64,000 nt of DNA from Cyanidioschyzon merolae (taxonomy: Eukaryota). Shown here piece by piece: positions 1 through 64,000 of this stretch. The stretch lies in the NCBI GenBank assembly GCA_000091205.1, contig AP006494.2; one strand, 5' to 3'. The notes under the pieces were generated by a model. The model made no database searches. It saw only the letters and a list, made by a program, of their open reading frames with translations, and was not told where the DNA came from. Numbering within the stretch: the first letter of the stretch is position 1; every line of letters starts with the position of its first letter. A program made the translations under genes and the position numbers.

Positions 1-1278
1 CTGTTCCACTTCCTTTCAGCGTTTGCAGTGTATCGCGAACGGCAGTACCGCGCGCGGGAAGAGGCGGGCGAAAAAATCGACTGGGATCGCTTTCGTCGCA
101 TTCGGCGATCGTTGCCATTGCCGGTAGCGCGCTTTATCGCAGCTGAGATCCTTGCCGCGCTGGAATTCCTGCATCGCGCGGATATCGTGTACAGAGACTT
201 GAAACCGGAGAACGTTCTAATCGACAATCAAGGGCACATTTGTTTAACGGATTTCGGTCTGGCGCGCGTTCTTGAAGCCGTTCCAGCACATGCTGGCTCT
301 GCTGCTACATTGAGCGGCGACGGTGACCTGGACGCCGCCCACCATATCAAGCCGGGTCGCCACGCAATATCCGACGTCTCGTCTCCATCGTCTTCGTCTT
401 CATCGACGTCGTCGTCGACAACAGCAAGCCCGGACAATTCTTTCGCAGCAGCCCTGGATGGCACCGCCAACGACGACGACGACGACAATGCTGCACCCGA
501 AGGTAAGCACCCCAGCAGCGGCAACGGCAACGAGACGGCATATGTGCGTCAACGAGCGTCGTCGTTCTGTGGAACCAAATCGTATATCTCACCGGAAATG
601 CTCAAGACACGGGCTCGTCTGCTGCATGGATACGGCTTCTCCGTCGACATCTGGGCGTATGGAGTGCTCCTCTATGACATGCTGGTTGGCAGACCACCGT
701 TTTATTCCAGCGATCGGGAGCGCAGCTTTGCGCTTACGATGACGGCGCGTCTGAGTATCCCAGACTTTGTGGATGAGACGAGCGCGGACTTCCTCATGCG
801 TTTGCTGGAGAAGAACGAACGAAAGCGAATCGGTTGCCGTTCTGCGTTTGCGACCGATTTCGACGAGATCAAACGGCACCCGTTCTTTGCGGGAATCGAC
901 TGGAACCTGGTGGAACAGCGCAGATTGCCAGTTCCCCAGGAGATTATGGATGTGCTCCAACTGGGCCCCGACGCGGCACAGAAGGCGAACGTCGACCCGT
1001 CCAGCGTCGAATGGATTGTGCGTAACTTTGATCGCCGCTTCACTGAAAGTGATATGGACTCGCTCATCGCCGCCCTGAACCGCTCATTCGATGAGTCCTC
1101 GCACCCGCTCGGTGTTGGTAGTGCAGTACAGGTGAGTACCAAACAGAGCGATCCAAGTGCCGCACGGCGTAACCGAGCCGGCAGCATTCCCGGCTTTATG
1201 TTTACGTATGAGGTTGCCGCAACCGGTGGAGCGCCCCTGAGCCGAGTGCGCACCGCTGACTCGAAAGCAGCTGCGTGA
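1..1278 (+). CDS. AGC-family Ser/Thr protein kinase, C-terminal portion (5' end lies outside window)
   Basis: Frame 1 is open from nt 1. [18 protein letters not shown] catalytic loop, DFGLA, an approximately 140-aa Ser/Asp-rich insert before [13 protein letters not shown] (APE region), [23 protein letters not shown]-tail [12 protein letters not shown] and a hydrophobic motif GFMFTYEV. Confidence 0.85.
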
Positions 1279-1551
1279 TCGACTTGTGCAGCGCTCTCGA
1301 TCCAAACTTGTTTCTATGTTTTTAGCCCCGTGATGTAAACACACCTGGTAGCCCGTGACGCCATCTAAAACCGCTAGTAGAACACAGCGCAAGCTTTCGT
1401 TCTAGGGGGAATTCCAGGCACGCTGGTTTGTCGCAAGCGCTTGATGCGGCTTCGCTTTGTACGCAGCCGCCGGCTCAGAGCGTCTGCGTTACCGGAATGG
1501 AGAAGAGAACGCTATCGATGCCCAGAGGGAAGAGACTTTACTGTTTCCGTC

Positions 1552-1766
1552 GATGCTTCCGTTTTTACCAGCTCCGTGCCAAAAACTTCCCCAGAACAAT
1601 AAAGGTGTGATCACTCTGACGACTTGCTGAGAACCGCGCCCCTTGCAGGCGCTCGGCGATGCTTCCGTTTTTACCAGCTCCGTGCCAAAAACTTCCCCAG
1701 AACCATAAAGGTGTGATCACTCTGACGACTTGCTGAGAACCGCGCCCCTTGCAGGCGCTCGGCGCT
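1552..1766. repeat. Two tandem copies of a ~107-bp unit (gatgcttccgtttttaccagctccgtgccaaaaacttccccagaac[a/c]ataaaggtgtgatcactctgacgacttgctgagaaccgcgccccttgcaggcgctcggc)
   Basis: Direct visual match of 1552-1658 with 1659-1766, with one substitution. The repeat lies about 280 bp downstream of the kinase stop codon. Confidence 0.85.
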
Positions 1767-3919
1767 GCGCTAGCTGTGCAGTCGCCGTCGACATACCGTA
1801 AGAGGAAGGCGTGGCCATGCCTACACGGGCTGCGCTTCCAGTCTCATCGCCGCGGTACCAGCATGACCTCGTCAACGGCACCGTTGCTACCGAGCGCGCT
1901 CAACGTCATCTCAGCGCTTTCTATGAGTGCACCAAGACAGAGCGGCAGCGATAGGCAATGAGACGGACCTTTCCATGAGGTACAGCACACGGTGCTGTGC
2001 TGCGCGTGGCCTGCATGCTCCCCAAAGACATAACTGGACAGAGGGTTTTTAGCGGCGCCAAGGTACAGCAAAGCACAGCAAAACGAGGCAAGGTACGGCT
2101 CTGTTGCAATGATGCCGAGCGAGCCGCGAAACGCGCTGGGAACGGTACAGTAGGCAAGCGGCGCGCGTGCTCCCCTATGCCCTAGTTATCGTAAAGTAGA
2201 ACACTGAAGTACTCGCTGTGTTCCCGCTTTTCAATTTTTCCAGAGTTGGTCTAGAAATACGGCATAGAAACTCGAAGTTCAGGAATGAATTCGAATGGAC
2301 GACTATGCAAATGTAGAATTCTTGAATGTTTTCTCGGAGTATTGTGTACGATGCTTTGCCACCGGAATTTGTTACGTAATCGTCATGATTCGCGTCGCAC
2401 TCGAACCCGGATTCGTAAAGTAACCGATATCGTTATGCGATGCTTGCGTACTAGCGTCGACTCATGTCCTGGCTGTAGGTGCAGCATGCCCAAATCAAGC
2501 ATTGTATGGAATTCGATCCTTCTGTTGCAAGGCCACTCGAGGCTGAAGCATCTTGCGCCGCCTAGTAGACGAGAAAAGCGAAAATGCTCGACTTCTTCTG
2601 TGAGCGACTTTATGACCTACTCATGCTGATAGCGTACTGAACGTCTCATGCCGAATACTCGATTCTGCTCGAAATACAAACGCTTTACACTGTCTGGTTA
2701 TTGATGAAATCGGAAATGAGCGCAGTATAACCATGCCTCTCACAGGGTATGTCGGTTGGGATCGTCTGTCTTCGGTTTGCACGGAAAATGGTCTTCGAAT
2801 TGCAGTTCAGTGAGCCTAGCGGTCAGTGGCTGTAGAGCGTGCATGTCGCTTCGCCTGAAACGAGCCTAAACGAATCGGAACTCCTCGACTTGATGTCTAA
2901 CCTGAATTTTCCTTACGATATGTGTTTAATCATGGATAACATCGTGTTCCATAAATCCTCTATCGAACGGAAATGCGCACACTTTCGCATATGCAGCGGA
3001 CCGGGCACCTGCCTTGGGGATCGCCTCGAAGAAGTCCTTGATCGTAGGACGCGGCACTCTGTGCGGATACAGAGGAAAACAGCGCTGGGAGCCTTGCGTT
3101 CACGTCAACCGCATGTACCGAGCGATGAAGCGCGCTGTCGTGCGACTCTGGGCGGCGCTCGGAGCCGCAGAAGGTCTAGTGCATCCCTGGGAGCACTTGA
3201 TCGCAGTCACTTGTCACCGCTGGAAAGCGCGCATGGAGACCGTCTGCATAGTAGGCGAAACAGGTGAACGAAACCTGGATCAGAACTTTTGCCTGTGCGA
3301 GGAACCCCCAGAGAACAACCGGAAGCGGCGGAAACGGGCTTTCATGCTGCGATCAGTATCCACGACTGATTCCAACAGAATTTGCGGGATAGGTAGGACC
3401 GGCGTATTCGAAGCGCGAGACAAGGGAGAGGAAAATGAACCGGTCGCAGAAAAAGCTTGCCATGGCTGGTGTTGATGACAATGCTGAGCGAGCCATACGT
3501 CAGTGTGTGTGTGTGTGCGCTCGTGCTATGTGAGAGCGCCCGTCCCACGGTATTCCGACATGAGTGTACGGCATGCAGGACGATACCGGAATGTTTTTTT
3601 CTGCGGTGAGAGGTCGACGCATCGATCCAGGGATCTGTAGCGAGTGCGATGCTCCTGCGTATCGATCGATGCAAACAGTGCGCGGGCCCAGTGCCCCCAG
3701 TGCTCTACGAACCATAGACCAGACTTCACTTTGTGAATAATGGTTTGTTCGCACGACCTTCCCAAGTATAGGTCCTACTGTGAGTGTCTAGAATGGCGCT
3801 AGTCGTAGCAGCAGCACTGCGGGCCGCTGAATGCAGACAGATCGGTTTCACGAGTCCCCGTCTGGCGCCCGCTCGAACGTCGATTCTCATCAGGGAAACG
3901 GATCACTACGGGCGCTATG

Positions 3920-5370
3920 AGATCGGCCTCAGAAGTTTTTGTCTTTCAACTCAGTTTCGTGGCAAGTCTGCTGCGGTGTGCAGTAGGCGGTTGAAATCTC
4001 CATGGAATGTACTGTACCGATCGTAGACGAATCGCCAATAGAATATGTTGTTTGCTGAACAGTGCACGGAGGGTTTCATTTCTCCATCGGATCAGTGATA
4101 CCACAATACCCATATGGTTGAGGAACACTGAACGAAGCAAGTACACGTGGTCTGCATTAAAACAACCGATATTCTCGAAGACTGCGACCTGTTAGTGGTA
4201 TAAACCAACCCACCGGACACGTTCCGGAAAGCGAAATGAACAATAGTAGGCAGCACGGGCGCCGCTTTTCTCAATTGCCTGTTCGCGTGATCCTGAAAAC
4301 ACTGGGATGCAGTCGGAATAAACTTCTGGTTCACGAACGGACATCTTCCACCAAAATCGGAACGAGAGCGTTCTCAGAATGTCGCGGTCGGTATGAAGCA
4401 GAGCATCATCGGTTTGTTTTACCGGTCGATGAGACTCGCTTCGGAAAAAGACGGTCCGAGCGTATATGGGTATTCGTGGCGGGGGCGCCCCCTTCTATGT
4501 ACAATCAAATTCGATGAGGACGATGACATCAACTGTCCTAGATGTAGTGGATTCTAGTGGCGGCCGCAGTTTCGCTCGTAGGCAAGGCTCACACAACAGC
4601 ATCTACATGCTTAAATCATTGAAGACATTTGCCTCTGACGTTTGATCACGTTCGTCCATTGGATATCGAGGCATCTCACTCTTCGCTTTACGTAACTGCA
4701 TTTGCTGCGCGTGCCGGAGGTAGAGCCGGTCTTTTCTTCCCTGTACGCCTAGTGCCTTAACTCCATCGACGGAGCGTTTCCATCGTGAAACGTAATGATC
4801 GCTCTAGTAGGCGAATCGTTGAAGCGTACATCACACGGTGACACGTTGACACATACCGTCTTTTACCAGCAAGTGCTTCTCCCTTTAGGATGGTTCTCAC
4901 CCAGGCACATAAATAAGTGCGTTCATTTTAGAAAAATAAGGGATGAGCTCGGACGTACATTTCAAAAGGTCGAGTTTGAGCAGAGGCAGTGGAGCGCTTC
5001 GGCTATAGAAAACTACGAAGCGCTGACCGAAGAGCAAATGGAAAGGAGGGCGAAAGCTCGTGGATTGCTTGCACCAGTGAGTACAACGAATGATGGCAAG
5101 AAACGTATGGAGTTCGTGAACCGAGACTTTAACGCCGCCATCAATATCAGGAGATGTGCCGTGGTGGAGCATAGACCTCCAGAGTGGACAAGAAGGTGTT
5201 TTGTTGGACAACCTCCCAAAGTCGAACTATATGAGAAAAAATTTGAAGCAGTAGAAGGTGGCCTGTCCCAAAAGACTGCAAGGCATCTGCACGTCAGTTG
5301 GCTACGTTTCCTCCAAGGCGCGTTGCCGCTACTACTGTGCACCGCTGGCGACGTTCGACTTTTGAATGGC
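3920..5370 (+). mobile_element. Composite repeat copy: HTH-like small ORF (4007-4195) plus non-coding segment plus Fanzor/TnpB-like C-terminal fragment; second copy at 29885-30950 (-)
   Basis: Nucleotide-level homology to the reverse complement of about 29885-30950 over more than 1 kb (for example gtatatgggtattcgtgg, gatgaggacgatgacatca and cgtagacgaatcg blocks). The peptide MYCTDRRRIANRICCLLNSARRVSFLHRISDTTIPIWLRN matches MYCIDRRRIVYKNYCLLNSARNTAFLLQVSHTTVFKWLRN on the other copy. Confidence 0.6.
4795..5299 (+). pseudogene. Fanzor/TnpB-like nuclease, C-terminal fragment (zinc-finger remnant plus RuvC-III)
   Basis: EEQMERRAKARGLLAPVSTTNDGKKRMEFVNRDFNAAINIRRCAVVEHRPPEWTRRCFVGQPPKVELYEKK aligns residue-for-residue with the 39354-39740 ORF. 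RDFNAAINIRR is the RuvC-III signature of TnpB/Cas12/Fanzor. The stop codon is lost and the ORF runs on into flanking DNA. Confidence 0.65.
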
Positions 5371-6781
5371 TATTGGCTGCATGGAGCAAACTCGAAAACG
5401 ACGGCGGACGGGATGTTTTCATACCCTCGGCTTTGACTGGAGACAAGCGCTCGCGACTGCCTTTATGCCACCAGAACCACGAGGCTTTTCCGCAGCCGCG
5501 TGCCAACGCGCAACACGTTGGCAGACGGTACAGCCTCGAGCTCGTCGACGGACGCTTTCAGAGCGTCGGCTACAAATGCTATACGTCAGCCGTCGAGAGT
5601 TTCTGTGGCAACTCGCAGCGGGCGCGGCAACGCTGGGCTTTCACAGTGTGAAAAAACCTGTGGCGCCAGCGGCTTCAAACTCGGCACCACCGGCGCCCGT
5701 GAATGGGCGCTTGGCACCACTGGGTGCTATCTTCGACACGATGATCGGCTCTTTTCTACCACCGCGACCTGAGCGACTCTTATCGAGGCGAATTCGGCAT
5801 AAAGGAGCACGCTCTGTTCTCTTGGTCGGGGAGACACACACGGACCGACAACACCATCGGGTGCAACTGGCGTTGCTGGACTCGTTTGTGAAGCATGTTC
5901 GAGGTCAGCGGAATGAGTCGATTGCAGGAGCTCCAATTGCGATCGGCATGGAGCATTTCTATCGGCAGCATCAAGTGCATCTGGATCGGTACATTGCGGG
6001 CAAGATTGAGCTACGACAGTTACTCGCTATTACTCGTTTCGAACTTACCTTTGGGTATAGCGCGCAACTTTGGCAGGATATTTTGGAGTATGCACGGGAA
6101 AACCGTATTCAGGTTGTTGGTCTCAATACTCCGTTCGAATTGGTGCAGCTGGTTGCCCACTACGGCCTGGATCACTTACCAGAACGTTTGTATGAAGTGC
6201 TTCCTCGCGATATGGATGTGCATGGTAATGCTGCACACCGTGAGCGTTTTATTCAGAGGATGAAAGCGTTGGGGGTGGAAGCGCATGGTCCACTCATTAA
6301 CGACGAGGCAGCACTGCAGCGAATGTATGAATCGCAGGTGCTCTGGGACGAATACATGAGCGAATCGGCGGCCTTGTGGCTAGAGCGGAACCCCCGCGGT
6401 CACTTGTGTATTTTTGCGGGTAATGGTCACGTCGAAGGCCGTGTTGGGATTCCAGACCGCCTGACTCGTCGTTCTGGGAGGCCGACCTTCACCGTCGTGC
6501 CGTATACGGTGCCGTTCCAATCAGACGGCTGGCCCGATATACCGCATCCCGGCAACAGAGATGTCGGAGATTGGCTCTGGTACCTGCCTGTAGGATCTGG
6601 GGGTGCCGAATCTGACGAATCGGACCCCAAGTCGCAGCGACAGCAACGGTTCGGGGAGCGTTTCGGCTATCGAATCGCACGCAGTACCGAGTCCGACATG
6701 AGACTGATGGGGCGAGGCGCAGCCAGAACCATTCAGAGAGGTACGCAGACGAAATCTGTGGACGAGCCGGACTGGGTATGA
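5366..6781 (+). CDS. ChaN/Tiki-like (haem-binding uptake / iron-regulated family) protein with twin-arginine-type signal peptide; the true start may be a downstream Met
   Basis: SRREFLWQLAAGAATLGF (RR followed by a hydrophobic h-region) at about 5585-5640, preceded by an approximately 70-aa basic leader. VLLVGETHTDRQHH and a GNGH motif are typical of the ChaN/Tiki/TraB GxxH fold. Confidence 0.55.
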   Translation: MAIGCMEQTRKRRRTGCFHTLGFDWRQALATAFMPPEPRGFSAAACQRATRWQTVQPRARRRTLSERRLQMLYVSRREFLWQLAAGAATLGFHSVKKPVAPAASNSAPPAPVNGRLAPLGAIFDTMIGSFLPPRPERLLSRRIRHKGARSVLLVGETHTDRQHHRVQLALLDSFVKHVRGQRNESIAGAPIAIGMEHFYRQHQVHLDRYIAGKIELRQLLAITRFELTFGYSAQLWQDILEYARENRIQVVGLNTPFELVQLVAHYGLDHLPERLYEVLPRDMDVHGNAAHRERFIQRMKALGVEAHGPLINDEAALQRMYESQVLWDEYMSESAALWLERNPRGHLCIFAGNGHVEGRVGIPDRLTRRSGRPTFTVVPYTVPFQSDGWPDIPHPGNRDVGDWLWYLPVGSGGAESDESDPKSQRQQRFGERFGYRIARSTESDMRLMGRGAARTIQRGTQTKSVDEPDWV

Positions 6782-7683
6782 ACGCGCGCGACTCGAGCTT
6801 TCGATAAGCGAAACAAGAGCAGCGCCACCAGACAGACTTGAGCAACTCGTCCTACCGGTTGTCAGCGTGGCACGGAGGACATGTTTATGGAGCCTTTCAC
6901 GGTGCATGCTAAGGAATCTAGCGAAACGTGACTAGCCTCTGGTAACTGCGGAGCGCTGGAGCGCCCAAGCGGTGTTGCGGCAGCGCAACAGCGCGCGCTT
7001 CGCACTGGATGAAACAGCTACGCGGGCGGCTGGATCGGTTCACCAGTCATACACACGCAAGACGATTGGAATCTTGGCTAGAAGCACGACGCTAGCGCAC
7101 ACATTGCAACGGATCAGGAGCTGTGCTTCATGACCCGTGATGGGTATGATTGATGACTCGAGCGGCCTGTGTAGACAGACATCCGACATAAGAGGGAACA
7201 AACGGGATACGAGGAAATCAAGTTCCAATGATTTGCAACTCCTATCCTGTGGAATCAGCTTTTCGCGCTCCTGCGTATACAGCCTGTCGATGCCCGCTCG
7301 GCGAAAAGGACCTGCAGAAAAGCAGCAGTGCGAAAGCGCGGGCGTGAAGCGTCACGACCTGGACATGACGCGCACGAATGACGACTTTGCTGGCAAGCCA
7401 GGCATGCTGGGTCCATCGCCTCTGATCCAGATCAGTCATCCATCGCGTTAAATATTTTTTTGTTGTTGTACGGGTAAATACATGATGCACAGTTACATGA
7501 TAATGCCGGCTTGCGTTCTTCTACATTCTGTGAAACAAACTGCACGGATTCCAGACGAGCGCAAGCGATGTCCATCCAGAGCCCAGCGGAGCGGATTGCA
7601 TCCTCCGGTGACGCGGACCAGTCTACGACGCAGTGGCGCTTGACGTGGCTCCATCGGCCTATCGAACATCTCCTGTAAGCAAT

Positions 7684-8736
7684 TCAGACTGGGAAGCCTA
7701 GCAGCGTCGCGACCTGAACTGCTAAATCACTGAACATGGTTTGCACGGCAGTGTCCTGCGCCATGCGACCTTGGTCGGCGGCCTCACAAAGTGTCTTGTT
7801 CAAAGGCAAGTGAGCGAGGACTTGTACGGAAGCGGCTTGTGCGAGCGCTGCGGCACGCTGTTCCGGCGCGCCGAAAACCTCCTCTTTATGCTGACACCGC
7901 GAGCACTCCACATATGCCATGTTCTCGACGATGCCGAGTACCGGTATCGAGAGGCGAGCAAGCGCCTCCAAGCCCCTGCGAACCTGAACCTCTACCAGCT
8001 GTGGCGGTGTGGTGACCAGAATCGCTCCCTGCACCTTGAGCTGTTGCGCCAAGGTCAGGAGAACGTCGCCGGTCCCCGGCGGGGTATCCACCACCAGAAT
8101 ATCAAGAGGCGCCCAGTCCACGTCGAAGAGCAGTTGCTGGACCGCTCTGGTGGCCACAGGTCCTCGCCATACCAACGCTTCGGTTGCTCGTTTCTGCAAA
8201 GCGGCCAGCCCGAATACTTTGAGCCCAGACTCGGTGACAAGAGGAACGAGTGGTCGACTCGTCTTGGGGTTGCGATCGCGGCTTGCTTGTGTGACGCTCG
8301 CCCGCAACAAGTGTAGAACCGATGGACCGTAAATGTCCGCGTCTAGGATCCCGCAACGTAGTCCAAGTCCCTGCTGCAACGCGCTTGCAAGACCCACTGC
8401 TACCGTAGACTTTCCCACACCGCCTTTGACGGCGCTCGAGAGCACAACCGCAGTCACGCCGGCAAGCACGCGTTTCTGGAACGGCCCGCTGACTGCAGCT
8501 CCCTGAGTCAAGTCTCGAAGCTGGAGAGGGGCGTGCCCGATCAAGCGTGAAAACACCGTGGTAGCTGGTGGCAGCCGCAGATATCGTGACAGCCAAGCCC
8601 GCTGCGTTGAGCAACCCCCGTACAAGTTCATGGGCTGGAGCGCTGGTACCCAGCAGGTGTTGCACGGGATACTGCGGACCCTGCTGGGCGCCCTGCTCGC
8701 GCCCTCAACCGCGCATAACCAGGCAGGGACGTGCAA
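7684..8736 (-). CDS. Mrp/NBP35/ApbC-family P-loop ATPase (Fe-S cluster carrier, HCF101/Ind1-like) with N-terminal extension
   Basis: AVKGGVGKSTVAVGLA Walker A (deviant), DADIYGPS, VVDTPPGTGD, and a CxxC motif (VECSRCQHK) characteristic of the family. An approximately 100-aa N-terminal presequence-like region is present. Confidence 0.8.
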   Translation of the reverse strand: MHVPAWLCAVEGASRAPSRVRSIPCNTCWVPALQPMNLYGGCSTQRAWLSRYLRLPPATTVFSRLIGHAPLQLRDLTQGAAVSGPFQKRVLAGVTAVVLSSAVKGGVGKSTVAVGLASALQQGLGLRCGILDADIYGPSVLHLLRASVTQASRDRNPKTSRPLVPLVTESGLKVFGLAALQKRATEALVWRGPVATRAVQQLLFDVDWAPLDILVVDTPPGTGDVLLTLAQQLKVQGAILVTTPPQLVEVQVRRGLEALARLSIPVLGIVENMAYVECSRCQHKEEVFGAPEQRAAALAQAASVQVLAHLPLNKTLCEAADQGRMAQDTAVQTMFSDLAVQVATLLGFPV

Positions 8737-9688
8737 CGGACTGCCAGCACTAGCGATTACGTCCGTTTCATGAGCAGGACTGGAGTGGATCAGTTGTATG
8801 TTGCGATGGCTTTCGTGAAGCGACGAGCACTGTCGTACTCGCTTTCGTCAGATCTGGCTTTCTTGTTGCGAGACGAGAACCTCTGGGCCAGGCACGAAAT
8901 AAGCGGGAAGGAATTTACGTTTTCCGCCTATGTGTGGACGTTACCCAGCAGCATCTTGACCGGCGAGCGCATACAGAGCGGCGAAAGGGCAACTACGCAC
9001 GTGCGTCCGCGGGTGCACATAGGAGCTTGCGCGCGACGCTGTTAGCAGGTAGTGCACCCTCATGACGACGTTCGCATTGTCAAGGCGTCATCAGACTCGA
9101 TTCGTACACGCACACGAGAAACTGTATGGATATGAGCAGCGCTTTTCTGGGAACGCCACGCTGAACGAGCGGGGATATCGTTCGGTGTACCTCGGTGCTG
9201 GCCGCATCAACGCGCACGCTGCAAGGAACGGTTGCGTCCGGTGGTATTCATCATATGCAGATATCTACAGAATGAACATCTCGCACAGATGTTGAACCCT
9301 TTGGATCGCTTCTCCCTAGGTGAACCGGTCGCGTCGAGGCGCGGGTGTACACAAGCCGCACATCGAAACGTCAGCGTGCTAGAAGGGATGAACTGTTTTA
9401 CCTCAAAACTGATGCCCACGACTGCAGCACGCTGCCCAGTCTAAATACTCGACATGAAAAAGATCCATACGTCCAAGTGCCGTACCAGTAAACCTAGACG
9501 AGACTCGAAGAACAGCGCTGGTACACCATGCAACAAACGCTTGCGTCAAGGAAACCGAGTCGCAGCCTCTGCTCTGCTGCACATAGGTGGCGACGTCCAT
9601 TGTCGATACTCAAATCGTCCACGCTTTAAAAGAGCGCCTTCATGGAAGCTGATTGAACGGTGAAGCGCTTTGAGTGTTCGTGAACGTC

Positions 9689-12600
9689 CTACAGTCCAGA
9701 ACGCGACGTCTGTGACGCACTGTCCGAGCTCGACGCCACCGGGTGACGCCTGCTGGGGACGCTACTGCTCCGACCGCTGGTGGCGCTTCGTGCTCGACTA
9801 ACTCGAGCCATGTCGAGGTTCATCGCCTCGAGACTGTCCAGATTACGAAAGGAGAAATCGGAAAAAGCGGGATCTGCCAAGGTAAGCACGCATTGCGATT
9901 CACTCGATGAGGGTCTGTTTGCCTTGTAGCGTGCTCGTCGGCCAGATTTGGCAAGGTTCACATTCGGATCGCTATAACTCGCTTCTGGTGGCCTTTCCGA
10001 AGACGAAACCCCAGCGCTCGCCTGAACTGGTGCGCTGCCCTCGCGTCCTATATTGGAACGCGCTAGCGTAGCTCGTCGAAAAGGATCCACGGCGTTGTTG
10101 TTGTTGTTGTTGAAATCGTCGTCGTCGTCGTCGTCGTCGTCGTTCTCGATATCGCCCTCACTACACAGGTTCGAGTCGCTACTTGAATCTTCGAATAAAA
10201 GCATACCGTCGCTGGTATTCCAAACATTGCGCGTGGGTGTTGTTGCCGCAACAACTGCTACGCTCGTCGCGTCGCTACCACGCAAACGCACATTGGATGA
10301 ACGTAGAACGCTTGGACTGGTGCATACCGATGCCGATCGTTCTCGATTCTGTTCATCGGCGGACGTGCTGACCGACGGATCCCGTTCTGTTTCCGAAAGC
10401 CAGCCGCGTGTAGGCGCTCGTCGACGCAAACAATGCTGCAAGAGCTGCTCCCGGGAGCGTTGCCGTCGATTGCGTAGGGTCCGCATGTCGACGCGTCGCC
10501 ACCCTGTTTCCGTCGAGCAAGTCGCAGACGATGACCAGCTCGGTACTTCCGTCTGTTTCCAGTCCATTTCCGGATGCGAAGTTTCCGACTGAGTTCCAGC
10601 TGGCTCCGAAGGCATCGCCGAAGCCGCTGCACCAGTGTTCCCCGAGACTCCCACGGCATGAGGCGAATCCGGTACCGCGACGATTTGCGTCGCTCTACCC
10701 AAAGCGCCGTCGGAGTCAGTGCTTACGTCGCCTGTTCCTGCTATCGACGTCGCCTCTGAGAGCGTCTCCTGCCCCTGAGTGCGCGTCGTGTGAGCGATGG
10801 AGCAATCGGCGGATATCCGTTGCGTCTTGTCTGCATCGAGCTCATGCTCGGGTACCGTGTACGAGAGAGACCATCCCGGGCGGTGCCGATAGAGCCCGTC
10901 AGCGCATGGCGCATCTCGGACCTGATCCTCAATGCCTTCTGCCGAATCTGTTGCCTGGCTCGATGTTGTGATGCCGCTCACCACGATCTGGTCGCTTAGG
11001 GACGAGTTCTCCGCGTTCACTGCATGCAGCAACCGCTGCGGCATAGTTTCCGCTCCCGAACGGGACAAAGGCTCCATGGATACCCCTGCAAGCGCCGTAC
11101 CATCGCTCCAGCGACACGCTCGCTCTGCAACCAATACCGACTCGTTGTGTTCGCATGTCGTATCTATAGCACTTTGCTCTCGGACAGACGATGAAGATAA
11201 TACAGGGCGCTCGGCATCATGTGAAACGGCAGGCAAAGCCGGGATCCCCAGATCGAGCGCTCCCGATGCAGCACACGGCGACGAGCGCGGTGCCGGCTCT
11301 CGTATGCCGCCAGGCGCCGCTGGTGCTCTGGAGACACCGTAGCAGCACGCGCTGCTCGAGGTCGCAAGTGGCTCTGTGGAACAAACTTTCCCATATGTAG
11401 AACAGTGCATGCCGCACGCCGCAGTGCCCTCATCGGCGCTACGCCAGTCGCCATCCGTGGGATTTTCCCGCGGCCAGCAATCCGCCGTAGCGCACCAGCG
11501 CATCATGACCTTCTGTCCACCCTGTCGCATTTCAAGATGCGCTGCTACGTCACTCCAGCGAGGCTCCGAAGCGTGCACAGACTGTCCACCCTGTCGCATT
11601 TCAGGATGCGCTGCTACGTCACTCCAGCGAGGCTCCGAAGCGTGCAGAGCCTCGGATGACGCGATCGCTGCGGTGCGTGTCTCGGGGACACGCATCCGTG
11701 ACGACGACGACAACGACAACGGCACGGACGCAACATGCGACTTCGAGGCCGTCACCAGCAACGGCAATGCTTCTGCTCGTTCTACGTCGCCCAGGCCGTG
11801 CTCGCTAAGCGTTCTCATTAGTTTCTGGGTGCTCTCGTCGTCAGGAGAGAGCGATCCGACCGCTTTGCGCGACGAAAAGTAGCTGGTGTCATCGGCGGCA
11901 GCAAACTGGGGTACGAAAGCCGGTGGCTGATTCCTTACATGCTCAAAATCAACATCGCGGAAAAAGGGATGGGCTTTCACCTCTGCTGCACCACGAGCAC
12001 CCAGTCTTTTGGAGGGATCCGGCTCCAAAAGACGCTGAATGAGGTCACGTGCCTCGGCACTCATGGCCTCATCGACATCGTCAGGCCACTGGATTCGACC
12101 CGACAATATGTTCGAGAAGATGCCACGCACAGAGCTCGCGTGAAAGGCAGGGATGCCCACGAGGAGCTCAAAGAGGACAACACCGAGAGCCCACCAGTCC
12201 ACAGCGAAACCGTGACCCGTTCCCAGCAGCAGCTCGGGAGCCAAATAGTCGGGAGTGCCCAGCGGCGGCTCCACAGGTGCGACCACCGTGGTGCCGCCAA
12301 CCGGGCTACCCGATTGACTCTCGGTTGCCAACGTCTGAGGTGACGGAGAACGGACACCTCTGACTCCATTCGCCCACAAGTGCCCTGTGTGGCTCTCAAA
12401 CGGACCGGCATACCCAGATCCGCCAGTGCTCGCAGCAGCCGAAAACTGACCGCGTGCATCCGACGCTGTTAGGGTGTTTTGTCGCCCGGCTGTGCGTGTG
12501 CCAGCTTGTACGGAACTCGTGGTCGTGTCCACAAGACGCATATCCACGTCACGCTGCAGGGGTACTGTGGACGAGCCTCGCTGGGTCCTGACCTCGGAAC

Positions 12601-15600
12601 CCGATCCAGACATCACGCTGACGCTCATGGAATCCATGCACAACTGACTGGAGGGTACTCCCGATGCTCCATGCATCTGTTGAGGACCAGTACCGGCACC
12701 AGCAATCGCTCCCGCACCAACCGATGTATCATACCGCGGCTTAGTTGCACCGGAGATGGCGCTCAAACCACTGACCGGTGCCTTGGCGGAGCGAGCAACG
12801 AACCCCGCCGGTGATAGTGCCCGTTGCCACAGGGTGTCGGTGCCCGGCGACAGGCTCGCTCTCGTGCTCGCAGGACTGCTGTGCGGAAGATCCAATGCCC
12901 CCTGTTTGCTTAGACCAAAGTCGGTCAATTTGATATGTCCATCCCGATCGATGAGAATGTTATCCGGCTTGAGATCACGGTGAACGATACCCGCTTGATG
13001 CAGATATTCCAAAGCGAGTACGATTTCGGCTACGTATTGTCGAGCAACATCTTCATCGAGATAGCCGAGATTGCTCAAGAGCGAGAAAAGGTCACCCCCG
13101 GGCAGAAACTCCATCACCAGAAACAATTTGCGTGCCGACTCGAACGACCAAATAAAGCGGACTACAAACGGGTTCTGGATGGTTGCCAGAATATCCCTTT
13201 CTGCACGCACGCGTCGAACGAGGTTTTTGCGCACGAGTTCGGACTTTTGAAACACCTTGATTGCGTAGAGATCACCAGTGGTTTTCTTGGACGCCAAATA
13301 CACTCTTCCGAATGCCCCGCGAGAGATTGGCTTAAGAATGTCAAAGTCGCGAATACTGGGTACCGCCGGATGCAGATGCGGACTCGCACCCACTCGTAGC
13401 GACTGCCGGGACGGGGACACTTCAGCGCCCCCGGAAGACCGCAAGCGACTCGAAGACGAATCCGAGCGATGCTGACCCTGCTTCCGACTTTGACTCGCGC
13501 CGTGCGCTTCACAAAGTGCATCCTGGAGATGATGACGACGACGACGACGGCGACTCGAACCGGTATCGGAGGAGTGCGCTGCTTCCGCAAACGCGACACC
13601 AGTGTCGGTCTTCGCCGCGTTGCCGAAGCGGATGTCGCCACCGCGATGTACATCCTCAGAGACGAGGCCACGCTCAGCATCGCATGGAGAGGCGGAATCG
13701 GCTGCATCACGTGTTTTCCAGTGAACGTGATCACAAGGCTCAACCGTAGCAGCAGCAGCAGCAGCAGCAGCGATATCGCAATTACGAGCGCTATCATCAT
13801 CAACAACAGCACCGGCACTGGCACCGGCACCGGCATGATCATCATCCGCGGCAGCGTCTTCGCTTGTGCGGCAGGAGACATCCTCCGCTGGGCGGGCTCT
13901 GCGAAGATCACTGGTCAATGCTCCCGACTCGAGGCTGCCGTCGTCAGCGGCGACAATGGCAGGTTCAAACACTGCCGGTATCATGGAAAGCGCTTCAAGC
14001 TTTTGGCTCACCAGGCAGTGTGCTCGTTCGACCAGTGCCAGACACCAGCGAGAAATCGTCGAACTAGTCGTATTGGCAGTCGCTGCCTGGCAGGCTTGCA
14101 GGGCGTGTTCCAACCGAGAACGAACGGCTTCCAGTTTCGCGCGTGCAACATTCTCCTCTAGATTCGGACGAAAGCTTGCCATATCTGAATCCGTTCGCAG
14201 ACGTAAACAAGAGCGAACTTGCTCATAGCTCTGATTCTCGAGATCATCCAGGTCAGCGGGGACAAAGCTGCTGATTCTCGTGCAACTCTCCGACGGCTCA
14301 ACTGCTGCGGCGTAGAGGCAGAGTTTTGCCACGCGCGATAGCAGCGCCTGCTGCGCACTGTCCACAGAAGCAGTAGACACGTCGCCCGCGGGTGCTTCGG
14401 TGAACGCTGAAGAGGTCGCTGCGCGAGCCCCGTGTCGTCCCAGTTTCTCGAGCTGCTTATCGCAGGCAGCAATGAGCACCGCTGCACGCGCTCGCGCTGC
14501 ACAGCATTTGGTGTGCTCCTCGAAGATCTCACACGGGTAGACTTCCTCACAGATGCGGCAAATGAGATAGGCATACGGATCCGTGACTTCTTCGTTTTCT
14601 TCCACGGCGTCCGCGTCCTTCTCGATTGCCTCTTCGTCTTCGTTGGAAATGAATTCCGCTCCAGAACACGGGGATGGCGGCATCGCGGTTTGTAGTGAAA
14701 CTGGGGTTTGTGAGCGAGCCGCAGGTAGCTGGATCAGTTTCGCGGTGGTGTTCTCTGGTCGGTGCAAGCCGCCAGCGTCGGCTTCTGTTGTTCGCACTTT
14801 CGCTAGCTCATTGGTTTCGTTGTTGTTGTTGTTGTTGTTGGTGTTGTTTTCTGCTGCGGGCGCTCCTTTTTCAGATAGGTTAGAGACGTCGAATGGCCCA
14901 TGGACTCGGAGCGAAAGGTTTCCCTCACGACCAGTGGTTTGCAGCGCTCTCATCGCTCGGACTGGATGCACATGAATCGCCTCATTCCGGGCAGCTAGCG
15001 CGACCGTATCAGAGCTGTAGCCTCGCTGAGCTTGTGTCTTACCAGTCAGCAGGGTCGCAAGTACCCCAGCAGGCAGCGATGGACGCTCGGCGGGCGTGGA
15101 ACGCTGCGTCGCCTCCGAAGCTGCTGCTTGCAACCCGGGGGCGTTGCTGCTCCCCGAGTGTACCAGAGTCTGCGAAGAACTCGGTTCTGTCAAGCGTTGC
15201 GTGTGACGCGACTTGTCGTCGTCGTCGTCGTCGTCGGGTTCAGCGCGCAGTTGCGTCGTGTCTGCTTCCGACTTTTCTAGATGCGTCGCAGGCGCCAGCA
15301 CTGCGATTCTATTGGGGTCTCGTTCGACTCCCAGACGCATCGTAGTCGCTTGAGCAACGCCTTGTGCTCCTGTCTCGCGTGCATGTTGTCGTGGACGTAT
15401 GCTCGTAAATAAATGCACATCTGAATTCGCCAAGTTCGGTGGCGAGCGCGGCCTCGTTTCCATGGATGACAGGCATACCGAGGAAACACAACGACGCGGC
15501 GGAAACGTCCAAGCATCTCGTGCAACCGCTATCGAAGGCTGCGGTTTGGCCCAAGGCGCCGGTTCATGAACACGTGCTGCAGCATTCGAGTCTTCCAGTG

Positions 15601-17599
15601 CGCGCTGCGCTTCCGATGTAGGTTCCGTTCGCTCGTAATACGCTGCAGCATACGAGTCTTCCACTGCGCGCTGTGCTCCTGCTGCAGGTTCAGCGACATG
15701 GTTGCTCAGGCTCGACTTGAGCGATATCCGGCCTGCCGCTACTGTAGCAGTTGACAGCTGCGTGCCCGGCTCTATAAAACGCTCATCCGCGGTTCCCGAT
15801 GACCACGACGAGGCATGAGCAGCGTCAGCCGGATCTATGTGCTCCGAACCGAAACCCTTCCCAGTCGACTGAGACATTCGCGTTCGGCGGGTGCCGCTCC
15901 CGCGCTGGCTGTTGCTCTCCGCCCGAAATTCAATGCGCTCAGCGGCTGCTTCGAGGAAACGCGTCAGCCTCGATAGCGTGAAGAGGAGGTGAATCACCGG
16001 CGAGGAGCGATGCGTCCACGAGACAAAGCTTACATGCATCCGCATTCGTTGCAGTTCATTCACGTACTCATGCAGATTGCCGCTGAATGCTATTACGGTT
16101 GAATGGCCCCGTGATACAAACGTTTCCGCCAATAACGCATCAGCGGACGTTGCCAACACGGCGGATGCAATATCCATCATACGGCGAACAGCTTTGCTGA
16201 GCTCGGGTGTCTCCTGCCCCTGCTGAAGTTCTGCTTCGCATTGTGCCATAAACTGCGCCAGCTCGTGATCAGTCTCCTTCTTGATCGCCTGTAACCGTCC
16301 ACGGATAGTTGACACGTTACCAGAGACAGCAAAATAACCCAAAGCACCCGCTAATAAGGCAGAATACGCATTGCCCCCCGAGGCGGCCGCAGTTGCAGGT
16401 GCCGCACCGGTGCCGATCGGGCTCGCCCATGACGCTGTGCGGTGTAGGCGTCTTGTAGTGCGTCGTCCCGCTTGTGTATGGCCCTCCATAAGACGCACCT
16501 GGTGCCACTGGAGCGTCGGCGTTGTAGCCTGGTCCGATGGACCGAGCCATCCGGTGCCGGCAGTGGACCACGATGTTGCCGCAACGCCGCCAGCGCCGAT
16601 CATTCGCCTCCAAGCGGATGCCACTGGGATTTCCCATCGATTTTGCGGCACTTTTTCATGCTCTTGCCGATGATGATAATGGTACTGATGGTGCTGATGA
16701 GCATCATGCTCGCTCTCACGATATTGTCGTCGGTGCGAATACCGATAGCGTAGGCGATGCGGGTCGCATCCCGCCAGTGACGTTGACTCGGGTGGCTCCA
16801 TCCGAAGGAGCATCACGTCTTGGTTGCTGCGCAGTTCGGTCGGAAGCGATGCACTCACGATGTGAGCGTCAGCGGGCTCAGAGTCGCTACTGGGCGCTTC
16901 GCAGCGTGCATCACTCACCAGTAATCGCTGTGACTTGGCAAACGCCTCCGATCGACGTCTTTCCCCAGAGGCTTTGCGTCGTTCGATCCGGGTAGTCTGA
17001 TCGCTCATCCGTGCCCTTCCAGTAGACTCCGCTTCGTCATCATCATCATCATCATCATCACCGTCACCATCGTGATCAGCCAGTTGTTGCAGCCGAGCGA
17101 AAACGGGAACGTCTCCGGTCGCCGCTGGGAACCCATCCGCTTCAACCGCTGCCTGCAGTGCTGCCACGTTGTCAACGCTTACAGGAGTCGAGCTCGCGTG
17201 CTTTATTGTCTCGTTAGAGAGCATCCAACTATCTTCGCGGCTTTCGGCGCCAGCGAGATAACCTTCCAAGCCGCTCGAGTCTGAGCTCCAGCCCGAGTTC
17301 CGTCTGAGGTCGAGCGCGTAGCGCTCCGCCAAGAGCTGCGCTGTTGTCTGTGGTCGTTCAACTGGAACGCTTACACCGACAGCGGTCAGCGCGCTCTGTA
17401 GCGACTGAACCTGGCGCTCGGTGGCGGCATCGCTTACCGGGTCAGCGACAGGCACGTCGCTTGCCTGCGCACCTGTGTCTACGCAAGCGCACTCACTACC
17501 TGGGACGTGCACCGGCTCATCAACGTGCGCACGCTCGCTCTCGTTCGCACCTGCTCGCATCCAAAGACGCGATGACGTCCACGATCGCAGGTTCCACAC
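9689..17599 (-). CDS. Giant (2636 aa) Greatwall/Rim15/MAST-like AGC protein kinase with long low-complexity arms
   Basis: A single uninterrupted 7.9-kb ORF. The kinase domain lies at about 13350-11900 ([16 protein letters not shown] ... [12 protein letters not shown] ... DFGLSK). An approximately 215-aa insertion separates DFG (about 12910) from GTPDYLAPE (about 12250), the hallmark of Greatwall/Rim15. [15 protein letters not shown] tail. A Cys-rich [21 protein letters not shown] motif sits at about 14470-14580. Confidence 0.8.
10094..10143. repeat. Coding microsatellite (GTT)n then (GTC)n inside giant kinase gene (encodes poly-Asn/poly-Asp on minus strand)
   Basis: gttgttgttgttgttgttg followed by gtcgtcgtcgtcgtcgtcgtcgtcg, read directly. 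Similar runs occur at 14820-14850, 15215-15235, 17040-17065 and 13760-13790. Confidence 0.9.
11513..11650. repeat. In-frame 69-bp tandem duplication (2 copies) inside giant kinase gene
   Basis: ctgtccaccctgtcgcatttca[a/g]gatgcgctgctacgtcactccagcgaggctccgaagcgtgca repeated back-to-back. It yields [12 protein letters not shown][P/L]EMRQGGQ twice in the protein. Confidence 0.8.
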
Positions 17600-18799
17600 A
17601 AAATAGTGACAGCAAGCACCTGCTCACGGCTTTTCGTACGGTGTGGCCGCCGCAGAAGCCCCGCTCGCCGGCGATGGCAACACACCGGAAACGACACTGG
17701 CCCCCGTGTTTCTCTGGAGTGCTGCTGCTGAGACCCCAATGGGTTCACAGCCAATACCAGCTGTTACAGCGTCCGCGTATTCGGTGTTCGCTGTCTCGAG
17801 CTGGCAGCGCAGTGCGCGAGGAGTACCAGATGGGCCCGTTTCAAGCTGCCCTGCGAGTGCCACGACGGTATTGTCCAGGTTGTCGTGAGGCACTGGGATG
17901 GACAGATTGGGAAATGGGACAGATTTGCCATCTGAGTGACTGCGGCGGCGGCGGCGGCGGCGGCGGGATCTCGACTTTGCGCATCGATCTGCGATCTGGG
18001 ATTTTTTCTCAGATGTCAAAAAGTGCCCAGTGATCAGGGATCCCAGATTGCGGGATGGGTAGGTATTCGTTATCGAAAAAGCGTCCATGATGCTTCACGA
18101 TACCTCCAAGTTCCATTACTTGTGCTTCCGCTAGGATGCACTGGTCGTTTCGTACGTTCTATCGAGCGCTAAGTGTCTGCTTTGCTGCACCCTGCTGAAG
18201 CGTCTACACCGACAGAGCAGATGCTGCGCGGAGACAGCGCGGCGTTGCTGTACCACTGATGACTTCGGCTCGAGGCGCGGTCCATCTGATAAGGGATCAG
18301 GATTCATGATCATTCTGGGATCCAGCGATCTGCGTAGACAGACGCACTGGCTGCGGCAGCGCGAAGCGATATGCTACGAGATAATCGTCATATTGGCGAC
18401 GCCCAGACGCAGTCTAAGTGTACCTGGTCTCGGAATAAACCGCGTTGCCGACGAGTTACTCAGATCTCAATAGAGTACTAGGCACTGGGTGCAGCATGGA
18501 GCACCAGCCTGGCAGACTTGTCCGGCTCGCAGGACATTCCGCCTGGAAGGTAAACGTTCGAAATATGGAAACATTTCCCCCCTTTGAACGTTTACCGTAG
18601 AGGGGAAAGAACATTTTATCCAGTTGGTAGTTAGTCCTTGGTTTATGATCCGTTTTGTACATGGTGCGCTCGAGATGCGCACACCCATATCTGGCAGGCA
18701 TGCGACCTAGCATGTGCATCTCGCCGCTGAGGGGAAACGCGAACCTGATCATGAGCGTATTGCTCTGACTAACAAGATGTATTTGCGTTCAAGGCACAA

Positions 18800-19915
18800 G
18801 AGAGTATGTTTTTCTCAGTTCAATTGTGTGTCAGCTCTCAAGTGAGTGTATTCGAGCGATTTTTCGCGGGTTGTAGCAGAAGCTTTCAAAGTGCGTTGTT
18901 TTGAAAAATAGTCGAGATAAATCGGGAAAAATATGGTTGTAGAAGTGGAGGATCCTGGAGGGCCCCGTATCGCCGGCTGCCGCAAAAAAAAACCGAAGAA
19001 CAGTGCCAACCAAAGAGGAACAACACAGGACCAGGAAGCAAGGCGGCGAGGGCCGACACCAAAACCTGCAGGGAAAACGACAGTACGACGAGATGGAAGT
19101 GAAAGCCTGTCTTTTACGCTGCGTCAAGGATCCGTGCAGGGCAAAGTTGCAAGAGGGCATCAGAAACCGTGTCGATTCGTACTCCAGGAGTATTGGAAAG
19201 GCCTGTTCAGGAATGATGCATGTGGTGAAGGTGATGTGTCGCGACGTGACGGACATCCAAACCGTCGAGGTTCCGGACGAGATTTTCGGCAAGACCTTCA
19301 TTCGTCACCTGATGGTTGGAACAGGGGAAACGTCGAGGAGAAATGAGCGAGTTCGTGCCCTCCACGAAAATTACACCAAATACCGCTCCAACGATACTCG
19401 ATACACGGGAGACTCGCGTATTTACGAATACGGGGCGATCAAGTACCTCACGAACCTGAAGAACCACGTGACCATGAACCTCAAAGGCTTCATGATACGC
19501 TCCGTCTTTGCCCTCGACCCGGAGCTGTCTCGCATAGGGATACGGGCCATCATCGACGGCATCAAGAACGATAGTCGGAATGAACAGGAGATCGAATTTG
19601 CCGACAAGAAGACATCACGCAGAGGAAAGAATGAACCTTCTGGAATCCCTGCGGCTATTCAGGAGCACCGTGCAGACTCGGGGCTTGTCAACCCAGCGGA
19701 TAAAGTATCAGAGATGAAAAAGATGACGAAAGATTTTATCCCCGCGTCCAGCGCTATTCCGTGTTTTTGGAGCGAGAACTCGAACGCCAGGCGGAGATGG
19801 AGCTCACTAGGGGAATACGTGAAGATTCGGAGAAGCGGAAGGCTTTCGTAATGGGTAAGCGCTTCAACGTCATTCCATTATGCAACAGCAAGTAGCACTT
19901 TGTGCGAATCGACGC
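18800..19915 (+). mobile_element. Fanzor-like element, 5' part only (left UTR plus N-terminal about 275 codons), truncated at a junction with an unrelated left-end repeat
   Basis: The 5' non-coding block (ttcaaagtgcgttgtt...) and coding sequence match 37250-38330 of the longer copy. YDEMEVKACLLRCVKDPCRAKLQEGIRNRVDSYSRSI matches YDEMVVKTFLLGHMKDPYKEKLRDAIETRVDSYSKSI, and IKYLTNLKNHVTMNLKGFM matches MKYITNLKNHLTKNLERFM. There is an internal frameshift near 19700. Confidence 0.6.
19093..19915 (+). pseudogene. Fanzor-like N-terminal coding fragment (frameshifted, truncated)
   Basis: Shares a conserved ATG (gagATGgaagtg versus gagATGgttgtg at 37481) and about 55 percent aa identity with the 37481-38330 region. 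The track ORF start at 19003 is a GTG, not ATG. Confidence 0.55.
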
Positions 19916-19917
19916 TA

Positions 19918-20140
19918 GCGTCCTTGAATGCACAAAACGACCAGTGCATCCGAGAACAGGTAATGGAACATGGAGGTAGGGCGCATCATGATGGACGCTT
20001 TCCCAAATGCTTGTACCCAGCTCGCAATCCTGGGTCCCTGGTCAACGTAAACGTTTTTTGAACAAAAATGCCTGAAGCAGCTGCATCGGGACTGCAATGC
20101 TGCCAGTATCGACCTTCGACAGTTGATAACGGAACTGGAG
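19918..20140 (+). repeat. Left-end-type repeat, copy A (solo), family shared with 36900-37080 and 57055-57330
   Basis: Three-way alignment: aaacgacc..ccgagaa..ggtaatg..ggaggtagg[g/t]gc..at[g/c]a[t/c]ggacgctttccc[a/g]aa..cg[c/a]aat[c/t]ctgggatcc[c/a]tgg..aacgt..ttg..aaaaa..., extending to aacggaactgg. Confidence 0.55.
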
Positions 20141-20487
20141 GGAAATGAGCACTCACATGAAATACACGCGAAATCTGGTATGGATGATCCCGAAGAGCGT
20201 GTCAAACTTTGAGGTTTCCAGTCGAATTTGAGAATATGTCATACTTTATGCTACCCTGGATGTATCATCGTGTACGGCACGTTCGTGGTCGACACCCCGT
20301 GTAACGCCGCACGTCGATACAACATAGCCCTTATTCTCCTCTAGACCAGTCACTGGCGGTGTACCTGTTTTGACACACGACCAAATCGAGTGTCTTACGC
20401 CTTAGTTCAAGCTCCACGGCACCAAGCGTAGTTCGTAGGCGGCCAAGTAGACAGACATGAACTGGACGCTGGCTCGCCGCGCTTGAC

Positions 20488-22275
20488 ATGCCTCAGCTCG
20501 ATTCCTTTACAGGCCGGCGTTTGGTGTTCCGGGCCCCTTTGCTGACGATTACGGCACTCTACAAGGAGCACTCTACTCGGAAAGCGCTCCAAGGCGTTGC
20601 TGTTGCAGGCGGTGGCGGTAGTCAGACTCGCTCTGGCGTGCCAAACGGACTCTGGTTCGTATCCTTGCACCAGCTCGGGTGCGACTCGGAAACCGAAAAC
20701 CTGCTCTACCTCGCGCTGGAAGAGACACCATGCTATGTACACGCTGTGCCCGGACCTGGATATTGGCTTGTGATTATCGTTGCGGCTGCCTGTGTAGAGT
20801 TCGTAACCATATCAACGGACACCACAGCGCACACGCAGCAGCGCGGTCGAATTGCTGCCCCCGCAAGAAACCGTATTTCGCCTTCTGAAACCCGTAATGT
20901 GTCAACAGGACTCGTGTGGCGATGGATCGGTGCCGCAGGCCCCTGGTTAGCTGGCATCGACGAGGACGACGAGGCCCGCGTCTGGTTGCTGCACTGGCCC
21001 AGTGCACGACGCTTTGCAGAGCAGAAGCACCTGAATGACTCGCCCAATGCACCGTCGCTTCAGGCCTTGTACCAAAGCATTCGACTTCCCGCTGGTTTCC
21101 AGTTTGATACGAGCAACGCTGATGCTCCGCTCTGGGCATACTTTCGAATCGACGGTATGGACCGTCTCTCGAGTGGCGCCTTGTCAAGCGACGGATCGTG
21201 GCTTGCGATCACAGGCCTTGCAGCGGATACCGAAGATGCTGCTGCTGCTGCTGCTGCTGCCGTCCTTCAGCACGGAACCAAGAGCGACCAGAGGACGCAT
21301 CGTATCTCGGGACAAGCGCCTCGAGATGCCCGTTCGAGCGCCCGGCTCGCACTGGTCATTTTACCGCTGTACGGTGCCGAGTGCACTGACGCCCTGGGTG
21401 CAAGCGCACCGAAACCAGTGCGGGAGCATCCACCCGCACCTCGTGGCAACATGCTGATCCTCGCGAGCAAGGCACGTTACCGTCACCACCACCGGTGCTA
21501 CGAAGCATGCCGTTCGCAACTGCAACGCGGGCGTCGACATCGTCCTCGTGCACGTCTAGCGCCTCCGTCATCACCTGGACCATGTGTGTTTCTGGATGCG
21601 CACACCTTGATCACGACATTCTGGGACGGCGACGACGCTTCGACGACATTCGCACTATGGCAATGCGGTTCCTCGTCCCGAGACGCACGCCACCGGGAAG
21701 ACTGGAACCTGCGCCGCACTTGGAAGTTGCCGCAAGCACAGCCAGTTACGGCAATGGACTGGTTTGCACCCAATCCATCGTCCACGACACCAGCCCAGAT
21801 CGGTGTGCTCGCCGTGGCGCTGGTGAACGGACACGTTCAAGCGTGGATTGTGGAGGTGCCCTTTGGATGCACGACACGAGCACCGCTGATGTGTTCGAGT
21901 TGGATCCACGATAGCGGACGCATGACAGGACAAGTGCAGCGCTTCTCGCGGCGCTGGTTGCGAGCGGGAGCAGCGCCCCGCCTGGTGCACGGCCTGCCCG
22001 CGAGCGCGCTGCTGGTGCTACCTGTCGCCGAACACCGAAGCAGCGCTGTGGATGACCTCGTCGCTTCAGAACAGTCGCGCTCGTGGCTCCTCTTCTCAAC
22101 CAGCACAGACGGAACGTTGCTCTGTATCGAATTGCGACAAGCATTCGCGAGAACACTACAGCGACGTGCGTTACGATCCCTGATGTTTTACGTTTTCGTG
22201 CTAGGTATTGTGCGCCTGCTGATGAGCCCATGGGCCAGGCAAGACGTCATACGCCACGTCTCTGCTATCGAGTGA
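20488..22275 (+). CDS. Hypothetical protein (595 aa) with predicted C-terminal transmembrane anchor
   Basis: A long ORF in GC-rich context. The C-terminal hydrophobic stretch SLMFYVFVLGIVRLLMS is present, and a (GCT)n Ala tract lies at 21240-21265. No family recognised. Confidence 0.45.
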   Translation: MPQLDSFTGRRLVFRAPLLTITALYKEHSTRKALQGVAVAGGGGSQTRSGVPNGLWFVSLHQLGCDSETENLLYLALEETPCYVHAVPGPGYWLVIIVAAACVEFVTISTDTTAHTQQRGRIAAPARNRISPSETRNVSTGLVWRWIGAAGPWLAGIDEDDEARVWLLHWPSARRFAEQKHLNDSPNAPSLQALYQSIRLPAGFQFDTSNADAPLWAYFRIDGMDRLSSGALSSDGSWLAITGLAADTEDAAAAAAAAVLQHGTKSDQRTHRISGQAPRDARSSARLALVILPLYGAECTDALGASAPKPVREHPPAPRGNMLILASKARYRHHHRCYEACRSQLQRGRRHRPRARLAPPSSPGPCVFLDAHTLITTFWDGDDASTTFALWQCGSSSRDARHREDWNLRRTWKLPQAQPVTAMDWFAPNPSSTTPAQIGVLAVALVNGHVQAWIVEVPFGCTTRAPLMCSSWIHDSGRMTGQVQRFSRRWLRAGAAPRLVHGLPASALLVLPVAEHRSSAVDDLVASEQSRSWLLFSTSTDGTLLCIELRQAFARTLQRRALRSLMFYVFVLGIVRLLMSPWARQDVIRHVSAIE

Positions 22276-22632
22276 GCGGTATGCTCATGGACTCGTGGAG
22301 CGACGGAAGCGCCACCAGTGACCGCAACGTCTCGAGGGCGGTTTCGTTGGCTGCTTTCGCTGCGCTCGCCATTCTCCAGGACTCGACAACGACGACGACG
22401 ACGACGACGACGACGGGGAGAGCGGCTCGGTATTCACAACGGTTATAGTGATGGATCCGAGCTCTACGTCGTCGTCATCGAATATCTTCAGGTCGTCGGA
22501 AAGCAGCGAATCACTGCGCAGTGCGGGCAGCGGCTTTGGCTCAGGGATCAGCGGTCGTGGCGGCATTGCCTGAACGAGAGAGTTCCTCGTTGGCGTTGGA
22601 GGCAGCGCCAGCCGTGCTTCTTCAGGGCCGCT

Positions 22633-25600
22633 TTACGCTAGCTGTGTTTCCGTAGTTGGAGGTCCCGCTTCGTGAGCTGACCTGCCTGTGCGCTCTAGTA
22701 CCATTGCTTTGGGCGCAACATTGCTGGTGGCGGTGCTGTGCGCGAATGCAGTACGAGCAGCGGAGGTGCCGCTCCCCGTTCCGCCTGCAATGGGAGCGCT
22801 CGCGTCTACACCTGCAGACGATAACAACAACGATGACGACGACAAGGACGAGTCTGGCGGTGCGAGGGAAAGCGGCGAGCCCGGCGCGGACAGGGCTTCG
22901 CGTCGTGCCTGCTCTGCCGCTAGGTCGCTAGTCTCGGAAGTGGTATCTGGAGGTATCTCGGGGCTTGCGTTCGTGACGACTACTGGACCACGTTCGGCGT
23001 TATCCTTTTGCGAGGCGCTCTGGCGAGTCGCCTCTGTAGGATGTCGCACAGATGCGGGCAGAGCGGTCCGTTCCTGGTCCAGGTCACTTCCCAGGTCGCT
23101 ACGGGAACATGTGGATCGAGGTGCCGGGCTCAGATGTGCGCCCTGCGACGTATCCGCGTCGCCTTCGGGGTAAAATACACGACGTTCCGTAGGTGTCGTC
23201 AGCGGAGCGGTGAATGCAGGTGCTCGAGCCGCATGCACTGCCGCCGCCGACCCAGTCGGGGTACCGTTCCTCATCGCTGGTGTCGATGGATCGACGGCAG
23301 CGCTAAGGCTACCAGCACCAGCATCAGCATCAGCATCGGCATCAGCATCGGCTTCAGCGTCGGTGTCACCTTTGGATGTGCCACCAGTACTGGCACTCGT
23401 GTGAGCAATGCTATCACTCGATTCCACCAGGATTTCCACAGACGGAGCTACGACGAACGGCTCCGTCAGCGCCACCATGACAGCCTCTGCAACCTGAACG
23501 TCCTCCAGCGTAGCAGCAACATCGAGCAACGTGCGCCCGTGCACATCATTCCAGGCGGTTGGATCAAATGCTTCGGCGAAAACGGATCCGCGAAGCTTTT
23601 GCAGTGCAGCACGATCACCCGTAGCTACAGCGGCAAAGAGGAACTGCCACTGCTCTCGCACGGACATGTGCAAGAGAAGCGTTTCCTCGTACATGACGAG
23701 AAAGCGTGCAACAGCGTAGGCAGCATCTTCGTGACGCGCTGCATGATCCAATGAAGCATCGCTATGCAGCGGGACACGACGACGGGCGTTGCCCCGAATA
23801 CCTCGGATATCCGGTTCTCTCTGGAACTTGGACCGGTCGCTTCGGGGCTGCTCATGCGTTCCACTGCGAGCACTGAACGTAGGCGACATGCCCGTCACGA
23901 CCGGTTGCAGCATAGAGATCGACTCGCGCAGGATGCGCACCCCTAATGGACTCTGAACGAAACGCCGGAGGCAACCGGGCTCATGATCATGATCATCATG
24001 ATCATCATCAGGGAACTCCGTGATTCGCATCAGGGCGGCCACAACCGAGTCCTGTGCATGAGCCAGTGCTCGAAGCACCAGAAACAGGTCGAATTCGTCG
24101 AGCAGCTGGAGTTTGGCACCCCGTTCAATGAGCTCGATTACCGTCTGGATGCGCTGGAGCGACGCCATCGGCACTTGTTCGCCAATAGCGCTTGTATCGA
24201 GCGGCAATAATCGCTCGGGATGCAGCGGACGCAGTGCCAGCTGGAGCGCACTGAAGCCGTCCTTATCGGTAGCGTTCACGTCCACGTCCAGATCCCGAAT
24301 GCAGAGCTTCACGAGTTCAGCCTTGCCCTCAGCGGCTGCCAACAGAAGCAGTTGAGTTCGCTCTTTCATCGCCAGTTTTCGGCGGTAGACGCTGATCGAG
24401 CGGTTCAAACGGAGCAAACGTAGGGCCATTTCCGTGTTCCCCAGGACGAGTGCTCGCACGAGGATATCAGCTGTCGGGTCCAAAACAACCGGATGAACGC
24501 TCTCGTTCCGCTGACTACGGGTAACCGCTTCGAGGAATGCATCCATGGTGTTGAGATCGTTTCCTTCGACCGCACAAAGAAGGAGTTCGTTGAGATTCGC
24601 TTGGGATATAGCGAGGCCGAGCTGGAGCAACAGTTGCAACAAGATCGCGTAGCGCTCGCGGACAGACCAGTTCAGCATCTGTACCAGCAGCGGTTGCCGG
24701 ATAGAGCCCAGACCTCTGAGGAGATACGCCGGTGTCGCTTCGTTGGAGGCGTTGCCAGCCGACTGCCTCTGCAGCGAGGCATGCTGTATTCGCGCACTGG
24801 ACGCTGCACCAGCGCTATTCACTGAGACAGAACATGCCTCCTGTTGATGGGGTTCAGTGCCGAACATACGAGCCGGGGACTGCTGGTGCTGGTGCTGGTG
24901 CTGGTGCTGGTGCTGCGGCGTCGTGATGGTGATCCGTACAAAGGACGCGTCATCGCTGGGAGCTCCAGCTGGGCTGCGCTCGTCGAATGCTCTGATGCGC
25001 TCCCCTGGAAAGAAGGTCGCTGGGCTTGGCAAACCGTCGCTAATCCGCTTCGATGCCCGACTCGAGTCGTCATCCATGGATGAAACGCTGGAGGCGTCAA
25101 GGCCGTACCGTCCTCGACTGACCTGGGATGCACGACGACTGCCATGCTTCTGTTCATGGCCAGCAACTGCATCGGTAGCACTGCCTGCATTAGGTGCTAC
25201 GGTCCCTGCATGCTCCCTGGTGCTGTTCGCGACCGGAGCACGCACGTTCAGTAGCTCAGTAAGCAAGGCAGCGGCCTTGTCGCGGGTGATTCCTTCCTCC
25301 ATCCGGTTATGGTAGATCAAGACCGTATTTTGTCCAATGCATGCCTCCGGTGCTCGATGAAGAACCGATGGATACCTCGCGCCAAGGAACCCAACGAGCT
25401 GAACGTGGCCGTACTGAACAGCGAGCCGCAAAAGCTCGATGAGCAGCTCATCACGACTCGAAGTATCCGTTGCAAACTCTCGAAAGAATAGCCGGATAGC
25501 GTCATGGAGCACTGCTAGATCGCCGTGCATCGCCGCTATGCGAGCGAGCTCACGCAGGTCAACGTCGCTGAGTTGCTGGAACAGCTCCATACAGGTGTGA

Positions 25601-27816
25601 GCTAGATCAGTCGTCTCTAGTCCGGTACCATATTTGTCGTCATAAAGTGCTTCGCACACCAGGCGATGCACTGAAAACAGCAAGGGAAACTGTCCTAGGC
25701 GGGCGGCTTTGGCCAGATTGACACTGAGCTCGGTGATATTTCTTAGTCGTCGCTGCTTGACGAGCAGCAGTTGACGCGCGAGCTCCTCATCGCCTTGCTC
25801 AGCGCAAGCATCGACTAGGCGAAATGCATCGGCGTCCGAGAGTACTGCAAGTATCTGGGCAGCGCTCTGATCTTTGCGACTCGTATCGATGGTGGCGTGT
25901 TCCAGGAGCAAGCGTACGCAGCTCAAGTTGGCACTGGGAATGACTCGACACAGCGCCTCCTGCAGTGTCCAGTCCCAGAGTTGCGGATACTTGCGGTACG
26001 GCTCCTGGTTGCGTTCCTGGGCCAGGAGGATACGGAGCAGCGTTGGCTCGCCGCGCTCGGCGCTCTGGAACAAGGCATGCTGCTCGTTGCGCAAGAGCAA
26101 CTGCCCTAAACGGATAACATGATGATGCGCAGCCCATTGAAGGAGGTTTGCGGATTGGAGCGCACACTCCTGAAACACTTTCTGGAGTGCGCTGTCGAAG
26201 GATGCATCCGCGGGCAGGCTGACACCGTCTTCCCGCTCGCCGCTGCTGGTAACGACCTGCTCATGGAGGCATGTTGAAGGCGTCGCTAAGAGTTGCTGCA
26301 CAAGCTGCACGATTAGGTTTTGATCTAGCGCATCTGGTTTCAAGGGCATTGCACTGAACTCCAGCTTCTTTTCTGTTTTCAAAAGCTCACAGCAGAGCAT
26401 GCCCAGTAGATGTGCATTGTGCGCAGCCGCAAACGGGAAAGTGCGCAGCACGTGAAGCAATGAAGGTGCAGGATGCTGGACTGCCCAGCGCATGCACTGA
26501 GCGCACACAGTATCGAACTGGGACGGATCGATTTGCAAGGCCCCTTGTCGCCCTCTGAAACGCTCCAGGATCTCTGCACACACATTTCGAACAGATTCTG
26601 AAGCACCGGTTTTCCAGCTGGACTCGAATAGACAGAACAGCGTCTGATCCGCGAGTTGAGATTCCATCGAGCGTTGAATTGCTGGATCCATCTTTTGAAC
26701 TGTTTCGTACAGAACAAGGAGCGAGGAGACATATCCCGCGTTTGCAAGCAGGTCCGCAACCAAATGCAAATCAGCGCGATGCTGCAACTGCAGCAACAGC
26801 GCATAGAGGCCATTGGCTGCTTCTGGACGAACCTGTTTCTCGTCGTGCGTACAAGCACGAATGATACCATCGAACATCACTGGGGAGCGTGCAGCTGCTG
26901 CTCTGTTCCAGAGCCAAACTCGCGTCGATAGGGTAAACTGTGTGTACGGCAAGCTCTGGATATCGAAGTGGTAGTGCGTGAACAACCAGTCGGCGGCATG
27001 CTCATGGTGGACCTCGACGAACCATTCGAGCATCAGCGGCGGAACCGGGCACAGAACGCATGTCAGAGCATCCAGTACACGTTCTTGGAAACCTTTATCA
27101 TGCGCCTGGTCATCCAAAGCAGAGGTATCGAGATCCGTTGCAGTTGCTGGCGAGTCGCTAGGCACCGACGGTGTTGCCGGAGCGAGCAGTGCACGCACCA
27201 TGTCCTCATCGGTGACGCGGGCGCTGGGAGCTTCAGATGCCACGAAATTTCCCGTATCTTTGTACCGCATCGTCCGATGATAGGCTCGAAGGAGCATCTC
27301 CGCCAGGAACAGCGGCTCGTGGAGCCGCTTTACTGGCGCGTTTCGCAGGATCCGTACTACGCCCGGCTCTTCCATATCGATTGCCTGCGTCATACAGGTA
27401 GTCCATGTGTCGCGGGGAATCTCAGAGGGGGCTAGGGCACGCTCCGACGCTGTCGCTACCACTTGCGTCAACACATCCATACGCTGTGCCGCTGGCTGGT
27501 TGGCCTCAGCGGATCCAGTGCAGTACCGTAATAAGACAGGCATCGTCCGTGAGAGAGATACTTCCTTCAAAACATGAGGATACTGGTAGCAAAGTTGGAA
27601 AAGGGCGTCATACCGCTTTTTCTCAGCTAACAGGTCAGCAACCTTGGCGAGGCGCTCGTATTCGAGGCCCTTGCGCCGGATATAGACCAGACGCTCCAAC
27701 GCTGCAACATTGCCAGCTCGAAACGCGCTTGCCCAGACCTGACGCAACTCTTGGTTACTTGCAGATTCTGGGTCTTCGATGATACGAAGCGCTTCCGCGT
27801 CAAAGGTTCCGGTCAT
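22633..27816 (-). CDS. Large (1727 aa) ankyrin-repeat-containing protein with low-complexity tracts
   Basis: An uninterrupted 5.2-kb ORF. Ankyrin-like repeats (GKAELVKLCIRDLDVDVNATDKDGFSALQLALRP, LLEHATIDTSRKDQSAAQILAVL). Poly-HQ (QHQHQHQHQHQ) from (GGTGCT)n at 24881-24915, and DAEADADADADAD from (GCATCA)n at 23316-23366. Confidence 0.7.
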   Translation of the reverse strand: MTGTFDAEALRIIEDPESASNQELRQVWASAFRAGNVAALERLVYIRRKGLEYERLAKVADLLAEKKRYDALFQLCYQYPHVLKEVSLSRTMPVLLRYCTGSAEANQPAAQRMDVLTQVVATASERALAPSEIPRDTWTTCMTQAIDMEEPGVVRILRNAPVKRLHEPLFLAEMLLRAYHRTMRYKDTGNFVASEAPSARVTDEDMVRALLAPATPSVPSDSPATATDLDTSALDDQAHDKGFQERVLDALTCVLCPVPPLMLEWFVEVHHEHAADWLFTHYHFDIQSLPYTQFTLSTRVWLWNRAAAARSPVMFDGIIRACTHDEKQVRPEAANGLYALLLQLQHRADLHLVADLLANAGYVSSLLVLYETVQKMDPAIQRSMESQLADQTLFCLFESSWKTGASESVRNVCAEILERFRGRQGALQIDPSQFDTVCAQCMRWAVQHPAPSLLHVLRTFPFAAAHNAHLLGMLCCELLKTEKKLEFSAMPLKPDALDQNLIVQLVQQLLATPSTCLHEQVVTSSGEREDGVSLPADASFDSALQKVFQECALQSANLLQWAAHHHVIRLGQLLLRNEQHALFQSAERGEPTLLRILLAQERNQEPYRKYPQLWDWTLQEALCRVIPSANLSCVRLLLEHATIDTSRKDQSAAQILAVLSDADAFRLVDACAEQGDEELARQLLLVKQRRLRNITELSVNLAKAARLGQFPLLFSVHRLVCEALYDDKYGTGLETTDLAHTCMELFQQLSDVDLRELARIAAMHGDLAVLHDAIRLFFREFATDTSSRDELLIELLRLAVQYGHVQLVGFLGARYPSVLHRAPEACIGQNTVLIYHNRMEEGITRDKAAALLTELLNVRAPVANSTREHAGTVAPNAGSATDAVAGHEQKHGSRRASQVSRGRYGLDASSVSSMDDDSSRASKRISDGLPSPATFFPGERIRAFDERSPAGAPSDDASFVRITITTPQHQHQHQHQHQQSPARMFGTEPHQQEACSVSVNSAGAASSARIQHASLQRQSAGNASNEATPAYLLRGLGSIRQPLLVQMLNWSVRERYAILLQLLLQLGLAISQANLNELLLCAVEGNDLNTMDAFLEAVTRSQRNESVHPVVLDPTADILVRALVLGNTEMALRLLRLNRSISVYRRKLAMKERTQLLLLAAAEGKAELVKLCIRDLDVDVNATDKDGFSALQLALRPLHPERLLPLDTSAIGEQVPMASLQRIQTVIELIERGAKLQLLDEFDLFLVLRALAHAQDSVVAALMRITEFPDDDHDDHDHEPGCLRRFVQSPLGVRILRESISMLQPVVTGMSPTFSARSGTHEQPRSDRSKFQREPDIRGIRGNARRRVPLHSDASLDHAARHEDAAYAVARFLVMYEETLLLHMSVREQWQFLFAAVATGDRAALQKLRGSVFAEAFDPTAWNDVHGRTLLDVAATLEDVQVAEAVMVALTEPFVVAPSVEILVESSDSIAHTSASTGGTSKGDTDAEADADADADADAGAGSLSAAVDPSTPAMRNGTPTGSAAAVHAARAPAFTAPLTTPTERRVFYPEGDADTSQGAHLSPAPRSTCSRSDLGSDLDQERTALPASVRHPTEATRQSASQKDNAERGPVVVTNASPEIPPDTTSETSDLAAEQARREALSAPGSPLSLAPPDSSLSSSSLLLSSAGVDASAPIAGGTGSGTSAARTAFAHSTATSNVAPKAMVLERTGRSAHEAGPPTTETQLA

Positions 27817-28040
27817 GGCGCTTGGACGGGGTCAGGTGTCGACGCCTTCCGAGAACAGGAGTATCATCCGCCCTCAACGGATGCGCCTCGGGGATTCCGT
27901 TTGAAATCAGGATTGCGGCGGGAGGTACAAAAGAACCTCTACATTTAGGGATATGATGGTATTTTGTTGGAAGCACGCGCTCGCTGTGATCTCGGCATCG
28001 CTGGTCGTCCAGCGATTCGGACTCTGGGCACGGGCGTAGT

Positions 28041-28067
28041 ACACACACACACACATATATATATATA
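28041..28067. repeat. (AC)n(AT)n dinucleotide microsatellite, intergenic
   Basis: acacacacacacacatatatatatata read directly. Confidence 0.9.
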
Positions 28068-29072
28068 CCCTGATGCGTCGACACGCATGCGAAGATGCCT
28101 CACGAGTGCTGGGAAGCAACGCAGGACTCAGTGGTTGGCATCGTTCGGGTTGATGCTCGAGGTTGCGGGAGCGTGGCATGCCCTGCGCCTAATGGAGGTT
28201 TACGCCCCGCTCGACTCGGGCGAGCGCGTTTTTGGATTGTGCTTTCCAGGCTGTAAGGATTGGGTCTCTGGTACCTTGCGGACGCGGTAAGAAGACGTAT
28301 GCTGGGTGCCATGATCGAGGAAAGTGATGCACTTTACTCGGCTGTGATTGTGATTGTGGTTGTGTGTGTAGCGGCGCCATGCAGATGCGTTCCCTGGCAA
28401 ACTTGAATAGCACTCAGGGCGAAGCAGAGCATGCGACTGCTGGCAGATGCCGAGCCCCGACAACTAGTGCTACAGCAAATCGAGGCACAAGGCTGTTCGT
28501 ATCTTTTGGGAGCAGAGAGTCGCCAATGATCCCGTGCACGGTGTCAGGGCGAATGCGCCGTGAAGTCCGCACCACCGGGCAGGTTGCGTAGGCAGCCTCT
28601 GCCTCAGTATCTCCCTCATATCCGAGAAAACGTGCGTCTGTTTTGCGATCGCCGTCAATGTATTGTAAAGCGATTTCAGAGAACGCCAGCGGTGCATCCC
28701 TCTTCGAGCCGCACATACAAACGTTTGCCTGGTTATGGCACCCTGCATCCTGCAAGTGACGACGACGACATGCTCGCTCCAACCGGTCGCCGTTGAAGTC
28801 TGTACACGAAACGGGCTGCGGTGCAGTGCCGGGTCTGTGCGCAGCCCGGCACGAAGTCACAAGTTTTCAGTATGAGCGCCCGGTGCGGGTGGCGCCTCGC
28901 TGCTGGCATCTGGGCAGAGGCGCTCGACCCGCGCCTTTCCAACGCTCGCGGACGCTTGGGTAAACACGCACCACCACAGCGCTGCTTCTACGCCTGCTTG
29001 CAGCACAAGGCGGCCTGAGGCGAGTTCGCTCGCGAAGCTCAACGCCAACTCGTTGTCAAAGACGTGTCTCGC

Positions 29073-29510
29073 TCACGATTCCTCCAAGTTGATTGCACTC
29101 CCAAACTTCCCGTATAGTCGCTTCTTGAGTTCAGACATGGTTCTAATGACCGACGCCCGCTGCTCCCGATGTTTTTCTAGGGAATCGTTTAATCGACTCC
29201 TCCGAATCGTTAGCTGGTGCTCCACAAACGTTTGCGGGACTCGAAAGAACGCACTACCGACACGCAGCTCTGCGGTCGCAAGCGAATCGCTTGGCGTGTC
29301 CTCAGTGCCCCTTTCCTCTGAAGCGTCTGTTTCTGGGTTCTCCATATCGTCGCCGAGACCGAGCATGAGCTCCTCTTCGGCGTCGTCCAGACCCTGGAGC
29401 TCACTCTCCTCGACTGCGATCCGTGCGCTAAGCTCGTTGCGTTCGTGGAGCAAACGATTGAACGTGCAGATTTCTTGGAGATCATCGGAAGTGACATCCA
29501 CTTTTGCCAT
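29073..29510 (-). CDS. PFDN4: Prefoldin subunit 4
   Basis: The N-terminus (QEICTFNRLLHERNELSARIAVEESELQGLDDAEEEL) and the C-terminal signature LKKRLYGKFGSAINLEES match the PFDN4 ending (..LYAKFGSNINLEADES). Confidence 0.75.
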   Translation of the reverse strand: MAKVDVTSDDLQEICTFNRLLHERNELSARIAVEESELQGLDDAEEELMLGLGDDMENPETDASEERGTEDTPSDSLATAELRVGSAFFRVPQTFVEHQLTIRRSRLNDSLEKHREQRASVIRTMSELKKRLYGKFGSAINLEES

Positions 29511-29884
29511 GTTCTCTTAAAGACTCGGTATAGGCACAGTGGGTGCGTCGTCCTTCGCCCCAGGAACCGGCTCGGTACGCACGCTGTCGCCCGTTGCGAG
29601 CACAAGTGCAAACCCAGCTGCACAACGCGTATCACTGCGTTCTGCGTTTGCGCACACCGGGGATGCAGCGCAGCCGCTCGAGCACTCGGACGTACCACTG
29701 TGAGAGTCGTCTGCCTGGACGCAGTCGAAAGCGTCCCGTCGGATGAATATATGTTCTTGCTTGTCTCCCATCTTCTTCTTCGTGGTCGTATGCTCTTCTT
29801 TGCTCCATAATCGGAGACAAGAGGATTTTCCGGTTTTTCGGGCATCTGGGGGTGACGGCGCGCCAGGATCCTCTGCTTGCATGT

Positions 29885-30950
29885 CCATACCTATTACTTG
29901 GATTTTGTATTTCTTCAAAATAAACGCACTTGTTAATGCCCTTAGATAAGGACCTTTTCGGAGGCAGGAGGACCTGCGGAAGAAAGACGACTTGTGCTCG
30001 CGGTTTGTCCCCGCGGGCTGCACGCTTCAGCGATTCCTCCAGTGAAGCGATCATTATGTGTCACAACAGAGAACAAGCCTTCGATGGGGATGAACCACGG
30101 AGCGTACGGAGGAACCACAAGGAGGTCTAGCACCCAACAGAATCCTCAAAAGCTCGAATGCAAGGGAAACAGTGAGATGCCACGCTGTCCAATAGAGGAA
30201 CGTCGCCAGACGTCAGGGGTAAAGTCGTCAATCCTTTGATAAACTGGGTGCTATTATGTGAGCCTTCTCCACTGGGGAAACTGATGTCGCCACTTGAATC
30301 CACTGCAGCTAGAGCAGATGATGATGTCGTCGTTCTCATCGGGTTCGACTGTGCATACGACGGGCTCCCTCTCCACGAATACCCATATACGCTCCCACGT
30401 TTCGTCCGAAGAAAGTCCTATCAACAGAAAAAAGAAACCGACGATCCTGTGCTTCTCACAGATCGCGACGCTCGATAAACCCTCTCGTTGGGATTTCGGC
30501 AGCAGATAGCCGAGTGTGAACTAGGACTCTCTTCTTGCGACTGTGCCCCTGTGCGTTTCGTAGGACATGAACTAGCCGTAGAGAAACAGAGATTCCGGTG
30601 GTGGCTGCAATCATCGCTTTTATTTTCCGCAAGGTGAACAAAGAGTCGGTTTTGTACCACTGGCCGCAAACAGTGTTTAAGAATATCGGATTCTAACGCG
30701 GACCGCATACACTCCTCTCTTTCAGCGTTCCGCAACCATTTGAAGACTGTGGTATGACTGACCTGAAGGAGGAATGCAGTATTCCTTGCACTGTTCAGTA
30801 AACAATAGTTCTTATAGACGATTCGTCTACGATCTATACAATACATTGCATTGTGATTTCGACCGCCTACGATACACCGCTACGAGGAGGGCACGGTCGA
30901 GTGAAACAAACCTGAGTCAAAAGAATATATAGGTTCACACATCAAGATTG
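29885..30950 (-). mobile_element. Second copy of the composite repeat (HTH-like ORF 30846-30421 plus Fanzor C-terminal fragment remnant 30054-29890), truncated before RuvC-III
   Basis: MIASLEESLKRAARGDKPRAQVVFLPQVLLPPKRSLSKGINKCVYFEEI matches MIALVGESLKRTSHGDTLTHTVFYQQVLLPLGWFSPRHINKCVHFRKI at locus 1. DNA homology continues through 30421-30950. Confidence 0.55.
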
Positions 30951-31301
30951 ATCAACACCGCACTGGGCCGAATGCGCGTCATTGCTCAGCCATTCAGCAG
31001 AGCCCCACATACCATAGTGCTCGGATACCCAAGCACCCTACATACACCAGCGCTCTGTGTTCGATACCACGCTATATGCTGCTGCTCGGGATGCCGCTGG
31101 CGCCTGTGGCAGCGTCGCACCACAGCAGTGCATGCGCGCGCGCGCGCCATCGCGTTCATGATCAAAAGTCTAGGGATGCGGTTTCCGCTGTCATCACTAC
31201 GACTCGAGGCAAGCGTTATTTTTACCGCGTGCCGCTCTCGAGTGTTTGCTACGAGAACGAAACTGGTGCTACGGAAAGCCTCCGCTCAATATAGCTAAAA
31301 T

Positions 31302-32177
31302 ATGTTGAATTTCACGACGAGTGCCGTGCTGGTCACGCGCACCTGGCGAAGGCGTTGCACGGGCTGCCAGCAGGCGCCAAGCGTCGCCTACCGAAAAAGC
31401 ACCTGCTTTGGTGTTGCTGGTGTGCGACTCTGTGCAGAGTCGAGTCCACCGACACCGGCAGGTGCGGCGTCTTTGGAGAGATCTGCGGGCGCTGGAACCG
31501 AGACTGCTGATGGCGGTGTCTCTGGCAGCGGACAAGGTTTCACACCTTCCATTACGGCCGATAACGAGTCGCAGTACTATGCGACGCGTCTCGTTGTGAC
31601 TTGTCGCGACCGAAAAGGGTTGCTGAGTGACCTCACCGATGCGCTGAAGTCGATTGGTTTGCAGATTCGGCGGGCGGTTGCGCGTACAAAGGACGGCATC
31701 GCGAGCGATGAGTTCTTTGTTACCCGGGACGGATCGCAGCTTTCGGACACCGACCTCGATGCAGTGGAGCAAGCACTACAGCCGGTTATGGGTACTTCGG
31801 GTCCGACGTGCCCTGTTCCGCAGAACACTGAACGGCGCCTTCCGGCTCCGCAGTCCCCGGTGCGTTTCGTCGACCACAACCGAGGCGTCCACGTCTACGT
31901 GGATAATCACGCATCGCAACATTATACGACCATAACGGTGAATGCCCCCGACCGGCCGAATCTTCTCAACGAAATCATAGATGTCTTGCACGAGCTAGAG
32001 CTTAATATTACGTTCGCCTGCTTATCAACCTACGCGGATGAAAACAAGTATCGGCATGACATTTTTCACGTTACGACGATGAGTGGCGAGCAAGTTGACG
32101 CAGTACTGCGGGATGAGATCATGAATACGCTGTATTTTCTGCTAACTTCCCGAGAGTCGGATGAGCAATCCTTCTGA
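31302..32177 (+). CDS. ACT-domain repeat protein (two ACT domains) with N-terminal extension
   Basis: ATRLVVTCRDRKGLLSDLTDALKSIGLQIRRAVARTKDGIASDEFFVTRDG and HYTTITVNAPDRPNLLNEIIDVLHELELNITFACLSTYADENKYRHDIFHVTT are typical ACT beta-alpha-beta-beta-alpha-beta units (ACR/GlnD-like). Confidence 0.6.
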   Translation: MLNFTTSAVLVTRTWRRRCTGCQQAPSVAYRKSTCFGVAGVRLCAESSPPTPAGAASLERSAGAGTETADGGVSGSGQGFTPSITADNESQYYATRLVVTCRDRKGLLSDLTDALKSIGLQIRRAVARTKDGIASDEFFVTRDGSQLSDTDLDAVEQALQPVMGTSGPTCPVPQNTERRLPAPQSPVRFVDHNRGVHVYVDNHASQHYTTITVNAPDRPNLLNEIIDVLHELELNITFACLSTYADENKYRHDIFHVTTMSGEQVDAVLRDEIMNTLYFLLTSRESDEQSF

Positions 32178-33300
32178 ATCTTTTGCTCCGCGGTGCGAGG
32201 CAATCTTCTGTTCCGGTAGGTTCGGTGTTGGTCTGGTATTCGATCTAGTGCAGGGCCGGTGCAGCACTGTGCTCTAGTGGTCGCGTGGACTGCCACAGAA
32301 CCGGGGCCAAAAGCCTTTGGGTTGTGTGCTAGCTCAGGGATCTGCGGATGAGCGGCGTGACGACCATGCGCGTTCGTCATTCACCGATGCTGGACAGCAA
32401 TGGTCACAGTCGACCTCCACGGCTGTGTCGAAGTCGGAATTCGCCTGCCTGGCAAATATAGCACTTTCCTCTGTAAACTGCGTGGAACGATCATGTCTAG
32501 TTTTCCATCGTCAGCTGAATCCATGCAGGCGCCCCAACGGCGACGCCAAATCCCCAGTTTACGACCGGATTGTATCGTCCGACTCGGTGAATGCGACGAC
32601 TGGACTAGTACTGGTCAAAGCACATCGCTGTCGTTGTTGCTGTTGCTGCAGCAGCGGCAGCAGCGGCGGTTATGCTTGACCAGCGTGCCGCCTTTCTGCA
32701 GCGCCACAGCCGCGGTCAAAGCGTCCGTGCGCAAAGAACGCGCTGAAATATCCAACACCGTACGCATCTCCACCAGGCAAGAGTTAGGGACCAGCATGCA
32801 TCAACATCTGACTTTCACAGACCGCTACAGTTTTCATGCTCGGACGCTCCATTTGCGGATCTTCAACATTAGCCAAGCGTTGCTGCATCCTTTTTCTCGC
32901 CGCATGAGCCAGCAGAGGCGAGCTCCAGAGCGCCGTGGGTGACTGCCGTTTCGGCTATGAATCCTCGCGCCACACCAAGGCATTGTTCAGCGGAAGCGTA
33001 TCGCGTGCTATCCACCGACTGCTCGTGCCCGCATGCGGACCGATATCACGTCGGGGCACCGCTTGTTGTAACAAGCAGCGAGCACGCTCGGTCAATGAAC
33101 CAATCATGTGCAGCGTTTCCATGCCGCTCGAAGCTTGCTCGCTATCCCGAAAAGTGTACGTTCGCTCGCAAACCCTCCTCGCTAGTCAACGGATCGTCAT
33201 GATGAACCTCCAGGGAAATGAATCCCGCGTTATCGTCGCTACCCGTGGTCGGGACTCTGCTCGTATTCGATTCCAAAGCTGCGAGCTTCAAATCCGACTT

Positions 33301-35028
33301 TTACTGCTCTGGACGGACGCGCTCTAGAAGCAGCTGCGCTTCAGAATAAAGAGGGCGCTGCAGGGTCCGGACCCAGCCACAATGTTGCGGAAAGGGTTCG
33401 CGCGGTTCCCAGTGATACAACCGCGCCCAGATCCGTAGATACATATCCTCAAGAGGTGCGGGTGTCATCAAAGTCTCTGGAGACTGATGCGCTCGCACGG
33501 GACGTTCTTGGCGAGACTGTGACGCCGTCGACGTCGACGACGATGACGTCGCGTCCGATGCGTGCAACGCCAAGACAGCGGGATCCAATAAAAGCCACTG
33601 CAGAAGCTCTGGAGTCTTCATGTGACTTGCGAGGAATCGAAGCGTGATGCGCGGCTCAAGACCGAGATCTTCAGCAATTTGCAAAATAATGGCGACTTGC
33701 ATTTGGTCTGTGTATGGAAGCAGGACTTTTCGAATCCTGGACTGGGTCTCGGATGTGAGAGGCGACGTGCTGGACTCTGTCATCGCAGCCTGCAAGCAGG
33801 CGAATGGCTGCGGTAGCATGTGCACCTGAATGCTGTGCAGGAGCGTACGCGTGTCCATGCTGGAAGCCGCTGGCACGTACAAGCTCTCGACGAGATCCCG
33901 GAATGCTGCCAGATGATGTTCATCACCAGGTTTTGGGGTCGATGGGTATCCCCGCATCCAGGGAACTGGTGTCCGTTGCTCAAAAATTGCATGCCTGGGG
34001 CAAGAGACACGCAAACGACCGCGGGAAACGAATCGCGGCTCTGGACGCCACCAGCCTGCCAGCAGTGCACACATGGGATGAAACACAACCGGGCAAGGAA
34101 CGTGGTGATCATCGTCTGGTTCGGAGTTTTTCTGCAACGGTACCCAGCAGCAGAACCGAAGTCCTCCCGCTGTTTCACAAAGCGTACATTGCTTGCTCAA
34201 GCACGAGTCGTGGTTAGGTGTCTCGTCCAGCACTTGCCGCGACACATGCTGCGGTGTGTGCGCGGATAGCGCAATCCCCTCGGCCGTTGAGGTCTCCTTC
34301 CCGAGTGAGGCTCTGTCTTCGCTCTTGACTGCGTCCTGGCAGCACCGAAATGCATCGAGGCATTCCCACGGCTCCGTAGGCTCTAATCGCGGATCCGCCA
34401 AGGCACAGATAACGTGAACGTAGCGCTCAACATGCGGTAGCTCGCTTGCAGCGTTCAGAGCGTTTGCTTCGATGATAGGTTTCATCGCTAGTCTATAGTC
34501 ACGTATCGGACACAATACACACTCAAATGGAGGCTCAGCGAGACACCGGGGCGATTCGCCGTGCGTACCGACGCCTGGACCAACAGCAGTCGACGGGTCC
34601 CTTTTCTTTCGTGAATCAACGGGGCTACTGGAAAATTCCAGATCGCAGTTATTTTCCGTGCGTGCATCCTGGTAGTTGTCCGGAAACACTGCATCAACCG
34701 ATGACGGTTCCGCTGTAGAACGTCGAGTGTCCCAGCAGACCGCGCAGTTCCACGCGAGTCCGAGCCAAGCCGGTTTCGTGCAGCTTCCCCCCGTTATCGG
34801 TGTCTGGTCTACGAGAGGGCTACGATGGACCTTCCGGTGCCGTTTCTGTGGGTTTTCGTTGGTTGGATGCACGTGTTGAGAAACGCTTGGTACTGATCTC
34901 CCTGGGAAGGGGAACGCCGGATAGCCGTAGCATGGCGCGTGTACCACGAGGCCACAGGCTTCGCAAGTCAGCGGCGGGTCTGACGGGGTAAACGGCTCGA
35001 GACAGACCCCACACAGTACCTTTTGCAT
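33301..35028 (-). CDS. PHD-zinc knuckle-ePHD (PZP-type, BRPF/JADE/AF10-like) chromatin reader protein
   Basis: N-terminal C4HC3 pattern CGVCLEPF..CEACGLVVHAPCYG followed by a second extended Cys/His cluster (CVLCPIRDY..HVICA..CTLCETAGGLRFCCW..HHVPCPVVFHPMCA). Confidence 0.7.
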   Translation of the reverse strand: MQKVLCGVCLEPFTPSDPPLTCEACGLVVHAPCYGYPAFPFPGRSVPSVSQHVHPTNENPQKRHRKVHRSPLVDQTPITGGSCTKPAWLGLAWNCAVCWDTRRSTAEPSSVDAVFPDNYQDARTENNCDLEFSSSPVDSRKKRDPSTAVGPGVGTHGESPRCLAEPPFECVLCPIRDYRLAMKPIIEANALNAASELPHVERYVHVICALADPRLEPTEPWECLDAFRCCQDAVKSEDRASLGKETSTAEGIALSAHTPQHVSRQVLDETPNHDSCLSKQCTLCETAGGLRFCCWVPLQKNSEPDDDHHVPCPVVFHPMCALLAGWWRPEPRFVSRGRLRVSCPRHAIFEQRTPVPWMRGYPSTPKPGDEHHLAAFRDLVESLYVPAASSMDTRTLLHSIQVHMLPQPFACLQAAMTESSTSPLTSETQSRIRKVLLPYTDQMQVAIILQIAEDLGLEPRITLRFLASHMKTPELLQWLLLDPAVLALHASDATSSSSTSTASQSRQERPVRAHQSPETLMTPAPLEDMYLRIWARLYHWEPREPFPQHCGWVRTLQRPLYSEAQLLLERVRPEQ

Positions 35029-37480
35029 CCTTTGGAGAAGTTTGTTGCCTAACCGACCCTACCAAACCAGCTTCAGAAGTCGCGGTTTTGGTCAACTCAA
35101 ACGTGGACTTTGCGTCGTGCTGCGGACAAACCCAGACAGCGCTGGTTGTCGCTTGGCGGTGGCGTCTCGCGGGCGCAGCACGCCGGCGTTGCCGCTGCGG
35201 ATGCTACACTCGAGTCGGATAAAAATCGAGCACAGAATAGCTTTCCATCTCTTCCCAACACTTCATTTATTTCATAGATTTTTCTTAAATGTACAACCTG
35301 AGCGATCGAAGTGCAGCAATGAGAGATGAAGAGATCATGCGTAAATGAAGGATTCTTGGTCGTTTTTTGGAGTGGCTCTTTCGACGCTTTTCCGCTGGAC
35401 CTCGTTACGTCATCACGATGAAGGTGCGTCACCACCGACGTCACCACGCGTGCCCGAAATAACCGATATTATTATCCAGCTCACACGTTCAAGGTTTTAG
35501 CCTTCTCCGATCCTTACGTGCAGTATGCTCTAATTCACGTACCCGTCGAGGTTTCGAGCTTTCTATTTGAAGTCATCTGCTGGGCGCACTCGTTGGCGCC
35601 TATGGATTGACGGGACATATACTCGACGGCGTGCCTCGATGATGTTTCCGCAGGCTCATGCAGAATATGTTATGAGTTTCTCATGTCAACGGATCGATTC
35701 CGTTCCAAACGCGAATCCTCCTCTCTTCGTGGCCATAACTACAACAAAACGCGACAGCAGCATGATTCCTGTAACGGGAGACGCGCCAACAGGCTCCCGC
35801 CTCTTCTGTCTGCACGGAAACGGGTGCCGGATTCGCACCTGAGCCATCACAACGATCGCTTGGAGTGGAACGTGCGCCAATGCTTCGCGTGAAAGGAGTA
35901 TCGACGGATCGAAACTTCTCGACTTGTTTTGCATACCGAGCCTCGCTCCTGATCCTGTTTCCGTAGCGGACAATGTCGCATTCCACAAATCCTCTATCGA
36001 ATAAGACAGCGTGCCGTTGCGCGTGCAGCGCACAGAGTGCTCATCGACGGGATCGCGAAGAAGAAGCTCTTCTTCGTAGGGTATTGCACAGGGCGCGTAA
36101 ACGGAGGAAAGCATCGAGGCGCGCCGCTCTCAACCCGTCCAGGGCAAGTACCGGGCAATGACGCAAGCGTTCACGCGCCACAGATCTACGCTCGAGGAAG
36201 GACGGGGTTTCGTGGACTTCCTGAAACATCTAAGCACATTCAAACGTCATCGTTGCAAAAGACGCACTGTGGCTGTATAAAACGAATAGAAACAACGCAA
36301 ACGAAGCGTACATCGTACCTACTGCTTCTGCGTAAACAACGTCGACAACACCCAGAAGCCCCCACTCGCGACATGCACGTCACCATCAACATCCCGCAAC
36401 TGCTTCCAACGGAGCTGGGGGCAACGGCGAAACCGACGTATTGAACGCCAGCGATAAAAGAGCATATACAAGAGCAATCATCAAAAAACCCGCAAAGACT
36501 TGTGTTGTTGATGAAGATAGAAACCTAGAACTTAGTGTTTACGTCCGAGTTCACGAAATGGACCCATCCCATGGTTCATACGAACATCGCTGCCTAGCGC
36601 AGGCGCTCCGCGAGGATGCGATCATTGCGTGCAGATCGCCTCAGCGAGAGAGCGCCCCATCGAGATGCTCGCCCCAGGGTATATTCTAACAGCCAAGTTT
36701 CTCCAGCGTGTCGTGCAACGAAGACAAGCCTGCATCCGCAGACTGTCCGAGCACAAACTGACGACGAGACCCGATTCTACGTCGGGTGAACCACGCCTCG
36801 AGCCGACGCCCTTTGTGGTATAGCAAAGCCGTTCGAGCTCTATGAACTATCTGCTCCAGCGGTTCAAGCGCAAAGGTGGATGATTAGGGTAGGTACGAGG
36901 CACACACGATAGGACGTATGAAACGACCAAAATATCCGAGAAGAAGTCTAGGTAATGTAACTTGGAGGTAGGTGCTTCATCACGGACGCTTTCCCGAAAG
37001 CCGTTATCCGTTCCGAATTCTAGGATCCATGGTGAATGAAAACGTCTTGTCAATAAAAAAATCGCGCTCAATGGGCGCACCCCGGAGATCGGGCAGTCAA
37101 CTGACGCGATGCGCGTGCCGTTGTTGAAGGGAAACTCAATTGGGATCAGTAACGTGTTGTTCAGCTGTGAACGTCGGATATCGGTTCAGGCCATAGCAAA
37201 GTACAGTCTTTCGGTTCATTTTTGTTTCAAACTTCAAACAAGTCCAGTCAAGTGTTTTTTTGCAGTATATAACAGCAGGGTTCAAAGAGCGTTCTTGTTC
37301 AAAAAAAACTAATAAAAGGAAAACTATGCAAAAGTAAGTCGACGATCCTGGAGGCTCAGTGTCGCCGGCTACCAGAAGAAAACAAAAAACAGTGCCGAGT
37401 CCAGAAGAAAATGAAGAGAAGGAGGACTGAAAGGGGAGGCTCTACGTCGAAGGCGGCAAGAAAGACGACTGTACGACGAG

Positions 37481-39740
37481 ATGGTTGTGAAAACCTTTCT
37501 TCTTGGACATATGAAGGATCCCTACAAGGAAAAGTTGCGAGACGCTATCGAAACACGTGTCGACTCGTACTCGAAGAGTATTGTCAAGGCGTCGTCAGGA
37601 CTGATGCATTTAGCGAGGGACATGTACGAATACGTCGCGCACATGGAAACAGTCGAGATTCCAGACGAGTTTTTCGACAAGACGTTTATTGGTCGCCTGA
37701 TGCTTGGTACAGAGGAAGCGCGGAAGGAAAATGAGCTAGTGCATGCCCTCCACGAAAATTTTGCGGAATTCCGCTTCGAGGGTATTCGAATCAAGGGTGA
37801 CTGGGGTATTTAAGACTCTGGGGCAATGAAGTACATTACGAACCTGAAGAACCATTTGACAAAGAACCTGGAACGCTTCATGAAACGCGCCGTGTTTGCA
37901 CCCTACCCAGGCATCTCTTGCAATGGAAAATGGGCGATTATCCATGGCATCACGAATGATCGAAAGTATGAAGATGAGATCGAATTTGTCGACAAGAAGG
38001 CGTCAAAAGAGAGCACGAAAGAAGCTTCTGCGATCCGCGCGGTTTTACAAGAGCATCGTGCGCGACTGGGGCTGGCGAATCCAACAGGCAAGGTATCAGA
38101 GCTCAAAAAAGATAAGGAGAGATACTATCGCCTCATCCTGCGCTATTTTGTGTTGTTGGACCGTGAACTCGAACGCGAAGCGGAGATGAAGCTGAGTGAA
38201 GAGACAAATGAAGAGTGGGAGAGACGGAAGGCTTTCCTAACGGGGAAGCGCGTCAATGTGGTTCCGTTGGGCAACATCAAGTCACATTTTGTGACTATCG
38301 ACTCCGCAGTCCTTCATGGCATCATGAGGGAGATCAGTCCCGAGTTCGATGTTAGCAGGGAGGAATTCTCCGGTGAAAACCGGGAGACGTACTGGATGAG
38401 CATCTTCGATTTCAAACGTCCCAAAGTGAGCAAGAAAAAGGTATTCACAGGGTCGATCGAAACAGATGGAGTAGCCTTGTGTGTACACTATCGGCGGTTG
38501 AAGAAAGTTCGTCCAACTCCGCCTTCGGCTGCGCCCGTCATGAAGGATGAAGAAAACAAAGAGGAGGTTCCTGTGACGCAGGAGGAGCAGGATGACGACC
38601 TTGTCGTTGGCGTGACGAAGGATGAAGAAAACAAAGAGGAGGATCCTGTGACGCAGGAGGAGCAGGATAACGATTTTGTCGTTGGCGTGACGAAGGATGA
38701 AGATGAGAAGGAGGCGAGTCCTGCGACGCAGGAGGTGGAGAATAACGACTTTATGGTTGACGCGACGAAGCATGAAGAAAAGAAGGAGGCGGATCCTGCG
38801 ACCCACAAAGTGCAGGATAACGACTTTGTCGTTGGCGCGGACCCTGGGAATACGAGTATCATAAACATCGCTGCTCCCAAGCGTGCGGAAGATGGTACTG
38901 ATGGTAACTTACGTCAGAAAGACATGCGTCTGTTGAGGTTCTCGAGAGCCAGATACTATCGAGAATCGGGAATCATAAATGCAAGGAAGAAAATCGAGAC
39001 TTGGAATTCAGGAATGAAAGAGCACCTGGAAGCTTCGAGCGAGGTGACGAGCCGAGGAGCGGACTTTGAAGCTTTTCGGAAATTCACGGAAGTTCGCGTT
39101 GCTCATTGGGAGGCGCCGTGGGAGGAGTATACCAAGCCCCGGTGGGCTCGTTGGCGTATGAATTTGTATTGTGGGAAGCAGCGGGCATTCGCGAATTTTT
39201 TCAATCAACTGAGTGCCCTGAAGGAGAATCAAAGTGAGAGGTTGGTAGTGACGTACGGAGCAGGGCGCTGGATGACCCAAAAAGGAACTACGCCAGCTCC
39301 AACGACGAGAACGTACAAGGAGTGTGCACGGCGTTTTGTTACGATACCTGTAGATGAGTTCCGAACCTCGTATACACACCATGAGCTGGTGTGTACACTT
39401 CAGAGAGTTCGAGATGGAAAAGTGCCAGACGAACCCTGAGGATATGAAAAAGTACGGACCGCTGACGGAGGAGCAAATGGAAAGGAGAGCGAAATTTCGA
39501 GGGCTACTTGCATTAGTAAGTACAACCAGTGATGGCACGAAACGTATGGAGTTTGTGAACCGTGACTTTCATGCCGCTGTGAATATACGGAGATGCACGG
39601 TGCTGGAGAAGAGACCTCCAGAGTGGACAAGAGAGAACTTTGTTGGACAACCTCTCAAAGTCGAACTATATGAGAAAAAGTTGGAAGCAATAATAGGTGG
39701 CCGGTCCAGAAAGGCTGGGACGCATCTGCACGTCAGTTGA
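37481..39740 (+). pseudogene. Fanzor-like nuclease ORF, disrupted by in-frame TAA (37811-37813) and a +1/-2 frameshift in a tgtgt run (about 39387-39397)
   Basis: Three track ORFs (37481-37813, 37826-39439, 39354-39740) concatenate into one protein when aligned to the 19093 and 4795 copies. The TAA replaces a sense codon (GI*DSGAMKYITNLKNH versus YEYGAIKYLTNLKNH). The frame changes exactly where ..HHELVC / CVHFREF overlap. Confidence 0.65.
38543..38840 (+). repeat. Four tandem approximately 75-bp repeats inside the Fanzor ORF encoding 25-aa acidic units (KDEENKEE[V/D]PVTQEEQD[D/N]D[L/F]VVGVT)
   Basis: Read directly from the protein and DNA. The last unit runs straight into the RuvC-I strand [12 protein letters not shown]. 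Confidence 0.75.
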
Positions 39741-39827
39741 TGACGATTTGTATAGCGCGCGTTCGCCGCCACTACTGTACACTGCCAGCGACGTCGTTCG
39801 ACTTTCGAAGGGCGGTGACACAAGACC

Positions 39828-40871
39828 GTGTACATAAACATGTCTCAGTTGGATGACACACACGATCTACTAAACATGGGGGATGCGGGTTCCGGATCGA
39901 AAGAATCAGACTCTGCCTTGAGGCGTGGTGGTGACGTTTCGGGCGGCAAAGCAGCGCCAGTGAACGGTGCCGTGGCTGCTTCCGAAAGCGACAACGCAAG
40001 CAGCAGTAGCGCCGCATTACGTAATAGCAGCGCGTCGTTCCGGGAAGGTCCACCTGGAAGGCCACCTCTATTGAGCCAGAGGTTTACGGTGGCCCGTCAG
40101 CATCTACCGGGTCAGCTGCATGAGATCCTTATGTGGCGGAACAAGTACCGCTCGGGGCTCGCTTTCGCCTTGGGTAACTTGTTCTTCTATTTCACCACGT
40201 TCGGGGAACTGAGCATCATCACCGTATTCTCTATGATCGTGTTTTGGATCGTGCTACTGGGTTCGTGTCTCGTTCTCCTGAGCCGCGCACTGGCGTACCT
40301 GACGTCAGCGAGCCCCGTACCTGGCGCATCACCCGTTGGTACGACGGCACCGACGCGTCGCTTGCTGAACCGAGAAACTGCGGAGCGGCTCACGGAGAGC
40401 ACCATGAAAACGGTTAACGGGTTGGAGAACCTTTTGCGCGACGCAGCGCATTGTCGTGATTGGCAGCTCACCGTGAAGGTGCTCCTTGGCTCCTATCTGA
40501 TCGGCAAACTGGGACCGCTGTTTCTGAATATGTACATGGGATGGCTCATCTTTCTCAGCGTAATGACGTTACCCAAGGTTTACGAATGGAAGCAGCGTGA
40601 CATTGACGATCTCATTCGGGAAATTCAACCCGTTCTCCAGAGCAAGCTCTATGAAGCCGAGGCGCTCATCAAGAATCATATCAGCAGCGTGCTCTCCCAG
40701 ATACCGCCCAAGGTCCACGAGTACTCCGAGATGCTTCGAGCGCAGCTGCGCGCGCTGACGGGCGCATCCGACCGTGCACGAAGCAGCAGCAGCCGCCCGC
40801 CGTTTTCAGCCGGAACCAGTGCCGCAACATCGTCGTCCATGACAACCAGCGCTGAAACAAAGGAAGACTAA
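39828..40871 (+). CDS. Reticulon-like protein (reticulon homology domain)
   Basis: W..KYRSGLAFALGNLFFYFTTFGELSIITVFSMIVFWIVLLGSCLVLLS, then a loop, then VKVLLGSYLIGKLGPLFLNMYMGWLIFLSVMTLPKVYE. Two long hydrophobic hairpins with the conserved GN..F and W motifs of the RHD. Confidence 0.65.
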   Translation: MYINMSQLDDTHDLLNMGDAGSGSKESDSALRRGGDVSGGKAAPVNGAVAASESDNASSSSAALRNSSASFREGPPGRPPLLSQRFTVARQHLPGQLHEILMWRNKYRSGLAFALGNLFFYFTTFGELSIITVFSMIVFWIVLLGSCLVLLSRALAYLTSASPVPGASPVGTTAPTRRLLNRETAERLTESTMKTVNGLENLLRDAAHCRDWQLTVKVLLGSYLIGKLGPLFLNMYMGWLIFLSVMTLPKVYEWKQRDIDDLIREIQPVLQSKLYEAEALIKNHISSVLSQIPPKVHEYSEMLRAQLRALTGASDRARSSSSRPPFSAGTSAATSSSMTTSAETKED

Positions 40872-41496
40872 GAGGCATCAGCAGGAGCGGTTATGGGCAT
40901 AAAGCTTAGTCTGCGATCTTCACAACAGATGAAACTGGTGTATTTTAAACGCGAGGTGAGGGGATGGAGATCCATTGTATTTGGACTGGTATAAAGTGCT
41001 TGAACTCGTTCGCCCTGGGCAGCATGCAGACGCTCACCATCCTTCCTGGCGAGGAACGCGTTTCGGACCGTGTATGTCTGCTGTTGACGGCTACAGCAAC
41101 TGACAGACGCCTGCTGCGCGTGCCTGTGCGCCGCGTGAATGAAGCAGGAGCAGCATGCCCTGCGCTCACTTGGACAACTTGCTCATAACCCGGAGACTGC
41201 ACCGTACGTGGCGACCAAGTTGTATCTGCGTTGCCGAGAGCATGCCTCACGCAGACGCGCCCTTCGAGTAACGAATGGGATACCGCCGCTACGGAGGATA
41301 CCCGGGGGGAATCGTCATCGCCACCATCCCCGAGGAAAGACGCGCACCTCGATGGCTGCGCCTCTCGAGCGGGGCGAGGCGGCCGCCGTCGGCTCCATGT
41401 CATAAATGTCTAGTTTGATCTCATTCGAGGCGGAAGTGCTGACAGCGCTGTGCGCCTCGATAGACGGCTTCACTGGCGCGTTCCAGGTGTGCCATT

Positions 41497-43191
41497 GTGT
41501 GCCCTGCTACGAAGCGCACTCGATCCTACTGGGGGTTACAGGGTGCCCGCTCGTGCTTTCCAATCGACGAGGACATGGGGGATTTCTTGTTAAACGGGAA
41601 CCCAAAGTCGCCAGTGGAACGCAAGCTTGCGTCTTCGCCCGTGCAGAAAGCAAAGCCGCTGCCTCCGTGTCCTTTTAACGAGCAGGAGCTTTTTTACTGC
41701 AGCGACGGTGCCTCCGCTGCGGAAGTTTTCGAGAACTCCACCGTAGGCTACGCTTACAACGACATCATACTCCTGCCTGGGCATATCTACTTCTCTTCGG
41801 ATGATGTGAGCTTAGAAACGCGTATATCGCGTCGCATCGCGCTGAAAACCCCGCTTGTCTCGTCGCCGATGGATACGGTGACCGAGTCCGCGATGGCGAT
41901 TCACATGGCGCTGCACGGGGGTCTCGGAGTCATCCACTACAACAACACGATACGTGAACAGAAGAAAGAGGTTGATCGGGTGAAGCGGTTCGAAAACGGC
42001 TTTATTACGGACCCCAAAACGCTCTCTCCGGAACACACAATCGCCGACGCGAGAGCGATCAAAGCGCGCTACGGCTTTATGGGTATACCGATCACGGAGA
42101 ACGGCGCCATGTATAGCCGGCTGCTGGGGATTGTCACGAATCGTGACATCGAGTTCATCCGCGACCCCAATACCAAGCTCGGCGACGTCATGACCCGAGA
42201 CCTGGTGACTGCCCCCGAAGGCATCGGCCTCGATGAAGCGTACGCGATCGTGAAGGAGAGCAAGAAGGGCAAGTTGCCGATTGTGAATGAGCGCCACGAA
42301 CTCGTAGGACTTGTTGCACGCACGGACATCTTGAAAAACCGGGATTTTCCGAACGCGACAAAGGATCGGGTGGGAAAGAAACTTCTCTGTGGCGCAGCGA
42401 TCGGTACACGCCTGGAGGATCGCGAACGCCTGGATGCACTCGTGGAGGTCGGGGTTGACCTCATTGTCCTTGATTCGTCCCAGGGCGACTCGGTATTTCA
42501 ATTGGAGATGCTTCGGTATATTAAGAACAAGTACAGCCACCTCGAGGTCGTCTGTGGGAACGTTGTGACCACGACCCAGGCGTACCATTTGCTCAAAGCA
42601 GGCGCTGACGGGTTACGCATCGGTATGGGGTGCGGCAGCATCTGCACAACCCAGGAGGTCATGGCGTGTGGTCGACCACAAGCCACTGCAGTGTATCAGG
42701 TAAGCAAGTTTGCGCGCGAGCACGGGGTCCCGACCATTGCCGACGGCGGTGTGAGCAGCATCGGCCATATTATCAAGGGTCTCGCATGTGGCGCCAGCTG
42801 TGTCATGATGGGCAGCATGCTGGCTGGTACCGAGGAGGCACCCGGCGAGTATTTCTACAAGGACGGTGTTCGCCTGAAAAAGTACCGCGGAATGGGTAGC
42901 GCTGAAGCAATGCAAAAAGGCAGCGCTGTGCGCTATTTTAGCGAAGATGATCGGATTTTTGTGGCGCAGGGGGTCAGCGGCGCCGTCGTCGACAAGGGTT
43001 CACTACGACGATACCTCCCGTATTTGATCAATGGTATCAAACACGGTTTTCAAGATCTGGGCGTACCCAGTTTGGAAGAGTTGCATAACCGGCTGTACAA
43101 CGGAAGATTACGGTTTCAAGTGCGCACGCTCGCGGGCCAACTCGAAGGTGCCGTGCACTCTCTCTACACTTATGAACGTAGCGCAGTTTAG
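41497..43191 (+). CDS. IMPDH: Inosine-5'-monophosphate dehydrogenase (with CBS pair); the likely true start is Met at about 41575
   Basis: [50 protein letters not shown] region, GAAIGTR, catalytic loop [39 protein letters not shown]. Confidence 0.9.
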
Positions 43192-44046
43192 CTGGCCGAA
43201 GCAGGTACTGCGACCTGGATCAGTCGAGTCTCCGTCTATACCTATGTACACAGCGTGGTGTTGATTTTCCCTGGAGGTCTTGGAGCATGTCGACGTCGAG
43301 CCAAGGCGCCAAGCGCACCCATCTACCAGGCATGTATCCGCTTTCCCGGACACGACAGACAACGCCGCCCGAGAAACCCATAGCCACGCGAGCACGCGCC
43401 CTGGCATACAGGCCCGGTGCCGTTGTGTCCCCCGTTTCCCGAGACAGGTCATAAACAAACCTCAGAAAAGCAGACTCCCACGACTAACGGTTACCGCTTG
43501 CACGCCTCATACGCTGTGCATGCTGCGTACGATCGACGGCATCGAATAAGCGCGTCATGAGGTTGCCGTTTGAGAGCGCCGGCCCAGAACGCCAAGCTAT
43601 GAAAAGCGCGCAGGTACCGGAAAAGCAGCTTGGTTTGTTACTGGAGCGAGGTTGTGTGCAGCTTTAGGAGGCGAGACATGCTGGAGACCGCGTTTCTTCA
43701 GTTGTTCCCGGTTGAAAAACCAGGAACAAGCAACCATTCGTCAACTGTGGTGGCACCGTGCGAAATGTTTGCATGCAGCATCTCGTCCACTGGCCTGGGA
43801 ACGTGCACGAACCGCTGGACGGTGCACGGAAGCCTTGCACCCGTCGTTTGGAATCCAGGCGGACACGAACAGTCCAGTCGCGATATCATGCAGGCATGCC
43901 GCTGACAACGCTGAAGGCACTGCTCCAGCGCTCTAGTCGTGTTGGATTAGAATGAAGCACTGAACTGCTTTCTGTATTTCTGGGCTGGGATTTTTCTCCG
44001 ACTTTTTTCTCTGAGACATACGGCCTCGGCGCTGGGAACGCAGCTA

Positions 44047-44672
44047 CAAGGGTTTACGGATGCGTACGCAGTTTGAGAATTCTCGGACGTCTTTTCGGTG
44101 TGGCCTGTTCGACTTTCTGCCGCTGGCTTTCGGTACATTACCGGACTGAAGATGGCTGGTGACGCTCTCGGAAACGGAGTCGTAAACTATCCGACATCAT
44201 GATCGAACGCTCACGTACAAATATTCATTCCTCAGTTTTCCTTACGTGTGGCATAGTTAAATCGTGCATGCTTTCTGTTTCTCTATCTTTCTATTTGACG
44301 CAACTCCCGGGGGCTGCAGTTCGTTGTCATGGACCTACGATCTTGTGAATTAGTCACCAAGCGCTACCATCGAGTTTTTTCCCTCGTCAATCCAGCTGCA
44401 CAAATTGCTATGTGCACAAGTTTCGCTGAAACAGAAAAAAGATAGACAGACGGCCAGCGTACGAAATCTGAGCATGCCAAACGTAAGGAAAACTGAGGAA
44501 TGAATACTTGTACGTGAGCGTTCGATCATGATGTCGGATAGTTTACGACTCCGTTTCCGAGAGCGTCACCAGCCATCTTCCGTCCGGTAATGTACCGAAT
44601 GCCAGCGGCAGAAAGTCGAACAGGCCGCACCGAAAAGACGTCCGAGAATTCTCAAACTGCGTACGCATCCGT
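44047..44672. repeat. Large near-perfect inverted repeat (2 x approximately 205-bp arms, 44047-44254 and 44468-44672, about 97 percent identical) around a 213-bp spacer
   Basis: Reverse-complementing 44468-44672 reproduces 44049-44254 with about 5 mismatches. The identical peptides MYRKPAAESRTG.. and MYRMPAAESRTG.. on opposite strands in the ORF track are its signature. Confidence 0.9.
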
Positions 44673-44890
44673 AAACCCTTGGTGGTGCTCGCTGAATGTC
44701 CGGAATGTACATCTGAAAAGAGTATCGAACAAGTCGCAAGGCAGGAGCACAGCGAGTAGTTCTGTGTTCGATTGTAATCTGACACGGGTGTTCGGTACAC
44801 GCATCAAAGTACATGCGTATCGTCGCGAAACTGCACGGTTCCCATGCTTGCCGCCTACCACGCAGCACACCCGTGATAAATCGGATATCG

Positions 44891-46480
44891 TCAAACCTGC
44901 TTTTTCGATTCGCTACTATTTCCCTGCTCGAGATGCTTCTGCTCTACGTTGCCGTTCCCATCGGATACATCTGCTTTGCCGCTTGCGTCCGGAAGAGCTC
45001 TAGTCCAGCCGATCTCGGTGACGAGCAGGGCAACTCGCTGTTTGAAGCCGGCTTCAGCGAGCGTCATCGCGCTGTGGCTCGCTGGCGAATACGCTCGCTT
45101 GGGAAAGTTCGTGGTGAGCTCGAAGCGATCAAAGTCGATATCGGCAGAGGTCTCGGCCCAGTCGAAAAGATCGCGGAAGCTCCGTGATAACTCGAAGCGA
45201 CGCTGAGTACTCTTTCCGTCTGGTAAGCGTAGTAGCACTGTGACGACATGCTCACCCGGTTCTGGCTCAGGGCCTAGGGCAGCCCGCTTACGATCCAGCA
45301 TCGCCATCCGTTCGCGCCTTCGTTGATCCTGCTCCGCTGCTTCCTCACGAGCGCGTTGCTCGAATTCTCGACGGGCACGTTCCGCTGCTTGATCCGCCGC
45401 CAGCGCCTCTTGAAACTCTCTATCTTGCTCCTCACGCAGTCGCTGCGCTGATCGGCGTCGCTCACGCATGGTATGAGCAGTTCGAAGCGCATCCCCGTAC
45501 TCCAGAAGCACATTCTGGAGCCATAACAGCACATCAGTGGCAGTGATTGGCGCGTCTCTGCCACCACGCATCGAACGATCCAAATCACTTAGTACTCGAA
45601 GATCGATCAGCTGCCCGAGCGGCCATCGACGTGAAGCGAAGACCACCGCCAGGTACGGGTATCCGGCAGGTGTGAAGTAGGAGGCCAGCTCTACTGCTTC
45701 AGGAGAACGGTTCACCGAGGCTGCATAGAAAACAAAGTTCTCATTCACAAACTGAATGAAGCTCTCATCCGAAAGTATCTCACGGACGAAACGATCTGTC
45801 GCGTGGTGAATTTCTGAATGCAAGTAGAGCAGCACCAATTTGCACCTCTGCGTTGAGTGCTCCAGGGCTTCCTTGAATGTTCCATGGTAAATCGTTGGAT
45901 AGCGGATTGTCATACCGTATCTAGTGCGCAAGTTCTCCTCTAGCTCGGCGACTGCGGCTGCGCCCACAGCTCGCGAGCGACCAGCGTATCGGTAATAACG
46001 ATCTATGCCCATAATACGAGTCACCAGAGATGCGCACCATGCTAATACCATGCGTAATGCTTGGAAGGGGAGCGCCAGGAGCCGACGCAGATGCCCCAGC
46101 ACACCTGAAGGTGTTGCTTGTGCCAGTGCCGGCTGCAGCGCCCGCTCCGGTGTCGACGTTTCCGCGAGTGCGGGTGTCAGCGGCTGCGACTCACTGAGCC
46201 TAGACGCGTGCAGCTGCCCAGAGACCGGGGCACTCGACAGCTCGGACGCATCTGGTGTAGTGCCCGAGGTGTCAGATGTTGACGCGAATTCCAAACTTCC
46301 AGTTCGATTAGGCGGCTGCAGTGCGCCCTCGACACCGCGAGTCAGGAAAGCATCAACGGCTCTTTCAATGTTCCAGTTGTGCGCAGACAAAATGGCTCTC
46401 GCAACTTCGTTATCATCCAGAGCGGCGATATTCTTGAAAAGTGCGAGGGTTTCGTTCTGAGAATCCTCCGTAGCAGCCAT
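44891..46480 (-). CDS. UBA-UAS-UBX domain protein (UBXD7/FAF-like / plant PUX-like p97 cofactor)
   Basis: An N-terminal UBA-like region (ALFKNIAALDDNEVARAILSAHNWNIERAVDAFL), a thioredoxin-like UAS (KLVLLYLHSEIHHATDRFVREILSDESFIQFVNENFVFYAASV..YPYLAVVF), a coiled-coil region with ERARREFEQRAREEAAEQ, and a C-terminal UBX (QRRFELSRSFRDLFDWAE..RFELTTNFPKR). Confidence 0.75.
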   Translation of the reverse strand: MAATEDSQNETLALFKNIAALDDNEVARAILSAHNWNIERAVDAFLTRGVEGALQPPNRTGSLEFASTSDTSGTTPDASELSSAPVSGQLHASRLSESQPLTPALAETSTPERALQPALAQATPSGVLGHLRRLLALPFQALRMVLAWCASLVTRIMGIDRYYRYAGRSRAVGAAAVAELEENLRTRYGMTIRYPTIYHGTFKEALEHSTQRCKLVLLYLHSEIHHATDRFVREILSDESFIQFVNENFVFYAASVNRSPEAVELASYFTPAGYPYLAVVFASRRWPLGQLIDLRVLSDLDRSMRGGRDAPITATDVLLWLQNVLLEYGDALRTAHTMRERRRSAQRLREEQDREFQEALAADQAAERARREFEQRAREEAAEQDQRRRERMAMLDRKRAALGPEPEPGEHVVTVLLRLPDGKSTQRRFELSRSFRDLFDWAETSADIDFDRFELTTNFPKRAYSPASHSAMTLAEAGFKQRVALLVTEIGWTRALPDASGKADVSDGNGNVEQKHLEQGNSSESKKQV

Positions 46481-48101
46481 TCAACAAACGTAGAGGAAAA
46501 TGAATAGAATCTTGACAAGTTCCTCAAGGTAAAAGAGCTGCGGCTACACAGAACGAACGCGATCGGAAGCGTCAACGTGTGCGCAAACAGAGTCCCAAGT
46601 GAGCCCGCAGCCGTGAAACTGCCCTGAAACAGTCGAAACACTTGTCACAACCGTCAAATCTTTAATCAGTTCTCTCAAACCGAGCGATGTAAGTGACTGC
46701 ACTTCTCTCTGTTGATCGTTGCACGAAGCCTGTCGTCGGTGACACGCGTAGAAGTACCGCGCGAGACGAGAGATGCTGCTGCTGCTGCTGCTGAATGCAC
46801 ACCATGTCACGAGCGTTCCTGTCACAGGCGTTGCGGCATTAACGATCGCCATCGAGTGCAGGCGCGGAGGCCGGCGTGCGTCGGCGTCCGTTCGACGGTG
46901 CCAACGGCACAGCGCCGACCACGCAAGCGCCGCGCAACGAGCGGTGCGTCTGGATATGCCCAACGCTGACTACCGCTGATGCTTGCATTGTCAAGAGCCA
47001 ATGATTTTAGGCAATATAGTACAAGCATTTCAAGTTGTAAGCGATGTTTGTGACGTAAAGAATCAAGGCTTTTAACTAGTAGAGTATACGGTGATTACAA
47101 GCAACGAGCGAGTCTTTTAGCATAGACAGTCAGCGTTTTCAACCGGTGTAGCATGGGGATTGCATGCAACAGGAGATGCCTCTAACGTGAAGAATCAAGG
47201 TTTCTGAACAGTGTCGCACTGGCATTACAGGCTGCAGGCGATGCTTCCGCTGTACAGAATGAACGCTATTGTTATTTAAACTCGGGAAAATCTCGGTGTC
47301 GGGTAGCATTGAGCAGCACACAGCCAGCAGTTGAAGCCAATTTTACGGGGAGCAATGCCTTTATACCCGTAGGCTGACCGGGGAAGCCCCATGCTCCGTT
47401 TGCTGCCCACGAGGTCGCAACATCAGACTCAGCGGCAGTGTCCTGCGGAGAGAAAACACTTTTAACGCATCCTATAAGTTCCATGTGACGGACGCTTAGA
47501 GCGTCCAGAGCACTCGAGCACAGGTGCACCCGTCGGTCTGAATATTCCCCGCCGAAGCAACACCTCTAACGATCGCAGACGCCGCCACGCGCCACGTCCG
47601 TACGGAGAGCAAGCGGTCGTCATTGCCTGCGCATGGGCGCTTCGCTGTGATTCCCGCTACTGAACGCCGGCGAACGCGCTTTTGAAGGGATCCCGAATAC
47701 AACCAGTATACCGATAATCGCGGGTGTCATGATAACACGAGCAGGTTCTCCGTGCCATGCCTGACGCACGCATGCGCCTCCAACGACGCCGTCCGTTGCG
47801 CCACGTATCTGTTGGCGATCACGCGATGCCCCGCGTGAACCTTGTTGCAGTCACGTGACATTGCTTCCGGCAATGCGCACCGATGGAGATGATGGCGCTG
47901 CGCGTGCGCGTAGCTGCATCTGCGCCGTCGCAAATGAAGTTTCGACGTCTTAGCGCGTGCACTTGCCAGGGAATCGACGCCCGGGAATGAGGGTTTAGTG
48001 TGGTATATTTTTGACGAGGAGCGGACCGGACTGCTGCGCAAAGGCAAAATCTTCCAAAACAACTTTACTGTACTTATATATAGGGAATTGAGTCCGTCAG
48101 T

Positions 48102-51100
48102 ATGCAGATTCCTGAGAACACCGACCATGTTCAGCTGGAACTTGAGGCACGTCGGCGGCCTGGTCGGCCTCCGGTGCACGTTTGGGTTGACCTCCCCGAC
48201 GAGCTTCTCTCTCCAGAACAGAAGCGAAAGAAAAGAGCGATACTCCTGCGCAGGGCGAGACAACAACGTCTGTATGAGCGCCGGAAACTGTTGAGGGCGG
48301 GTATAGTCTCGACACCGTCGGAGAAAGCGGTGATACCGCCGTCCTGCGAGCACGCAGCTGGTGCGCCTCCCGCCAGCCGTAGTCAGGCACAAGCCGAGCG
48401 CATCGACGGCGAACCGCGTTCTATGTCTGCTGATTCGGGACAATTTTCAGGTCGGGCAAACGTTGAATCCGGCGTTGAAGACACCTGGACTGCAGAGCTG
48501 TCCTATACAAATGCACCGAGTGGGGCTCGCAAAAACCTTGAGGGGCAGAAAATTTTTGCAGGGCGGCCACAACTGCTGCCGACCCCGGGACACATGGGAT
48601 TCCGTACCACAGATACACAGAAAAGAAACTGGGAAGGGGCCTTTCCAGATGGGAATAAGCCCAGTGGCATTCGTCTCGAGCCGATGCGGGGAGCACTGGC
48701 TTGCAGCAAGCCCTCGCTCAACGCACCGCATGACACAGACGGAGCGCATATCGACTCGCGATATCCGGACGCATCCTTGATGAAGCATGCCAAGGATGGG
48801 GTATTCGTCGCACAACCGACGCCTCTTGAAGGGGGATCTTATCCGTGCTACCGCGGCGCTTGGGAAGGGCCATCCCGGGAGGCACTTCGGATCCACCCCG
48901 TGACATCATGTGCACTGACGTCGGCCGGTGCCCCGGGCTATGTTTCGGCCTATGGTGAGATCACGGCTGCCCAGCTGGTGCCATCATACGTGATGCCGGC
49001 TGCAGCGCTCATGGGAATCAAGCAAGGCGCTCCAGCGATCGCGGGCAAGGCATCCGTCCATATTGGGAAAGCTGCACTTCCTTCTGTGGTGCCGGCATCT
49101 CCGGGAACCTATGGTGAAAGCCGAGGAATCCGTGAGCCCCAACAGACTCCAGGGATGACGGGCTCAGTCCTGGTCATGTCGCCGGTAACGCCTCCCGACC
49201 TGGATGTGAAGCATTTGGAGATGTCTAGTTCCCAGGCATGGATAACAAAAGGGAGCAACGAGCGGCACGGGCAGAGCTATCTTACGAGACCCACTGTCCA
49301 GGGTTTGCGCACCGATCAAATTTCTGTTGAAGGCCAAGGTCGGGGAACGAATATATGCGACGCGAATGGGATGCTATTGAAGGCTGGGCATCAGGGCGCA
49401 CACCAGGAGACACTCCACAGAACTAAAGCAGAGGCAGAGGTTTGGGGAGATGTGAGCACGCCTCGGCTGCTGGAATCGCGAGTGCGCACGGCGGGAACCT
49501 TACGGAATATCTCCACCGCAGACATGCGTGTTTTCCAACCTGATGCATTGTTGAAGCTTTACCATTCCGTATCGGACTTTGAGCAACGTCTTTTCGTGCG
49601 CCTTACGCTGCCTCCTGCGTGTATAGACGAAGAATTGGTTGCAGTATTGGTTTCGGATGAGGAAAATCCATCCGTATTGAAGGAATCGGATGAAAGCGCT
49701 TCGGGATCAGGGGGACGGCATCTCGAAGAGAACGCCACCGGCCAGGAACAGAGCCACAAGCATGAAGCCGGAAAACGAAGGGCCATAGCATCGGCATTGA
49801 GTGTGTTCGTCGATCACGGATTGTTGCGTCGCGCTAGTTCCTGCTATATTGCAAACGCTTCCTGGCGAGAATTTGTTCAAAGCGTCGTAGCAAACGATCC
49901 AGAGCAAGTTGCGCATGTCTCGCGAGAAGTTCGTGAACGATTCTGCGCCGAATCTTGCGATGCACAGCGCCGTTTTGTGGTATGGATACTCGATCGCTTC
50001 ATTCGCGACGCGCCTGCACTTCCGAATGGCCTGCATTTTGATGATCAAGTAGGCAGCTGTATTCAAGCATGGTTTGCGGAATCGAAGAATCTGTTGGCAG
50101 CGCTTGCGTTTGCATCTGCACAGCGAAGTCGAGCGCTTTCGCAGCTTCTGATTCGAGGCTATTCGGTGATGCGCATGTGCATTTCTCCAGAAGTGCGCGT
50201 GAACTATTTGAGACAAGCGCTGGCGCTGCTTCACCGAACACCGGACTCGGAATCGATTTATGAGTCGAGCGATGCGGCTTCGAGCGGATTGGCGTCGGAG
50301 CGCCAGCAATGCATGCTGGTCAAGTACATGCCACAGAGCGAAGAGGAGGCTCTCTTGCTGCAACTCTTAGGGGCGTCCCTAGTCGACATGCTTCACGTGG
50401 AGGAAGCAGAGCAGCCACTCTGCCAGGCGCTGCGTTATTTCATCGGAGCTCTGGCGCGTCAATTGGGCGTGTCCGATGCAACCATTGAAAAAATTGATGA
50501 TTTATGCCTCGATGAAGAGATCGCCCTCATTCAGAGCGGCTTCTGCGCCGGCGGTAACGCGCCATCAAAGAAACCCGCGCCCCAGGCAACCGAGCTAACG
50601 CGCAAGTGCCAAGCGCGTATGGCGCTTTTACGGTTGGATATGCTGCTGGAGTTGTATCAGCGAAAAGCTGCGGATCAAACGAGCGACGTGTCGTATGTAA
50701 CATCAGAGCCGCGATCCGTGAGTGCCTCACAATCACCAAGTGCTGCATCCGAAGCAAGCCCTCGTTGGAAGGAGGATACAGCGTGTGCGGTACACCAGCA
50801 AAACGCCAGTAATCCGCGAGAGCTACTCCAGTGCTGCGTTGTGTCGCTTCTGCTGCTGAGTCTTCGAATCGGTCTCGAGGGCTCTCGTTCCGAGGCCTGC
50901 GATCTTCTCTACATGTGCCTGCACATTCTCCACGCGCTGGGCTTTTCACGAAGCACGCATGCGGCTGCGACGCTGCTATCGCTCGCTGGAACCTACCTGA
51001 CAAGCGGGCAGTTGATGCGCGCCCGTGACGTGTGCCATCGAGCGCTGGACGTGCTGCGCGAGGGCAGCTTTACCCACACGCCCGTCTATGCCGACGCGCT

Positions 51101-51551
51101 CGGTATGGTCGGTGCAATCGAGCTCATCGAAGGACTGCACCCAGCAGCTGCGGAGCACTTTAGCGCTGCACTCAAAGTGCTAGACTCGTGGCTCGATACC
51201 TATGGAGGTCTACCGCACGAGCACTGTCTCAATAGTCCAGACGATGTCCAGTACTTGCCGCTTCAACACTGCCAAGAGTTGCATCTCTGGCTCTCCATTG
51301 GGCTAGCCCGCACCTGCCGAGCACAGCAGCAACATGAAGCAGCGGAGCGGATCGCGAGCGCTGCGATGACGTGCTGGCGGCGTATCGTTGCGGTCGCCGC
51401 AGTGGACGCAGCGCCGACACCAAAGCCGTGTGTGAGTCTCGGGGCGGCAAACGCTTCCATCCCATCACCGTCATCATCAGCGTATATGGAGGCAGTCTCG
51501 TTGTTGCCTCCTGTTTTTCAAGATTTTGGGAACCTGCGCCACATTTATTAA
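48102..51551 (+). CDS. Hypothetical protein (1149 aa); C-terminal half alpha-helical and repeat-like (possibly TPR-like)
   Basis: A long uninterrupted ORF. The N-terminal half is low-complexity. The C-terminal 500 aa is Leu/Ala-rich helical with periodic A..L..G patterns. No confident family assignment. Confidence 0.5.
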   Translation: MQIPENTDHVQLELEARRRPGRPPVHVWVDLPDELLSPEQKRKKRAILLRRARQQRLYERRKLLRAGIVSTPSEKAVIPPSCEHAAGAPPASRSQAQAERIDGEPRSMSADSGQFSGRANVESGVEDTWTAELSYTNAPSGARKNLEGQKIFAGRPQLLPTPGHMGFRTTDTQKRNWEGAFPDGNKPSGIRLEPMRGALACSKPSLNAPHDTDGAHIDSRYPDASLMKHAKDGVFVAQPTPLEGGSYPCYRGAWEGPSREALRIHPVTSCALTSAGAPGYVSAYGEITAAQLVPSYVMPAAALMGIKQGAPAIAGKASVHIGKAALPSVVPASPGTYGESRGIREPQQTPGMTGSVLVMSPVTPPDLDVKHLEMSSSQAWITKGSNERHGQSYLTRPTVQGLRTDQISVEGQGRGTNICDANGMLLKAGHQGAHQETLHRTKAEAEVWGDVSTPRLLESRVRTAGTLRNISTADMRVFQPDALLKLYHSVSDFEQRLFVRLTLPPACIDEELVAVLVSDEENPSVLKESDESASGSGGRHLEENATGQEQSHKHEAGKRRAIASALSVFVDHGLLRRASSCYIANASWREFVQSVVANDPEQVAHVSREVRERFCAESCDAQRRFVVWILDRFIRDAPALPNGLHFDDQVGSCIQAWFAESKNLLAALAFASAQRSRALSQLLIRGYSVMRMCISPEVRVNYLRQALALLHRTPDSESIYESSDAASSGLASERQQCMLVKYMPQSEEEALLLQLLGASLVDMLHVEEAEQPLCQALRYFIGALARQLGVSDATIEKIDDLCLDEEIALIQSGFCAGGNAPSKKPAPQATELTRKCQARMALLRLDMLLELYQRKAADQTSDVSYVTSEPRSVSASQSPSAASEASPRWKEDTACAVHQQNASNPRELLQCCVVSLLLLSLRIGLEGSRSEACDLLYMCLHILHALGFSRSTHAAATLLSLAGTYLTSGQLMRARDVCHRALDVLREGSFTHTPVYADALGMVGAIELIEGLHPAAAEHFSAALKVLDSWLDTYGGLPHEHCLNSPDDVQYLPLQHCQELHLWLSIGLARTCRAQQQHEAAERIASAAMTCWRRIVAVAAVDAAPTPKPCVSLGAANASIPSPSSSAYMEAVSLLPPVFQDFGNLRHIY

Positions 51552-53050
51552 GTAGGGGTTTATGTGTGTGTTCTCATGATTCTGTTTTAGGGGAATTCAT
51601 GAACGCGGGCATCATCATCATCGTCGTCGACTAGCTGGTCTTGCGGGGAAGGTGCGGCGTGAGCGCGGGCAGCGGCGCGCCTGGCGTTGATCGTGATGCG
51701 TATCCGCGGTGTCGCTAGTTAAAAGGTATTTTGAATGAGTATCAGATCTTGAAGAGGGATTAGAGCGTCTTCTGGTGCATGGAACACCTGCCCAAGAAAA
51801 CAGAGTGCTGCCGCGGTTGTCGGTCCAGTGTCTCGCGTGTTCACGAGTGCAGTGAGCGAGTGCACTGCTCCTGGTTAGGTGCCTGCGGCTCTGTGCTCAG
51901 TGGCATGATCGCCGCGTGATCGTTCGTGAAGGAGCTACCTGTTCCGCATCGGGTTGGCGGCCTCTCTGATACGGTAGATCGCGTTTGTGGTAGGTTGCTC
52001 CTGACGCTGAACGCAGCTCCTATCGCTGGCGGAATCACTTTGAGCGATGGACCACGGTGACATGGGACGTGTCCAGCAACTTGCTGCTCCGCTGTGACCG
52101 GTGGGACAATCCTTCAGTATATGCGTCGCTGCATTCATGCGCGAGGTCAGCTCCGTGTCGTTCCCAGGAGACTTGTTGGCCTGCGTCCATAGACAGGTGT
52201 CTATGGATTCTCGTTTACCGATGCAGTAGAGCATGCTTTGCGATCCCTGCGTGAAACGGAGCCAGGTAAGCCGATTGCAGATCGTGCCGCGTCACTAGAC
52301 CAGACGTTGGTTGCTTCGGAGCGTATCGGATGCTCGTGCATGTTGCTTTTTTCTTCGGAAGGTGCAAAGCGCATACGAAACAAAGCCCTATCACCGACAT
52401 AGGTTGTAAAGTTGCCGCAGCGCAAGCCACGTAGCACCGCTGTTGGCGATGCTGGTGATAAGCGAACCGGGATGCTTGGCGGATCCGCTGGCATCTGCAG
52501 CTTCCCCGCGTCAAAACTGGGACTGGAAGCGTCTTCACTCTACTGCGAAGAAACAGTTCCGAGAAAACTGGTACGACACTGTTATATGGGGCACGTGCCG
52601 CTCATTCAACAGCGCTACCCGTAGCATTTCGGTAAAGCGGGCGCGCCGCATCTCTCGCGGACGCCGCAGAACGCCCTGCAAGGCCGCCGAGTGTCCGTCG
52701 ACCGTTCCCGAGTTCTCACGAAACGAATGATGGGTATTCACAGGGTGCTCCGCCGAGGCATTTTGCCTCGATAAGTAAACCGGGCGAGGAAACTAGAACG
52801 CTGCTTCTGTAACTGGTGACCTGAGCCAGTCTAGCTGTCCACGGATTCCATCATCGGTTTTTTATGTTTTAAAATGCATGAAACAAGCCAGATGACCCCA
52901 GGTGTGCGAGTGATGCTAGGCGGTACCGATACCCGCGGCAGTGGCGTCAGCGTCGCTGTACCTGCCGCCATATCCGCTTCACAGCCATTCCATGCGGCAT
53001 GTGCGTAGCGACAGACCCCGCGAACATCGCGTCCGTTTTATACCATTGAG

Positions 53051-53058
53051 TATAAATA
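53051..53058 (+). promoter_or_regulatory. Candidate TATA box (TATAAATA) about 230 bp upstream of the MYB ORF
   Basis: gagTATAAATAaattcag read directly. The position is compatible with a core promoter, with no other support. Confidence 0.25.
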
Positions 53059-53281
53059 AATTCAGTTGCTGGAAGCTTTCCGTTGACGTCCTGCGCGCAT
53101 CACCATCCACGATCTCAGGGAGCGGCGCTCGCTACGTGCAGAAACGCCGCCGCCCCAGTGATCGAAGGCGGTCCAGATAGCAGCGCCCGCACCTGGAAAC
53201 AGTGCAGCGCCAGTGCACGCATAACGCCCTGCACGCGCGAGGCTCGTTGCGCGTCGGAAAGCGGCGTCGATCAGCGCACGC

Positions 53282-55216
53282 GTGCAAGGACACGTGTCCA
53301 TCCGCCGCCAGGTGATGGAGGCGACACTGCGGCGGCTCCGGAATCGGGGTGCCGCCGACATCGCTCACCCGTCGCAGGCGGGAACGGAAAATCACCCGAC
53401 ACCCGCTGCTTTGCGTGTGAGGCGCGTAATTATCCGTTGGTCTTCCGGAGCGCGCCTCGCTATGGGAAGTGACGCTTGTTATGGGCGTTGGGAGCTCCAT
53501 ATTAAGAGGAATAGACGTATACTTTTGCAGGGAAGTGGTGTTGATAAGTGTTCTTCGGAGAAGGCTTCTCAGGTGAAGTCTTCACCAGGTTCAATGGCCA
53601 GCAGAGCAACTGAAGCGCCGCGCGAGCAGCCAAGCACTGCCGCAGACGCAAGGAACCCAAGGAACCCAGTGGAGACTAGCGGTGTTTCTTGGGCAGCTGT
53701 GCAAGATGCTGACGTAGGAACCCATAAGAAAGAGTCGAAGACAGCTGGCACCGCAGCTGAGACTGGGGGAAGCTGTGAACCGCTTACGCCTCCAAAAACG
53801 GTTGGATCAAAGCGCCACCACAGTCCCATGGTGGCGGTGAAGGCGCGAATACCACCGAGCGGAGCAGGGGAGGCCGAGCTTTCGGCACCAGAAATACCGC
53901 AGGCACCAGTGGACAGGGCTAGTGGCGACGGGCGCAACTTTCCCGACGGTGTAACCTGGTCTGCGCTCTACACGCGCCTGTTACAGGCTATGCAGCGCAC
54001 GCGCGAGTTCGAGGTGCAGCTCTCCCTCGCAAAGTCTGACCTGATGCGCCTCCAGACAGAATGGTTACAAGCTGTCTGGACTCGACGTCATGCGGCCAGT
54101 TTAGAGCTGGTGACGGGTGTTTCCGAGACCGGCGTCAGCTGGGAAGTTCCAGCGCGAACATCAGTGCCAGCCGGGGCAGGGCCTGCACAGTTGTTCTCTA
54201 CGACGGGAATGCATGCGAATGCGTCAATAGGTACGATTCCAGACACACGAACAGCAAGTCATGGTGTCTGGTTGACCATTCCGGACGCACCTGCGGTGCC
54301 TCTCCAGTCCGCAGCACCAACGAGTTCGCTGACGCGCACATTGCCCTGTGGATCAAACCTGCAAAGTGACAGCATAGATTCGAGCTCGTGCTTGTACCAA
54401 GGAAGCGAAGCCAAACCAGGGGTGCATGCCTGCAACTGCTCAACTGCGAGCAGTCGAACATTTGGTGAGCACGACACCCCGTCCGCTTCAGAATCGGAGA
54501 AGTTCTATCCACAGCATCCAACTGCGGATGCACATTCGACGGAGCAAATATCGCTGCCGCCCGCTGCATCAACGACACCGAAGACGAGTGGCTCGAACCA
54601 AAGTCGTCGTCGTCGTTGTCGTCGTCGTCATCGACAGTCAAGTCCTGTCCCGGGTACGTCAAGATACTGGACGGAGGCTGAGCACAAGCTCTTCCTGGAA
54701 GCGCTCAAGATCTACGGCCACCGCAATCTCAAAGCGATCAGTGCTCATGTTGGCACGCGGAATCCGACACAGGTACGAACTCATGTTCAGAAGTACTTTA
54801 TGCGCCTCACTCGAGAAGCCCTGCGGCTCGAAGACACTCGCAGGACCTCAGTGCAACCCTCGATGCAGTCGGCGACATCCGCTACGTCCTCCCGCGGCGA
54901 CGGCGCGTCTGCGCCTTTTGGCAGCACAGAGCAGCTGCCAGCGCCGGGCATCGAGCTTCGCTGCAGCGGAGCGTGCGCGCAGCCGCACGCGTTAATGCCG
55001 TGCGAGCCTGCCCAAGCGCCTGCCTCTGCAGCATCGACCAGTTACACTGAGGAGACACCATCAGACTACCGAGCACGCAACCAGGAGCACGGCTCCAGTG
55101 TCCCTGGAGAGATCGAGGAGCATCCTCGCGAGACGCGTAGGCAGCCGTTCAACTCGGTACCAGATACTTGTGGCGTTCATTTGTTGTCACTTGTTGCACA
55201 GGAGAATATGCTATAG
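53282..55216 (+). CDS. SHAQKYF-class (CCA1/RVE/MYB1R-like) single-MYB/SANT transcription factor
   Basis: MYB repeat at about 54660-54810: RYWTEAEHKLFLEALKIYGHRNLKAISAHVGTRNPTQVRTHVQKYFMRL. The rest of the protein is low-complexity, including a poly-Arg from (CGT)n at 54600-54640. The N-terminal extent is uncertain. Confidence 0.65.
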   Translation: MQGHVSIRRQVMEATLRRLRNRGAADIAHPSQAGTENHPTPAALRVRRVIIRWSSGARLAMGSDACYGRWELHIKRNRRILLQGSGVDKCSSEKASQVKSSPGSMASRATEAPREQPSTAADARNPRNPVETSGVSWAAVQDADVGTHKKESKTAGTAAETGGSCEPLTPPKTVGSKRHHSPMVAVKARIPPSGAGEAELSAPEIPQAPVDRASGDGRNFPDGVTWSALYTRLLQAMQRTREFEVQLSLAKSDLMRLQTEWLQAVWTRRHAASLELVTGVSETGVSWEVPARTSVPAGAGPAQLFSTTGMHANASIGTIPDTRTASHGVWLTIPDAPAVPLQSAAPTSSLTRTLPCGSNLQSDSIDSSSCLYQGSEAKPGVHACNCSTASSRTFGEHDTPSASESEKFYPQHPTADAHSTEQISLPPAASTTPKTSGSNQSRRRRCRRRHRQSSPVPGTSRYWTEAEHKLFLEALKIYGHRNLKAISAHVGTRNPTQVRTHVQKYFMRLTREALRLEDTRRTSVQPSMQSATSATSSRGDGASAPFGSTEQLPAPGIELRCSGACAQPHALMPCEPAQAPASAASTSYTEETPSDYRARNQEHGSSVPGEIEEHPRETRRQPFNSVPDTCGVHLLSLVAQENML

Positions 55217-55670
55217 ATGCATGCGTATGGCATAGAGGACGATTAGAAGCGTTGAACGCGGCACCATGAATACAAAACGAGTCCGCATTCACTGCAATGT
55301 ATGTATAGCGAAGCGGCGGTCTGTAGCCAAGTACGAACGGCTGTTACTGGGACAAGTCGCGAAAAGCGCACTGTTGTATCATCGTTGGGGTTTGGATCCT
55401 GCGTTCATATGCAGGGTGGTTTTTTATGTTTTGTGTGGGAAGCATTGTCGTCACGGAGACAGTGCCGCATTCTGGGGCACGTGCATCCCGGACGGTGACG
55501 GCACTGCTTCCGAGACGTTCGCCTTTCACGGGCATATTTACGGGTAAAGGGGAACTTTCACTGGGCAAGCTCGCGCAGCATCTATTGCAACTCTGAGGCG
55601 CTGGTGCCGCCCATGCAAACGAGTCCAGCGGTTACCGACGAAGACAACCACGGCTGCCATGCTACTTGGA

Positions 55671-56531
55671 TCATCGGTTTGCGATTGCTCGCTCACAGCC
55701 ACTCCCAATGTACGTACGAATCGAAACGGCTGATGGACGCGCAAGGTGCTTTTCGTTCCTGTACATACCCAGATCAGGCTCGAGAAGTAGCAACTGCGAG
55801 GTATCTGCTGGATCGTGGATCGCTGCTGGCGACACCGTCCAGTCCAAAGCGTTGGCCGTACCACCGCCAGCACCCTCTTCTGCATCCGCGTCATCCAATG
55901 TCGTCCTGCTCGTTTGAACTCGTTGAGCTATCCGGGCGAGGTTCTGTTGGACTTGGCGAACGCGGTTCAGAGCGGCCACAAAGACGGGTACGAACTGTGC
56001 AAACCGACCCTGTGCAAACTCCAAGCGCAGCCGAAAACTCCGTGGTAGCGCCACCTGATCAGCAAAGGCGTTCACCAACAGCTCCAGACGACAAGCACCA
56101 AAAAGCGGCTGCTGAAAACGCTCGTTCCAAATGCCGTGCAAAGGCACCTCGAGACTGTACAGGGGCTGAGGTGCGCCCCAGTTTACCTCCCCTGGGGCAC
56201 GCGCTGGCGCCAGCAGCACCATGCGTACGTTCGTGAGCACTGCAGTCGCTCGGTACAAGTAGCCGAATTGTGACGGGTCCCTGAGTACGTGAGACAAACG
56301 AGCTTGCCAACGAACCGGTGTTTCCAGTGAGAACAGAAAGCAGTCCAGTCCAGACTGCCGCCCGAGGTAACGCTCATCCAAGTACGCAATCGGTAGGCGC
56401 TGTTCCGGGTCGAGTTCAACGTTCGTCGCCATAAACCAATGAATACTAGCCTCCGCCAATGCTTGCAACTGCCACACCGATGAACATGTTCCCAACGAAG
56501 GAGCGCTTCTCGAGAGCAAGCGACCACGCAA
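55671..56531 (-). CDS. Hypothetical protein (286 aa), no recognised family
   Basis: An ORF with ordinary (non-repetitive) amino-acid composition, better looking than the overlapping plus-strand ORF. It could alternatively be non-coding. Confidence 0.35.
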   Translation of the reverse strand: MRGRLLSRSAPSLGTCSSVWQLQALAEASIHWFMATNVELDPEQRLPIAYLDERYLGRQSGLDCFLFSLETPVRWQARLSHVLRDPSQFGYLYRATAVLTNVRMVLLAPARAPGEVNWGAPQPLYSLEVPLHGIWNERFQQPLFGACRLELLVNAFADQVALPRSFRLRLEFAQGRFAQFVPVFVAALNRVRQVQQNLARIAQRVQTSRTTLDDADAEEGAGGGTANALDWTVSPAAIHDPADTSQLLLLEPDLGMYRNEKHLARPSAVSIRTYIGSGCERAIANR

Positions 56532-57054
56532 GACTCGTAGCCTGTATTACTACGCTTTCACGAGCTGTTCACGCGTTCACCTGCCCGCGGGGAAACTTTC
56601 TCGCTTCAGGAGCGCAGGGTGCGCTGGCCTCGGCGACTGCCACGCACAGGCGTGTCCCGAGGCGCTACGCTGCGCTCTATCAGGAGACGCTCGCGCGAGT
56701 GCGCGACACTTGCCAGAAACAGTGAGGATAATGATCAAAGACGCACCGCCACGCGTACCACTGACCCTAGAACCGGCTTGCTACTTGGCATAGCGTCCAG
56801 ATCCGTTGTCGAACTGGGGGTCCTGCAATAGACGCTGACGCTGCGCCTCCTCTAACCCTCGCTACTGCGTTGGATGCTTGCTGCCGTCACCTGCGTGCCG
56901 TAACGACACACCGCAAGACTGGGCGGTGCACGAACCAATAGCTCTGGAGACAAGTCTGGGTCGCTATAATCGCACCATCCCCAGGACTTGGTGATGCAAT
57001 GAACAATGAATCCGAAGGCAAGCATTGGTGATTGCTAGCTAGTTAGCTAGCGGA

Positions 57055-57330
57055 TCCTGAAAGTAGGTGCGGCAGCATAATGGACGCTTTTTCAACTACC
57101 AATATCCATGCATTCCGCAATCTGGGATCCATGATCAATGGAAACGTGTTGTCATCGAAAAAGAATCAGCACTAGTGCTGCGGACGTGGCACTGCGATCC
57201 CGTGAACGCATCCAAGAGCGGACGCACCGAGAACGGAACTCTTGGCTTTGGCTGCCGTTGCCGACCGCTGTGGCATACGTTGAAGCGACTGTTTCGGCAC
57301 TTGCAAGGTATATTACAGAAAAGTGCGTTG
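57055..57330 (+). repeat. Left-end-type repeat, copy C (solo, internally shortened), immediately upstream of riboflavin synthase ORF
   Basis: The head (gtaggtgcggcagcataatggacgctttttc..cgcaatctgggatccatgatcaatggaaacgtg) aligns with 36965-37060. The tail (ggtatattacagaaaagtgcgttgtactaaatg) aligns with the Fanzor 5' UTR at 37255-37300 and 18880-18920. Confidence 0.55.
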
Positions 57331-57336
57331 TACTAA

Positions 57337-58125
57337 ATGCATTGCGTTCAGAAGTTGGGGTTTGTTCCACATTTGTTTGATGTGCACCGAGCAGGGGCCA
57401 CTGGACGGAAACAGAGCGCTGCAGCTTGTACAGCGATCAGGAAGCGTACCCGAAAACAAGTCCAGGCGCTCTTTACCGGGCTTGTTGAGGAGCTTGGCAC
57501 CATCGTGCAGCGCACGGAGACACAACGTGAGCCTCCCGCAGTGGAGCTCAGCATCCGTGCGCCGGGTATCTTTCCAAGTCTGAAGCTTGGCGATAGCGTG
57601 GCGGTGAACGGTGCATGTCTGACGGTCGCGTCGCTTTTGCCGCAACCGGCTTTCCAGGTGACCCTCGCCCCGGAGACACTGAGACGCACGAGTCTCGGGC
57701 AGCTCGGCCTCGGGGATCAAGTGAACCTGGAACGTTCCATGGCCGCTGACGGTAGGTTCGGAGGTCACATCGTGCAAGGACACGTGGACACCACCGGTGA
57801 GGTGCTCGACGTGCGCCTCGAAGGCGATGCGCTGTGGTATACGGTTCGGGTGCCGCGTTCAGCAGCGTCCATGGGGTCAGCGCTACAGCCGGACTGCTTT
57901 CTGTATGTTGTGCCCAAGGGGTTCATCGCTGTGGACGGGGTCAGCTTGACAGTGTGTGACGTGAACGATCGAGAGCGAACGTTCACGTTCATGCTTGTTC
58001 CATACACTCAGGAACATGTGACGTTACCGGGACGACGCCCTGGTGACCTCGTGAATCTGGAGATGGATATCATCGGCAAGTACGTTCAGCGACTTGTTGA
58101 ATCACGACTATCCGCGGTGCGCTGA
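57337..58125 (+). CDS. Riboflavin synthase (alpha chain; two lumazine-binding repeats) with about 45-aa N-terminal extension
   Basis: ALFTGLVEELGTIVQ matches bacterial MFTGIVEE. It is followed by GDSVAVNGACLTV, GHIVQGHVDTTGEV, GFIAVDGVSLTV and LVPYTQEHVTL, and ends with GDLVNLEMDIIGKYVQRL. Confidence 0.85.
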   Translation: MHCVQKLGFVPHLFDVHRAGATGRKQSAAACTAIRKRTRKQVQALFTGLVEELGTIVQRTETQREPPAVELSIRAPGIFPSLKLGDSVAVNGACLTVASLLPQPAFQVTLAPETLRRTSLGQLGLGDQVNLERSMAADGRFGGHIVQGHVDTTGEVLDVRLEGDALWYTVRVPRSAASMGSALQPDCFLYVVPKGFIAVDGVSLTVCDVNDRERTFTFMLVPYTQEHVTLPGRRPGDLVNLEMDIIGKYVQRLVESRLSAVR

Positions 58126-59990
58126 ATGCTCGAGAGAGATGACGCACCGGCGCCTGCACACGTGACGTCAGCGGTTGCAGCAGCGGCAGCACTGCTGGTG
58201 GCAAAGGCTAGGCTTTCGAGTGCAAAGCACAGCGGGCAAGCAACCCACGAGCACTCCCTGCCAGTGCTGAGAACCAGTGTCGATATTTGTACTTGCATGC
58301 ATCTTTTTATGGTTGATAGTCTGTGAAACACAACGTGGCATGGTCGGATGACCGTGTCGAATGTGGTGTAGCGTCTGACGTTATTTTGCCTCGGTTGGCA
58401 GCTGACCTCGGTAGCCAAGCGTGAGTGACTATCTAGGCGGGGTCCACTTGACTCGAGACGCCGTGACCCGCCGCAGGAGCCTACACAATGTCTTCCTCGC
58501 AGCCTCGATAACTGCATGCGCAGAAGCCGCTGATCCGGTGACATACATTGGTATGCACGGTTCATGCATGCGGTGTTGTGTTGTGTTGTGTGTCTTTTTC
58601 TATCACTCTCTCTCACTCAGAAGCCACTGATGCGGTACCGTATATTGGCATTCGCGGCGCGTGGATTCTGTGTTGTGTCCGTCCACTGGTGGCAGATGTG
58701 TACGGGATTTGCGTATGAGCGCGACACGCTGAACCGCAGACAATACCTGCATATGCCCCGTCCAGAGGTTGCTGTGTGCTGCATATGCTGCAGAAAACGA
58801 TTTCGGAACTCGTTGAGAGGGTGCTAAAACGTTGCACTCTAGTGTCCTTCTCTGCCGATTCCCCAAGTTGGTGTGCTCTTCAACGAAGCCGCGAGACGCG
58901 GGAAGCGTGCCGGCGTTTGGCAAGCGCTTCCACCACCAGACGAGCATTGTCTGATTCACGAACACCAGCATTGAGGAGCAGGCGCTTACCACACCGGCAG
59001 GCATGCCTTTCGGACGTTCTCTCGCGTTGCTGAAGCCTTCTACGAATGGAGAGAAAAGATGATCCATGAATATGAGAGCGCAGCAGGAAGCCACGAGCTC
59101 AGCACCCTCACGATACAAGTTCCAACCGAATCAGGCAGACTTGTTCCGGTCTCGTTGAAAAAGCGCTCCGCAACCGAGGCAGAACACAGACCCGTCTCAT
59201 GCATAGCACGCAACGTGAGTCGCGGCGTGCAGTTCTCGCGGAACATAGCGGCACCGGTGATTTCTTTGAAAATATCGATAAAAAACCGAGATTCTTTCGC
59301 GTTGCACCACAAGACCCTTCGAGTTAACGAGTCGAGAACGTGCGCGGCAACCTCGCATTGTTCTGGGTAGCCAAGCGGACGCTCGCAGAAACCGCTTGCT
59401 CGAACGTTCCTATACCGAACCGAGGACTCGGCCGGAGAGCGACCAGCGTCAGACGGTATGGAGGCAGCGGTTCGGTGCGGAAGCGCGATCTTGGCCAAAC
59501 ACCCGCTAAACTGAAGCGATGCGCATTTTACAGGCCTCTTTTGTTGTCTGGCACATCTCTAGTGTCTATCATGGTTGGCACTGTATCGGATACGCAGCGT
59601 GCTTTCGAAGAAGCTTTCGCGTATCTGCAGTCGAAGCGGTACCGAGCGCTGTTGCAGGTGCGTGCACAGCAGCGCTTCGTTACCCTAACCTATCCTTACG
59701 TGCTTCGCCTCACCAGGTAGTGCATTACCGTCGTGCTGTTCCGTGCTGGACGTTGTCGATAAGCACGTCAGCGAAGCGGAGCCACGCACAGCTCCGAACA
59801 GCTGGGGCTACTTCTGGGTAACCTTACGAACAAAGCGCGGACTTGCTGCTTCTTTTATTCTTAAAAGCCAATACCTTTTCAGGTTTAGGGCTGAAGCGCA
59901 CACCCCGCAGCGCAAACCGTTCGTGGGCTACCGCAGCGCTGGTGCGCACCCTCGGCAACTACAAGCGTTACGTCGTCAGCGTGCACAGCT

Positions 59991-61442
59991 TTGCGAAGTA
60001 ACAACAGCCGCTTGCACCCACAAGAACCTCCAACGTTACCTGAAGCACGCGCTGCAATCCGACTCTTTTACGCGTGCCCAGAAAAGGTGCCCATTAGCCT
60101 GTGGAGTCGGTGCCCCCATTACCACCGTAGCCGCCAGGCTGCGTCAAGCGCTCCGGGGCGAAGTATTTTCCCGCAGGCGGCGTTTCCCGCTTCAGTCATT
60201 GCGGAGATTGCATGGGCTCCACTTGTCGCCGCCATGACCCGCAAACGAGTCGAAGCCACTGTGGGGTTCGCAACCACCATAATCAGTGCGAGTGTAGTGC
60301 GCTCTGAAAGTAAGCTTAGAGCGAAGCGACGCCTTAGCAAGATTGCCCTCGCACTACGGGGCAGCGTCGCTAGCCTGGGCGAGGCCGGGCCTCCGCACAA
60401 GACCTGTTTCTCGCCGTGGTACGCGATCGCCGTACCTGTGGAGGAGCTGGATCTTCCTTTATGTCTAGAAGCCGGACAGACTTTTCGCTGGAAACAACGC
60501 GAGAATGGTCTTTGGTGCGGCGTACATGCTGAACTCGCTTGGAACCTCTACCGACCCGATGCCACCACGCTGCGCTACTGCTACGCGCCGGCTACCGTTG
60601 ATCCAGTTCGCGCCCGCCTCGTGCTACAGGATTTTTTGCGGCTATCCGATGATGCACCATCTCTAGTCAGTTTATATGAGGATTGGAGCAGCAGTGATCC
60701 GCATTTTCGTAGCGTTGCACCTTTCTTCCAGGGAACGCGAGTTCTTCGCCAGGACCCGGTCGAATGTCTGTTCTCGTTCCTATGTTCGAGTAATAACCAT
60801 ATTCGACGCATCTCGGGCATGGTCGAGTTTCTCGCTCGACGCTACGGGCGGGCGATCGGCTCTGTACCCGCGGGTTTGGCCGATGATGAATATTACGCAT
60901 TCCCGAGCGTTGCCGAGCTCGCAGCTCAAGCGAGTGTTGCAGAACTGCGGGCGAACGGTTTCGGGTATCGTGCGGAATTTGTGGTGAATACTGCGAAGGA
61001 GCTGGAGTCGCGCGGCGGCAACTCGTATCTGCGAGGTTTGCGGTCTCGGGAAAACAAGGATGAGGTTATTCGGGAACTTGTAACATTGCCAGGTGTCGGG
61101 CGCAAGGTCGCTTCGTGCATCGCGCTGCTGTCGTTGGACTGCGCGCACGAGGTGCCCGTCGACACGCATGTGTGGCAACTGACGCTGCGCCACTACGCGC
61201 CGGACTGGCGAACGAAATCCCTGACTGAGAAGCGGCACGAGGAGATCGGTGCGCTGTTCCGAGAGCGTTTCGGACCGCTTTGCGGCTGGGCACACCAGGT
61301 GCTCTTCATTGCAGACTTAGACGCCTTCCAGGATCGATTGCCGGAAGCTCTACGAGCAGAGCGTACGCTTGCCCGGAAGCGGACGCGGGCAGCAATATCT
61401 GCTCGAAAACCTGCAACTCCGCCAGCACAGCGGTCCGAATAG
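59991..61442 (+). CDS. OGG1: 8-oxoguanine DNA glycosylase / AP lyase (OGG1, HhH-GPD); the true start is probably a downstream Met (about 60234), suggesting an N-terminal presequence
   Basis: LCLEAGQTFRWKQ and FFQGTRVLRQDPVECLFSFLCSSNNHIRRISGMVEFL are near-identical to human OGG1 blocks. HhH LPGVGRKVASCIALLSLD with catalytic VPVDTHV. Confidence 0.9.
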   Translation: MRSNNSRLHPQEPPTLPEARAAIRLFYACPEKVPISLWSRCPHYHRSRQAASSAPGRSIFPQAAFPASVIAEIAWAPLVAAMTRKRVEATVGFATTIISASVVRSESKLRAKRRLSKIALALRGSVASLGEAGPPHKTCFSPWYAIAVPVEELDLPLCLEAGQTFRWKQRENGLWCGVHAELAWNLYRPDATTLRYCYAPATVDPVRARLVLQDFLRLSDDAPSLVSLYEDWSSSDPHFRSVAPFFQGTRVLRQDPVECLFSFLCSSNNHIRRISGMVEFLARRYGRAIGSVPAGLADDEYYAFPSVAELAAQASVAELRANGFGYRAEFVVNTAKELESRGGNSYLRGLRSRENKDEVIRELVTLPGVGRKVASCIALLSLDCAHEVPVDTHVWQLTLRHYAPDWRTKSLTEKRHEEIGALFRERFGPLCGWAHQVLFIADLDAFQDRLPEALRAERTLARKRTRAAISARKPATPPAQRSE

Positions 61443-62070
61443 TTGGCGCGCTGTTTAACTCAGTGAAGGACCGGAGTTACAGACGAAGCGCTACTCGAAA
61501 CTGGTTTCTTTGCAGGATGCTTTCTGCAACGCATCACATGATTCCATGTAGAAAAAAATGCGGCTGTTTCAGTCGCGCGGGTCAGCAGTCGGGCGCAATT
61601 TGCGCACGCACGCGCGCCCTGGATGTATCTGGATTCTCTTGTACTTTCAGGGTACATACTAAACATATATGAATCATCATGGACAGGATGTTTACGAACG
61701 TCGACGCTCGGCCGGCGGCGTGTCACGCATGCGTGATGTCACGCGTCCCCTCAGTCACGCCGACCTATTTGTGACCAGCGCTTTTGTTTCTTTCAACCGA
61801 TTTGAAGTTTTCGTTGAACGGGCGTTGAAGGCGTTGTTCACACGGTGTGTGTGTGTGTGTGTTCACAGTAGCACTCCGTCAAACTATTCATCTATCTCAC
61901 AAGCGGATCAGCGGTTAAAGATTGAGGCGTAAAGCTTGCCAGCGCTGTTGTGTCTCAGTCCACGCGGTCCGGCCTGGTGGGAAACCGAGGGTGCACGTAC
62001 GTCACGCAAGGGCCTCTCGAGGGACACGGTTTCACTGCCGGTACCCTGGGGTCCCGTACGCGGGCGCTTG

Positions 62071-64000
62071 ATGCCGTCAGCTCTCGATGCGCTCGCTGAG
62101 GCTGCAGTACTACAATCTATAGAGAGCAACAACGCGTCAGTTTCGTCGGATGTCAAGAAGCCGGTAGTCTGGGTGGACCCCCAGCGAACAAGCGATGTGA
62201 CTCGTGAGTGCACGACGTCGAACGCAGCGTCCACCGGGGGTTCAGGGCTTGCCTCCAGCGACGGCACTGCGACCGCTGTGAACTCGGACTTGAATCAGCG
62301 GGAGACGTCGCGCGTACCCGAGCGAACAGTCGTGGACGCAGAGCAGCAACAACACCAGCAAATCATTGGAACATTGTGCCAGTTGCGGAACGAGTCCATA
62401 CAGAAGTTTGATTCAGACAGTTACGCGCGTCAGAAGCACTCGTATTCGGAAAAACAATGTACGACAGATGCTGATAGTACGGGGCAGAGTTTCCTCGCGC
62501 AGGTGAAGCAAGAGCCACCGAGGGACGCGAACGCCGCAGTATGTATGCAGAGCAACCGTGAGCGGGCACTGCAAGCTGCACTAGCGTTCGGCTTTCGTGA
62601 CAAAGACGGCGAAATCACCCGCTGTCCCTGCGGAAGCAGCGCTTACCAGGGCTTTATGCTGGCCTGCGAGTCTTGCGGTGTCTGGCAGCACGGAAAATGC
62701 ATGGGTATTCGCCGCGCGGCAGATGCGCCTGATCAGTATTTCTGCGAATTGTGTCGCCCGGATCTTGTTCGTCAGCAATGCGTTATTTACGTAAGCAGTG
62801 CGACCGAACCGTCAAAGAAGAAGAAAAGCTCTCGGGGAAAGCGACCGGCGACAGAGAAAGCAAACAGTACGGACAGCAAGAGCACAAGTGGTCGTAGCGG
62901 GGCTAGTGCCGCCACAGCGCCAGCCGGTTCATTCGCTGCGAATGATCACGACAAGCCGGAAACGAACACCAGCGCTGCATCGGTTATGCAACGCACGTCA
63001 GAGAGCACTGACGTGTCGTCGATGACAAACCATTGCGCGGATGATGGAAGACCAGCAGTATGGTCCTCCGTCGACGGCAAGAAACCCGATGATATCGACA
63101 GCGGCAGTGGAAAAACAGAGACGAGTGCGCTGCTGGAAACGGAGCACAACTCCCCGAGACGCTCGCGCCACACAGCGCCGAAGACGACCACACCGGCGTT
63201 GAGCCCTCCGGTGCAGTCACGGACAGACCCGCAGACACCATCTTTGTTGTTTCCACAGTCGCCTGGCGGAAGTCTTAGCCGGGAGGAGCGGAAACTGCAG
63301 CATATCTTACAGCAATTCCAGCGCATGGAGGCGGAGGAAGAACGTCGGCGCCGTCGCGAGGCCGAGCAACACAACGTCCATGTGGAGCGGAGCCCCGGTG
63401 AAGGCAACCGCGGCACTAGCGGTTGCGGTAGCGCAACCGACTCAAGCACCGCCATGACAACAGCAACGACTGGCGTCCATGTGGAGCGTGCCCCAGTGAG
63501 TCCCAGGAAGTCAGCGCGTTCTGAACACGAAGCGAAGCGTGCACGTGGACCAGCGCGCGTGGGACGTAACCCAGGAGCGCCTTCCCCAGGTCAGGGTCTC
63601 GTGACGCATCACTGGGAAGAAACGGAGACTACATCGAGCAATGAGAGAATCGAGTCGCACGAGCGCCCGTCGTCGCCAACGCGTCAGTCGGAGCGCTCGC
63701 CTACGGTCGCATCTGCGGGTTCCGCAGCGGCAGCACCGGAGCATCCGAATAGTGCTTCCGTCGAGCTACCTGGCAGTAAGCGCGGAGCTACCCGTGGACA
63801 TTTAGCATCGGCATCGGAGAGTGATTCGAACGCTGGGAATCCGGTCCACCTGAGAATCCCCTTGCCCGCGAGCTTGTCGGCTTCTTTGCTGGGCAATATC
63901 TATGTCACCTGCGCACCGACAGATGCGACACCCGGAGATACCTACTCCAGTTCATCGTCGATGCAAATCGCTGCACCGCGAGCGTCCCCACTAGCCAGGG
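62071..64000 (+). CDS. PHD-finger protein (Cti6/Set3-like CxCG-type PHD), 3' end beyond window
   Basis: Frame 1 is open from the TAA at 61930 to the window end, with the first ATG at 62071. PHD: CPCGSSAYQGFMLACESCGVWQHGKCMGI..QYFCELCRP at about 62620-62760. A basic KKKKSSRGKR follows, and the tail is low-complexity. Confidence 0.6.
   Translation, partial: MPSALDALAEAAVLQSIESNNASVSSDVKKPVVWVDPQRTSDVTRECTTSNAASTGGSGLASSDGTATAVNSDLNQRETSRVPERTVVDAEQQQHQQIIGTLCQLRNESIQKFDSDSYARQKHSYSEKQCTTDADSTGQSFLAQVKQEPPRDANAAVCMQSNRERALQAALAFGFRDKDGEITRCPCGSSAYQGFMLACESCGVWQHGKCMGIRRAADAPDQYFCELCRPDLVRQQCVIYVSSATEPSKKKKSSRGKRPATEKANSTDSKSTSGRSGASAATAPAGSFAANDHDKPETNTSAASVMQRTSESTDVSSMTNHCADDGRPAVWSSVDGKKPDDIDSGSGKTETSALLETEHNSPRRSRHTAPKTTTPALSPPVQSRTDPQTPSLLFPQSPGGSLSREERKLQHILQQFQRMEAEEERRRRREAEQHNVHVERSPGEGNRGTSGCGSATDSSTAMTTATTGVHVERAPVSPRKSARSEHEAKRARGPARVGRNPGAPSPGQGLVTHHWEETETTSSNERIESHERPSSPTRQSERSPTVASAGSAAAAPEHPNSASVELPGSKRGATRGHLASASESDSNAGNPVHLRIPLPASLSASLLGNIYVTCAPTDATPGDTYSSSSSMQIAAPRASPLAR

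What the first reader, a model, noticed from the sequence alone, without database searches (positions are those of the whole stretch)
5576..5660. Bacterial-type twin-arginine (Tat) signal on a ChaN/Tiki-like protein: hint of a plastid/thylakoid-lumen client and of an algal host
The ChaN-like ORF carries SRREFLWQLAAGAATLGFHS (S-R-R-x-F-L followed by a hydrophobic core and AxA-like site) about 70 residues from the first Met, behind a basic Ser/Arg/Thr-rich leader typical of a transit peptide. In eukaryotes, Tat signals of this form are essentially restricted to thylakoid-lumen proteins, and to mitochondria of a few protists. Riboflavin synthase, OGG1, the Mrp/NBP35 ATPase and the ACT protein also have N-terminal extensions relative to bacterial homologues. 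Together with the SHAQKYF MYB, these point to an intron-poor, GC-rich microalga. The Fanzor right end abuts this gene's ATG, so element insertion may have reshaped its 5' end.
Basis: inference. Interest (0 to 1): 0.5.

Follow-up and report, generated by a model that had tools for sequence, protein, structure and literature searches.

The report
Red-alga thylakoid-lumen ChaN protein, Tat signal
The window is Cyanidioschyzon merolae chromosome 12, and the flagged motif is a real, conserved twin-arginine export signal on an uncharacterised ChaN-fold protein that red algae and their plastid descendants most likely send into the thylakoid lumen, which is an expected kind of signal in an alga.

Summary
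Bases 5576-5660 encode MLYVSRREFLWQLAAGAATLGFHSVKKP inside ORF 5366-6781. That ORF is identical to the annotated C. merolae 10D protein BAM80821.1, a 471-aa "hypothetical protein, conserved" with a PF04187/ChaN domain.

- **Conservation.** The RR motif plus an uncharged hydrophobic stretch is conserved in every red-algal homologue examined: 4 Cyanidiales, 3 other unicellular or filamentous reds and 26/26 florideophyte-type sequences. Its codons vary synonymously. About half of the homologues from red-plastid lineages keep it.
- **Plastid routing.** 23 of the 26 florideophyte-type proteins start with the rhodophyte transit-peptide Phe motif. Laminaria adds an ER signal ending AQA|F. This tripartite and bipartite architecture argues for the plastid lumen, not the mitochondrion.
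- **Bacterial relatives.** They carry Sec or lipoprotein signals instead.
- **Caveats.** The Tat HMM score is just under its cut-off. No clear AxA cleavage site exists in Cyanidiales. The C. merolae leader shows no coding-type codon usage.
- **The annotated ATG.** ATG 5366 lies in the last bases of a degenerate Fanzor1 (CMe-1A) element. It is ACG or AGG in other copies, and ACG in other strains.

Function is unknown, and all localisation is inferred. This is an ordinary kind of signal on a new predicted cpTat client family.

The parts
3973..5376 (+). 3' part of a degenerate Fanzor1 (CMe-1A-type) transposable element that fills the kinase-to-ChaN spacer. The left boundary was not determined. 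The spacer is about 4.1 kb here and 530-650 nt in relatives.
   Evidence: 4943-5370 is 78% identical to 39381-39813, and 3973-4938 is 68% identical to 30880-29908 on the minus strand. Homology stops at ...CGTTCGACTTTTGAATGGC|. Independent copies in metagenome loci read ...GAACGGCGTTTG, so the end lies at 5370-5376. C. merolae CMe-1A has about 150 copies of roughly 3 kb and no TIRs (PMC3627910). Relatives lack the insertion.
5119..5154 (+). RuvC-III-like motif NRDFNAAINIRR of the decayed Fanzor/TnpB ORF 4795-5436
   Evidence: Read from the sequence. The fuller copy at 37826-39813 has GADPG, DEFRTS and NRDFHAAVNI. No Pfam model reaches significance.
5366..5368 (+). Annotated start codon (M1) of BAM80821.1. 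It is TE-derived and strain-specific.
   Evidence: It lies in the last bases of the repeat. Other copies read ACG or AGG there. Strains L087, L088 and L177 at this same locus read ACG. That fits a CpG-to-TpG change. The in-frame stop TGA at 5363-5365 is also TE sequence.
5381..5575 (+). Leader of 65 aa from M6 (M34 is at 5465): the putative plastid transit peptide. It is Arg-rich, net positive and weakly constrained.
   Evidence: The frame is open with in-frame Met codons in all four Cyanidiales (70, 153, 204 and 84 codons). An in-frame xAF[VAM]xxP-like motif (TAFMPP, 5456-5473) lies 37-50 aa before the RR in all four. Two Cyanidium strains differ at 23 of 90 leader residues with no indel or stop. 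Against: the codon-usage score is -0.047 while coding windows average 0.175, and SNP density is 14.6 per kb, like intergenic DNA.
5576..5578 (+). Met71, conserved 4-7 residues before the RR in Cyanidiales and Stylonematophyceae. It is possibly a fossil prokaryotic start, and it is the point where the coding-type signature begins.
   Evidence: MLYVSRR, MVWSTRR, MHWSTRR, MSEERRTRR, MQISRR and METSRR. It is absent in florideophytes. The codon score rises to 0.166 from here on.
5588..5605 (+). Twin-arginine motif S-R-R-E-F-L (n-region)
5600..5641 (+). h-region FLWQLAAGAATLGF: uncharged and moderately hydrophobic (best 12-aa Kyte-Doolittle mean 1.32). The structure model predicts a helix here.
   Evidence: AF2 helix 6-16 in M71 numbering, at low confidence.
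5642..5710 (+). c-region with basic residues (HSVKK), followed by a Pro/Ala-rich disordered linker. There is no clear AxA site.
   Evidence: Read from the sequence. pLDDT is below 50 for residues 16-44. Basic residues after the h-region are conserved in Cyanidiales (VKQ, LRRR). Two Cyanidium strains differ by an in-frame 3-aa indel in the linker.
5711..6598 (+). ChaN/Tiki-superfamily globular domain. The Pfam match spans 5810-6463. Conserved residues are GETH (5828-5839), E126 (5951-5953) and GNGH (6419-6430).
   Evidence: PF04187. The profile hits PDB 2G5G at E 2e-17. The AF2 core has pLDDT mostly above 90. Foldseek's top hit is 2G5G (E 1e-13, TM 0.79), followed by erythromycin esterases. Conserved columns are listed.
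6599..6781 (+). C. merolae-specific disordered C-terminal tail, plus the stop codon
   Evidence: pLDDT is below 50 for residues 342-401. The tail is absent from most homologues.

Best explanation
Gene 5366/5381-6781 encodes a nuclear-encoded plastid protein with a two-part presequence.

1. A poorly conserved, Arg-rich transit peptide takes the precursor through the envelope. It starts at M6 or M34, not at the annotated M1.
2. Stromal processing then exposes a twin-arginine signal: SRREFL, the uncharged h-region FLWQLAAGAATLGF and a basic c-region.
3. That signal hands the already folded, probably cofactor- or metal-loaded ChaN-fold domain to the thylakoid Tat translocase, whose TatC subunit is plastid-encoded.
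4. The domain ends up in the lumen. In Cyanidiales no AxA site is evident and a Pro-rich linker follows. The signal may therefore stay uncleaved and tether the domain to the lumenal face.

**What the domain does.** It keeps the His/Glu residues shared by ChaN, Tiki and erythromycin esterases. Its likely chemistry is tetrapyrrole binding or metal-dependent hydrolysis.

**Shown:** the motif, its conservation, the fold, and the presequence architecture of the homologues.
**Inferred:** import, Tat use, lumenal location and biochemical function.
For: - **Motif.** It is present and unique in the window.
- **Selection on the peptide.** Its codons change synonymously among four Cyanidiales.
- **Conservation of RR.** It is invariant in 26 of 26 florideophyte-type homologues. 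It is present in Timspurckia, Bangiopsis and Purpureofilum. About 19-21 of roughly 40 N-complete algal-clade representatives have it.
- **Plastid-type leaders.** Phe occurs at residues 2-8 in 23 of 26. Laminaria has AQA|F. P0011 and P0012 have ER signal peptides.
- **Taxonomic range.** Named members are confined to red algae and red-plastid lineages: browns, Nannochloropsis, Pleurochrysis and Durusdinium.
- **Fold.** The domain begins only at residue 46 after Met71, preceded by a helix and a disordered linker, as expected for a signal peptide. The fold is ChaN.
- **Gene under selection.** It has 5.0 variant sites per kb, against 13-21 in flanking non-coding DNA.
- **Machinery.** Plastid tatC is found in red algae (PMC5217408).
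Against: - TIGR01409 scores 14.9 bits, below its 16.7 cut-off. PF10518 gives no hit for the C. merolae peptide.
- There is no canonical AxA site in Cyanidiales.
- The leader's codon usage is unlike coding sequence. No in-frame coding window scores as low, and 26% of intergenic windows score as high. Its polymorphism density matches intergenic DNA.
- No Phe lies within the first 8 residues from M1 or M6.
- The native promoter was displaced by the TE, so the transcription and translation starts are unknown.
- Brown algae and others replaced RR with RQ, RE or a single basic residue. Tat use is therefore not obligatory for the family.
- No proteomic or imaging evidence was found.
Confidence: 0.68

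Rival explanations
1. The protein is plastid-targeted and lumenal, but it is delivered by Sec or spontaneous insertion. The RR would be a tolerated vestige, and the hydrophobic segment would act mainly as a Sec-type lumen-targeting domain or a permanent membrane anchor.
For: Roughly half of the algal-clade representatives have only one basic residue before the h-region. Browns read TRQ or TRE. HMM scores are borderline. Bacterial relatives use Sec or lipoprotein signals. Cyanidiales have no AxA site.
Against: RR is invariant in all 33 red-algal sequences inspected despite synonymous codon turnover. Basic c-region residues (KK, K, RRR), which are typical of Sec avoidance, are conserved in Cyanidiales. 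The h-region is only moderately hydrophobic and rich in Gly and Ala.
Confidence: 0.12
2. In C. merolae, translation starts at Met71 because the Fanzor insertion removed the promoter and upstream coding region. The product would have a bare Tat-like N-terminus and no transit peptide. It would then be secreted or ER-routed, cytosolic, or reach the plastid by an unconventional route.
For: A coding-type codon signature begins exactly at 5576, and the leader scores like non-coding DNA. Leader SNP density equals that of intergenic DNA, and all 4 leader variants are non-synonymous. The TE ends 5-11 nt before M6, and M1 is TE-born and polymorphic. Met71 is conserved.
Against: The frame stays open, with in-frame Met codons and an AF-x-x-P-like motif, in all four Cyanidiales. 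The Cyanidium leader diverged 26% with no indel or stop. Other red algae clearly encode transit peptides ahead of the same signal. Transit peptides are known to evolve fast and to have skewed composition. Without a transit peptide, the RR motif would have no evident function to preserve it.
Confidence: 0.1
3. The protein is mitochondrial. An Arg-rich presequence would take it to the matrix, and the mitochondrial TatC system would export it to the intermembrane space.
For: The leader is Arg-rich, net +11, with few acidic residues. Red algae other than Galdieria keep a mitochondrial tatC (PMC4316638).
Against: Homologues carry plastid-specific features: the rhodophyte N-terminal Phe motif in 23 of 26, and ER signal plus Phe in ochrophytes. 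The family is confined to plastid-bearing red-lineage organisms. From my own knowledge, the only mitochondrial Tat client known is the Rieske protein.
Confidence: 0.06
4. The motif is a chance occurrence, with no targeting role, in an N-terminal disordered region.
For: Shuffled windows give such a motif 0.13 times per 64 kb. HMM scores are below threshold.
Against: It is conserved at the homologous position across red algae, with synonymous codon changes.
Confidence: 0.02

Closest known systems
ChaN of Campylobacter jejuni (PDB 2G5G; Pfam PF04187 Cofac_haem_bdg)
   Same: Same Pfam family (154 bits). Profile-to-sequence E is 2e-17. It is the best structural match (Foldseek E 1e-13, TM 0.79 on the target). 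Both share the GExH, E and GxxH positions.
   Different: ChaN is a bacterial lipoprotein, and the bacterial relatives sampled here have Sec or lipobox signals. The algal protein has a transit-peptide-like leader plus an RR signal and no lipobox. It also has an extra IFDTxxGSFLPP N-terminal strand motif and a C-terminal DW-x-W motif specific to the algal clade. Identity in the structural alignment is about 12%. Haem ligands were not checked.
Thylakoid cpTat substrates of plants and algae (PsbP/OE23, PsbQ/OE17, Hcf136, Rieske PetC), named from my own knowledge
   Same: Bipartite presequence logic: an envelope transit peptide followed by an RR-containing lumen-targeting signal, with a folded or cofactor-bearing passenger. 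An uncleaved-anchor variant exists (Rieske).
   Different: The passenger fold (ChaN/Tiki) is not among the classical lumen clients. The motif matches the full bacterial consensus S-R-R-x-F-L. Cyanidiales and Stylonematophyceae keep a Met just before it. No AxA site is evident in Cyanidiales. Nothing has been tested experimentally.
Tiki / TraB / erythromycin-esterase superfamily
   Same: Same fold class. EreC and BcR135 are the next structural hits (E 4e-9). The conserved His/Glu positions are retained.
   Different: Global TM-scores are low (0.32-0.35). There is no evidence of esterase or protease activity.
Arabidopsis RER5/RER6 (DUF3411 + DUF399)
   Same: They carry the same Pfam domain (DUF399 = PF04187). 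A secondary source says they are associated with the thylakoid lumen (PMC12114778, citing lumen proteomes).
   Different: They are roughly 745-aa fusion proteins with a DUF3411 membrane domain. They appeared in none of my searches. Their relationship to the algal clade was not tested, and the primary papers were not available.
Fanzor1 element CMe-1A of C. merolae (Bao & Jurka 2013, PMC3627910)
   Same: A repeated element without TIRs, with TnpB-like RuvC motifs.
   Different: This copy is decayed by many stops and frameshifts. Its last bases supply the annotated start codon of the neighbouring gene.

Membership tests
Twin-arginine (Tat) signal peptide | n-region motif S/T-R-R-x-F-L-K | tested here: met
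   S-R-R-E-F-L-W matches 6 of 7 positions. RR is invariant in 26 of 26 florideophyte-type homologues and present in 7 other red-algal homologues.
Twin-arginine (Tat) signal peptide | Uncharged, moderately hydrophobic h-region of about 12-20 residues directly after the motif | tested here: met
   FLWQLAAGAATLGF has no charged residue, and its best 12-aa KD mean is 1.32.
Twin-arginine (Tat) signal peptide | c-region with basic residue(s) and an AxA peptidase site | tested here: inconclusive
   Basic residues are present (HSVKK; orthologues read VKQ or LRRR). No AxA site lies next to the h-region in Cyanidiales. Other algal homologues do have AxA (GAA|M, ANA|D, AWA|D).
Twin-arginine (Tat) signal peptide | Score above the curated cut-off of TIGR01409 or PF10518 | tested here: not met
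   14.9 bits against 16.7 (E 0.025), with no PF10518 hit for C. merolae. Bangiopsis scores 16.9 against 16.7 on TIGR01409 and 21.8 against 22.7 on PF10518. One florideophyte-type homologue has a precomputed PF10518 hit.
Twin-arginine (Tat) signal peptide | Transport dependent on TatABC and delta-pH, abolished by RR-to-KK | not testable with these tools
   Needs import assays.
ChaN / Cofac_haem_bdg (PF04187) | Pfam model above the gathering score | tested here: met
   154 bits against 27.7, residues 149-366.
ChaN / Cofac_haem_bdg (PF04187) | ChaN fold | tested here: met
   AF2 core pLDDT is above 90. Foldseek's top hit is 2G5G with TM 0.79.
ChaN / Cofac_haem_bdg (PF04187) | Cofacial haem binding through the ChaN ligand residues | not tested
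   Ligand positions were not mapped, and no biochemical data exist.
Rhodophyte plastid transit peptide | N-terminal extension ahead of the mature or signal region, net positive | tested here: met
   65-70 aa, 14 Arg, net +11. An extension is present in all red-algal homologues.
Rhodophyte plastid transit peptide | Phe within the first few residues (PMC9407449, PMC2222254) | tested here: inconclusive
   From M1 or M6 the first Phe is at position 18 or 13. From M34 it is at position 8. An internal TAFMPP aligns with MMLNTAFVRCP of the closest relative. 23 of 26 florideophyte-type homologues meet the criterion.
Rhodophyte plastid transit peptide | The region is translated | tested here: inconclusive
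   The frame is open in four species, and two Cyanidium strains show no indels. However, the codon score and SNP density look non-coding.
Fanzor1 / TnpB-like element (CMe-1A) | Dispersed repeat encoding a protein with RuvC I/II/III motifs | tested here: met
   Four copies or fragments lie in the window. Motifs GADPG, DEFRTS and NRDF[NH]AA[IV]NI are present. The literature describes the element (PMC3627910). Pfam models do not detect it.

The most novel reading that the evidence does not exclude
In C. merolae the Fanzor insertion replaced the gene's promoter and 5' UTR, and the leader is decaying. The protein would now be made from the conserved 'fossil' Met71 as a nuclear-encoded precursor with a naked prokaryote-style Tat signal. 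That would be a transit-peptide-less route, or a relocalisation, for a protein that is lumenal in other red algae. A milder form of the idea is dual initiation giving two destinations.
Probability: 0.1. Interest if true: 0.6.

Novelty: new member of a known kind. Interest (0 to 1): 0.3.

Why it matters
**If the inference holds.** Red algae and the lineages that inherited red plastids would share an uncharacterised lumenal ChaN/Tiki-fold protein delivered by the Tat pathway. That would add a haem- or metal-handling, or hydrolytic, activity to a compartment whose proteome in the red lineage is poorly known. C. merolae is transformable, so the prediction can be tested directly.

**Annotation.** The locus shows an annotated start codon that was created by a CpG-to-TpG change inside the terminal bases of a transposon. 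This is a caution for N-terminal annotation and for targeting prediction in this model genome.

**What is not surprising.** A Tat-type lumen signal in an alga is expected, and the host identification is trivial once databases are consulted.

Tried and rejected
- **Chance origin of the motif:** rejected on conservation.
- **Inheritance of the RR signal from bacterial donors:** none of 80 named bacterial relatives, including about 24 cyanobacteria, has RR; they have Sec or lipobox signals. One unnamed representative, P0193, has RR plus a lipobox. Inheritance is therefore not excluded.
- **Cyanobacterial (endosymbiotic) origin:** an NJ tree puts the algal clade nearest Planctomycetota, Myxococcota and Nitrospirota, not cyanobacteria. 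Bootstrap support for the clade is only 0.06-0.2, so this stays unresolved.
- **Logan contig L001 (window 5315-6853) as a transcript defining the TSS:** I cannot tell RNA from DNA, and the contig may simply break at the repeat.
- **Open-frame test for the leader:** weak, because off-frames are also long in this GC-rich DNA.
- **Pfam detection of the Fanzor ORFs:** no hits.
- **The idea that CMe-1A right ends generally abut gene starts:** true for 2 copies in the window (5381 and 39840), but not for 2 independent metagenome copies.
- **Literature on the locus, on ChaN in plastids, and on Tat in C. merolae:** nothing relevant.
- **Unavailable resources:** the primary RER5/6 and lumen-proteome papers are not held, and the AFDB fold library is not installed.
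- **Exact-sequence look-up of the window ORF among contigs:** failed, although the protein is BAM80821.1.
- **Rfam and tRNA scans of the window:** empty.
Full report
**What is there.** Window 5576-5660 (+) encodes MLYVSRREFLWQLAAGAATLGFHSVKKP within ORF 5366-6781 (471 aa). The ORF has a strong PF04187 (Cofac_haem_bdg/ChaN) match at residues 149-366 (E 7e-45). It is identical to C. merolae 10D protein BAM80821.1/XP_005536857.1, annotated 'hypothetical protein, conserved'. Eight other window ORFs were looked up, and six are letter-identical to C. merolae 10D chromosome-12 proteins: CML234C, CML240C, CML245C, riboflavin synthase and two more. The host is therefore settled.

**Is the motif more than chance?** A relaxed motif followed by 15 uncharged residues occurs once in the six-frame translation. 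Shuffles produce it 0.13 times per window. The Tat HMMs are borderline: TIGR01409 gives 14.9 bits against a cut-off of 16.7, and PF10518 gives no hit.

Conservation decides the matter.
- The three other Cyanidiales orthologues are syntenic, in the order kinase, ChaN, ParA/Mrp, giant kinase. They read TRREFLW or TRREFLL.
- Their R, R, E, F and L codons differ synonymously (CGT/CGA/CGC, GAG/GAA, TTT/TTC, CTG/CTA/CTC).
- Timspurckia (SRRSVLL), Bangiopsis (SRRDFL) and Purpureofilum (SRRDFL) keep the motif.
- In 26 florideophyte-type homologues, both arginines are invariant alignment columns.
- In an exhaustive HMMER search, about 45 representatives form an algal clade at 35-46% identity. They share an IFDTxxGS[FY]LPP motif. 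Roughly 19-21 of about 40 N-complete members have RR directly before an uncharged hydrophobic stretch, and the rest have a single basic residue.

**Where does the protein go?** All evidence is by architecture.
- 23 of the 26 florideophyte-type proteins begin M-x-x-x-F-[LIV]-x-P. This N-terminal Phe is the characteristic feature of rhodophyte plastid transit peptides (PMC9407449, PMC2222254). A 35-60 aa leader and the RR signal follow.
- Bangiopsis begins MMTFVVSG.
- Laminaria has an ER signal ending AQA|F, then a transit peptide, then VTREGFLVGTTAIVAAGL. This is the tripartite presequence expected for a lumen protein of a complex red plastid. P0011 and P0012 are similar.
- Named members come only from red algae, brown algae, Nannochloropsis, a haptophyte and a dinoflagellate.
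- tatC is a standard red-algal plastid gene (PMC5217408).

The mitochondrial alternative is not absurd, because red algae other than Galdieria keep a mitochondrial tatC (PMC4316638). The plastid-specific leader features argue against it.

**The passenger.** An AlphaFold model (pLDDT 78, core above 90) shows the following, in Met71 numbering:
- a short helix over the h-region;
- a disordered Pro/Ala-rich linker (residues 16-44);
- a compact domain (46-341);
- a disordered, species-specific tail.

The domain matches C. jejuni ChaN best (2G5G; profile E 2e-17, Foldseek E 1e-13, TM 0.79). Erythromycin esterases and HopBA1 follow. E86, H88, E126 and H285 (GETH, GMEHF and GNGH) are invariant or nearly so. 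These positions are shared with ChaN itself. They therefore do not discriminate haem binding from hydrolysis.

Tat routing would fit a passenger that folds or acquires a cofactor in the stroma. This is inference.

**Origin of the signal.** Eighty named bacterial relatives at 28-38% identity have Sec or lipoprotein N-termini, and none has RR. They include Myxococcota, Planctomycetota, Nitrospirota, Aquificota and about 24 cyanobacteria. One unnamed representative has RR plus a lipobox. NJ trees place the algal clade away from cyanobacteria, but with negligible bootstrap support. The origin is unresolved.

**The 5' end.** The kinase-to-ChaN spacer is 530-650 nt in relatives and about 4.1 kb in C. 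merolae. The extra DNA is a decayed Fanzor1/CMe-1A element (PMC3627910).
- 4943-5370 is 78% identical to 39381-39813.
- The fuller copy at 37826-39813 shows the RuvC motifs GADPG, DEFRTS and NRDFHAAVNI.
- Homology ends at ...TTCGACTTTTGAATGGC (5370). Independent copies read ...GAACGGCGTTTG, which puts the end at 5370-5376.

The annotated ATG (5366) and the stop before it are therefore transposon sequence. Other copies have ACG or AGG at that position. Three other C. merolae strains have ACG at this very locus. M1 is thus a recent CpG-to-TpG creation. The next in-frame ATGs are M6 (5381, 5-11 nt past the element), M34 (5465) and M71 (5576). The only out-of-frame ATG, at 5413, opens a 7-codon ORF.

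**Is the leader translated?**

For translation:
- The frame is open, with in-frame Met codons, for 70, 153, 204 and 84 codons in four species.
- An in-frame xAF[VAM]xxP-like element lies 37-50 residues before the RR in all four. In the closest relative it sits at the very N-terminus (MMLNTAFVRCP).
- Two Cyanidium strains differ at 23 of 90 leader residues without any indel or stop, while the folded domain is about 99% identical.

Against translation:
- A codon-usage log-odds score trained on 12 window genes gives -0.047 for 5381-5575. Coding windows give 0.175 +/- 0.096 and none scores as low. Intergenic windows average -0.13.
- The score jumps to 0.166 exactly at Met71.
- Leader SNP density among strains is 14.6 per kb. 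That matches intergenic DNA (13-15) rather than the rest of the gene (5.0). Only three sites are involved.

Transit peptides are notoriously unconstrained, so I favour a translated leader starting at M6 or M34. This is the weakest link, and it needs TSS and initiation mapping.

**Comparison and verdict.** The thing works like a classical thylakoid cpTat precursor with a new passenger. It is a member of PF04187 by sequence and fold. Membership of 'Tat signal' is met on motif, h-region and conservation. It is not met on the curated HMM cut-off, is inconclusive for the cleavage site, and is untested for transport.

A land-plant precedent for a lumen-associated DUF399 domain (RER5/RER6) is reported second-hand (PMC12114778) and could not be verified. 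No paper on this locus or on plastid ChaN proteins was found.

The finding is correct but ordinary in kind: a predicted new client family of a known pathway in a known model alga. The transposon-born start codon is a small but instructive annotation curiosity.

Noticed in passing
window 5363-5376: The annotated start codon (ATG 5366) and the preceding stop of the ChaN-like gene lie in the terminal bases of a Fanzor1/CMe-1A copy. Other copies read ACG or AGG there, and other C. merolae strains read ACG. The start is therefore a CpG-to-TpG-born, strain-specific codon.
   Followed up: yes
window 37826-39840: A fuller Fanzor1 copy: a 537-aa ORF with GADPG and DEFRTS, then a frameshift, then NRDFHAAVNI. 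It ends about 27 nt before the first ATG of a reticulon gene (PF02453). Two of two right ends in the window thus sit just upstream of a same-strand gene start. Two independent copies in metagenome loci (L100, L105) do not, so this is not a general rule.
   Followed up: partly
window 19438-19952 and 29797-30880 (minus strand): Further diverged fragments of the same transposon family: 50-58% protein identity to the N-terminal part, 68% DNA identity to the middle part.
   Followed up: no
window 1548-1768: A 115-nt direct tandem repeat (1548-1662 and 1654-1768, 97% identical) just downstream of the kinase gene, at or near the left side of the TE-containing spacer.
   Followed up: no
window 5576-5578; homologues P0002, P0003, P0118, P0136, P0137: A Met is conserved 4-7 residues before the RR in Cyanidiales and Stylonematophyceae, at the junction of leader and signal. 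It looks like a fossil prokaryotic start codon. It is absent in florideophytes.
   Followed up: partly
homologues P0008, P0010, P0138 (brown algae): Brown algae changed RR to RQ or RE while keeping the hydrophobic domain and the plastid-type ER signal with Phe. This suggests a switch away from strict Tat dependence in that lineage.
   Followed up: no
window 5642-5710; L003 vs P0118: Cyanidiales have a 20-30 aa Pro-rich linker and no AxA site after the h-region. Two Cyanidium strains differ there by an in-frame 3-aa indel. The signal may be an uncleaved anchor.
   Followed up: no
window 7684-8736 (minus strand): The neighbouring NUBPL/Mrp-type P-loop ATPase (PF10609) has a roughly 60-aa N-terminal extension before the P-loop. 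Its position is syntenically conserved next to the ChaN gene in all Cyanidiales examined.
   Followed up: no
window 9689-17599 (minus strand): A giant 2636-aa kinase ORF with poly-Asp and poly-Asn runs and a duplicated '[18 protein letters not shown]' segment.
   Followed up: no
whole window: No Rfam family reached its gathering score, and no tRNA was found in 64 kb.
   Followed up: yes

Follow-up and report, generated by a model that had tools for sequence, protein, structure and literature searches.

The closest described system is CMe-1A, a family of about 150 copies whose consensus measures 3169 bp and encodes CMe-1, a protein of 734 aa (Bao and Jurka 2013, Mobile DNA 4:12; PMC3627910). 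Each copy is about 80% identical to the consensus and lacks terminal inverted repeats (TIRs); a few ORFs are intact, an intact Fanzor1 ORF being present in "some" copies only, and the classification was published as "unknown". In the same work, the 5' part of the consensus was equated with another repeat, TE-N2_CMe, and a C4 (CxxC...CxxC) zinc finger between RuvC-II and RuvC-III forms part of the protein motif. The Chlamydomonas Helitron2 elements CRe-1/2/3 also carry a Fanzor1 cargo and have no TIRs (PMC3627910).

RNA guidance and cleavage were demonstrated for the Fanzors tested in Saito 2023 and Jiang 2023, and would be predicted for CMe-1 by homology. The sequence DPG at RuvC-I is a Fanzor1 signature (Yoon 2023). 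Gly or Pro stands at the canonical RuvC-II position of Fanzors (Jiang 2023), with an alternative Glu six residues ahead of the first zinc-finger position (Jiang 2023; Yoon 2023), and the zinc finger is found in "many", not all, of them (Yoon 2023). The Fanzor1 proteins SpuFz1 of Spizellomyces punctatus (PDB 8GKH, 9CEU-9CEZ), PpFz1 of Parasitella parasitica and GtFz1 of Guillardia theta each come, like CMe-1, from a lone ORF of a mobile element present in many copies, and they share its overall fold (Foldseek E about 1e-13 to 1e-15, target TM-score 0.50-0.68) at a sequence identity of only 12-15%. The CCCC zinc finger of SpuFz1 and the 30-nt inverted repeats that bound its element are both missing from CMe-1A, and CMe-1 differs from all three proteins by a disordered acidic repeat inserted ahead of RuvC-I. 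A split RuvC with a TNB/zinc-finger insertion site is common to CMe-1, to those bacterial/archaeal IS200/IS605 TnpB proteins whose catalytic site is rearranged ("TnpB2") and to Cas12f, and an omega RNA from the element 3' end would be expected. Weak fold matches speak for this kinship (8h1j E=0.02; Cas12f E=0.04-0.14). CMe-1 differs in being a much larger nuclear eukaryotic protein, of about 730 aa against about 400, with DPG instead of D-hydrophobic-G and no associated TnpA transposase.

Identity and setting of the locus

The window, that is the whole 64,000-nucleotide stretch of DNA analysed, belongs to chromosome 12 of Cyanidioschyzon merolae 10D, since genes CML234C through CML245C match it exactly; eight of the nine window ORFs looked up match C. 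merolae 10D proteins exactly. This alga is genetically tractable, with growth conditions of about 42 °C and pH 2. Flanked by CML240C and by a reticulon-like gene with its ATG (39840) 22 nt past the element end, there is a transposon relic that is very probably a decayed CMe-1A copy with a single gene encoding Fanzor1, the eukaryotic homologue of TnpB (Table 1). The consensus DNA and protein used for alignment are the supplementary data of Bao and Jurka 2013 (PMC3627910). By blastn, consensus 648-2193 corresponds to window 37063-38612 at 82.5% identity, and consensus 2122-3169 to window 38766-39814 at 89.6%. The degenerate ORF is 87.3% identical in nucleotides and 81% in amino acids to the published 734-aa CMe-1.

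The original prediction of a Fanzor/TnpB-like nuclease element is thus borne out by sequence, profile, structure and literature, as are the existence of multiple copies and the lack of TIRs, none being found at the element when searched for. That the family could be a new one, as was suggested, does not hold: it is CMe-1A, published in 2013, and the locus is a mutated, non-functional copy. As one dead copy among about 150, it carries little weight, and it attests rather to the accuracy of a motif-based reading of raw sequence. Locus and CMe-1A come from the same organism and share the absence of TIRs, a single-exon ORF and a multi-copy state. The locus differs from the consensus by an inverted 283-bp fragment replacing the collinear 5' 635-bp TE-N2_CMe-like part, by three extra 75-nt acidic units and by being a pseudogene.

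Two more partial family copies are present within the window. Copy 2 (18012-19925) carries the 5' TE-N2_CMe-like module in collinear position. The copy at 4960-5370 translates to ...MEFVNRDFNAAINIRRC..., in agreement with the second RuvC-III signature announced at 5119-5154. This second 3' remnant stops at 5370, and the gene that follows has its annotated ATG (5366) within it.

Table 1. Features of the CMe-1A copy, in window coordinates.
Feature	Position	Strand	Basis
Inverted fragment of the consensus 5' module (consensus 4-282; 79.5% identical)	36770-37052	-	Consensus alignment
Fanzor1-coding unit of the CMe-1A copy (consensus ~647-3169)	37061-39818	+	blastn of published consensus; metagenome copies
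Hairpin-capable GCGCTC-AAT-GGGCGC, 3 nt in from the unit's 5' boundary	37064-37078	+	Pairing across 20 copies; weak
Degenerate Fanzor1 ORF (pseudogene)	37326-39740	+	Global alignment to consensus CDS; ORF list
Nonsense TAA, consensus codon 4 (consensus Glu)	37335-37337	+	Consensus alignment
Nonsense TGA at consensus codon 35 (Gln), then frameshifting 1-nt deletion after 37433	37428-37434	+	Consensus alignment
Nonsense TAA; TAC (Tyr, consensus codon 163) in most other copies	37811-37813	+	28-copy alignment
Acidic tandem repeat of 75 nt (25 aa), 3.9 units, 84% matches	38542-38837	+	TRF
RuvC-I catalytic Asp codon GAC, VVGADPG (D454 from Met 37481)	38840-38842	+	Invariant in alignment A1
Canonical RuvC-II position: YGAG, without glutamate (Y592, G593 invariant)	39254-39265	+	Alignment A1
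Alternative RuvC-II Glu codon, VDEFRTS (E626), invariant	39356-39358	+	Alignment A1
Zinc-finger (NUC/TNB) region, Cys ligands lost: TSYTHHEL.. and ..LLALVSTTS	39359-39563	+	Alignment
Frameshifting 1-nt (T) insertion	39408-39409	+	Copy alignment; consensus alignment
RuvC-III catalytic Asp codon GAC, NRDF (D694), invariant, in EFVNRDFHAAVNIRRC	39564-39566	+	Alignment A1; profile alignment
Stop TGA at consensus codon 730 (Trp), five codons ahead of the consensus stop	39738-39740	+	Consensus alignment
Non-coding 3' tail of the element	39741-39818	+	Shared by copies
Tail motif GCCGCCACTACTGTAC	39765-39780	+	Sequence
Hairpin-capable CGTTCGA-CTT-TCGAAGG	39795-39811	+	Sequence

Element boundaries and the 3' tail

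The homology of at least 13 metagenome copies stops at 37061 +/-3, and the 3' end of most metagenome copies falls at 39814-39818. The start initially placed at 36900 is no boundary, as it falls within a stretch of another repeat, TE-N2_CMe. This stretch is inverted, adjoins the Fanzor unit without being collinear with it and is all that the locus has of the 635-bp 5' module. The same inverted arrangement is found in L004, L017-L021, L027 and L028, to which homology extends as far as 36673, and the module is collinear in L011, L012, L016 and L044. At least five unrelated upstream contexts occur among copies, one of them being a 725-bp "variant B" region that itself follows a 3' unit belonging to a different copy. 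Two modules seem to be combined in the published CMe-1A consensus, which passes abruptly from one to the other at about position 647.

It is proposed tentatively, and with more doubt than confidence, that the Fanzor1 mobile unit is the 2.5-2.8-kb segment at 37061-39818 and not the 3.2-kb composite, in a clade endowed with a zinc-independent NUC domain. If true, this unit would possess a hairpin-capable sequence at each end, without TIRs and without transposase, and would have landed repeatedly beside TE-N2_CMe or beside the 3' end of other copies, a pattern that would suit the survival, in a eukaryote, of a single-strand end chemistry like that of IS200/IS605 or Helitron2. A Helitron2 is recognised by a 5' terminal hairpin, a 3' subterminal hairpin and asymmetric terminal inverted repeats, with a RepHel partner. 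Hairpin-capable sequences do lie at the two ends of the coding unit (37064-37078 and 39795-39811), the signal being weak: at the 5' hairpin, 75% of cells pair among 20 copies vs 26-56% with slid partners. A by-eye look for a Helitron2-type asymmetric terminal repeat gave only GC-rich 6-8-mers, which could be due to chance. An empty insertion site was sought in the contigs with an identical reticulon protein, each of which contains the element or breaks inside it. Two contigs that seemed "empty", L062 and L065, were rejected as assembly chimeras, in which the junction with insect-like and bacterial sequence falls within the tail.

The 3' tail, where by analogy an omega RNA scaffold would be predicted to end, had been described as conserved. 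It is indeed common to all copies up to 39814-39818, but displays no excess conservation, with a mismatch rate of 21.0% vs 20.5% at third codon positions. Its pairing potential reaches 82-92%, and covariation is not above shuffles, as judged by pair counts on three hand-picked helices in two alternative arrangements. Rfam returned no match at permissive thresholds in 36000-40500, nor at gathering score across the whole window; RNAfold with shuffles found no unusual stability of the tail (z=-0.49), and RNAalifold nothing supporting an omega RNA.

These flanks are also where a co-option by the host has to be considered, in which the 3' end of the relic would provide the reticulon-like gene with its promoter or 5' UTR, or intact Fanzor copies with an omega RNA in trans. 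The element end lies immediately upstream of the reticulon-like ATG, the second 3' remnant contains the annotated ATG of the next gene, and the arrangement is kept in several metagenome contigs with an identical reticulon protein. Nevertheless, intergenic regions of C. merolae are short, so that such adjacency is expected by chance, the tail evolves without excess conservation, and the contigs say nothing on selection because they are 96-100% identical to the window. Co-option is consequently regarded as improbable, and a decayed CMe-1A copy remains the preferred reading.

Reading frame, lesions and acidic repeat

The three plus-strand ORFs (37481-37813, 37826-39439 and 39354-39740) exist as originally listed. 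The first two share one frame and are split by the TAA at 37811-37813, the third being in another frame. The family ORF starts at ATG 37326, upstream of the first listed ORF, and the stretch from this ATG holds two further stop codons and a 1-nt deletion. Alignments with the consensus and with 28-34 further copies place the lesions: nonsense codons at three internal sites, two 1-nt frameshifts that nothing compensates and one premature stop. At least five lesions are disabling, where only two had been assumed. The second of the two assumed, a one-base correction, corresponds to a real 1-nt frameshift, located at 39408/39409 instead of about 39390. With these nonsense codons, frameshifts and premature stop, the copy is a pseudogene unable to make the Fanzor1 protein.

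That the locus would still be a functional gene, by means of an internal ATG (37481 or 37826), stop-codon readthrough and +1 frameshifting, is highly improbable. From ATG 37481, one stop and one frameshift break a 751-aa frame, and all three catalytic residues are kept. However, the TAA stands for a Tyr codon retained in most other copies, and the extra T occurs in no other aligned copy but L034, a metagenome version of this very locus, so neither is a conserved recoding signal. Moreover, the N-terminal 52 codons, including a basic NLS-like stretch, hold further lesions, and the 537-aa ORF alone lacks RuvC-III.

The predicted array of 25-aa acidic repeats was recovered directly upstream of the RuvC-I strand. 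It is an expansion that keeps the frame, 225 nt (three units) longer than in the published consensus, and the number of units differs among family copies. In the relative P0001, the AF2 model shows the corresponding segment as disordered (pLDDT<50).

For the family as a whole, mismatch rates of 13.1/11.6/20.5% at codon positions 1/2/3 and a dN/dS of 0.30-0.46 show an evolution partly under purifying selection, with decay afterwards. Among 55 loci, a single intact full-length ORF, of 722 aa, was found (in the metagenome loci L001 and L005), and such an intact endogenous Fanzor1 could merit interest for its activity.

Catalytic motifs, zinc-finger region and fold

The Asp codons predicted at about 38840 for RuvC-I and 39564 for RuvC-III stand at these very positions (Table 1), and the motif FRTSYTHHELVC is present as read originally. 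GADPG aligns with the DPN/DPG motif of SpuFz1/PpFz1, its D and P being invariant in A1, and displays the DPG typical of Fanzor1. The RuvC-II region reads ERLVVTYGAGRWM as predicted, at 39236-39274, its position having been about 5 nt off. The absence of the canonical RuvC-II Glu and the rearranged site are confirmed, YGAG occupying the canonical place and E626 offering the alternative. This E626 aligns with the Glu of DEYKTS, the Mg-coordinating E541 of SpuFz1. The DPG, the VDEFRTS Glu and the NRD thus match SpuFz1 D383, E541 and D606.

The zinc finger is degenerate, as had been noticed, and the CMe-1 consensus also reads TSYTHHEL...LLALVSTTS, without a C4 finger. Both Cys pairs are kept in only 14 of 124 sampled relatives, the CCCC finger being lost in about 89%; the relative P0039 retains CHEC...C..C, with 29.3 bits on PF07282. 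Since homology, fold and catalytic signatures all hold, the missing finger is treated as a derived loss of this clade. The CCCC finger conserved in SpuFz1 and ISDra2 TnpB being absent, CMe-1 might lack nuclease activity even when intact. If the clade is truly mostly zinc-finger-less while the protein, at least in the CMe-1 family, stayed under purifying selection, a zinc-independent NUC domain would be implied.

Searched against PDB sequences, the family profile (A1) matches only Fanzor1 chains, namely 9cf0 (Parasitella Fanzor1, PpFz1; E=1.9e-17) and 8gkh (Spizellomyces Fanzor1, SpuFz1; E=2.8e-15), with the DPG, DE[FY][RK]TS and NRD motifs lined up. The structure was modelled on P0001, an intact relative 76% identical to the repaired window protein, instead of the broken window copy (AF2, pLDDT 72). 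Its top seven Foldseek matches are all Fanzor1 (E 2.4e-15 to 3.1e-13), SpuFz coming first (E 2.4e-15, target TM-score 0.68), followed by PpFz and GtFz, whereas Cas12, TnpB and Fanzor2 appear only at E>=3e-3. By profile and by fold (WED/REC/RuvC/NUC), the protein is a genuine Fanzor1 and belongs to no unrelated family. A superficial likeness, due to a chance NRD..N.AA.NI motif or to another RuvC/TnpB-type protein such as a bacterial contamination, could accommodate the lack of significant Pfam-A matches for the three ORFs and the repaired protein, but it is scarcely conceivable and was ruled out by the profile, Foldseek and consensus blastn results, as the profile and fold searches are full-length and Fanzor1-specific, the genes on either side are nuclear genes of C. 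merolae and the published family alignment includes the CMe-1 protein.

For a Fanzor1 of this kind, RNA-guided cleavage is inferred by analogy with SpuFz1, GtFz1 and PpFz1. Intact members would bind an omega RNA transcribed from the element 3' end, with a guide reading into flanking DNA, and would cut matching DNA beside a short adjacent motif by means of a single RuvC active site made of the Asp of DPG, the alternative Glu of VDEFRTS and the Asp of NRD. A literature search retrieved no report of nuclease activity for any member of the CMe-1 clade, and another on "DUF8286" no paper. This domain (PF26935) appears only in precomputed annotations, being carried by 39 close homologues. The DUF8286 Fanzor1 clade is very large, 5318 clusters at 50% identity reaching E<=0.001, and the placement of CMe-1 in such a clade without zinc-finger cysteines is of minor specialist value.

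Identity and catalytic site of the protein

The repaired protein (751 aa), in which the window ORFs are conceptually joined, has 39 homologues, almost all of them in JGI metagenome collections, and many of these carry a precomputed match to Pfam PF26935 (named DUF8286). The most distant homologue, P0039, lies above the gathering score of PF07282, a Cas12f1-like TNB domain (29.3 bits). When the window protein is aligned with six relatives (24-76% identity, numbering from Met 37481), the positions that never vary include D454 and P455 of DPG, Y592, G593, E626, R693, and D694. The profile of this alignment matched only two proteins among all PDB sequences, the Fanzor1 of Parasitella parasitica (E=1.9e-17) and that of Spizellomyces punctatus (SpuFz1, E=2.8e-15), and DPG, DE[FY][RK]TS, and NRD line up in both. 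With an offset of 394 residues for the MBP-fusion chain, derived from chain length, the aligned glutamate is SpuFz1 E541 and the aligned aspartates are D383 and D606; these three residues coordinate Mg in the solved complex.

A structure model was made of P0001, an intact-looking relative (76% identical) standing in for the broken window copy, with a mean pLDDT of 72 and a pTM of 0.65, the acidic repeat (residues 376-472) staying below 50. Its top seven Foldseek chains in the PDB are all Fanzor1, SpuFz coming first (2.4e-15, target TM-score 0.68), then PpFz and GtFz, and Cas12, TnpB, and Fanzor2 appear only at E>=3e-3. The profile search and the model thus bear out the original prediction of a Fanzor1 protein. 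Two signatures are reported as separating Fanzors from typical TnpBs: the DPG of RuvC-I and an alternative glutamate, with the canonical RuvC-II site occupied by Gly or Pro. Both signatures are found in the window protein, so the earlier suspicion of a rearranged catalytic site was right. The canonical RuvC-II position reads YGAG, without glutamate, and the active glutamate would be the E of VDEFRTS (codon 39356-39358).

SpuFz1 and ISDra2 TnpB have a CCCC zinc finger in common, whereas in CMe-1, the protein of the C. merolae family, the first Cys pair is replaced by H and L and the second by L and S. A profile search over 1.84 billion representative proteins yielded 5318 relatives at E<=0.001 (clusters at 50% identity), 668 of them at E<=1e-30, and the DUF8286-type Fanzor1 clade is very large. 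Both Cys pairs are kept in only 14 of the 124 relatives examined (about 89% without), which were drawn from the best matches of the profile search and from the homologues of the repaired protein. Zinc-finger loss is thus a property of a large clade and not of C. merolae. DPG, the alternative glutamate, and RD are kept in the examined DUF8286-type members (P0036, P0140-P0288), as judged by the same motif patterns used to select them. The P0001 model places the 25-aa acidic repeat in a disordered linker directly before RuvC-I, and its copy number varies: the consensus has one unit and the window four, and still other counts occur elsewhere.

Family membership and decay of the window copy

The family had been thought possibly undescribed, which is refuted by the alignment of the published CMe-1A consensus to the locus (see table). 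One Fanzor1 family, CMe-1A, is listed for C. merolae by Bao and Jurka (2013, PMC3627910), with about 150 copies that each share about 80% identity with the consensus and some of which still keep intact ORFs. It has no terminal inverted repeats (TIRs), its target-site duplication is given as undetermined and its classification as unknown, and a separate element, TE-N2_CMe, itself present in about 70 copies, matches its 5' 635 bp at 95% identity (PMC3627910). Supplementary files of the same article contain both the consensus (3169 bp) and the CMe-1 protein (734 aa). Over the coding sequence, the window copy is 87.3% identical to CMe-1 in nucleotides and 81% in amino acids. The locus is a pseudogene copy of a Fanzor1 family published in 2013 and is, as such, already known.

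The original observation was otherwise sound as a whole. The ORFs, the repeat, and every quoted motif were recovered, the motifs at the positions first given or a few bases away, a search of the element found no TIRs, and the partial copy at 4960-5370 translates as ...MEFVNRDFNAAINIRRC..., the second occurrence of the RuvC-III motif.

Features of the CMe-1A copy in the window
Feature	Position	Strand	Basis or remark
ORF 1	37481-37813	+	ORF listing
ORF 2 (537 aa)	37826-39439	+	ORF listing; same frame as ORF 1
ORF 3	39354-39740	+	ORF listing; frame differs from ORFs 1 and 2
RuvC-I GADPG, Asp codon	38840-38842	+	translation
ERLVVTYGAGRWM	39236-39274	+	translation; motif of the original prediction
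VDEFRTSYTHHELVC		+	translation; motif of the original prediction
EFVNRDFHAAVNIRRC, Asp codon	39564-39566	+	translation
Acidic segment, 75-nt tandem repeat, 3.9 units	38542-38837	+
Nonsense TAA, codon 4	37335-37337	+	consensus alignment
Nonsense TGA, codon 35	37428-37430	+	consensus alignment
1-nt deletion	after 37433	+	consensus alignment
Nonsense TAA, codon 163	37811-37813	+	consensus alignment; divides same-frame ORFs 1 and 2
225-nt in-frame insertion, three extra repeat units		+	consensus alignment
1-nt (T) insertion	39406-39409 (T at 39408/9)	+	consensus and copy alignments
Stop, codon 730	39738-39740	+	consensus alignment
Consensus 648-2193	37063-38612	+	82.5% identity
Consensus 2122-3169	38766-39814	+	89.6% identity
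Consensus 4-282	37052-36770	- (inverted)	79.5% identity

Lesions were called against the CMe-1 consensus coding sequence, the family ORF starting at ATG 37326 (consensus MEKEVEDPGG...) and not at 37481. At 37811, alignments of 28-34 other copies mostly show TAC (Tyr), and the extra T at 39408/9 is shared among other aligned copies only by L034, which is the window locus itself recovered from metagenome. The two changes are therefore ordinary inactivating mutations rather than signals for recoding. The only intact full-length ORF found in 55 related loci is one of 722 aa common to L001 and L005. Mismatch to the window at codon positions 1, 2, and 3 is 13.1%, 11.6%, and 20.5% (about 50 copies), and dN/dS is 0.30-0.46 in comparisons of the consensus, L001, and the window. 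The family therefore diversified partly under protein-level selection, with later decay of individual copies.

The consensus N-terminus (MEKEVEDPGGPVSPAAGKKRKTVPSPEEQEKTKKQKREARRQRLQERR, window 37326-37480) contains many NLS-like clusters of basic residues. An ATG is missing at the position of 37326 in most metagenome copies, which read AAAAGG in place of AAATGG/TTATGG; many copies could therefore start only at the internal Met (MVVK).

Ends and probable modular structure of the element

A metagenome contig scan gave 53 related loci. On the 3' side, the homology of most copies to the window ends sharply at 39814-39818, past ...CGTTCGACTTTCGAA.GGCG(G/T)T. On the 5' side, it is lost at 37061 +/-3 (consensus about 647) in at least 13 copies, and the sequence upstream of this boundary falls into at least five unrelated classes. 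These include an inverted TE-N2-like fragment (the case of the window locus), a collinear TE-N2-like module (found in the published consensus and the second window copy), a 725-bp 'variant B' region that follows the 3' end of another copy, and an abutting head-to-head copy, besides others. This shared boundary with unrelated upstream sequences points to 37061-39818 as the Fanzor-coding unit and to the published consensus as a probable composite of TE-N2_CMe and this unit, a reading that refines the relationship to TE-N2_CMe already noted by Bao and Jurka. The start first proposed, 36900, falls within the inverted TE-N2 fragment. Weakly supported hairpin-capable sequences lie just within both unit ends (37064-37078 and 39795-39811). 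That the unit is a hairpin-ended, transposase-less Fanzor element distinct from TE-N2_CMe and at the same time belongs to a large zinc-finger-less Fanzor1 clade is, taken jointly, rather unlikely, and would be of moderate interest if true.

The second CMe-1A copy (18012-20057) is collinear with consensus 2-1895 (80.5%), TE-N2-like 5' module included; it has many stops, is truncated within the N-terminal half of the protein, and is directly followed by an inverted TE-N2 5' fragment (consensus 8-144 at 20057-19926). The 3' 432 bp of CMe-1A (consensus 2737-3168, 83.8%) lie at 4943-5370. Before them comes a repeat unrelated to CMe-1A, 'X' (4310-4938, about 630 bp), which is found again inverted at 29908-30543 (-). 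The same composite of X and 3' unit occurs upstream of Fanzor copies in L046, L052, L053, and L054, and may be a non-autonomous derivative sharing only the 3' end of the Fanzor element, including the presumed omega RNA region. An isolated 114-bp fragment at 57044-57157 (-) corresponds, at 78% identity, to positions 1-107 of the CMe-1A/TE-N2_CMe consensus. In L026, L027, and L039, the Fanzor unit has an inverted TE-N2-like fragment upstream and, about 55 bp past its 3' end, an almost complete TE-N2-like copy in direct orientation; the two form a long inverted-repeat-like arrangement around the gene. L056:3501-4998 matches the window at 99.9% identity from 38686 on but at only 80.8% over 37190-38687, and its upstream genes, an Obg GTPase and a hydrolase, differ from those of the window; it is either a recombinant copy or the product of an assembly switch within the 75-nt repeat array.

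Omega RNA region and genomic neighbourhood

By analogy with TnpB and the tested Fanzors, a guide RNA should be expected from the 3' end of the element, reading into the flank. The candidate omega RNA region has no Rfam match, and RNAfold gives z=-0.49 over 39600-39818. The RNAalifold covariation term is -0.01, a value that is uninformative because the copies differ too little from one another and too many of them are dead. Likewise, 82-92% of cells can pair in the three candidate helices, with covariation not above shuffles among these copies. The 78-nt non-coding tail has 21.0% divergence, the same as third codon positions.

Eight of the nine long window ORFs looked up are exact annotated C. 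merolae 10D proteins, from CML234C to CML245C. The neighbours are ordinary nuclear genes encoding a ChaN-like haem-binding protein, a reticulon (ATG 39840), IMP dehydrogenase, and UBX, TPR, and Myb-domain proteins, together with a riboflavin synthase identified by name. The 537-aa element ORF is absent from the protein collection and therefore not annotated as a gene.

L062:1-1377 and L065:1-968 were considered as empty sites and rejected as assembly chimeras with the junction inside the transposon tail (at 39792 and 39765, respectively). Both carry the identical reticulon gene; what the junctions join to it is a proline-rich ORF of insect-cuticle-like type and part of a bacterial aconitase B.

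Each of the two 3' ends of CMe-1A found in the window adjoins a host start codon of the same orientation. For the ChaN-like gene, the annotated ATG (5366) falls within the transposon tail (..TTTTGAATGGC..), the next in-frame ATG being at 5382, and for the reticulon-like gene the ATG lies 22 nt beyond the element end. Such positions could reflect misannotation of an N-terminus, or else 5' UTRs or promoters that derive from the transposon.

Follow-up and report, generated by a model that had tools for sequence, protein, structure and literature searches.

The right end of a decayed CMe-1A Fanzor1 repeat in Cyanidioschyzon merolae: a maintained terminal hairpin, a plausible ancestral omega-RNA scaffold, and adjoining host gene starts

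The window, by which we mean the whole 64-kb stretch of Cyanidioschyzon merolae 10D DNA analyzed here, contains three copies of CMe-1A, all of them pseudogenes, and the interval flagged by a first-pass annotation is the 3' end of one of these decayed copies. CMe-1A is a Fanzor1 repeat of C. merolae that was described by Bao and Jurka in 2013 as a family of ~150 copies, ~3 kb long and ~80% identical to the consensus, without TIRs or TSDs, whose 5' part is common with a second repeat, TE-N2_CMe (PMC3627910). The element in the window and CMe-1A are one and the same, matching in organism, length (~3 kb), identity (~80%), and Fanzor1 ORF. Copy 3, the Fanzor-bearing unit, occupies 37061..39816 (+) and has the right boundary ...GGGCGGT; its left boundary, ATCGCGCTC..., is common to at least 13 other copies with differing upstream sequences. 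Copy 1 (4943..5373, +) retains only the 3' part, namely the last ~125 codons and the tail, and copy 2 (18815..19913, +) comprises only the 5' part, without a right end. Solo tails, which would represent "ghost" guide RNAs, were looked for across the 64-kb window, and none were found besides copies 1 and 3. A second repeat, 'X' (36673..37060, +), abuts the left end of the copy 3 Fanzor unit with its A-rich 3' end; the same repeat abuts the unit's left end at other loci, in either orientation, and probably corresponds to TE-N2_CMe (PMC3627910). Beyond the right ends lie host genes, whose proteins match C. merolae 10D entries exactly: copy 3 is followed by a co-oriented reticulon-like gene (BAM80829.1, 343 aa; 39840..40871, +), the ATG of which is 24 nt past the element end, and copy 1 by a ChaN-like gene (BAM80821.1, 471 aa as annotated; 5366..6781, +), the first ATG of which falls in the 3' arm of the terminal hairpin described below.

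The Fanzor1 pseudogene of copy 3 (37481..39755, +) preserves the RuvC motifs GADPGN, VDEFRTS, and NRDFHAAVNI, which correspond to the family-wide motifs DPG, VDEFRT[ST], and NRD[FL]NAA[IM]NI. A profile built from 12 family members matched PpFz1 (9cf0) with E=4.2e-17 and SpuFz1 (8gkh) with E=5.4e-11, and the RuvC-I D, RuvC-II E, and RuvC-III D residues aligned with those of both structures. Judged by its sequence, the CMe-1A ORF is thus a Fanzor1. The clade differs from SpuFz1, PpFz1, and GtFz1 in having no C4 zinc ribbon: between RuvC-II and RuvC-III, where OrfB_Zn_ribbon/TNB would be placed, 11 aligned relatives had no conserved set of Cys/His residues. Pfam returned a weak match to Cas12f1-like_TNB (best E=0.0012, below the cut-off), and neither the separate ORF pieces nor the full homologues had a match above the cut-off. 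Just upstream of RuvC-I, the ORF carries four tandem 75-nt repeats (38536..38835, +), each encoding an acidic stretch of 25 amino acids, and the number of these repeats differs between homologues. The most distant protein matches were found in chlorophytes (Gonium and Haematococcus).

The reading frame of copy 3 is interrupted by an in-frame stop (37811-37813), a +1 frameshift near 39395-39400, and a premature TGA (39738-39740). The last of these had been taken in the first-pass annotation as the stop codon of the element, lost in copy 1, but the polarity is the reverse: the consensus at this position is TGG, which copy 1 keeps, and the TGA is specific to copy 3. In the family, translation canonically ends at the TAG at 39753-39755; copy 1 lacks this stop and has CAA in its place. 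No intact ORF was found among the 25 full-length copies sampled.

Homology between the two window copies does run past the stop codon, as first proposed, with copy 3 (39381-39813) and copy 1 (4943-5370) being 78% identical to the end of the alignment. To locate the right boundary, we compared 44 independent insertions, comprising the two in the window and 42 from metagenomes. Conservation ends at one position in this collection, and the downstream flanks are without similarity. The common boundary follows ...CGAACGGCGTT (the end common to the 44 insertions being written ...GGCGTT) and falls at 39816 (copy 3) and 5373 (copy 1). The sharp end proposed earlier at 39811 and 5368 is therefore real but lies 5 nt further on, and it is followed by a fuzzy zone: groups of copies have in common a further 9-14 nt past the boundary, in graded lengths. 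In copy 3, the host flank from the element end to the reticulon ATG (39817..39839, +) would occupy the guide position if an omega-RNA was made, and its first 9-14 nt may represent the "fuzzy end" seen in other copies. An empty site for copy 3 was sought among closely related strains, and the insertion was present in 10 of 10 loci with an identical reticulon. Separately, contigs L088 and L091 have unexplained junctions within the tail.

Between the canonical stop and the common right boundary lies a non-coding tail of 61 nt (39756..39816, +). No part of the element is less conserved: the tail agrees with the consensus at 0.80-0.83, vs 0.87-0.93 for the coding region. Within the tail, the best-conserved motif is CCACTACTGTACAC (39769..39782, +), in which most columns reach at least 90%. 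The tail is not conserved above synonymous sites and diverges as fast as they do, so the similarity between copies reflects common descent only, and the resemblance of the two window tails cannot be read as a sign of constraint, as had been suggested. Over the final 150 nt of the ORF, constraint at synonymous sites was likewise not exceptional, comparison of the tail with the 3' region of the P0049/P0048 relatives yielded no significant similarity, and an Rfam search of 39200-39900 gave zero matches at E values up to 10. The neutral divergence of the tail would suit the idea that it is a functionless leftover containing a chance palindrome, with apparent conservation of structure arising from shared ancestry; this idea has to be weighed against the behavior of the terminal hairpin.

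In copy 3, this hairpin consists of CGTCGTTCGA-CTT-TCGAAGGGCG (39792..39814, +) followed by GT, the last common bases; in copy 1, it lies at about 5352-5368. Folding of the two window tails, which the first-pass annotation had put forward as a check, gave structures that did not outperform shuffled sequences (z = -0.47 and +0.03), and the copy 3 hairpin is weakened relative to the consensus (-11.6 vs -15.9 kcal/mol). Across the family, however, the hairpin has a mean MFE of -10.2 kcal/mol vs -5.6 kcal/mol for shuffles, and its stability exceeds that of a neutral-decay simulation at 15-20% divergence. In a second subfamily, the sequence has undergone about 6-8 substitutions and the register has shifted, yet a 10-bp hairpin persists (AACGTTTTTC-TTTT-GAAAGACGTT). 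Four pairs have changed on both sides, a level of compensation reached by just 7-12 of 500 shuffles, although these shuffles do not preserve relatedness and the alignment rows were picked from well-kept copies, which are points in favor of a leftover. Compensatory double changes occurred independently in L043 (G-C to U-A) and in L001 (two). Owing to G.U pairs, the hairpin folds more stably on the sense than on the antisense strand in 38 of 45 copies. The 10-11 bp terminal hairpin is thus maintained by the family as a structure on the sense strand. With a 10-bp hairpin kept in two subfamilies in different sequence and register, independent compensation, stability above the neutral expectation, and a strong strand asymmetry, we consider it very unlikely that the tail is a mere leftover.

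The earlier expectation of conserved structure across the tail holds for the terminal hairpin, which has compensatory changes, and is unsupported for all other candidate helices, which show no covariation. RNAalifold on 44 copies returned a 3-bp helix only. A small hairpin at 39757..39769 (+), with the consensus GGCG-loop-CGCC and GCG/CGC in copy 3, has a nearly invariant stem and a variable loop, without covariation. Together with a 7-bp SL1 and a stop-codon hairpin, it was rejected as a supported helix: ~87% of cells were paired, no more than in column shuffles, with zero compensatory changes. In the MFE structures of both window copies, the ORF segment AAAGTCGAAC (39657-39666) pairs with the 5' arm of the terminal hairpin in a 10-bp long-range helix; this pseudoknot-like candidate was compatible in 86% of cells, its covariation was not significant, and it is mutually exclusive with the terminal hairpin. 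A copy-specific, IS608-like pairing between the pre-hairpin segment and the flank, which would mark a guide or cleavage site, was also discarded, native pairs being no better than swapped ones.

Fanzor omega-RNAs, or fRNAs, originate in the 3' non-coding region next to the right end and extend into the flank (PMC10432273, PMC10530073, PMC11423790); the SpuFz1 scaffold is 75 nt long with two stem-loops, and that of PpFz1 is smaller (PMC10432273, PMC11423790). The CMe-1A tail has the same position, and its length is close to that of the smallest scaffolds known. Similarly, P0049, an intact relative with 41% identity, has a conserved 3' non-coding region of ~190 nt that ends sharply at the right TIR. 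The proposal that the tail is an omega-RNA scaffold therefore gains from the Fanzor1 ORF, the defined right end, the terminal hairpin, and the position and size of the tail, and loses from the absence of extra constraint, of other supported helices, and of intact copies among the 25 full-length ones. We give about an even chance to the following reading: the locus is a decayed CMe-1A right end that, in ancestral elements, provided an omega-RNA scaffold with a guide from the flank, the hairpin serving also as an end mark, and it is now a relic. In active ancestors, an omega-RNA would most likely have been transcribed across the ORF 3' end and the right end, and its putative scaffold would comprise the small hairpin, the conserved linker CCACTACTGTACAC, and the terminal hairpin, ending at the element boundary; the guide would be the adjoining flank, and the terminal hairpin probably also marked the element end for the mobilizing machinery. 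An ancestral omega-RNA scaffold or right-end signal is plausible, and it is not functional in the window, where the system is a relic with three broken ORFs, two weakened hairpins, and no sign of current activity.

Compared with characterized systems, the candidate resembles the SpuFz1, PpFz1, and GtFz1 omega-RNAs or fRNAs (PMC10432273, PMC11423790, PMC10530073) in lying at or after the ORF 3' end, ending at the right end, and taking its guide from the flank. The characterized scaffolds fit two or three stem-loops plus a linker into a compact 55-90 nt and include a conserved 7-bp SL1 in the solved Fz1 RNAs; CMe-1A has no supported counterpart of SL1, and only its guide-adjacent hairpin is supported. 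Those RNAs were sequenced from RNPs, whereas the CMe-1A candidate is a prediction from DNA sequence. Their right ends are the TIRs of DDE-type or other defined transposons, which CMe-1A lacks. Fanzor1 is also carried by Tc1/mariner-type (DDE_3) elements, represented by SPu-1 and the P0049 relatives, and P0049-type elements are the nearest intact relatives of CMe-1A (41% identity). In these relatives, as in CMe-1A, the Fanzor stop is followed by a conserved, sharply bounded 3' non-coding region. The P0049 relatives additionally have a DDE_3 gene, TIRs of 30 nt with TA at their ends, and a TA target duplication, none of which CMe-1A has. A search of the literature on CMe-1A and Fanzor RNAs found no description of a CMe-1A guide RNA. 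The published account of the family (PMC3627910) covers neither the hairpin at the right end nor the exact and fuzzy boundary there, and it does not mention the bias of insertions toward host gene starts.

A DNA-level signal alone would be enough to predict a hairpin at a transposon end, and the tail could be only such a signal, recognized as ssDNA by a trans-acting transposase of HUH or rolling-circle type (IS200/IS605-, IS91-, Helitron-, or Replitron-like), with no guide RNA. This would agree with the lack of TIRs and TSDs (PMC3627910), with hairpins near both ends, the left one (ATC-GCGCTC-GGT-GAGCGC) being 3 nt from the boundary, with variable 5' parts and a constant 3' end among copies, and with one copy (L042) in which the tail is tandemly duplicated; recognition of ssDNA also predicts top-strand specificity. 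The IS200/IS605 elements with their TnpB omega-RNA/reRNA likewise have no TIRs or TSDs and bear subterminal hairpins at both ends; their right-end hairpin, a few nucleotides away from the boundary, is part of the guide-RNA scaffold, and non-autonomous copies with TnpB only are common. Helitron2 elements carrying Fanzor1 (Chlamydomonas CRe-1,2,3) and Replitrons also combine hairpins at both ends with a constant 3' end, variable or truncated 5' parts, and fuzzy right ends with parental flank.

However, unlike IS200/IS605, CMe-1A resides in a eukaryote and shows no fixed left-end target or TAM tetranucleotide; bases 5' of the left end differ between copies with no conserved motif seen, and many left ends abut other repeats. 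No Y1 TnpA was noticed in CMe-1A loci, nor any HUH, RepHel, or other transposase in the loci fetched, these being incidental observations. Unlike Helitron2 and Replitrons, no variable TSDs were identified and no RepHel or Rep gene was seen, and when the reverse-complemented left end was compared with the sub-right-end in 20 copies, the asymmetric terminal inverted repeats of Helitron2 were not found, the alignments being short and inconsistent in position. The conserved G.U wobbles, moreover, favor an RNA over a DNA hairpin. We therefore regard a DNA signal without a guide RNA as rather unlikely. In all characterized TnpB/Fanzor elements, the right end has both roles, so a DNA signal complements the omega-RNA reading and does not exclude it.

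The first-pass annotation also drew attention to host start codons beside both right ends, an observation that extends to the whole family even though its details needed revision. The codon at 39828, given as the reticulon start, is GTG, and the annotated ATG is at 39840. For the ChaN-like gene, the overlap with the element stands, as the ATG at 5366-5368 is in the 3' arm of the terminal hairpin, but the element ends at 5373 and not at 5368. In copy 1, this arm has changed from CGAACGG to TGAATGG, and further in-frame ATGs occur at 5381, outside the element, and at about 5576. Of the 44 insertions, 16 have a host ORF in the same orientation that begins no more than 60 nt from the right end (null 4.4%, p=2.5e-11); at a limit of 135 nt, the number rises to 24 (null 10%, p=3e-13). 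The downstream ORFs are diverse, genuine genes, and for some the true N-terminus is evident (for instance, an SMC_N domain from residue 4). No comparable gene-start pattern was present on the left-end side. Repeat 'X' was considered as a control for this bias and set aside, its free 3' ends being too few.

These figures invite the view that the element end serves the host as promoter, transcription start, or 5' UTR of the downstream gene, under selection at individual loci. The proximity, identity, and one-sidedness of the gene starts speak for such use, as do copy 1, which keeps only its 3' ~430 nt beside a gene, and the reticulon insertion, which is retained in all closely related strains sampled. 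The tail, however, diverges as fast as synonymous sites, both window hairpins are degraded, no promoter motif was identified, and selection at single loci does not explain compensatory changes common to whole subfamilies; host use thus appears quite unlikely as an account of the tail. A scan for bacterial-type promoters and terminators is irrelevant to C. merolae and was uninformative.

The gene-start bias is not explained by omega-RNA logic either, and we consider it the most interesting lead. One conjecture, admittedly a long shot, is that CMe-1A spread by a polar process anchored at the right end that placed this end where co-oriented host genes begin. This could have been one-ended copying, driven by single strands or a nuclease, in which the 9-14 nt past the hairpin would be parental guide or flank with microhomology at the new site; alternatively, it could have been strand-specific integration at promoter-proximal single-stranded DNA. 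Such spread would account jointly for a 3' end that is constant and 5' parts that vary, for the graded fuzzy right ends, for the lack of TIRs and TSDs, and for host start codons being so strongly enriched just past the element.

If the guide-RNA candidate is correct, the gain would be modest: one guide-RNA candidate more for a Fanzor1 family already on record in 2013 and extinct in the C. merolae genome. The family is unusual in having neither TIRs nor a zinc ribbon, and its putatively guide-encoding right end lies within tens of bases of co-oriented host gene starts at a third to half of the sites. This insertion pattern bears on the role and movement of eukaryotic Fanzor elements without a recognizable transposase. 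If polar spread is true, dozens of genes would have received upstream sequence from dispersed copies of CMe-1A. C. merolae is genetically tractable and its genome is very compact, and the pattern raises the question of whether, in such a genome, these relics now serve as the upstream regions of host genes.

The repeat whose right end is at issue is CMe-1A, a Fanzor1-bearing element with three pseudogene copies in the window, where G+C is about 56% and ORFs are long and intronless. By BLAST, copy 3 extends from 37211 to 39813, copy 2 (18815-19913) retains the 5' part alone and copy 1 (4943-5370) the 3' part alone. Conceptual translation of copy 3 gives approximately 680 aa with the motifs GADPGN, VDEFRTS and NRDFHAAVNI; the ORF is broken at 37811-37813 by an in-frame stop, around 39395-39400 by a +1 frameshift and at 39738-39740 by a premature TGA. 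Among Fanzor1 proteins of solved structure, a profile built from 12 relatives matches PpFz1 at E=4e-17 and SpuFz1 at E=5e-11, and all three RuvC motifs align. The C4 zinc ribbon, part of the conserved Fanzor/TnpB motif (PMC3627910), is absent between RuvC-II and RuvC-III in the whole clade covered by the family protein alignment (A4). Just 5' of the RuvC-I motif, a tandem 75-nt unit (38536-38835) encodes 25 acidic, K/E/D-rich residues, and its copy number varies among family members (homologues P0001, P0006 and P0011).

CMe-1A was described in 2013 by Bao and Jurka as an unclassified repeat of about 3 kb without TIRs or recognisable TSDs, present in about 150 copies in C. merolae that are about 80% identical to the consensus, and sharing its 5' 635 bp with a second repeat, TE-N2_CMe (PMC3627910). 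Both the element and the general principle of a right-end guide RNA in Fanzor systems are already known. A repeat of about 640 bp, A-rich at its 3' end and probably TE-N2_CMe, adjoins the left end of the Fanzor unit to within a few bases in at least 12 independent copies, in one orientation or the other; its window occurrences are 36673-37060, 18003-18164 (minus strand), 19935-20068 and 57074-57165. A third module, Y (...GGACACGTGTCC...GCACGC), abuts the Fanzor left end in about seven other copies. Unrelated to these repeats are an inverted repeat at 44040-44688 (251 nt, 91% complementary, 147-nt spacer) and tandem duplications at 1548-1759 (106 nt) and 11513-11650 (69 nt, inside a 2636-aa kinase ORF).

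The right boundary was examined in metagenomic relatives, for which 218 matches yielded 80 retained loci. Clustering of the downstream flanks gave 45 clusters, two of which (L049 and L070) represent one site and count once, leaving 44 independent insertions, including two in the window. All share sequence up to ...CGAACGGCGTT, and no similarity was detectable among the flanks of different insertions. Pairwise alignment of the two window copies bears out the first-pass annotation in that homology passes the stop codon and then ends sharply; the end, placed there at 39811 and 5368, lies at 39816 in copy 3 (...GGGCGGT) and 5373 in copy 1 (...GGCTAT). The TGA at 39738-39740, which had been read as the Fanzor stop, is TGG in the consensus; the canonical stop is TAG at 39753-39755, and it is the equivalent of this codon that copy 1 has lost. 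Likewise, 39828 carries GTG rather than ATG; the reticulon gene (BAM80829.1, an exact match to the C. merolae 10D entry) begins with the ATG at 39840. The ChaN-like ATG at 5366 (BAM80821.1, also an exact match) does fall in the conserved end, within the 3' arm of the terminal hairpin; beyond the element, at 5381, is another ATG in the same frame. The annotated ChaN-like ORF has a twin-arginine-like motif, SRREFLWQLAAGAATLG, some 75 residues from its start (within 5366-5680), which would be compatible with bipartite plastid/lumen targeting. In metagenomes the gene is called from the Met immediately preceding the motif, giving 401 aa.

Homology does not continue well beyond 39811, with one nuance: the 9-14 nt past the hairpin recur, to graded extents, in sets of copies that are otherwise independent (GTTGGTGTGTG, GATGGTGCG, GGTGGCTTGTCCAT and TGTT/TGTTTC/TGTTTCCAGGGG; e.g. 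L026/L035/L001/L017, L011/L059/L029, L013/L032 and L055/L008/L063). This zone, which corresponds to 39817-39830 in window copy 3 and 5374-5387 in copy 1, is G/T-rich, and by eye GGTG occurs in the first 8 nt past the hairpin in 14 of 44 copies, where base composition gives a chance estimate of about 2%. This pattern suggests a fuzzy right end in which parental flank is carried along, and it resembles what has been reported as "fuzzy right ends" in Replitron-1 and Chlamydomonas Helitrons (PMC10288648); it leaves the predicted guide start with an uncertainty of about 10 nt. A search for Helitron2-type asymmetric terminal repeats in CMe-1A was negative.

Several loci show further changes at the tail, the non-coding stretch from stop to boundary (39756-39816 in copy 3). 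At L042:680-797 its last 51 nt are tandemly duplicated (GCCACTAC... to the end), directly 5' of a kinesin-like gene. Two metagenome contigs, L088 and L091, carry the reticulon gene in identical form with unrelated upstream sequence; their junctions correspond to window 39792, exactly the start of the terminal hairpin (L088:1378), and window 39765, just past the stop codon and fused to an aconitase-B-like ORF (L091:969). Both contigs are either chimeric assemblies or records of genuine rearrangement at the tail.

Special conservation of the tail did not hold up. In 25 aligned full-length copies, consensus agreement was 0.80-0.83 in the tail versus 0.87-0.93 in the ORF overall, falling to about 0.5 past the boundary. 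Third codon positions gave 0.73-0.87 in the RuvC region and 0.84-0.91 in the last 150 nt of the ORF, with similar values elsewhere in it. The similarity of the window copies beyond the stop is therefore that of any two copies of one repeat.

Structural support is confined to the terminal hairpin. RNAalifold on all 44 copies returned nothing but one 3-bp helix, and three hand-proposed helices (a hairpin spanning the stop codon, a 7-bp stem within the final codons and a GGCG-loop-CGCC) had about 87% of cells paired, not above column shuffles, with essentially no compensatory changes. The terminal hairpin has a mean MFE of -10.2 kcal/mol versus -5.6 for shuffles (45 copies). In a second subfamily AACGTTTTTC-TTTT-GAAAGACGTT replaces CGTCGTTCGA-CTT-TCGAACGGCG, still forming 10 bp with the register shifted by three columns, and clean double changes turn G-C into U-A in L043 and affect two outer pairs in L001. 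In the hairpin alignment, its rows selected among well-kept copies, four pairs are changed on both sides, a number reached by only 7-12 of 500 shuffles in a control that ignores relatedness. Observed hairpins average -10.8 kcal/mol, versus -8.4 and -7.1 under simulated neutral decay of the consensus at 15-20% divergence. The window hairpins are degraded (-11.6 kcal/mol in copy 3, -6.9 in copy 1), and in the folding check suggested by the first-pass annotation the window copies are no more stable than shuffled sequence (39650-39816, z = -0.47; 5212-5373, z = +0.03); a well-kept copy (L059) reaches z = -2.4. The window folds also contain a 10-bp complementarity between ORF segment AAAGTCGAAC (39657-39666) and the hairpin 5' arm. 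This pairing, reminiscent of the pseudoknot in TnpB guide RNAs, competes with the hairpin, and its covariation was not significant.

Published Fanzor guide RNAs originate in the 3' non-coding sequence next to the right end and extend into the flank (PMC10432273, PMC11423790, PMC10530073); the SpuFz1 scaffold has two stem-loops and a linker in 75 nt, and that of PpFz1 is smaller still (PMC10432273, PMC11423790). Taken together with the last codons, the CMe-1A tail spans about 90 nt and matches this template in position, size and polarity, running 5' to 3' through small hairpins, a conserved CCACTACTGTACAC and the terminal hairpin into the flank. The hairpin is more stable in the sense strand in 38 copies and in the antisense in 7, because of conserved G.U pairs, which favours RNA. 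However, support is limited to one helix, the left end shows no TAM-like motif, all 25 full-length copies are defective and Rfam gave no match. The hairpin could equally be a single-strand DNA transposition signal, which would look the same at the terminus of an element lacking TIRs and TSDs. In characterised TnpB systems the right end serves as both guide-RNA source and transposition signal, so the two readings are not exclusive.

The nearest intact relatives, P0049 (699 aa, 41% identity) and P0048 (L098), show the usual Fanzor1 architecture within the same protein clade, whereas CMe-1A has no TIRs, having lost them or never possessed them. P0049 is an identical protein in six contigs from different samples (L092-L097) with at least four different flanks, adjoining a DDE_3 gene within an element bounded by 30-nt TIRs that end in TA, probably a Fanzor1 transposon that is still active. 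Both relatives have a conserved 3' non-coding region of about 190 nt ending sharply at the right TIR, whose similarity to the CMe-1A tail is not significant. Judged on sequence, the odds are about even that the CMe-1A right end is an ancestral omega-RNA-coding end, now a relic; a scaffold is plausible for the family's ancestors, given its position and one well-maintained hairpin, but the window copies are dead.

The proximity of right ends to host start codons proved general across the family. For each of the 44 right ends, mainly in metagenomic relatives rather than the 10D genome itself, we took the first downstream ORF of at least 120 aa, called mechanically, and compared it with a null of 3000 random non-ORF positions, in both directions, from the 64-kb window alone. 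This ORF was co-oriented with the Fanzor in 32 of 41 cases (null 56%; p ~0.008, computed for 31/41). A co-oriented start lay within 60 nt in 16/44 (null 4.4%, p 2.5e-11) and within 135 nt in 24/44 (null 10.1%, p 3e-13); examples are element end/ATG 39816/39840 and 5373/5381 in the window and metagenome right ends among L002-L081. Convergent gene ends within 60 nt were not enriched (3/44, null 3.6%, p 0.21), and the left-end side showed no comparable association with gene starts. Of ten downstream ORFs searched with Pfam, six had unrelated host domains above the curated cut-off, two had sub-threshold matches (PHD-finger, Vps54-like) and two had no match; the recognised families include an HCO3- transporter, Rrp15p, a methyltransferase and an SMC protein (SMC_N from residue 4); further N-termini appear by eye kinesin-like and SPX-domain-like. 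Omega-RNA logic does not predict this pattern. It may reflect strand-specific integration at promoter-proximal DNA, retention of insertions whose right end supplies an upstream function to the gene, or a copying process anchored at the right end, and we regard the polar association of CMe-1A right ends with host gene starts as the part worth pursuing.

What the first reader, a model, noticed from the sequence alone, without database searches (positions are those of the whole stretch)
38543..38870. Array of 25-aa acidic repeats grafted onto the RuvC-I strand of the Fanzor protein
Four tandem units of about 75 bp encode KDEENKEE[VD]PVTQEEQD[DN]D[LF]VVGVT. Every unit ends with the D-x-D-F-V-V-G segment that, in the last unit, continues as [15 protein letters not shown], the catalytic RuvC-I strand. 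The repeat therefore arose by serial duplication of the RuvC-I leading strand plus an acidic linker. This is an unusual way to grow a REC/linker region, and it could interfere with or regulate the active site. It may also serve as a marker distinguishing this Fanzor lineage.
Basis: seen in the sequence. Interest (0 to 1): 0.5.

Follow-up and report, generated by a model that had tools for sequence, protein, structure and literature searches.

The report
Variable acidic repeat in Fanzor pseudogene
A 75-base segment has been duplicated head to tail four times inside a decayed copy of a known red-alga transposon gene (Fanzor1, family CMe-1A), and it most likely only lengthens a floppy acidic linker just before the nuclease core; this is a real but modest curiosity.

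Summary
Window 38543-38842 contains four in-frame 75-bp units (TRF 3.9 copies, 84% match). The last unit runs directly into the RuvC-I motif [11 protein letters not shown].

The host gene is a copy of CMe-1A, the Fanzor1 element of Cyanidioschyzon merolae described by Bao & Jurka in 2013. It is 82-90% identical to their consensus. An AlphaFold model of a relative matches only solved Fanzor1 structures at the top of the Foldseek list (E 2e-16).

The published consensus has one unit. Across 42 distinct insertion sites from metagenomes, I found 1 to 6 units. One site carries 3 units on one metagenome contig and 5 on another. More distant relatives have no repeat at all.

The extra units appear to be unconstrained:
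- They are predicted disordered (pLDDT about 26-40).
- Their dN/dS is about 0.9-1.1, against 0.22 and 0.49 for the flanking regions.
- Most have lost the glycine of the strand motif (G to D in 62%).

The window copy is itself a pseudogene, with stop codons and two frameshifts. The best reading is a coding minisatellite tolerated in a permissive linker between the WED and RuvC domains. A regulatory role for the acidic array (net charge -26) is not excluded, but nothing here supports it.

The parts
37063..39814 (+). CMe-1A transposon copy, short form. It corresponds to consensus positions 648-3169 and carries three extra 75-bp units.
   Evidence: blastn of the published 3169-bp CMe-1A consensus against the window: consensus 648-2193 matches 37063-38612 at 82.5%, and consensus 2122-3169 matches 38766-39814 at 89.6%. 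Many other copies also begin at consensus positions of about 648-700.
37326..39752 (+). Degenerate Fanzor1 (CMe-1) reading frame, a pseudogene.
   Evidence: tblastn of the 734-aa CMe-1 consensus finds three frame segments. Disruptions: TAA at codon 4 (37335-37337); a frame change between about 37404 and 37440; TAA at 37811-37813; a 1-bp insertion near 39405; and two stops at 39738-39743.
38543..38617 (+). Repeat unit 1 ([25 protein letters not shown]).
   Evidence: It is 94.7% identical to unit 2, which indicates a comparatively recent duplication.
38618..38692 (+). Repeat unit 2 ([25 protein letters not shown]).
38693..38767 (+). Repeat unit 3 ([25 protein letters not shown]). The glycine of the strand motif is replaced by Asp.
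38768..38842 (+). Repeat unit 4, the terminal unit ([25 protein letters not shown]). It is the counterpart of the single unit in the published consensus.
   Evidence: It is 93% identical to the consensus unit, against 81-84% for units 1-3. Terminal units of different copies are each other's nearest neighbours.
38822..38860 (+). RuvC-I motif [13 protein letters not shown]. It contains the true beta-1 strand and the catalytic Asp codon GAC at 38840-38842.
   Evidence: Direct translation. The Asp is invariant in a 121-sequence family alignment. The models place a strand at residues 334-339 of the window ORF (FVVGAD) and, in P0001, at 478-485, the stretch ending just after Asp484.
39344..39370 (+). 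RuvC-II motif IPVDEFRTS. The Glu codon is at 39356-39358.
   Evidence: The Glu is invariant in alignment A7.
39552..39590 (+). RuvC-III motif FVNRDFHAAVNIR. The Asp codon is at 39564-39566. The motif lies in a different frame from RuvC-I and RuvC-II because of the frameshift near 39405.
36770..37052 (-). Inverted fragment of the 5' module of CMe-1A (consensus 4-282, the TE-N2_CMe-like part). It abuts the main copy and is not part of the repeat.
   Evidence: Bao & Jurka state that the 5' 635 bp equals the separate element TE-N2_CMe.

Best explanation
The array is a coding minisatellite inside a decayed copy of the Fanzor1 transposon CMe-1A of Cyanidioschyzon (or a close relative).

A 25-codon block was duplicated in frame, head to tail, presumably by replication slippage or unequal exchange. 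The block comprises the acidic linker that joins the last WED hairpin to RuvC, plus the first six residues of RuvC strand beta-1.

Only the last unit is contiguous with the catalytic Asp-Pro-Gly, and only that unit serves as beta-1. The upstream units simply lengthen a disordered, strongly acidic linker, at about -6 net charge per internal unit.

The site tolerates insertions, so unit number drifts between 1 and 6 among copies and even between versions of one locus. The unit sequences themselves are not under protein-level selection. In this window the gene is a pseudogene, so the array has no protein function here.

Shown: the repeat, the family identity, the copy-number variation, the predicted disorder, the relaxed constraint and the pseudogene state.

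Inferred: the duplication mechanism and the neutrality of array length.
For: - Repeat: TRF finds period 75, 3.9 copies, 84% match.
- Family identity: the copy is 82-90% identical to the published CMe-1A consensus, and the CMe-1 protein with one unit is in the supplement of PMC3627910. Foldseek of the AF2 model (pLDDT 80, pTM 0.76) returns seven Fanzor1 structures on top, E 2e-16 to 1e-13, with Cas12 far behind.
- Ancestral state is one unit: the consensus and the divergent subfamily members P0032-P0034 have one. Relatives at 30-40% identity have no repeat at all.
- Copy-number variation: 67 distinct arrays with 1-6 units lie at 42 distinct insertion sites judged by 3' flank. L015 (5 units) and L040 (3 units) share one site and have almost identical flanks.
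- Several copies have near-identical adjacent units: L029 96%, L042 95%, window u1/u2 94.7%.
- Disorder: the array has pLDDT of about 26 in P0001 and 27-41 in the window ORF. The confident beta-1 strand forms only from the last unit.
- Relaxed constraint: dN/dS is 1.07 for the first unit (CI 0.64-2.04) and 0.87 for the last unit (CI 0.56-1.39), against 0.49 for the upstream 100 codons (CI 0.38-0.61) and 0.22 for the downstream 100 codons (CI 0.17-0.30).
- Degraded strand motif: internal units carry G to D at the strand glycine in 62% and keep DF[VI]VG in 5 of 76, against 18 of 35 terminal units.
- Permissive site: in 118 relatives this linker has a median of 29 aa but ranges from 22 to 133.
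- Pseudogene state.
Against: - First-type units (KDEENKEE...) occupy the first position in many different insertion sites. Arrays of at least two units were therefore carried by elements that still spread, which is compatible with a function.
- Most arrays remain in frame, and all units remain acidic.
- The dN/dS estimates rest on only 25 codons and on pooled, non-independent pairs.
- The 80 loci were chosen by similarity to a six-unit query, so the unit-number distribution is biased towards long arrays.
- No fully intact copy was found among 43 examined, so tolerance by an active protein is inferred, not shown.
- AlphaFold's low confidence is not proof of disorder.
Confidence: 0.72

Rival explanations
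1. The acidic array is a selected regulatory module. In this reading it is a disordered, DNA-mimicking or autoinhibitory tail placed next to the RuvC active site. It would damp or tune nuclease or nucleic-acid-binding activity, with unit number acting as a rheostat.
For: The window array has net charge -26, against +24 for the rest of the repaired protein. Internal units are more acidic than the ancestral terminal unit, at -6.2 versus -2.6. Arrays of two or more units were inherited through transposition. Most arrays stay in frame.
Against: dN/dS is about 1 in the units. Unit number is scattered on the copy tree and varies from 1 to 6. The repeat is absent from the wider family, whose linker is 13% acidic at the median. 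The higher acidity of internal units is explained by descent from one founder unit type. No intact copy was found.
Confidence: 0.13
2. The repeated DFVVG segments would form extra beta-strands that pack against, or compete with, the genuine RuvC-I strand and so alter folding or the active site.
For: Every unit carries a hydrophobic x-V-V-like segment derived from beta-1. The window model shows a four-residue strand at residues 258-261, in unit 1.
Against: That strand lies in a stretch with pLDDT of about 35-40. No such strand appears in the better P0001 model, where residues 379-470 are coil at pLDDT of about 26. The strand glycine is replaced by Asp in 62% of internal units, and Phe is kept in under half. 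The strand part of first units has dN/dS 0.99, against 0.65 in terminal units.
Confidence: 0.04
3. The 75-bp repeat acts at the DNA or RNA level, for example as a cis-element for transposition, transcription or guide-RNA biogenesis. On this view its coding content would be incidental.
For: Synonymous divergence in the units (pS 0.16-0.20) is lower than in the flanks (pS 0.27-0.30). Unit number is variable, as is seen for some regulatory minisatellites.
Against: The array lies in the middle of the ORF, about 1 kb from the 3' end where Fanzor omega-RNAs are encoded (PMC10432273). The one-unit state is ancestral and spread successfully. Total nucleotide divergence of the units is not lower than that of the flanks. 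No structure or motif test was positive.
Confidence: 0.04
4. The array is an assembly artefact, or an expansion private to this one copy.
For: Repeats are prone to mis-assembly. The closest metagenome contig, L002, is chimeric or recombinant downstream of 39150.
Against: Multi-unit arrays occur on dozens of independent contigs from several metagenomes, and unit numbers are consistent within 13 of the 14 flank groups that hold more than one contig. L002 reproduces the same four units at 99-100% identity.
Confidence: 0.02

Closest known systems
CMe-1 / CMe-1A, the Fanzor1 element of Cyanidioschyzon merolae (Bao & Jurka 2013, PMC3627910)
   Same: It is the same family. The window copy is 82-90% identical to the 3169-bp consensus over positions 648-3169. 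It carries the same protein motifs (GADPGNTNI, VDEFRTSYTHHELGCTLQRVEMEKCQ, FVNRDFNAAINIRRC). As described in the paper, it belongs to an old family of about 150 copies, each about 80% identical to the consensus, with no terminal inverted repeats.
   Different: The published consensus protein (734 aa) has a single acidic unit. The window copy has four, and other copies have up to six. The passages of that paper retrieved with the search term 'repeat' (12 of 24 shown) and with 'CMe' do not mention a tandem array. This copy is a pseudogene, and it lacks the 5' TE-N2_CMe-like module in the normal orientation.
Solved Fanzor1 nucleases SpuFz1, GtFz1 and PpFz1 (PDB 8gkh, 9ceu, 9cer, 9cf1; PMC10432273, PMC11423790)
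   Same: The overall fold is shared (Foldseek E 2e-16 to 1e-13; TM 0.5-0.69 on the target). The RuvC Asp-Glu-Asp triad is present. Lineage-specific insertions are known in this group: PpFz1 has an insertion of about 100 aa, the FRI domain, in RuvC.
   Different: Sequence identity is only 13-15%. SpuFz1 has a CCCC zinc finger, which this family lacks. The PpFz1 insertion is a folded domain inside RuvC that binds cyclophilin. The array here lies upstream of beta-1, is tandemly repeated, is predicted disordered and varies in length between copies.
Disordered N-terminal extensions of Fanzor2 proteins: NlovFz2 with 96 aa and MmeFz2 with 61 aa (PMC10432273)
   Same: These are eukaryote-specific disordered additions to a TnpB-like core.
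   Different: They are terminal rather than internal, and they are not tandem repeats. No copy-number variation has been reported for them.
Coding minisatellites (in-frame variable-number tandem repeats), for example in fungal cell-wall genes (from my own knowledge, not checked here)
   Same: The period is a multiple of three. Unit number is variable between paralogues and alleles. Such repeats usually lie in disordered or linker regions.
   Different: Here the host is a transposon-encoded nuclease gene that is mostly decayed, and no phenotype is linked to unit number.

Membership tests
CMe-1A transposon family (Cyanidioschyzon merolae) | Nucleotide similarity to the published 3169-bp consensus at the level typical of the family (copies are about 80% identical to the consensus). 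| tested here: met
   Consensus 648-2193 matches the window at 82.5%, and consensus 2122-3169 matches at 89.6%. The consensus sequence was taken from supplement 2 of PMC3627910.
CMe-1A transposon family (Cyanidioschyzon merolae) | The host genome is Cyanidioschyzon merolae. | tested here: inconclusive
   The window is eukaryotic, has about 55% G+C and carries long uninterrupted ORFs. Exact look-ups of four window proteins found nothing on record. The organism is therefore inferred only from the transposon match.
Fanzor1 (eukaryotic TnpB-like RuvC nuclease) | RuvC-I Asp at the end of strand beta-1 (h-h-G-x-D-x-G). | tested here: met
   VVGADPG is present, with Asp at 38840-38842. The Asp is invariant in 121 sequences.
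Fanzor1 (eukaryotic TnpB-like RuvC nuclease) | RuvC-II Glu followed by [TS]-[TS]. | tested here: met
   VDEFRTS is present, with Glu at 39356-39358. The Glu is invariant.
Fanzor1 (eukaryotic TnpB-like RuvC nuclease) | RuvC-III R-D motif (NRDxNAAxNI). | tested here: met
   FVNRDFHAAVNI is present, with Asp at 39564-39566, but it is out of frame with the rest because of the 1-bp insertion near 39405. There is a sub-threshold Pfam PF07282 hit on this motif in relatives, at E 0.09-0.23.
Fanzor1 (eukaryotic TnpB-like RuvC nuclease) | C4 zinc finger between RuvC-II and RuvC-III (the motif of Bao & Jurka; a CCCC finger in SpuFz1). | tested here: not met
   The window and the CMe-1 clade have only THHELxC...EKC, that is two His and two Cys. 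The wider family consensus, DEFRTT...VRGLLWCxST...KFVNRD, has no CxxC pairs. The authors who defined Fanzor nevertheless list CMe-1 as Fanzor1. I keep that assignment on the strength of the fold and the catalytic triad, and I flag the deviation.
Fanzor1 (eukaryotic TnpB-like RuvC nuclease) | Three-dimensional fold like solved Fanzor1 structures. | tested here: met
   Foldseek against the PDB returns SpuFz, PpFz and GtFz at ranks 1-7, E 2e-16 to 1e-13. The next hit is Cas12o at E 3.5e-3. The model is of the relative P0001 (77% identical to the window ORF in alignment A5) with pLDDT 80.
Fanzor1 (eukaryotic TnpB-like RuvC nuclease) | Omega-RNA encoded at the 3' end, and RNA-guided DNA cleavage. 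| tested here: inconclusive
   RNAalifold on the last 220 nt of 21 copies gave a weak consensus (-7.2 kcal/mol). There are hints of small hairpins with a swapped pair and two alternative terminal hairpins. Activity cannot be tested with these tools.
Fanzor1 (eukaryotic TnpB-like RuvC nuclease) | Intact reading frame, that is a functional gene at this locus. | tested here: not met
   The ORF has a stop at codon 4, a stop at 37811-37813, two frame changes and an early double stop.
Coding minisatellite (in-frame variable-number tandem repeat) | Head-to-tail units of 10-100 bp whose period is a multiple of three. | tested here: met
   The period is 75 with no indels.
Coding minisatellite (in-frame variable-number tandem repeat) | Unit number varies between copies and between versions of one locus. 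| tested here: met
   There are 1-6 units over 42 insertion sites. L015 and L040 share a flank but have 5 and 3 units.

The most novel reading that the evidence does not exclude
The acidic array could be a selected, length-tunable autoinhibitory or nucleic-acid-mimicking tail sitting immediately before the catalytic strand of a Fanzor nuclease. Gains and losses of units would then adjust how dangerous the transposon's nuclease is to its host. That would be a built-in rheostat not described for any TnpB, Fanzor or Cas12 protein.
Probability: 0.07. Interest if true: 0.6.

Novelty: new variant of a known kind. Interest (0 to 1): 0.3.

Why it matters
The transposon family and its Fanzor1 protein have been known since 2013, so the gene itself is not new. 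The new point is that many copies carry an in-frame, length-variable acidic repeat that starts inside the first RuvC strand. The published consensus shows only a single unit.

Two practical consequences follow. First, the WED-to-RuvC junction of Fanzor1 tolerated insertions of 25 to 125 extra residues in elements that still spread, which marks it as a possible insertion site for engineering compact RNA-guided nucleases. Second, consensus building and short-read assembly under-report such arrays.

If array length turned out to modulate nuclease activity, it would be a new kind of self-regulation for this nuclease superfamily. The present evidence points to neutral drift instead.

Tried and rejected
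- Pfam scans of the window ORFs gave nothing. Scans of relatives gave only sub-threshold PF07282 hits.
- A sequence-profile search of the PDB gave no hit at E up to 10. Only the fold comparison connected the family to Fanzor.
A single-protein query was used instead, which biases the sample towards long arrays.
- Exact look-ups of four window proteins to name the host genome found nothing.
- L002 was first taken as an independent paralogue sharing the four-unit array. It is 99.5% identical to the window up to about 39150 and only about 80% identical after that. It is therefore the same locus with a chimeric or recombinant 3' part, and I did not count it as independent.
- The long ORFs on the minus strand across the array (38282-38806 and 38488-38880) were rejected as genes. 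They overlap the repeat on the strand opposite the CMe-1 reading frame that matches the published protein. They were not searched separately.
- A microhomology origin for the first duplication was examined by eye. The TGGCG copies lie 71 bp apart, not 75, so this was dropped.
- An intron reading was rejected. The array is in frame and is translated in all homologous proteins.
- RNAalifold on the element's 3' end gave no convincing consensus.
Full report
**Observation.** Tandem Repeats Finder reports a single strong array at 38542-38837, with period 75, 3.9 copies, 84% matches, no indels and score 389. The unit-end motif occurs three times within 3 mismatches, where shuffled sequence gives none. 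In register, the four units are 38543-38617, 38618-38692, 38693-38767 and 38768-38842. They encode [75 protein letters not shown] and [25 protein letters not shown]. The last unit continues as PGNTSI. Units 1 and 2 differ at 4 of 75 bases, while all other pairs are 77-80% identical.

**The host gene.** The array lies in a long frame that is broken in several places:
- The start ATG is at 37326 and is followed by TAA at codon 4.
- The frame changes between about 37404 and 37440.
- There is a TAA at 37811-37813.
- A one-base insertion lies near 39405.
- A double stop sits five codons before the normal end.

The local Pfam copy finds nothing. A database search found 35 relatives, all from JGI metagenomes, carrying the weak label DUF8286.

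The literature search then identified the family. [quoted passage not shown] It has about 150 copies, each about 80% identical to a consensus of about 3 kb. It has no terminal inverted repeats, and its 5' 635 bp equal a separate element, TE-N2_CMe. Their supplementary CMe-1 protein carries the same motifs as the window. Their 3169-bp consensus aligns to the window at 82.5% (consensus 648-2193 to 37063-38612) and 89.6% (consensus 2122-3169 to 38766-39814). The window copy is thus a short-form CMe-1A element spanning 37063-39814. By inference, the window comes from C. merolae or a close relative. I could not confirm the organism directly.

**Is it a Fanzor?** An AlphaFold2 model of the relative P0001 has mean pLDDT 80 and pTM 0.76. 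P0001 is 752 aa, has four units and is 76-77% identical to the window protein. Foldseek against the PDB puts seven Fanzor1 structures first (SpuFz, PpFz and GtFz; E 2e-16 to 1e-13). The next hit is a Cas12 at E 3.5e-3.

The three RuvC residues are present in the window: Asp at 38840-38842, Glu at 39356-39358 and Asp at 39564-39566. The RuvC-I Asp and the RuvC-II Glu are invariant, and the RuvC-III Asp nearly invariant (at least 90%), in a 121-sequence alignment.

One defining feature of Fanzor and TnpB is not met. SpuFz1 and TnpB have a CCCC zinc finger. This clade has only two His and two Cys at that place, and the wider family has no CxxC pairs at all. The wider family is large, with 6511 cluster representatives at E up to 0.001.

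**Where the repeat sits.** In the P0001 model, the WED hairpin is at strands 351-358 and 362-370. It is followed by residues 379-470 at pLDDT of about 26 with no secondary structure, and then by the RuvC beta-1 strand at 478-485, which ends at the catalytic Asp484. The duplicated block is therefore the WED-to-RuvC linker plus the first six residues of beta-1, stopping one residue short of the catalytic Asp.

A second model was made of the window's own 537-aa ORF. It shows the same picture: residues 230-325 are below pLDDT 50, and the true strand is at 334-339. One four-residue strand is called at 258-261, in unit 1, but within a stretch at pLDDT of about 35-40 that I do not trust.

**Variation among copies.** The published consensus has one unit. 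So do the most divergent members of the clade, P0032-P0034. Relatives at 30-40% identity have no recognisable unit. One unit is therefore the ancestral state.

A metagenome scan returned 80 loci. Of these, 71 span both anchors and give 67 distinct arrays:

| Units | Distinct arrays |
|---|---|
| 1 | 11 |
| 2 | 13 |
| 3 | 17 |
| 4 | 13 |
| 5 | 7 |
| 6 | 6 |

Grouping by 3' flank gives 42 distinct insertion sites that again span 1-6 units. Contigs that share a flank agree on unit number in 13 of 14 groups. The exception is L015 (5 units) against L040 (3 units), whose flanking sequence is almost identical. The sample is biased towards long arrays because the query had six units.

Nearest-neighbour analysis of the units gives three results:
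- First units resemble the first units of other copies (the KDEENKEE type, 91-97% identical).
- Last units resemble other last units.
- Several copies have adjacent units that are 91-96% identical (L029, L042, L076, and the window's u1/u2).

A two-unit architecture is thus old and was carried through transposition, while middle units keep being gained. The copy tree is star-like, and unit number is scattered across it.

**Constraint.** Pooled Nei-Gojobori estimates, with a bootstrap over codons, are as follows:

| Region | dN/dS | 95% CI |
|---|---|---|
| 100 codons downstream of the array | 0.22 | 0.17-0.30 |
| 100 codons upstream of the array | 0.49 | 0.38-0.61 |
| Terminal unit | 0.87 | 0.56-1.39 |
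| First unit | 1.07 | 0.64-2.04 |

Within units, the strand part scores 0.65 in terminal units but 0.99 in first units. Terminal units keep Phe (91%), Val (94%) and Gly (89%) of the strand. Internal units have Leu or Phe at the first of these positions, and Asp replaces Gly in 62%. The extra copies of the strand segment are therefore not maintained as strands.

None of the 43 copies examined has a complete reading frame. The best is L001, which is open from consensus residue 11 to 699 and has four units, but its start region is frameshifted.

In 118 diverse relatives, the same linker has a median of 29 residues but ranges from 22 to 133. It is thus a naturally permissive site.

**Interpretation.** The simplest account is a coding minisatellite in a permissive, disordered linker. 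It arose by in-frame duplication, was carried along by elements that still spread, and has drifted in length since. I give this 0.72.

The main rival is that the array has a function as an acidic tail. The array is strikingly acidic: the window's 100 residues carry net charge -26, against +24 for the rest of the protein. Internal units average -6.2, against -2.6 for terminal units. However, the neutral substitution pattern, the scattered unit numbers and the absence of the repeat from relatives argue against a function, and the extra acidity traces to one founder unit type. I give this rival 0.13.

A DNA- or RNA-level role also gets 0.04, and an artefact gets 0.02.

**Novelty.** The gene family is already known. 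I found no description of the variable tandem array in the held literature, and the published consensus does not show it. Solved Fanzor1 proteins do have lineage-specific additions. One example is the roughly 100-residue folded FRI domain of PpFz1. Others are the disordered N-terminal tails of some Fanzor2 proteins. None of these is a tandem, length-variable insertion at the first RuvC strand. I class the finding as a new variant of a known kind, of modest interest.

Noticed in passing
window 39595-39814, and the 3' ends of loci L011-L082 (alignment A6): The extreme 3' end of CMe-1A exists in two sequence variants, and each can form its own terminal hairpin: CGTTCGA-CTT-TCGAACG, or CGTTTTTC-TTTT-GAAAGACG. 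A small hairpin just after the stop codon shows a CG/GC swap at one pair (9 versus 8 sequences). This could be a right-end or omega-RNA structure in an element described as lacking terminal repeats. The overall RNAalifold consensus was weak.
   Followed up: partly
window 39356-39566; alignments A3 and A7: This Fanzor1 branch lacks the CCCC zinc finger that is part of the original Fanzor/TnpB motif and is present in SpuFz1. The branch is large, with 6511 cluster representatives at E up to 0.001. The CMe-1 clade has only HH...C...C at that place, and the wider family consensus is DEFRTT...VRGLLWCxST...KFVNRD.
   Followed up: partly
window 36770-37052 (minus strand), abutting the element start at 37063: An inverted fragment of the TE-N2_CMe-like 5' module (consensus 4-282) lies directly upstream of the main copy, which itself starts at consensus 648. 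Many metagenome copies also start at consensus positions of about 648-700. A short form without the 5' module therefore seems common.
   Followed up: partly
window 18012-19925 and 19926-20057: A second CMe-1A copy (consensus 2-1895, 80% identity) is truncated about 220 bp before the repeat site. It is followed immediately by an inverted piece of the 5' module (consensus 8-144).
   Followed up: no
window 4943-5370 and 57044-57157: Two further CMe-1A fragments are present. One is the last 430 bp of the element (84% identity), ending right at the start of a 471-aa ORF (5366-6781). The other is a 5' end piece (consensus 1-107) on the minus strand.
   Followed up: no
L015 (5 units) and L040 (3 units): These two contigs share the same insertion site and have nearly identical flanking sequence, but they differ by two near-identical units ([25 protein letters not shown]). 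This is a direct case of recent repeat-number change at one locus.
   Followed up: yes
L002 against window 37564-39790: The metagenome contig L002 is 99.5% identical to the window up to about 39150 and only about 75-87% identical after that. It is either a chimeric short-read assembly of two element copies or a recombinant.
   Followed up: yes
window 38001-40000: This stretch has strong purine excess on the plus strand (GC skew 0.21, AT skew 0.17), against values near zero for most of the rest of the window. It coincides with the element's coding strand and the acidic repeat.
   Followed up: no

Follow-up and report, generated by a model that had tools for sequence, protein, structure and literature searches.

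A 635-bp palindrome between convergent IMPDH and UBX genes of Cyanidioschyzon merolae: a probable inverted duplication of a polyadenylation module

Introduction

Hairpin-dependent formation of transcript 3' ends is exemplified by the intrinsic terminators of bacteria and by the "hairpin rule" of Mimivirus, where transcripts hold the complete hairpin. Large palindromes that undergo concerted evolution are also familiar, for example those of the human Y chromosome and the inverted repeats of plastids. Closer to the present subject are the canonical poly(A) sites of Cyanidioschyzon merolae itself, where 93% of primary sites have UAAA as their poly(A) signal, placed 3-35 nt (mean 17) before the point of cleavage, and where 63% of genes use more than one poly(A) site (Schärfen et al. 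2022, PMC8831791). Convergent genes of yeast can share a bidirectional termination zone of ~120 bp, in which one short palindromic motif, UAUAUA, is associated with overlapping 3' UTRs (bioRxiv 10.1101/2022.11.02.514956). For C. merolae, our literature searches brought up no published MITE, foldback element or palindrome.

Here we describe a palindrome lying between two convergent genes in a 64-kb stretch of C. merolae DNA (the window), and compare it with each of these systems. Transcript ends map to both of its arms, and its origin is most readily reconciled with inverted copying of a sequence that directs cleavage and polyadenylation.

Results

Structure and setting of the palindrome

The flanking genes converge as originally described, with stop codons at 43191 (IMPDH) and 44891 (UBX). 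The features of the locus are as follows.

41575..43191, + strand: IMPDH coding sequence, 538 aa, ATG at 41575; identical to C. merolae 10D XP_005536866.1
44047..44254, + strand: left arm, 208 nt, from alignment; sense for IMPDH transcripts; arm position 1 = 44047
44255..44473, no strand: spacer, 219 nt; its central part is unique sequence by shuffle test
44474..44681, - strand: right arm, 208 nt, from alignment; sense for UBX/FAF2 transcripts; arm position 1 = 44681
44891..46480, - strand: UBX/FAF2-like coding sequence, 529 aa; identical to C. merolae 10D XP_005536867.1

The original prediction of an inverted repeat at 44047-44672 is borne out by arms that match far beyond chance. A repeat search delimited them broadly as 44040-44290 and 44438-44688, at 91% identity, and found no other large inverted repeat in the region. 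Within these limits, local alignment of 44047-44254 with the reverse complement of 44474-44681 defined a high-identity core of 208 nt with 5 mismatches (97.6%), all of them substitutions, at arm positions 55, 82, 101, 175 and 202 as numbered from the outer tip. The earlier count of about five substitutions thus stands; the right arm, formerly placed at 44468-44672, was off by 6-9 nt, and the element and its spacer measure 635 bp and 219 nt rather than 626 bp and 213 bp. The terminal 40-mer of the arm occurs exactly twice in the 64-kb window, against an expectation of zero.

Complementarity had also been described as decaying inside the spacer. It is detectable, at marginal significance, in the ~55 nt next to either arm (score 11 vs 4.9 +/- 2.0 in shuffled sequences, with 32 of 2000 shuffles reaching 11), and is absent by the same test from the central ~110 nt. 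The ~50 nt at either end of the spacer retain weak complementarity, with indels, and are rich in pyrimidines when read in the direction of the transcript that enters from that side. No known RNA was found in or near the arms with Rfam gathering thresholds over the whole window, with permissive thresholds over 43100-45000, or with ARAGORN for tRNA, and a scan for prokaryote-type terminators detected in each arm only a small GAGAATTCTC stem followed by a T-run, at chance frequency. The other three convergent gene pairs in the window (gaps near 6782-7683, 22276-22632 and 32178-33300) show only trinucleotide-repeat complementarity and no such inverted repeat, which argues that the palindrome is not a general device.

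Repeats of other kinds are scattered through the window. Tandem duplications occur at 1548-1759 (two 106-bp units, 98% identity) and, inside a very long ORF (9689-17599), at 11513-11650 (two 69-bp units, 96% identity); tandem repeats of 75 bp, 80-86% alike, occupy 38536-38835 inside the ORF at 37826-39439. Three dispersed pairs of 190-300 nt and 72-80% identity, two direct and one inverted (4967-5266 / 39406-39705; 19045-19932 / 37433-38321; 3973-4162 / 30691-30880), may represent paralogous gene segments.

Occurrence among natural populations and relatives

The closest named relatives of the IMPDH protein are from red algae, and its 90% cluster includes C. merolae 10D XP_005536866.1 together with Cyanidiococcus proteins. 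The UBX/FAF2-like protein carries UBA_4, FAF1 and UBX domains; among the neighbouring genes, recorded Pfam hits are to Reticulon, IMPDH/CBS and UBA_4/FAF1/UBX. Exact-protein look-ups with the window UBX ORF and with P0126 (the 10D IMPDH) gave no record, and the locus was followed through environmental variants, each of which, among those compared, differs from the window protein by at least one residue. With both flanking proteins identical to those of 10D, the window is C. merolae 10D or a strain that cannot be told from it.

Environmental contigs from C. merolae-like populations in JGI and ENA assemblies share ~99% identity with the window. In five (L014, L015, L016, L024, L025) the sequence extends, in the order of the window, from IMPDH across both arms and the intervening spacer to UBX, and a sixth (L004) begins exactly at 44047, covers the entire palindrome and reaches past it into UBX and further. 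Many shorter contigs break at or inside an arm, as expected of short-read graphs at an inverted repeat. Every C. merolae-like contig that reaches the site carries the arm. SNPs number 1.4-2.4 per 100 bp of arm and, comparably, 1.0-2.5 per 100 bp of flank and spacer, so the arms give no sign of unusual constraint.

Two further features of these contigs lie upstream of the palindrome. Over 37574-43300, L014 and L015 are ~97.3-97.5% identical to the window; upstream of 43300, other field contigs reach ~99.4-99.6%. In the IMPDH 3' UTR (43223-43300) the window has one ~72-bp unit where every environmental contig crossing this segment has two in tandem, the extra copy being seen, for example, in L001, L003, L007-L009, L011 and L014-L033.

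In Cyanidiococcus yangmingshanensis (JANCYV010000016.1, contig L010) the order Reticulon, IMPDH, convergent UBX is the same as in Cyanidioschyzon. The orthologous convergent pair is separated there by an intergenic spacer of 1129 nt, which contains a ~50-nt direct repeat (..CATCTATGCGCTTT..ACAGAATTCAAGCCAAT.. found twice). This intergenic DNA shows neither an inverted repeat nor similarity to the arm and cannot be aligned with that of C. merolae outside the coding ends. The palindrome therefore arose, or survived, on the Cyanidioschyzon side only; an unalignable spacer does not show which of the two arms is the older.

Transcript ends within the arms

Among the environmental contigs are some of gene length that start a few hundred nucleotides upstream of an ORF and end in runs of A. 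From this shape, the A-tails and a matching study (PMC11662350), we infer that the samples yielding them are RNA. They are probably the metatranscriptomes (Poly-A and RiboMinus) and metagenomes that JGI produced from Lemonade Creek in Yellowstone, where a "C. merolae 10D-like" population has been reported (PMC11662350). The transcript features are listed here, with the tailed UBX-linked contigs after them.

43452..43455, + strand: proximal IMPDH poly(A) signal UAAA, with cleavage at 43472; outside the palindrome
44183..44186, + strand: UAAA poly(A) signal of the left arm, arm positions 137-140; second TAAA past the IMPDH stop
44203, + strand: distal cleavage/poly(A) site of IMPDH mRNA, arm position 157, 17 nt past UAAA
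44508..44521, - strand: cleavage/poly(A) cluster of UBX/FAF2 mRNA, arm positions 159-176, 19-36 nt past UAAA
44542..44545, - strand: UAAA poly(A) signal of the right arm; first UAAA downstream of the UBX stop codon
44672..44675, + strand: UAAA antisense to the arm, at the outer tip of the right arm; mirror copy at 44053-44056, - strand

L005: last window base 44518, tail A13
L006: last window base 44508, tail A9
L037: last window base 44508, tail A13
L039: last window base 44521, tail A14

The four UBX-linked contigs run from the UBX coding sequence into the right arm; the left arm adjoins the IMPDH flank in many environmental contigs. On the IMPDH side, L001 matches the window up to 44203 and then carries A12, where the genome reads CGAACGC. 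Contigs L028 and L032, IMPDH-linked and from two other samples, have their last base at exactly 44203, and L030, also IMPDH-linked, stops 5 nt short of it, at 44198. Since genomic contigs from similar samples have non-A sequence at the tail positions in both arms (CGAACGCTCACGTACAAGTATTC at the UBX site), the A-runs are not templated. Tails of A9-A14 in the sense of the gene are thus present on L001, L005, L006, L037 and L039. A further contig, L033, ends at 43472 with A13, as fits the first UAAA after the IMPDH stop (43452), and IMPDH is thereby seen to be subject to alternative polyadenylation, with a 3' UTR of ~281 nt (proximal) or ~1012 nt (distal). The UBX 3' UTR measures ~370-383 nt.

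Each arm contains a single sense TAAA, at arm positions 137-140, in a region where this tetranucleotide is rare (about 1.6 per kb per strand), and the observed ends fall 17-36 nt beyond it, at arm positions 157-176. This agrees with the 3-35 nt interval described for the species (PMC8831791). The sites also resemble canonical C. merolae sites in the placement of UAAA ahead of a non-templated poly(A), in having several closely spaced cleavage positions, and in the proximal and distal sites of IMPDH; they differ in that ~210 nt of UTR end and downstream sequence is mirrored in two copies serving two genes.

The IMPDH distal site is represented by one tailed contig (L001) and by the two contigs that stop at the same base. 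In principle, its end could be an assembler join of IMPDH read-through reads to UBX poly(A) reads, because both mRNAs share the same arm sequence in sense, and from arm position 83 onward the IMPDH and UBX arms of those strains carry no distinguishing SNP. The arm of L001 has T55 and T82, vs C55 and A82 in UBX transcripts, so that at least its first 82 nt derive from the left arm, and the end positions also argue against a join, being 157 in IMPDH-linked contigs and 159-176 in UBX-linked ones.

Mature IMPDH and UBX mRNAs, each containing one arm, end 304-317 nt apart and do not overlap; the two UAAA copies are 356 nt apart. The locus is like the yeast zones in that, in a compact genome, one intergenic region stops transcription from both directions and symmetry underlies its two-way use. 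It departs from a shared terminator of that type, with its single palindromic signal and overlapping 3' UTRs, in having two separate 208-nt copies, a UAAA signal that is not palindromic, and mRNA ends ~300 nt apart. Read-through also occurs: seven RNA-type contigs (L007, L021, L026, L031, L035, L036, L038) pass the sites to the arm end or the spacer, and none recovered from RNA-type samples contains both arms. No transcript end was observed at the antisense UAAA copies at the outer tips, which, judged by their placement, could possibly be back-up signals for transcripts crossing the whole palindrome.

Exchange between arms and orientation of the spacer

Positions 55, 82 and 101 lie within 101 nt of unique flanking sequence, so that a single read or k-mer can anchor their haplotypes to one side. 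Two haplotypes, TTT and CTG, are each found on IMPDH-side and on UBX-side arms in different strains or contigs, a pattern to which mixed-strain assembly could contribute. Position 175 (A/G) is likewise polymorphic on both sides; position 202 is in every case linked to its own end of the spacer. The occurrence of the same polymorphisms at the same sites in both arms suggests arm-to-arm gene conversion, with the caveat that mixed-strain assembly could inflate the pattern. Gene conversion would explain the presence of "fresh" arms beside a decayed inner part. The earlier description of an old palindrome with fresh arms is compatible with this evidence, but the inner decay is of marginal significance only.

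Twelve contigs cross an arm-spacer junction. Nine hold the spacer in the window orientation, comprising six genomic assemblies (L004, L014, L015, L016, L024, L025) and three RNA-type UBX read-through contigs. The remaining three hold it flipped: L002, a DNA assembly, passes at 13833-14326 from UBX flank through the arm into flipped spacer, as does L034 at 2096-2521, and L022 does so at 4364-4723 from the IMPDH flank. The flipped spacer could reflect inversion by recombination between the arms, or it may reflect assembler ambiguity, because arms identical over ~200 nt in those strains leave the assembly graph unable to fix its orientation; in RNA assemblies, too, the read-through paths of both genes share the arm.

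In its near-identical arms, unique spacer, haplotypes common to both arms and possible spacer-flip isomers, the locus recalls large palindromes maintained by concerted evolution. It differs from these in being at least three orders of magnitude smaller and wholly contained in 3' non-coding sequence, and in that its conversion and flipping are deduced from assembled contigs, not reads.

Discussion

The structure of the element, the polyadenylated ends that map to each arm and the spacing of the signals are direct observations. We put at roughly three in four the probability of the whole explanation that best accommodates them, namely that each arm is the poly(A) site of the gene reading into it and that the element consists of a cleavage/polyadenylation module duplicated tail to tail in inverted orientation. 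A copy would then comprise the terminal ~160-175 nt of a 3' UTR, including UAAA and the points of cleavage, plus a well-conserved stretch of ~35-50 nt downstream. Because the copies are inverted and the genes convergent, each gene transcribes its own copy in the same sense, and the RNA polymerase II transcripts of IMPDH (+ strand) and UBX/FAF2 (- strand) are cut and polyadenylated 17-36 nt past UAAA. The palindromic shape would then be a by-product of the way in which a second poly(A) site originated, rather than an RNA hairpin terminator.

The direction of this duplication, the gene conversion and any selective benefit are inferences. The right (UBX-side) arm is probably the original, since UBX has no other UAAA before the arm and IMPDH has its proximal site at 43472. 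The left (IMPDH-side) arm would be the inverted copy, now acting as a distal or back-stop site that catches IMPDH read-through before it enters the UBX gene, and the high identity of the two would probably be kept up by the arm-to-arm gene conversion suggested above.

The element had been proposed as a possible bidirectional terminator or hairpin-forming barrier. The outcome is as anticipated, in that the poly(A) sites of both convergent genes lie in the arms; a hairpin mechanism is not what the mature transcripts indicate. In the fullest version of this alternative, which we regard as unlikely, read-through RNA folds into a ~208-bp stem, or the DNA extrudes a cruciform, bringing about cleavage or termination or blocking polymerase between the genes. 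The full element is indeed predicted to fold as RNA into a near-perfect hairpin (-468 kcal/mol, z = -59), RNA-type contigs do reach past the poly(A) sites into the spacer, and each arm has an antisense-strand UAAA at its outer tip. Against this, a lone arm is structurally ordinary (z = 0.08), and every tailed transcript that reaches the palindrome stops in the first arm it enters, at positions 157-176. The locus resembles hairpin-dependent 3'-end systems in placing a palindrome between convergent genes at transcript ends, and is unlike them in that its mature mRNAs end before the spacer. Since those mRNAs hold only one arm, normal 3'-end formation needs no hairpin; the full-element stem, as predicted by folding, would form only in transcripts reading through both sites, and no both-arm contig came from the RNA-type samples. 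Cruciform extrusion is disfavoured by a spacer of 219 nt. A statement in PMC11376382 has C. merolae devoid of RNAi machinery, which also weighs against a role for the folded RNA.

An extension of the same idea, quite unlikely in our estimation, would make the palindrome an actively recombining switch or insulator in nuclear DNA. A flip of the 219-nt spacer would swap the sequences downstream of the two poly(A) sites and so retune the choice of 3' ends by IMPDH and UBX, and transcripts escaping both sites would fold into the 208-bp hairpin and be cleaved as a fail-safe. Its point of contact with the data is the flipped spacer in three of the twelve junction contigs, for which assembler ambiguity offers the other account. 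If true, it would constitute an invertible regulatory element in a eukaryotic nucleus.

Very unlikely, as we judge it, is the insertion between the genes of a MITE or foldback DNA transposon, a possibility raised at the outset, with use of the arms for polyadenylation being secondary. Long inverted terminal repeats, a non-repeated middle, small size (635 bp) and lack of coding capacity are shared with such elements, and the orthologous gene pair of Cyanidiococcus yangmingshanensis has no such structure between its members. However, terminal inverted repeats, here 208-nt arms of 97.6% identity, are a feature of any inverted duplication, and the Cyanidiococcus spacer, being unalignable, does not constitute an "empty site". 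Flanks reading ..GCAGCTA|CAAGGG ... CCCTTG|GTGGTGC.. confirm that no target-site duplication is present, with no direct repeat of 2-10 bp or of any other length at the arm tips. The search for other copies of the arm likewise returned this locus only: the 64-kb window contains no further copy or fragment (best unrelated blastn E = 0.03), and a scan of JGI metagenome contigs for exact matches to the terminal 20-mer, in assemblies that hold 23-48 kb contigs of this alga, recovered three contigs, all from this locus. A search for a 46-aa antisense ORF, used as a proxy for arm copies, gave no candidates, yet was uninformative in that it missed the orthologous locus too. The site is occupied in every strain sampled. 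In contrast to foldback elements and MITEs, the palindrome lacks a target-site duplication, is confined to a single locus as far as can be tested, and showed no insertion polymorphism among the strains sampled.

That the palindrome is an artefact of chimeric reads or mis-joining has a negligible probability: short-read contigs do often stop at or inside the arms (L001, L003, L018-L023) and three carry the spacer in opposite orientation, but the complete structure recurs in the same arrangement in the window and in six independent JGI/ENA assemblies, with unique flanks on both sides (L004 in part) and with arm-specific SNPs linked to each flank.

As a mirrored polyadenylation module, the palindrome is a single-locus curiosity and not a general mechanism. 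It offers an example of how a compact eukaryotic genome may gain a second poly(A)/termination site by inverted copying beside a convergent neighbour, with the consequence that two unrelated mRNAs share the same ~160-175-nt 3' end. Because C. merolae is genetically tractable and has efficient homologous recombination, the locus is a ready test bed for three questions: whether a back-stop poly(A) site protects a convergent gene from read-through, what sequence suffices for 3'-end formation in red algae, and how a small nuclear palindrome evolves through gene conversion and, possibly, inversion of its spacer.
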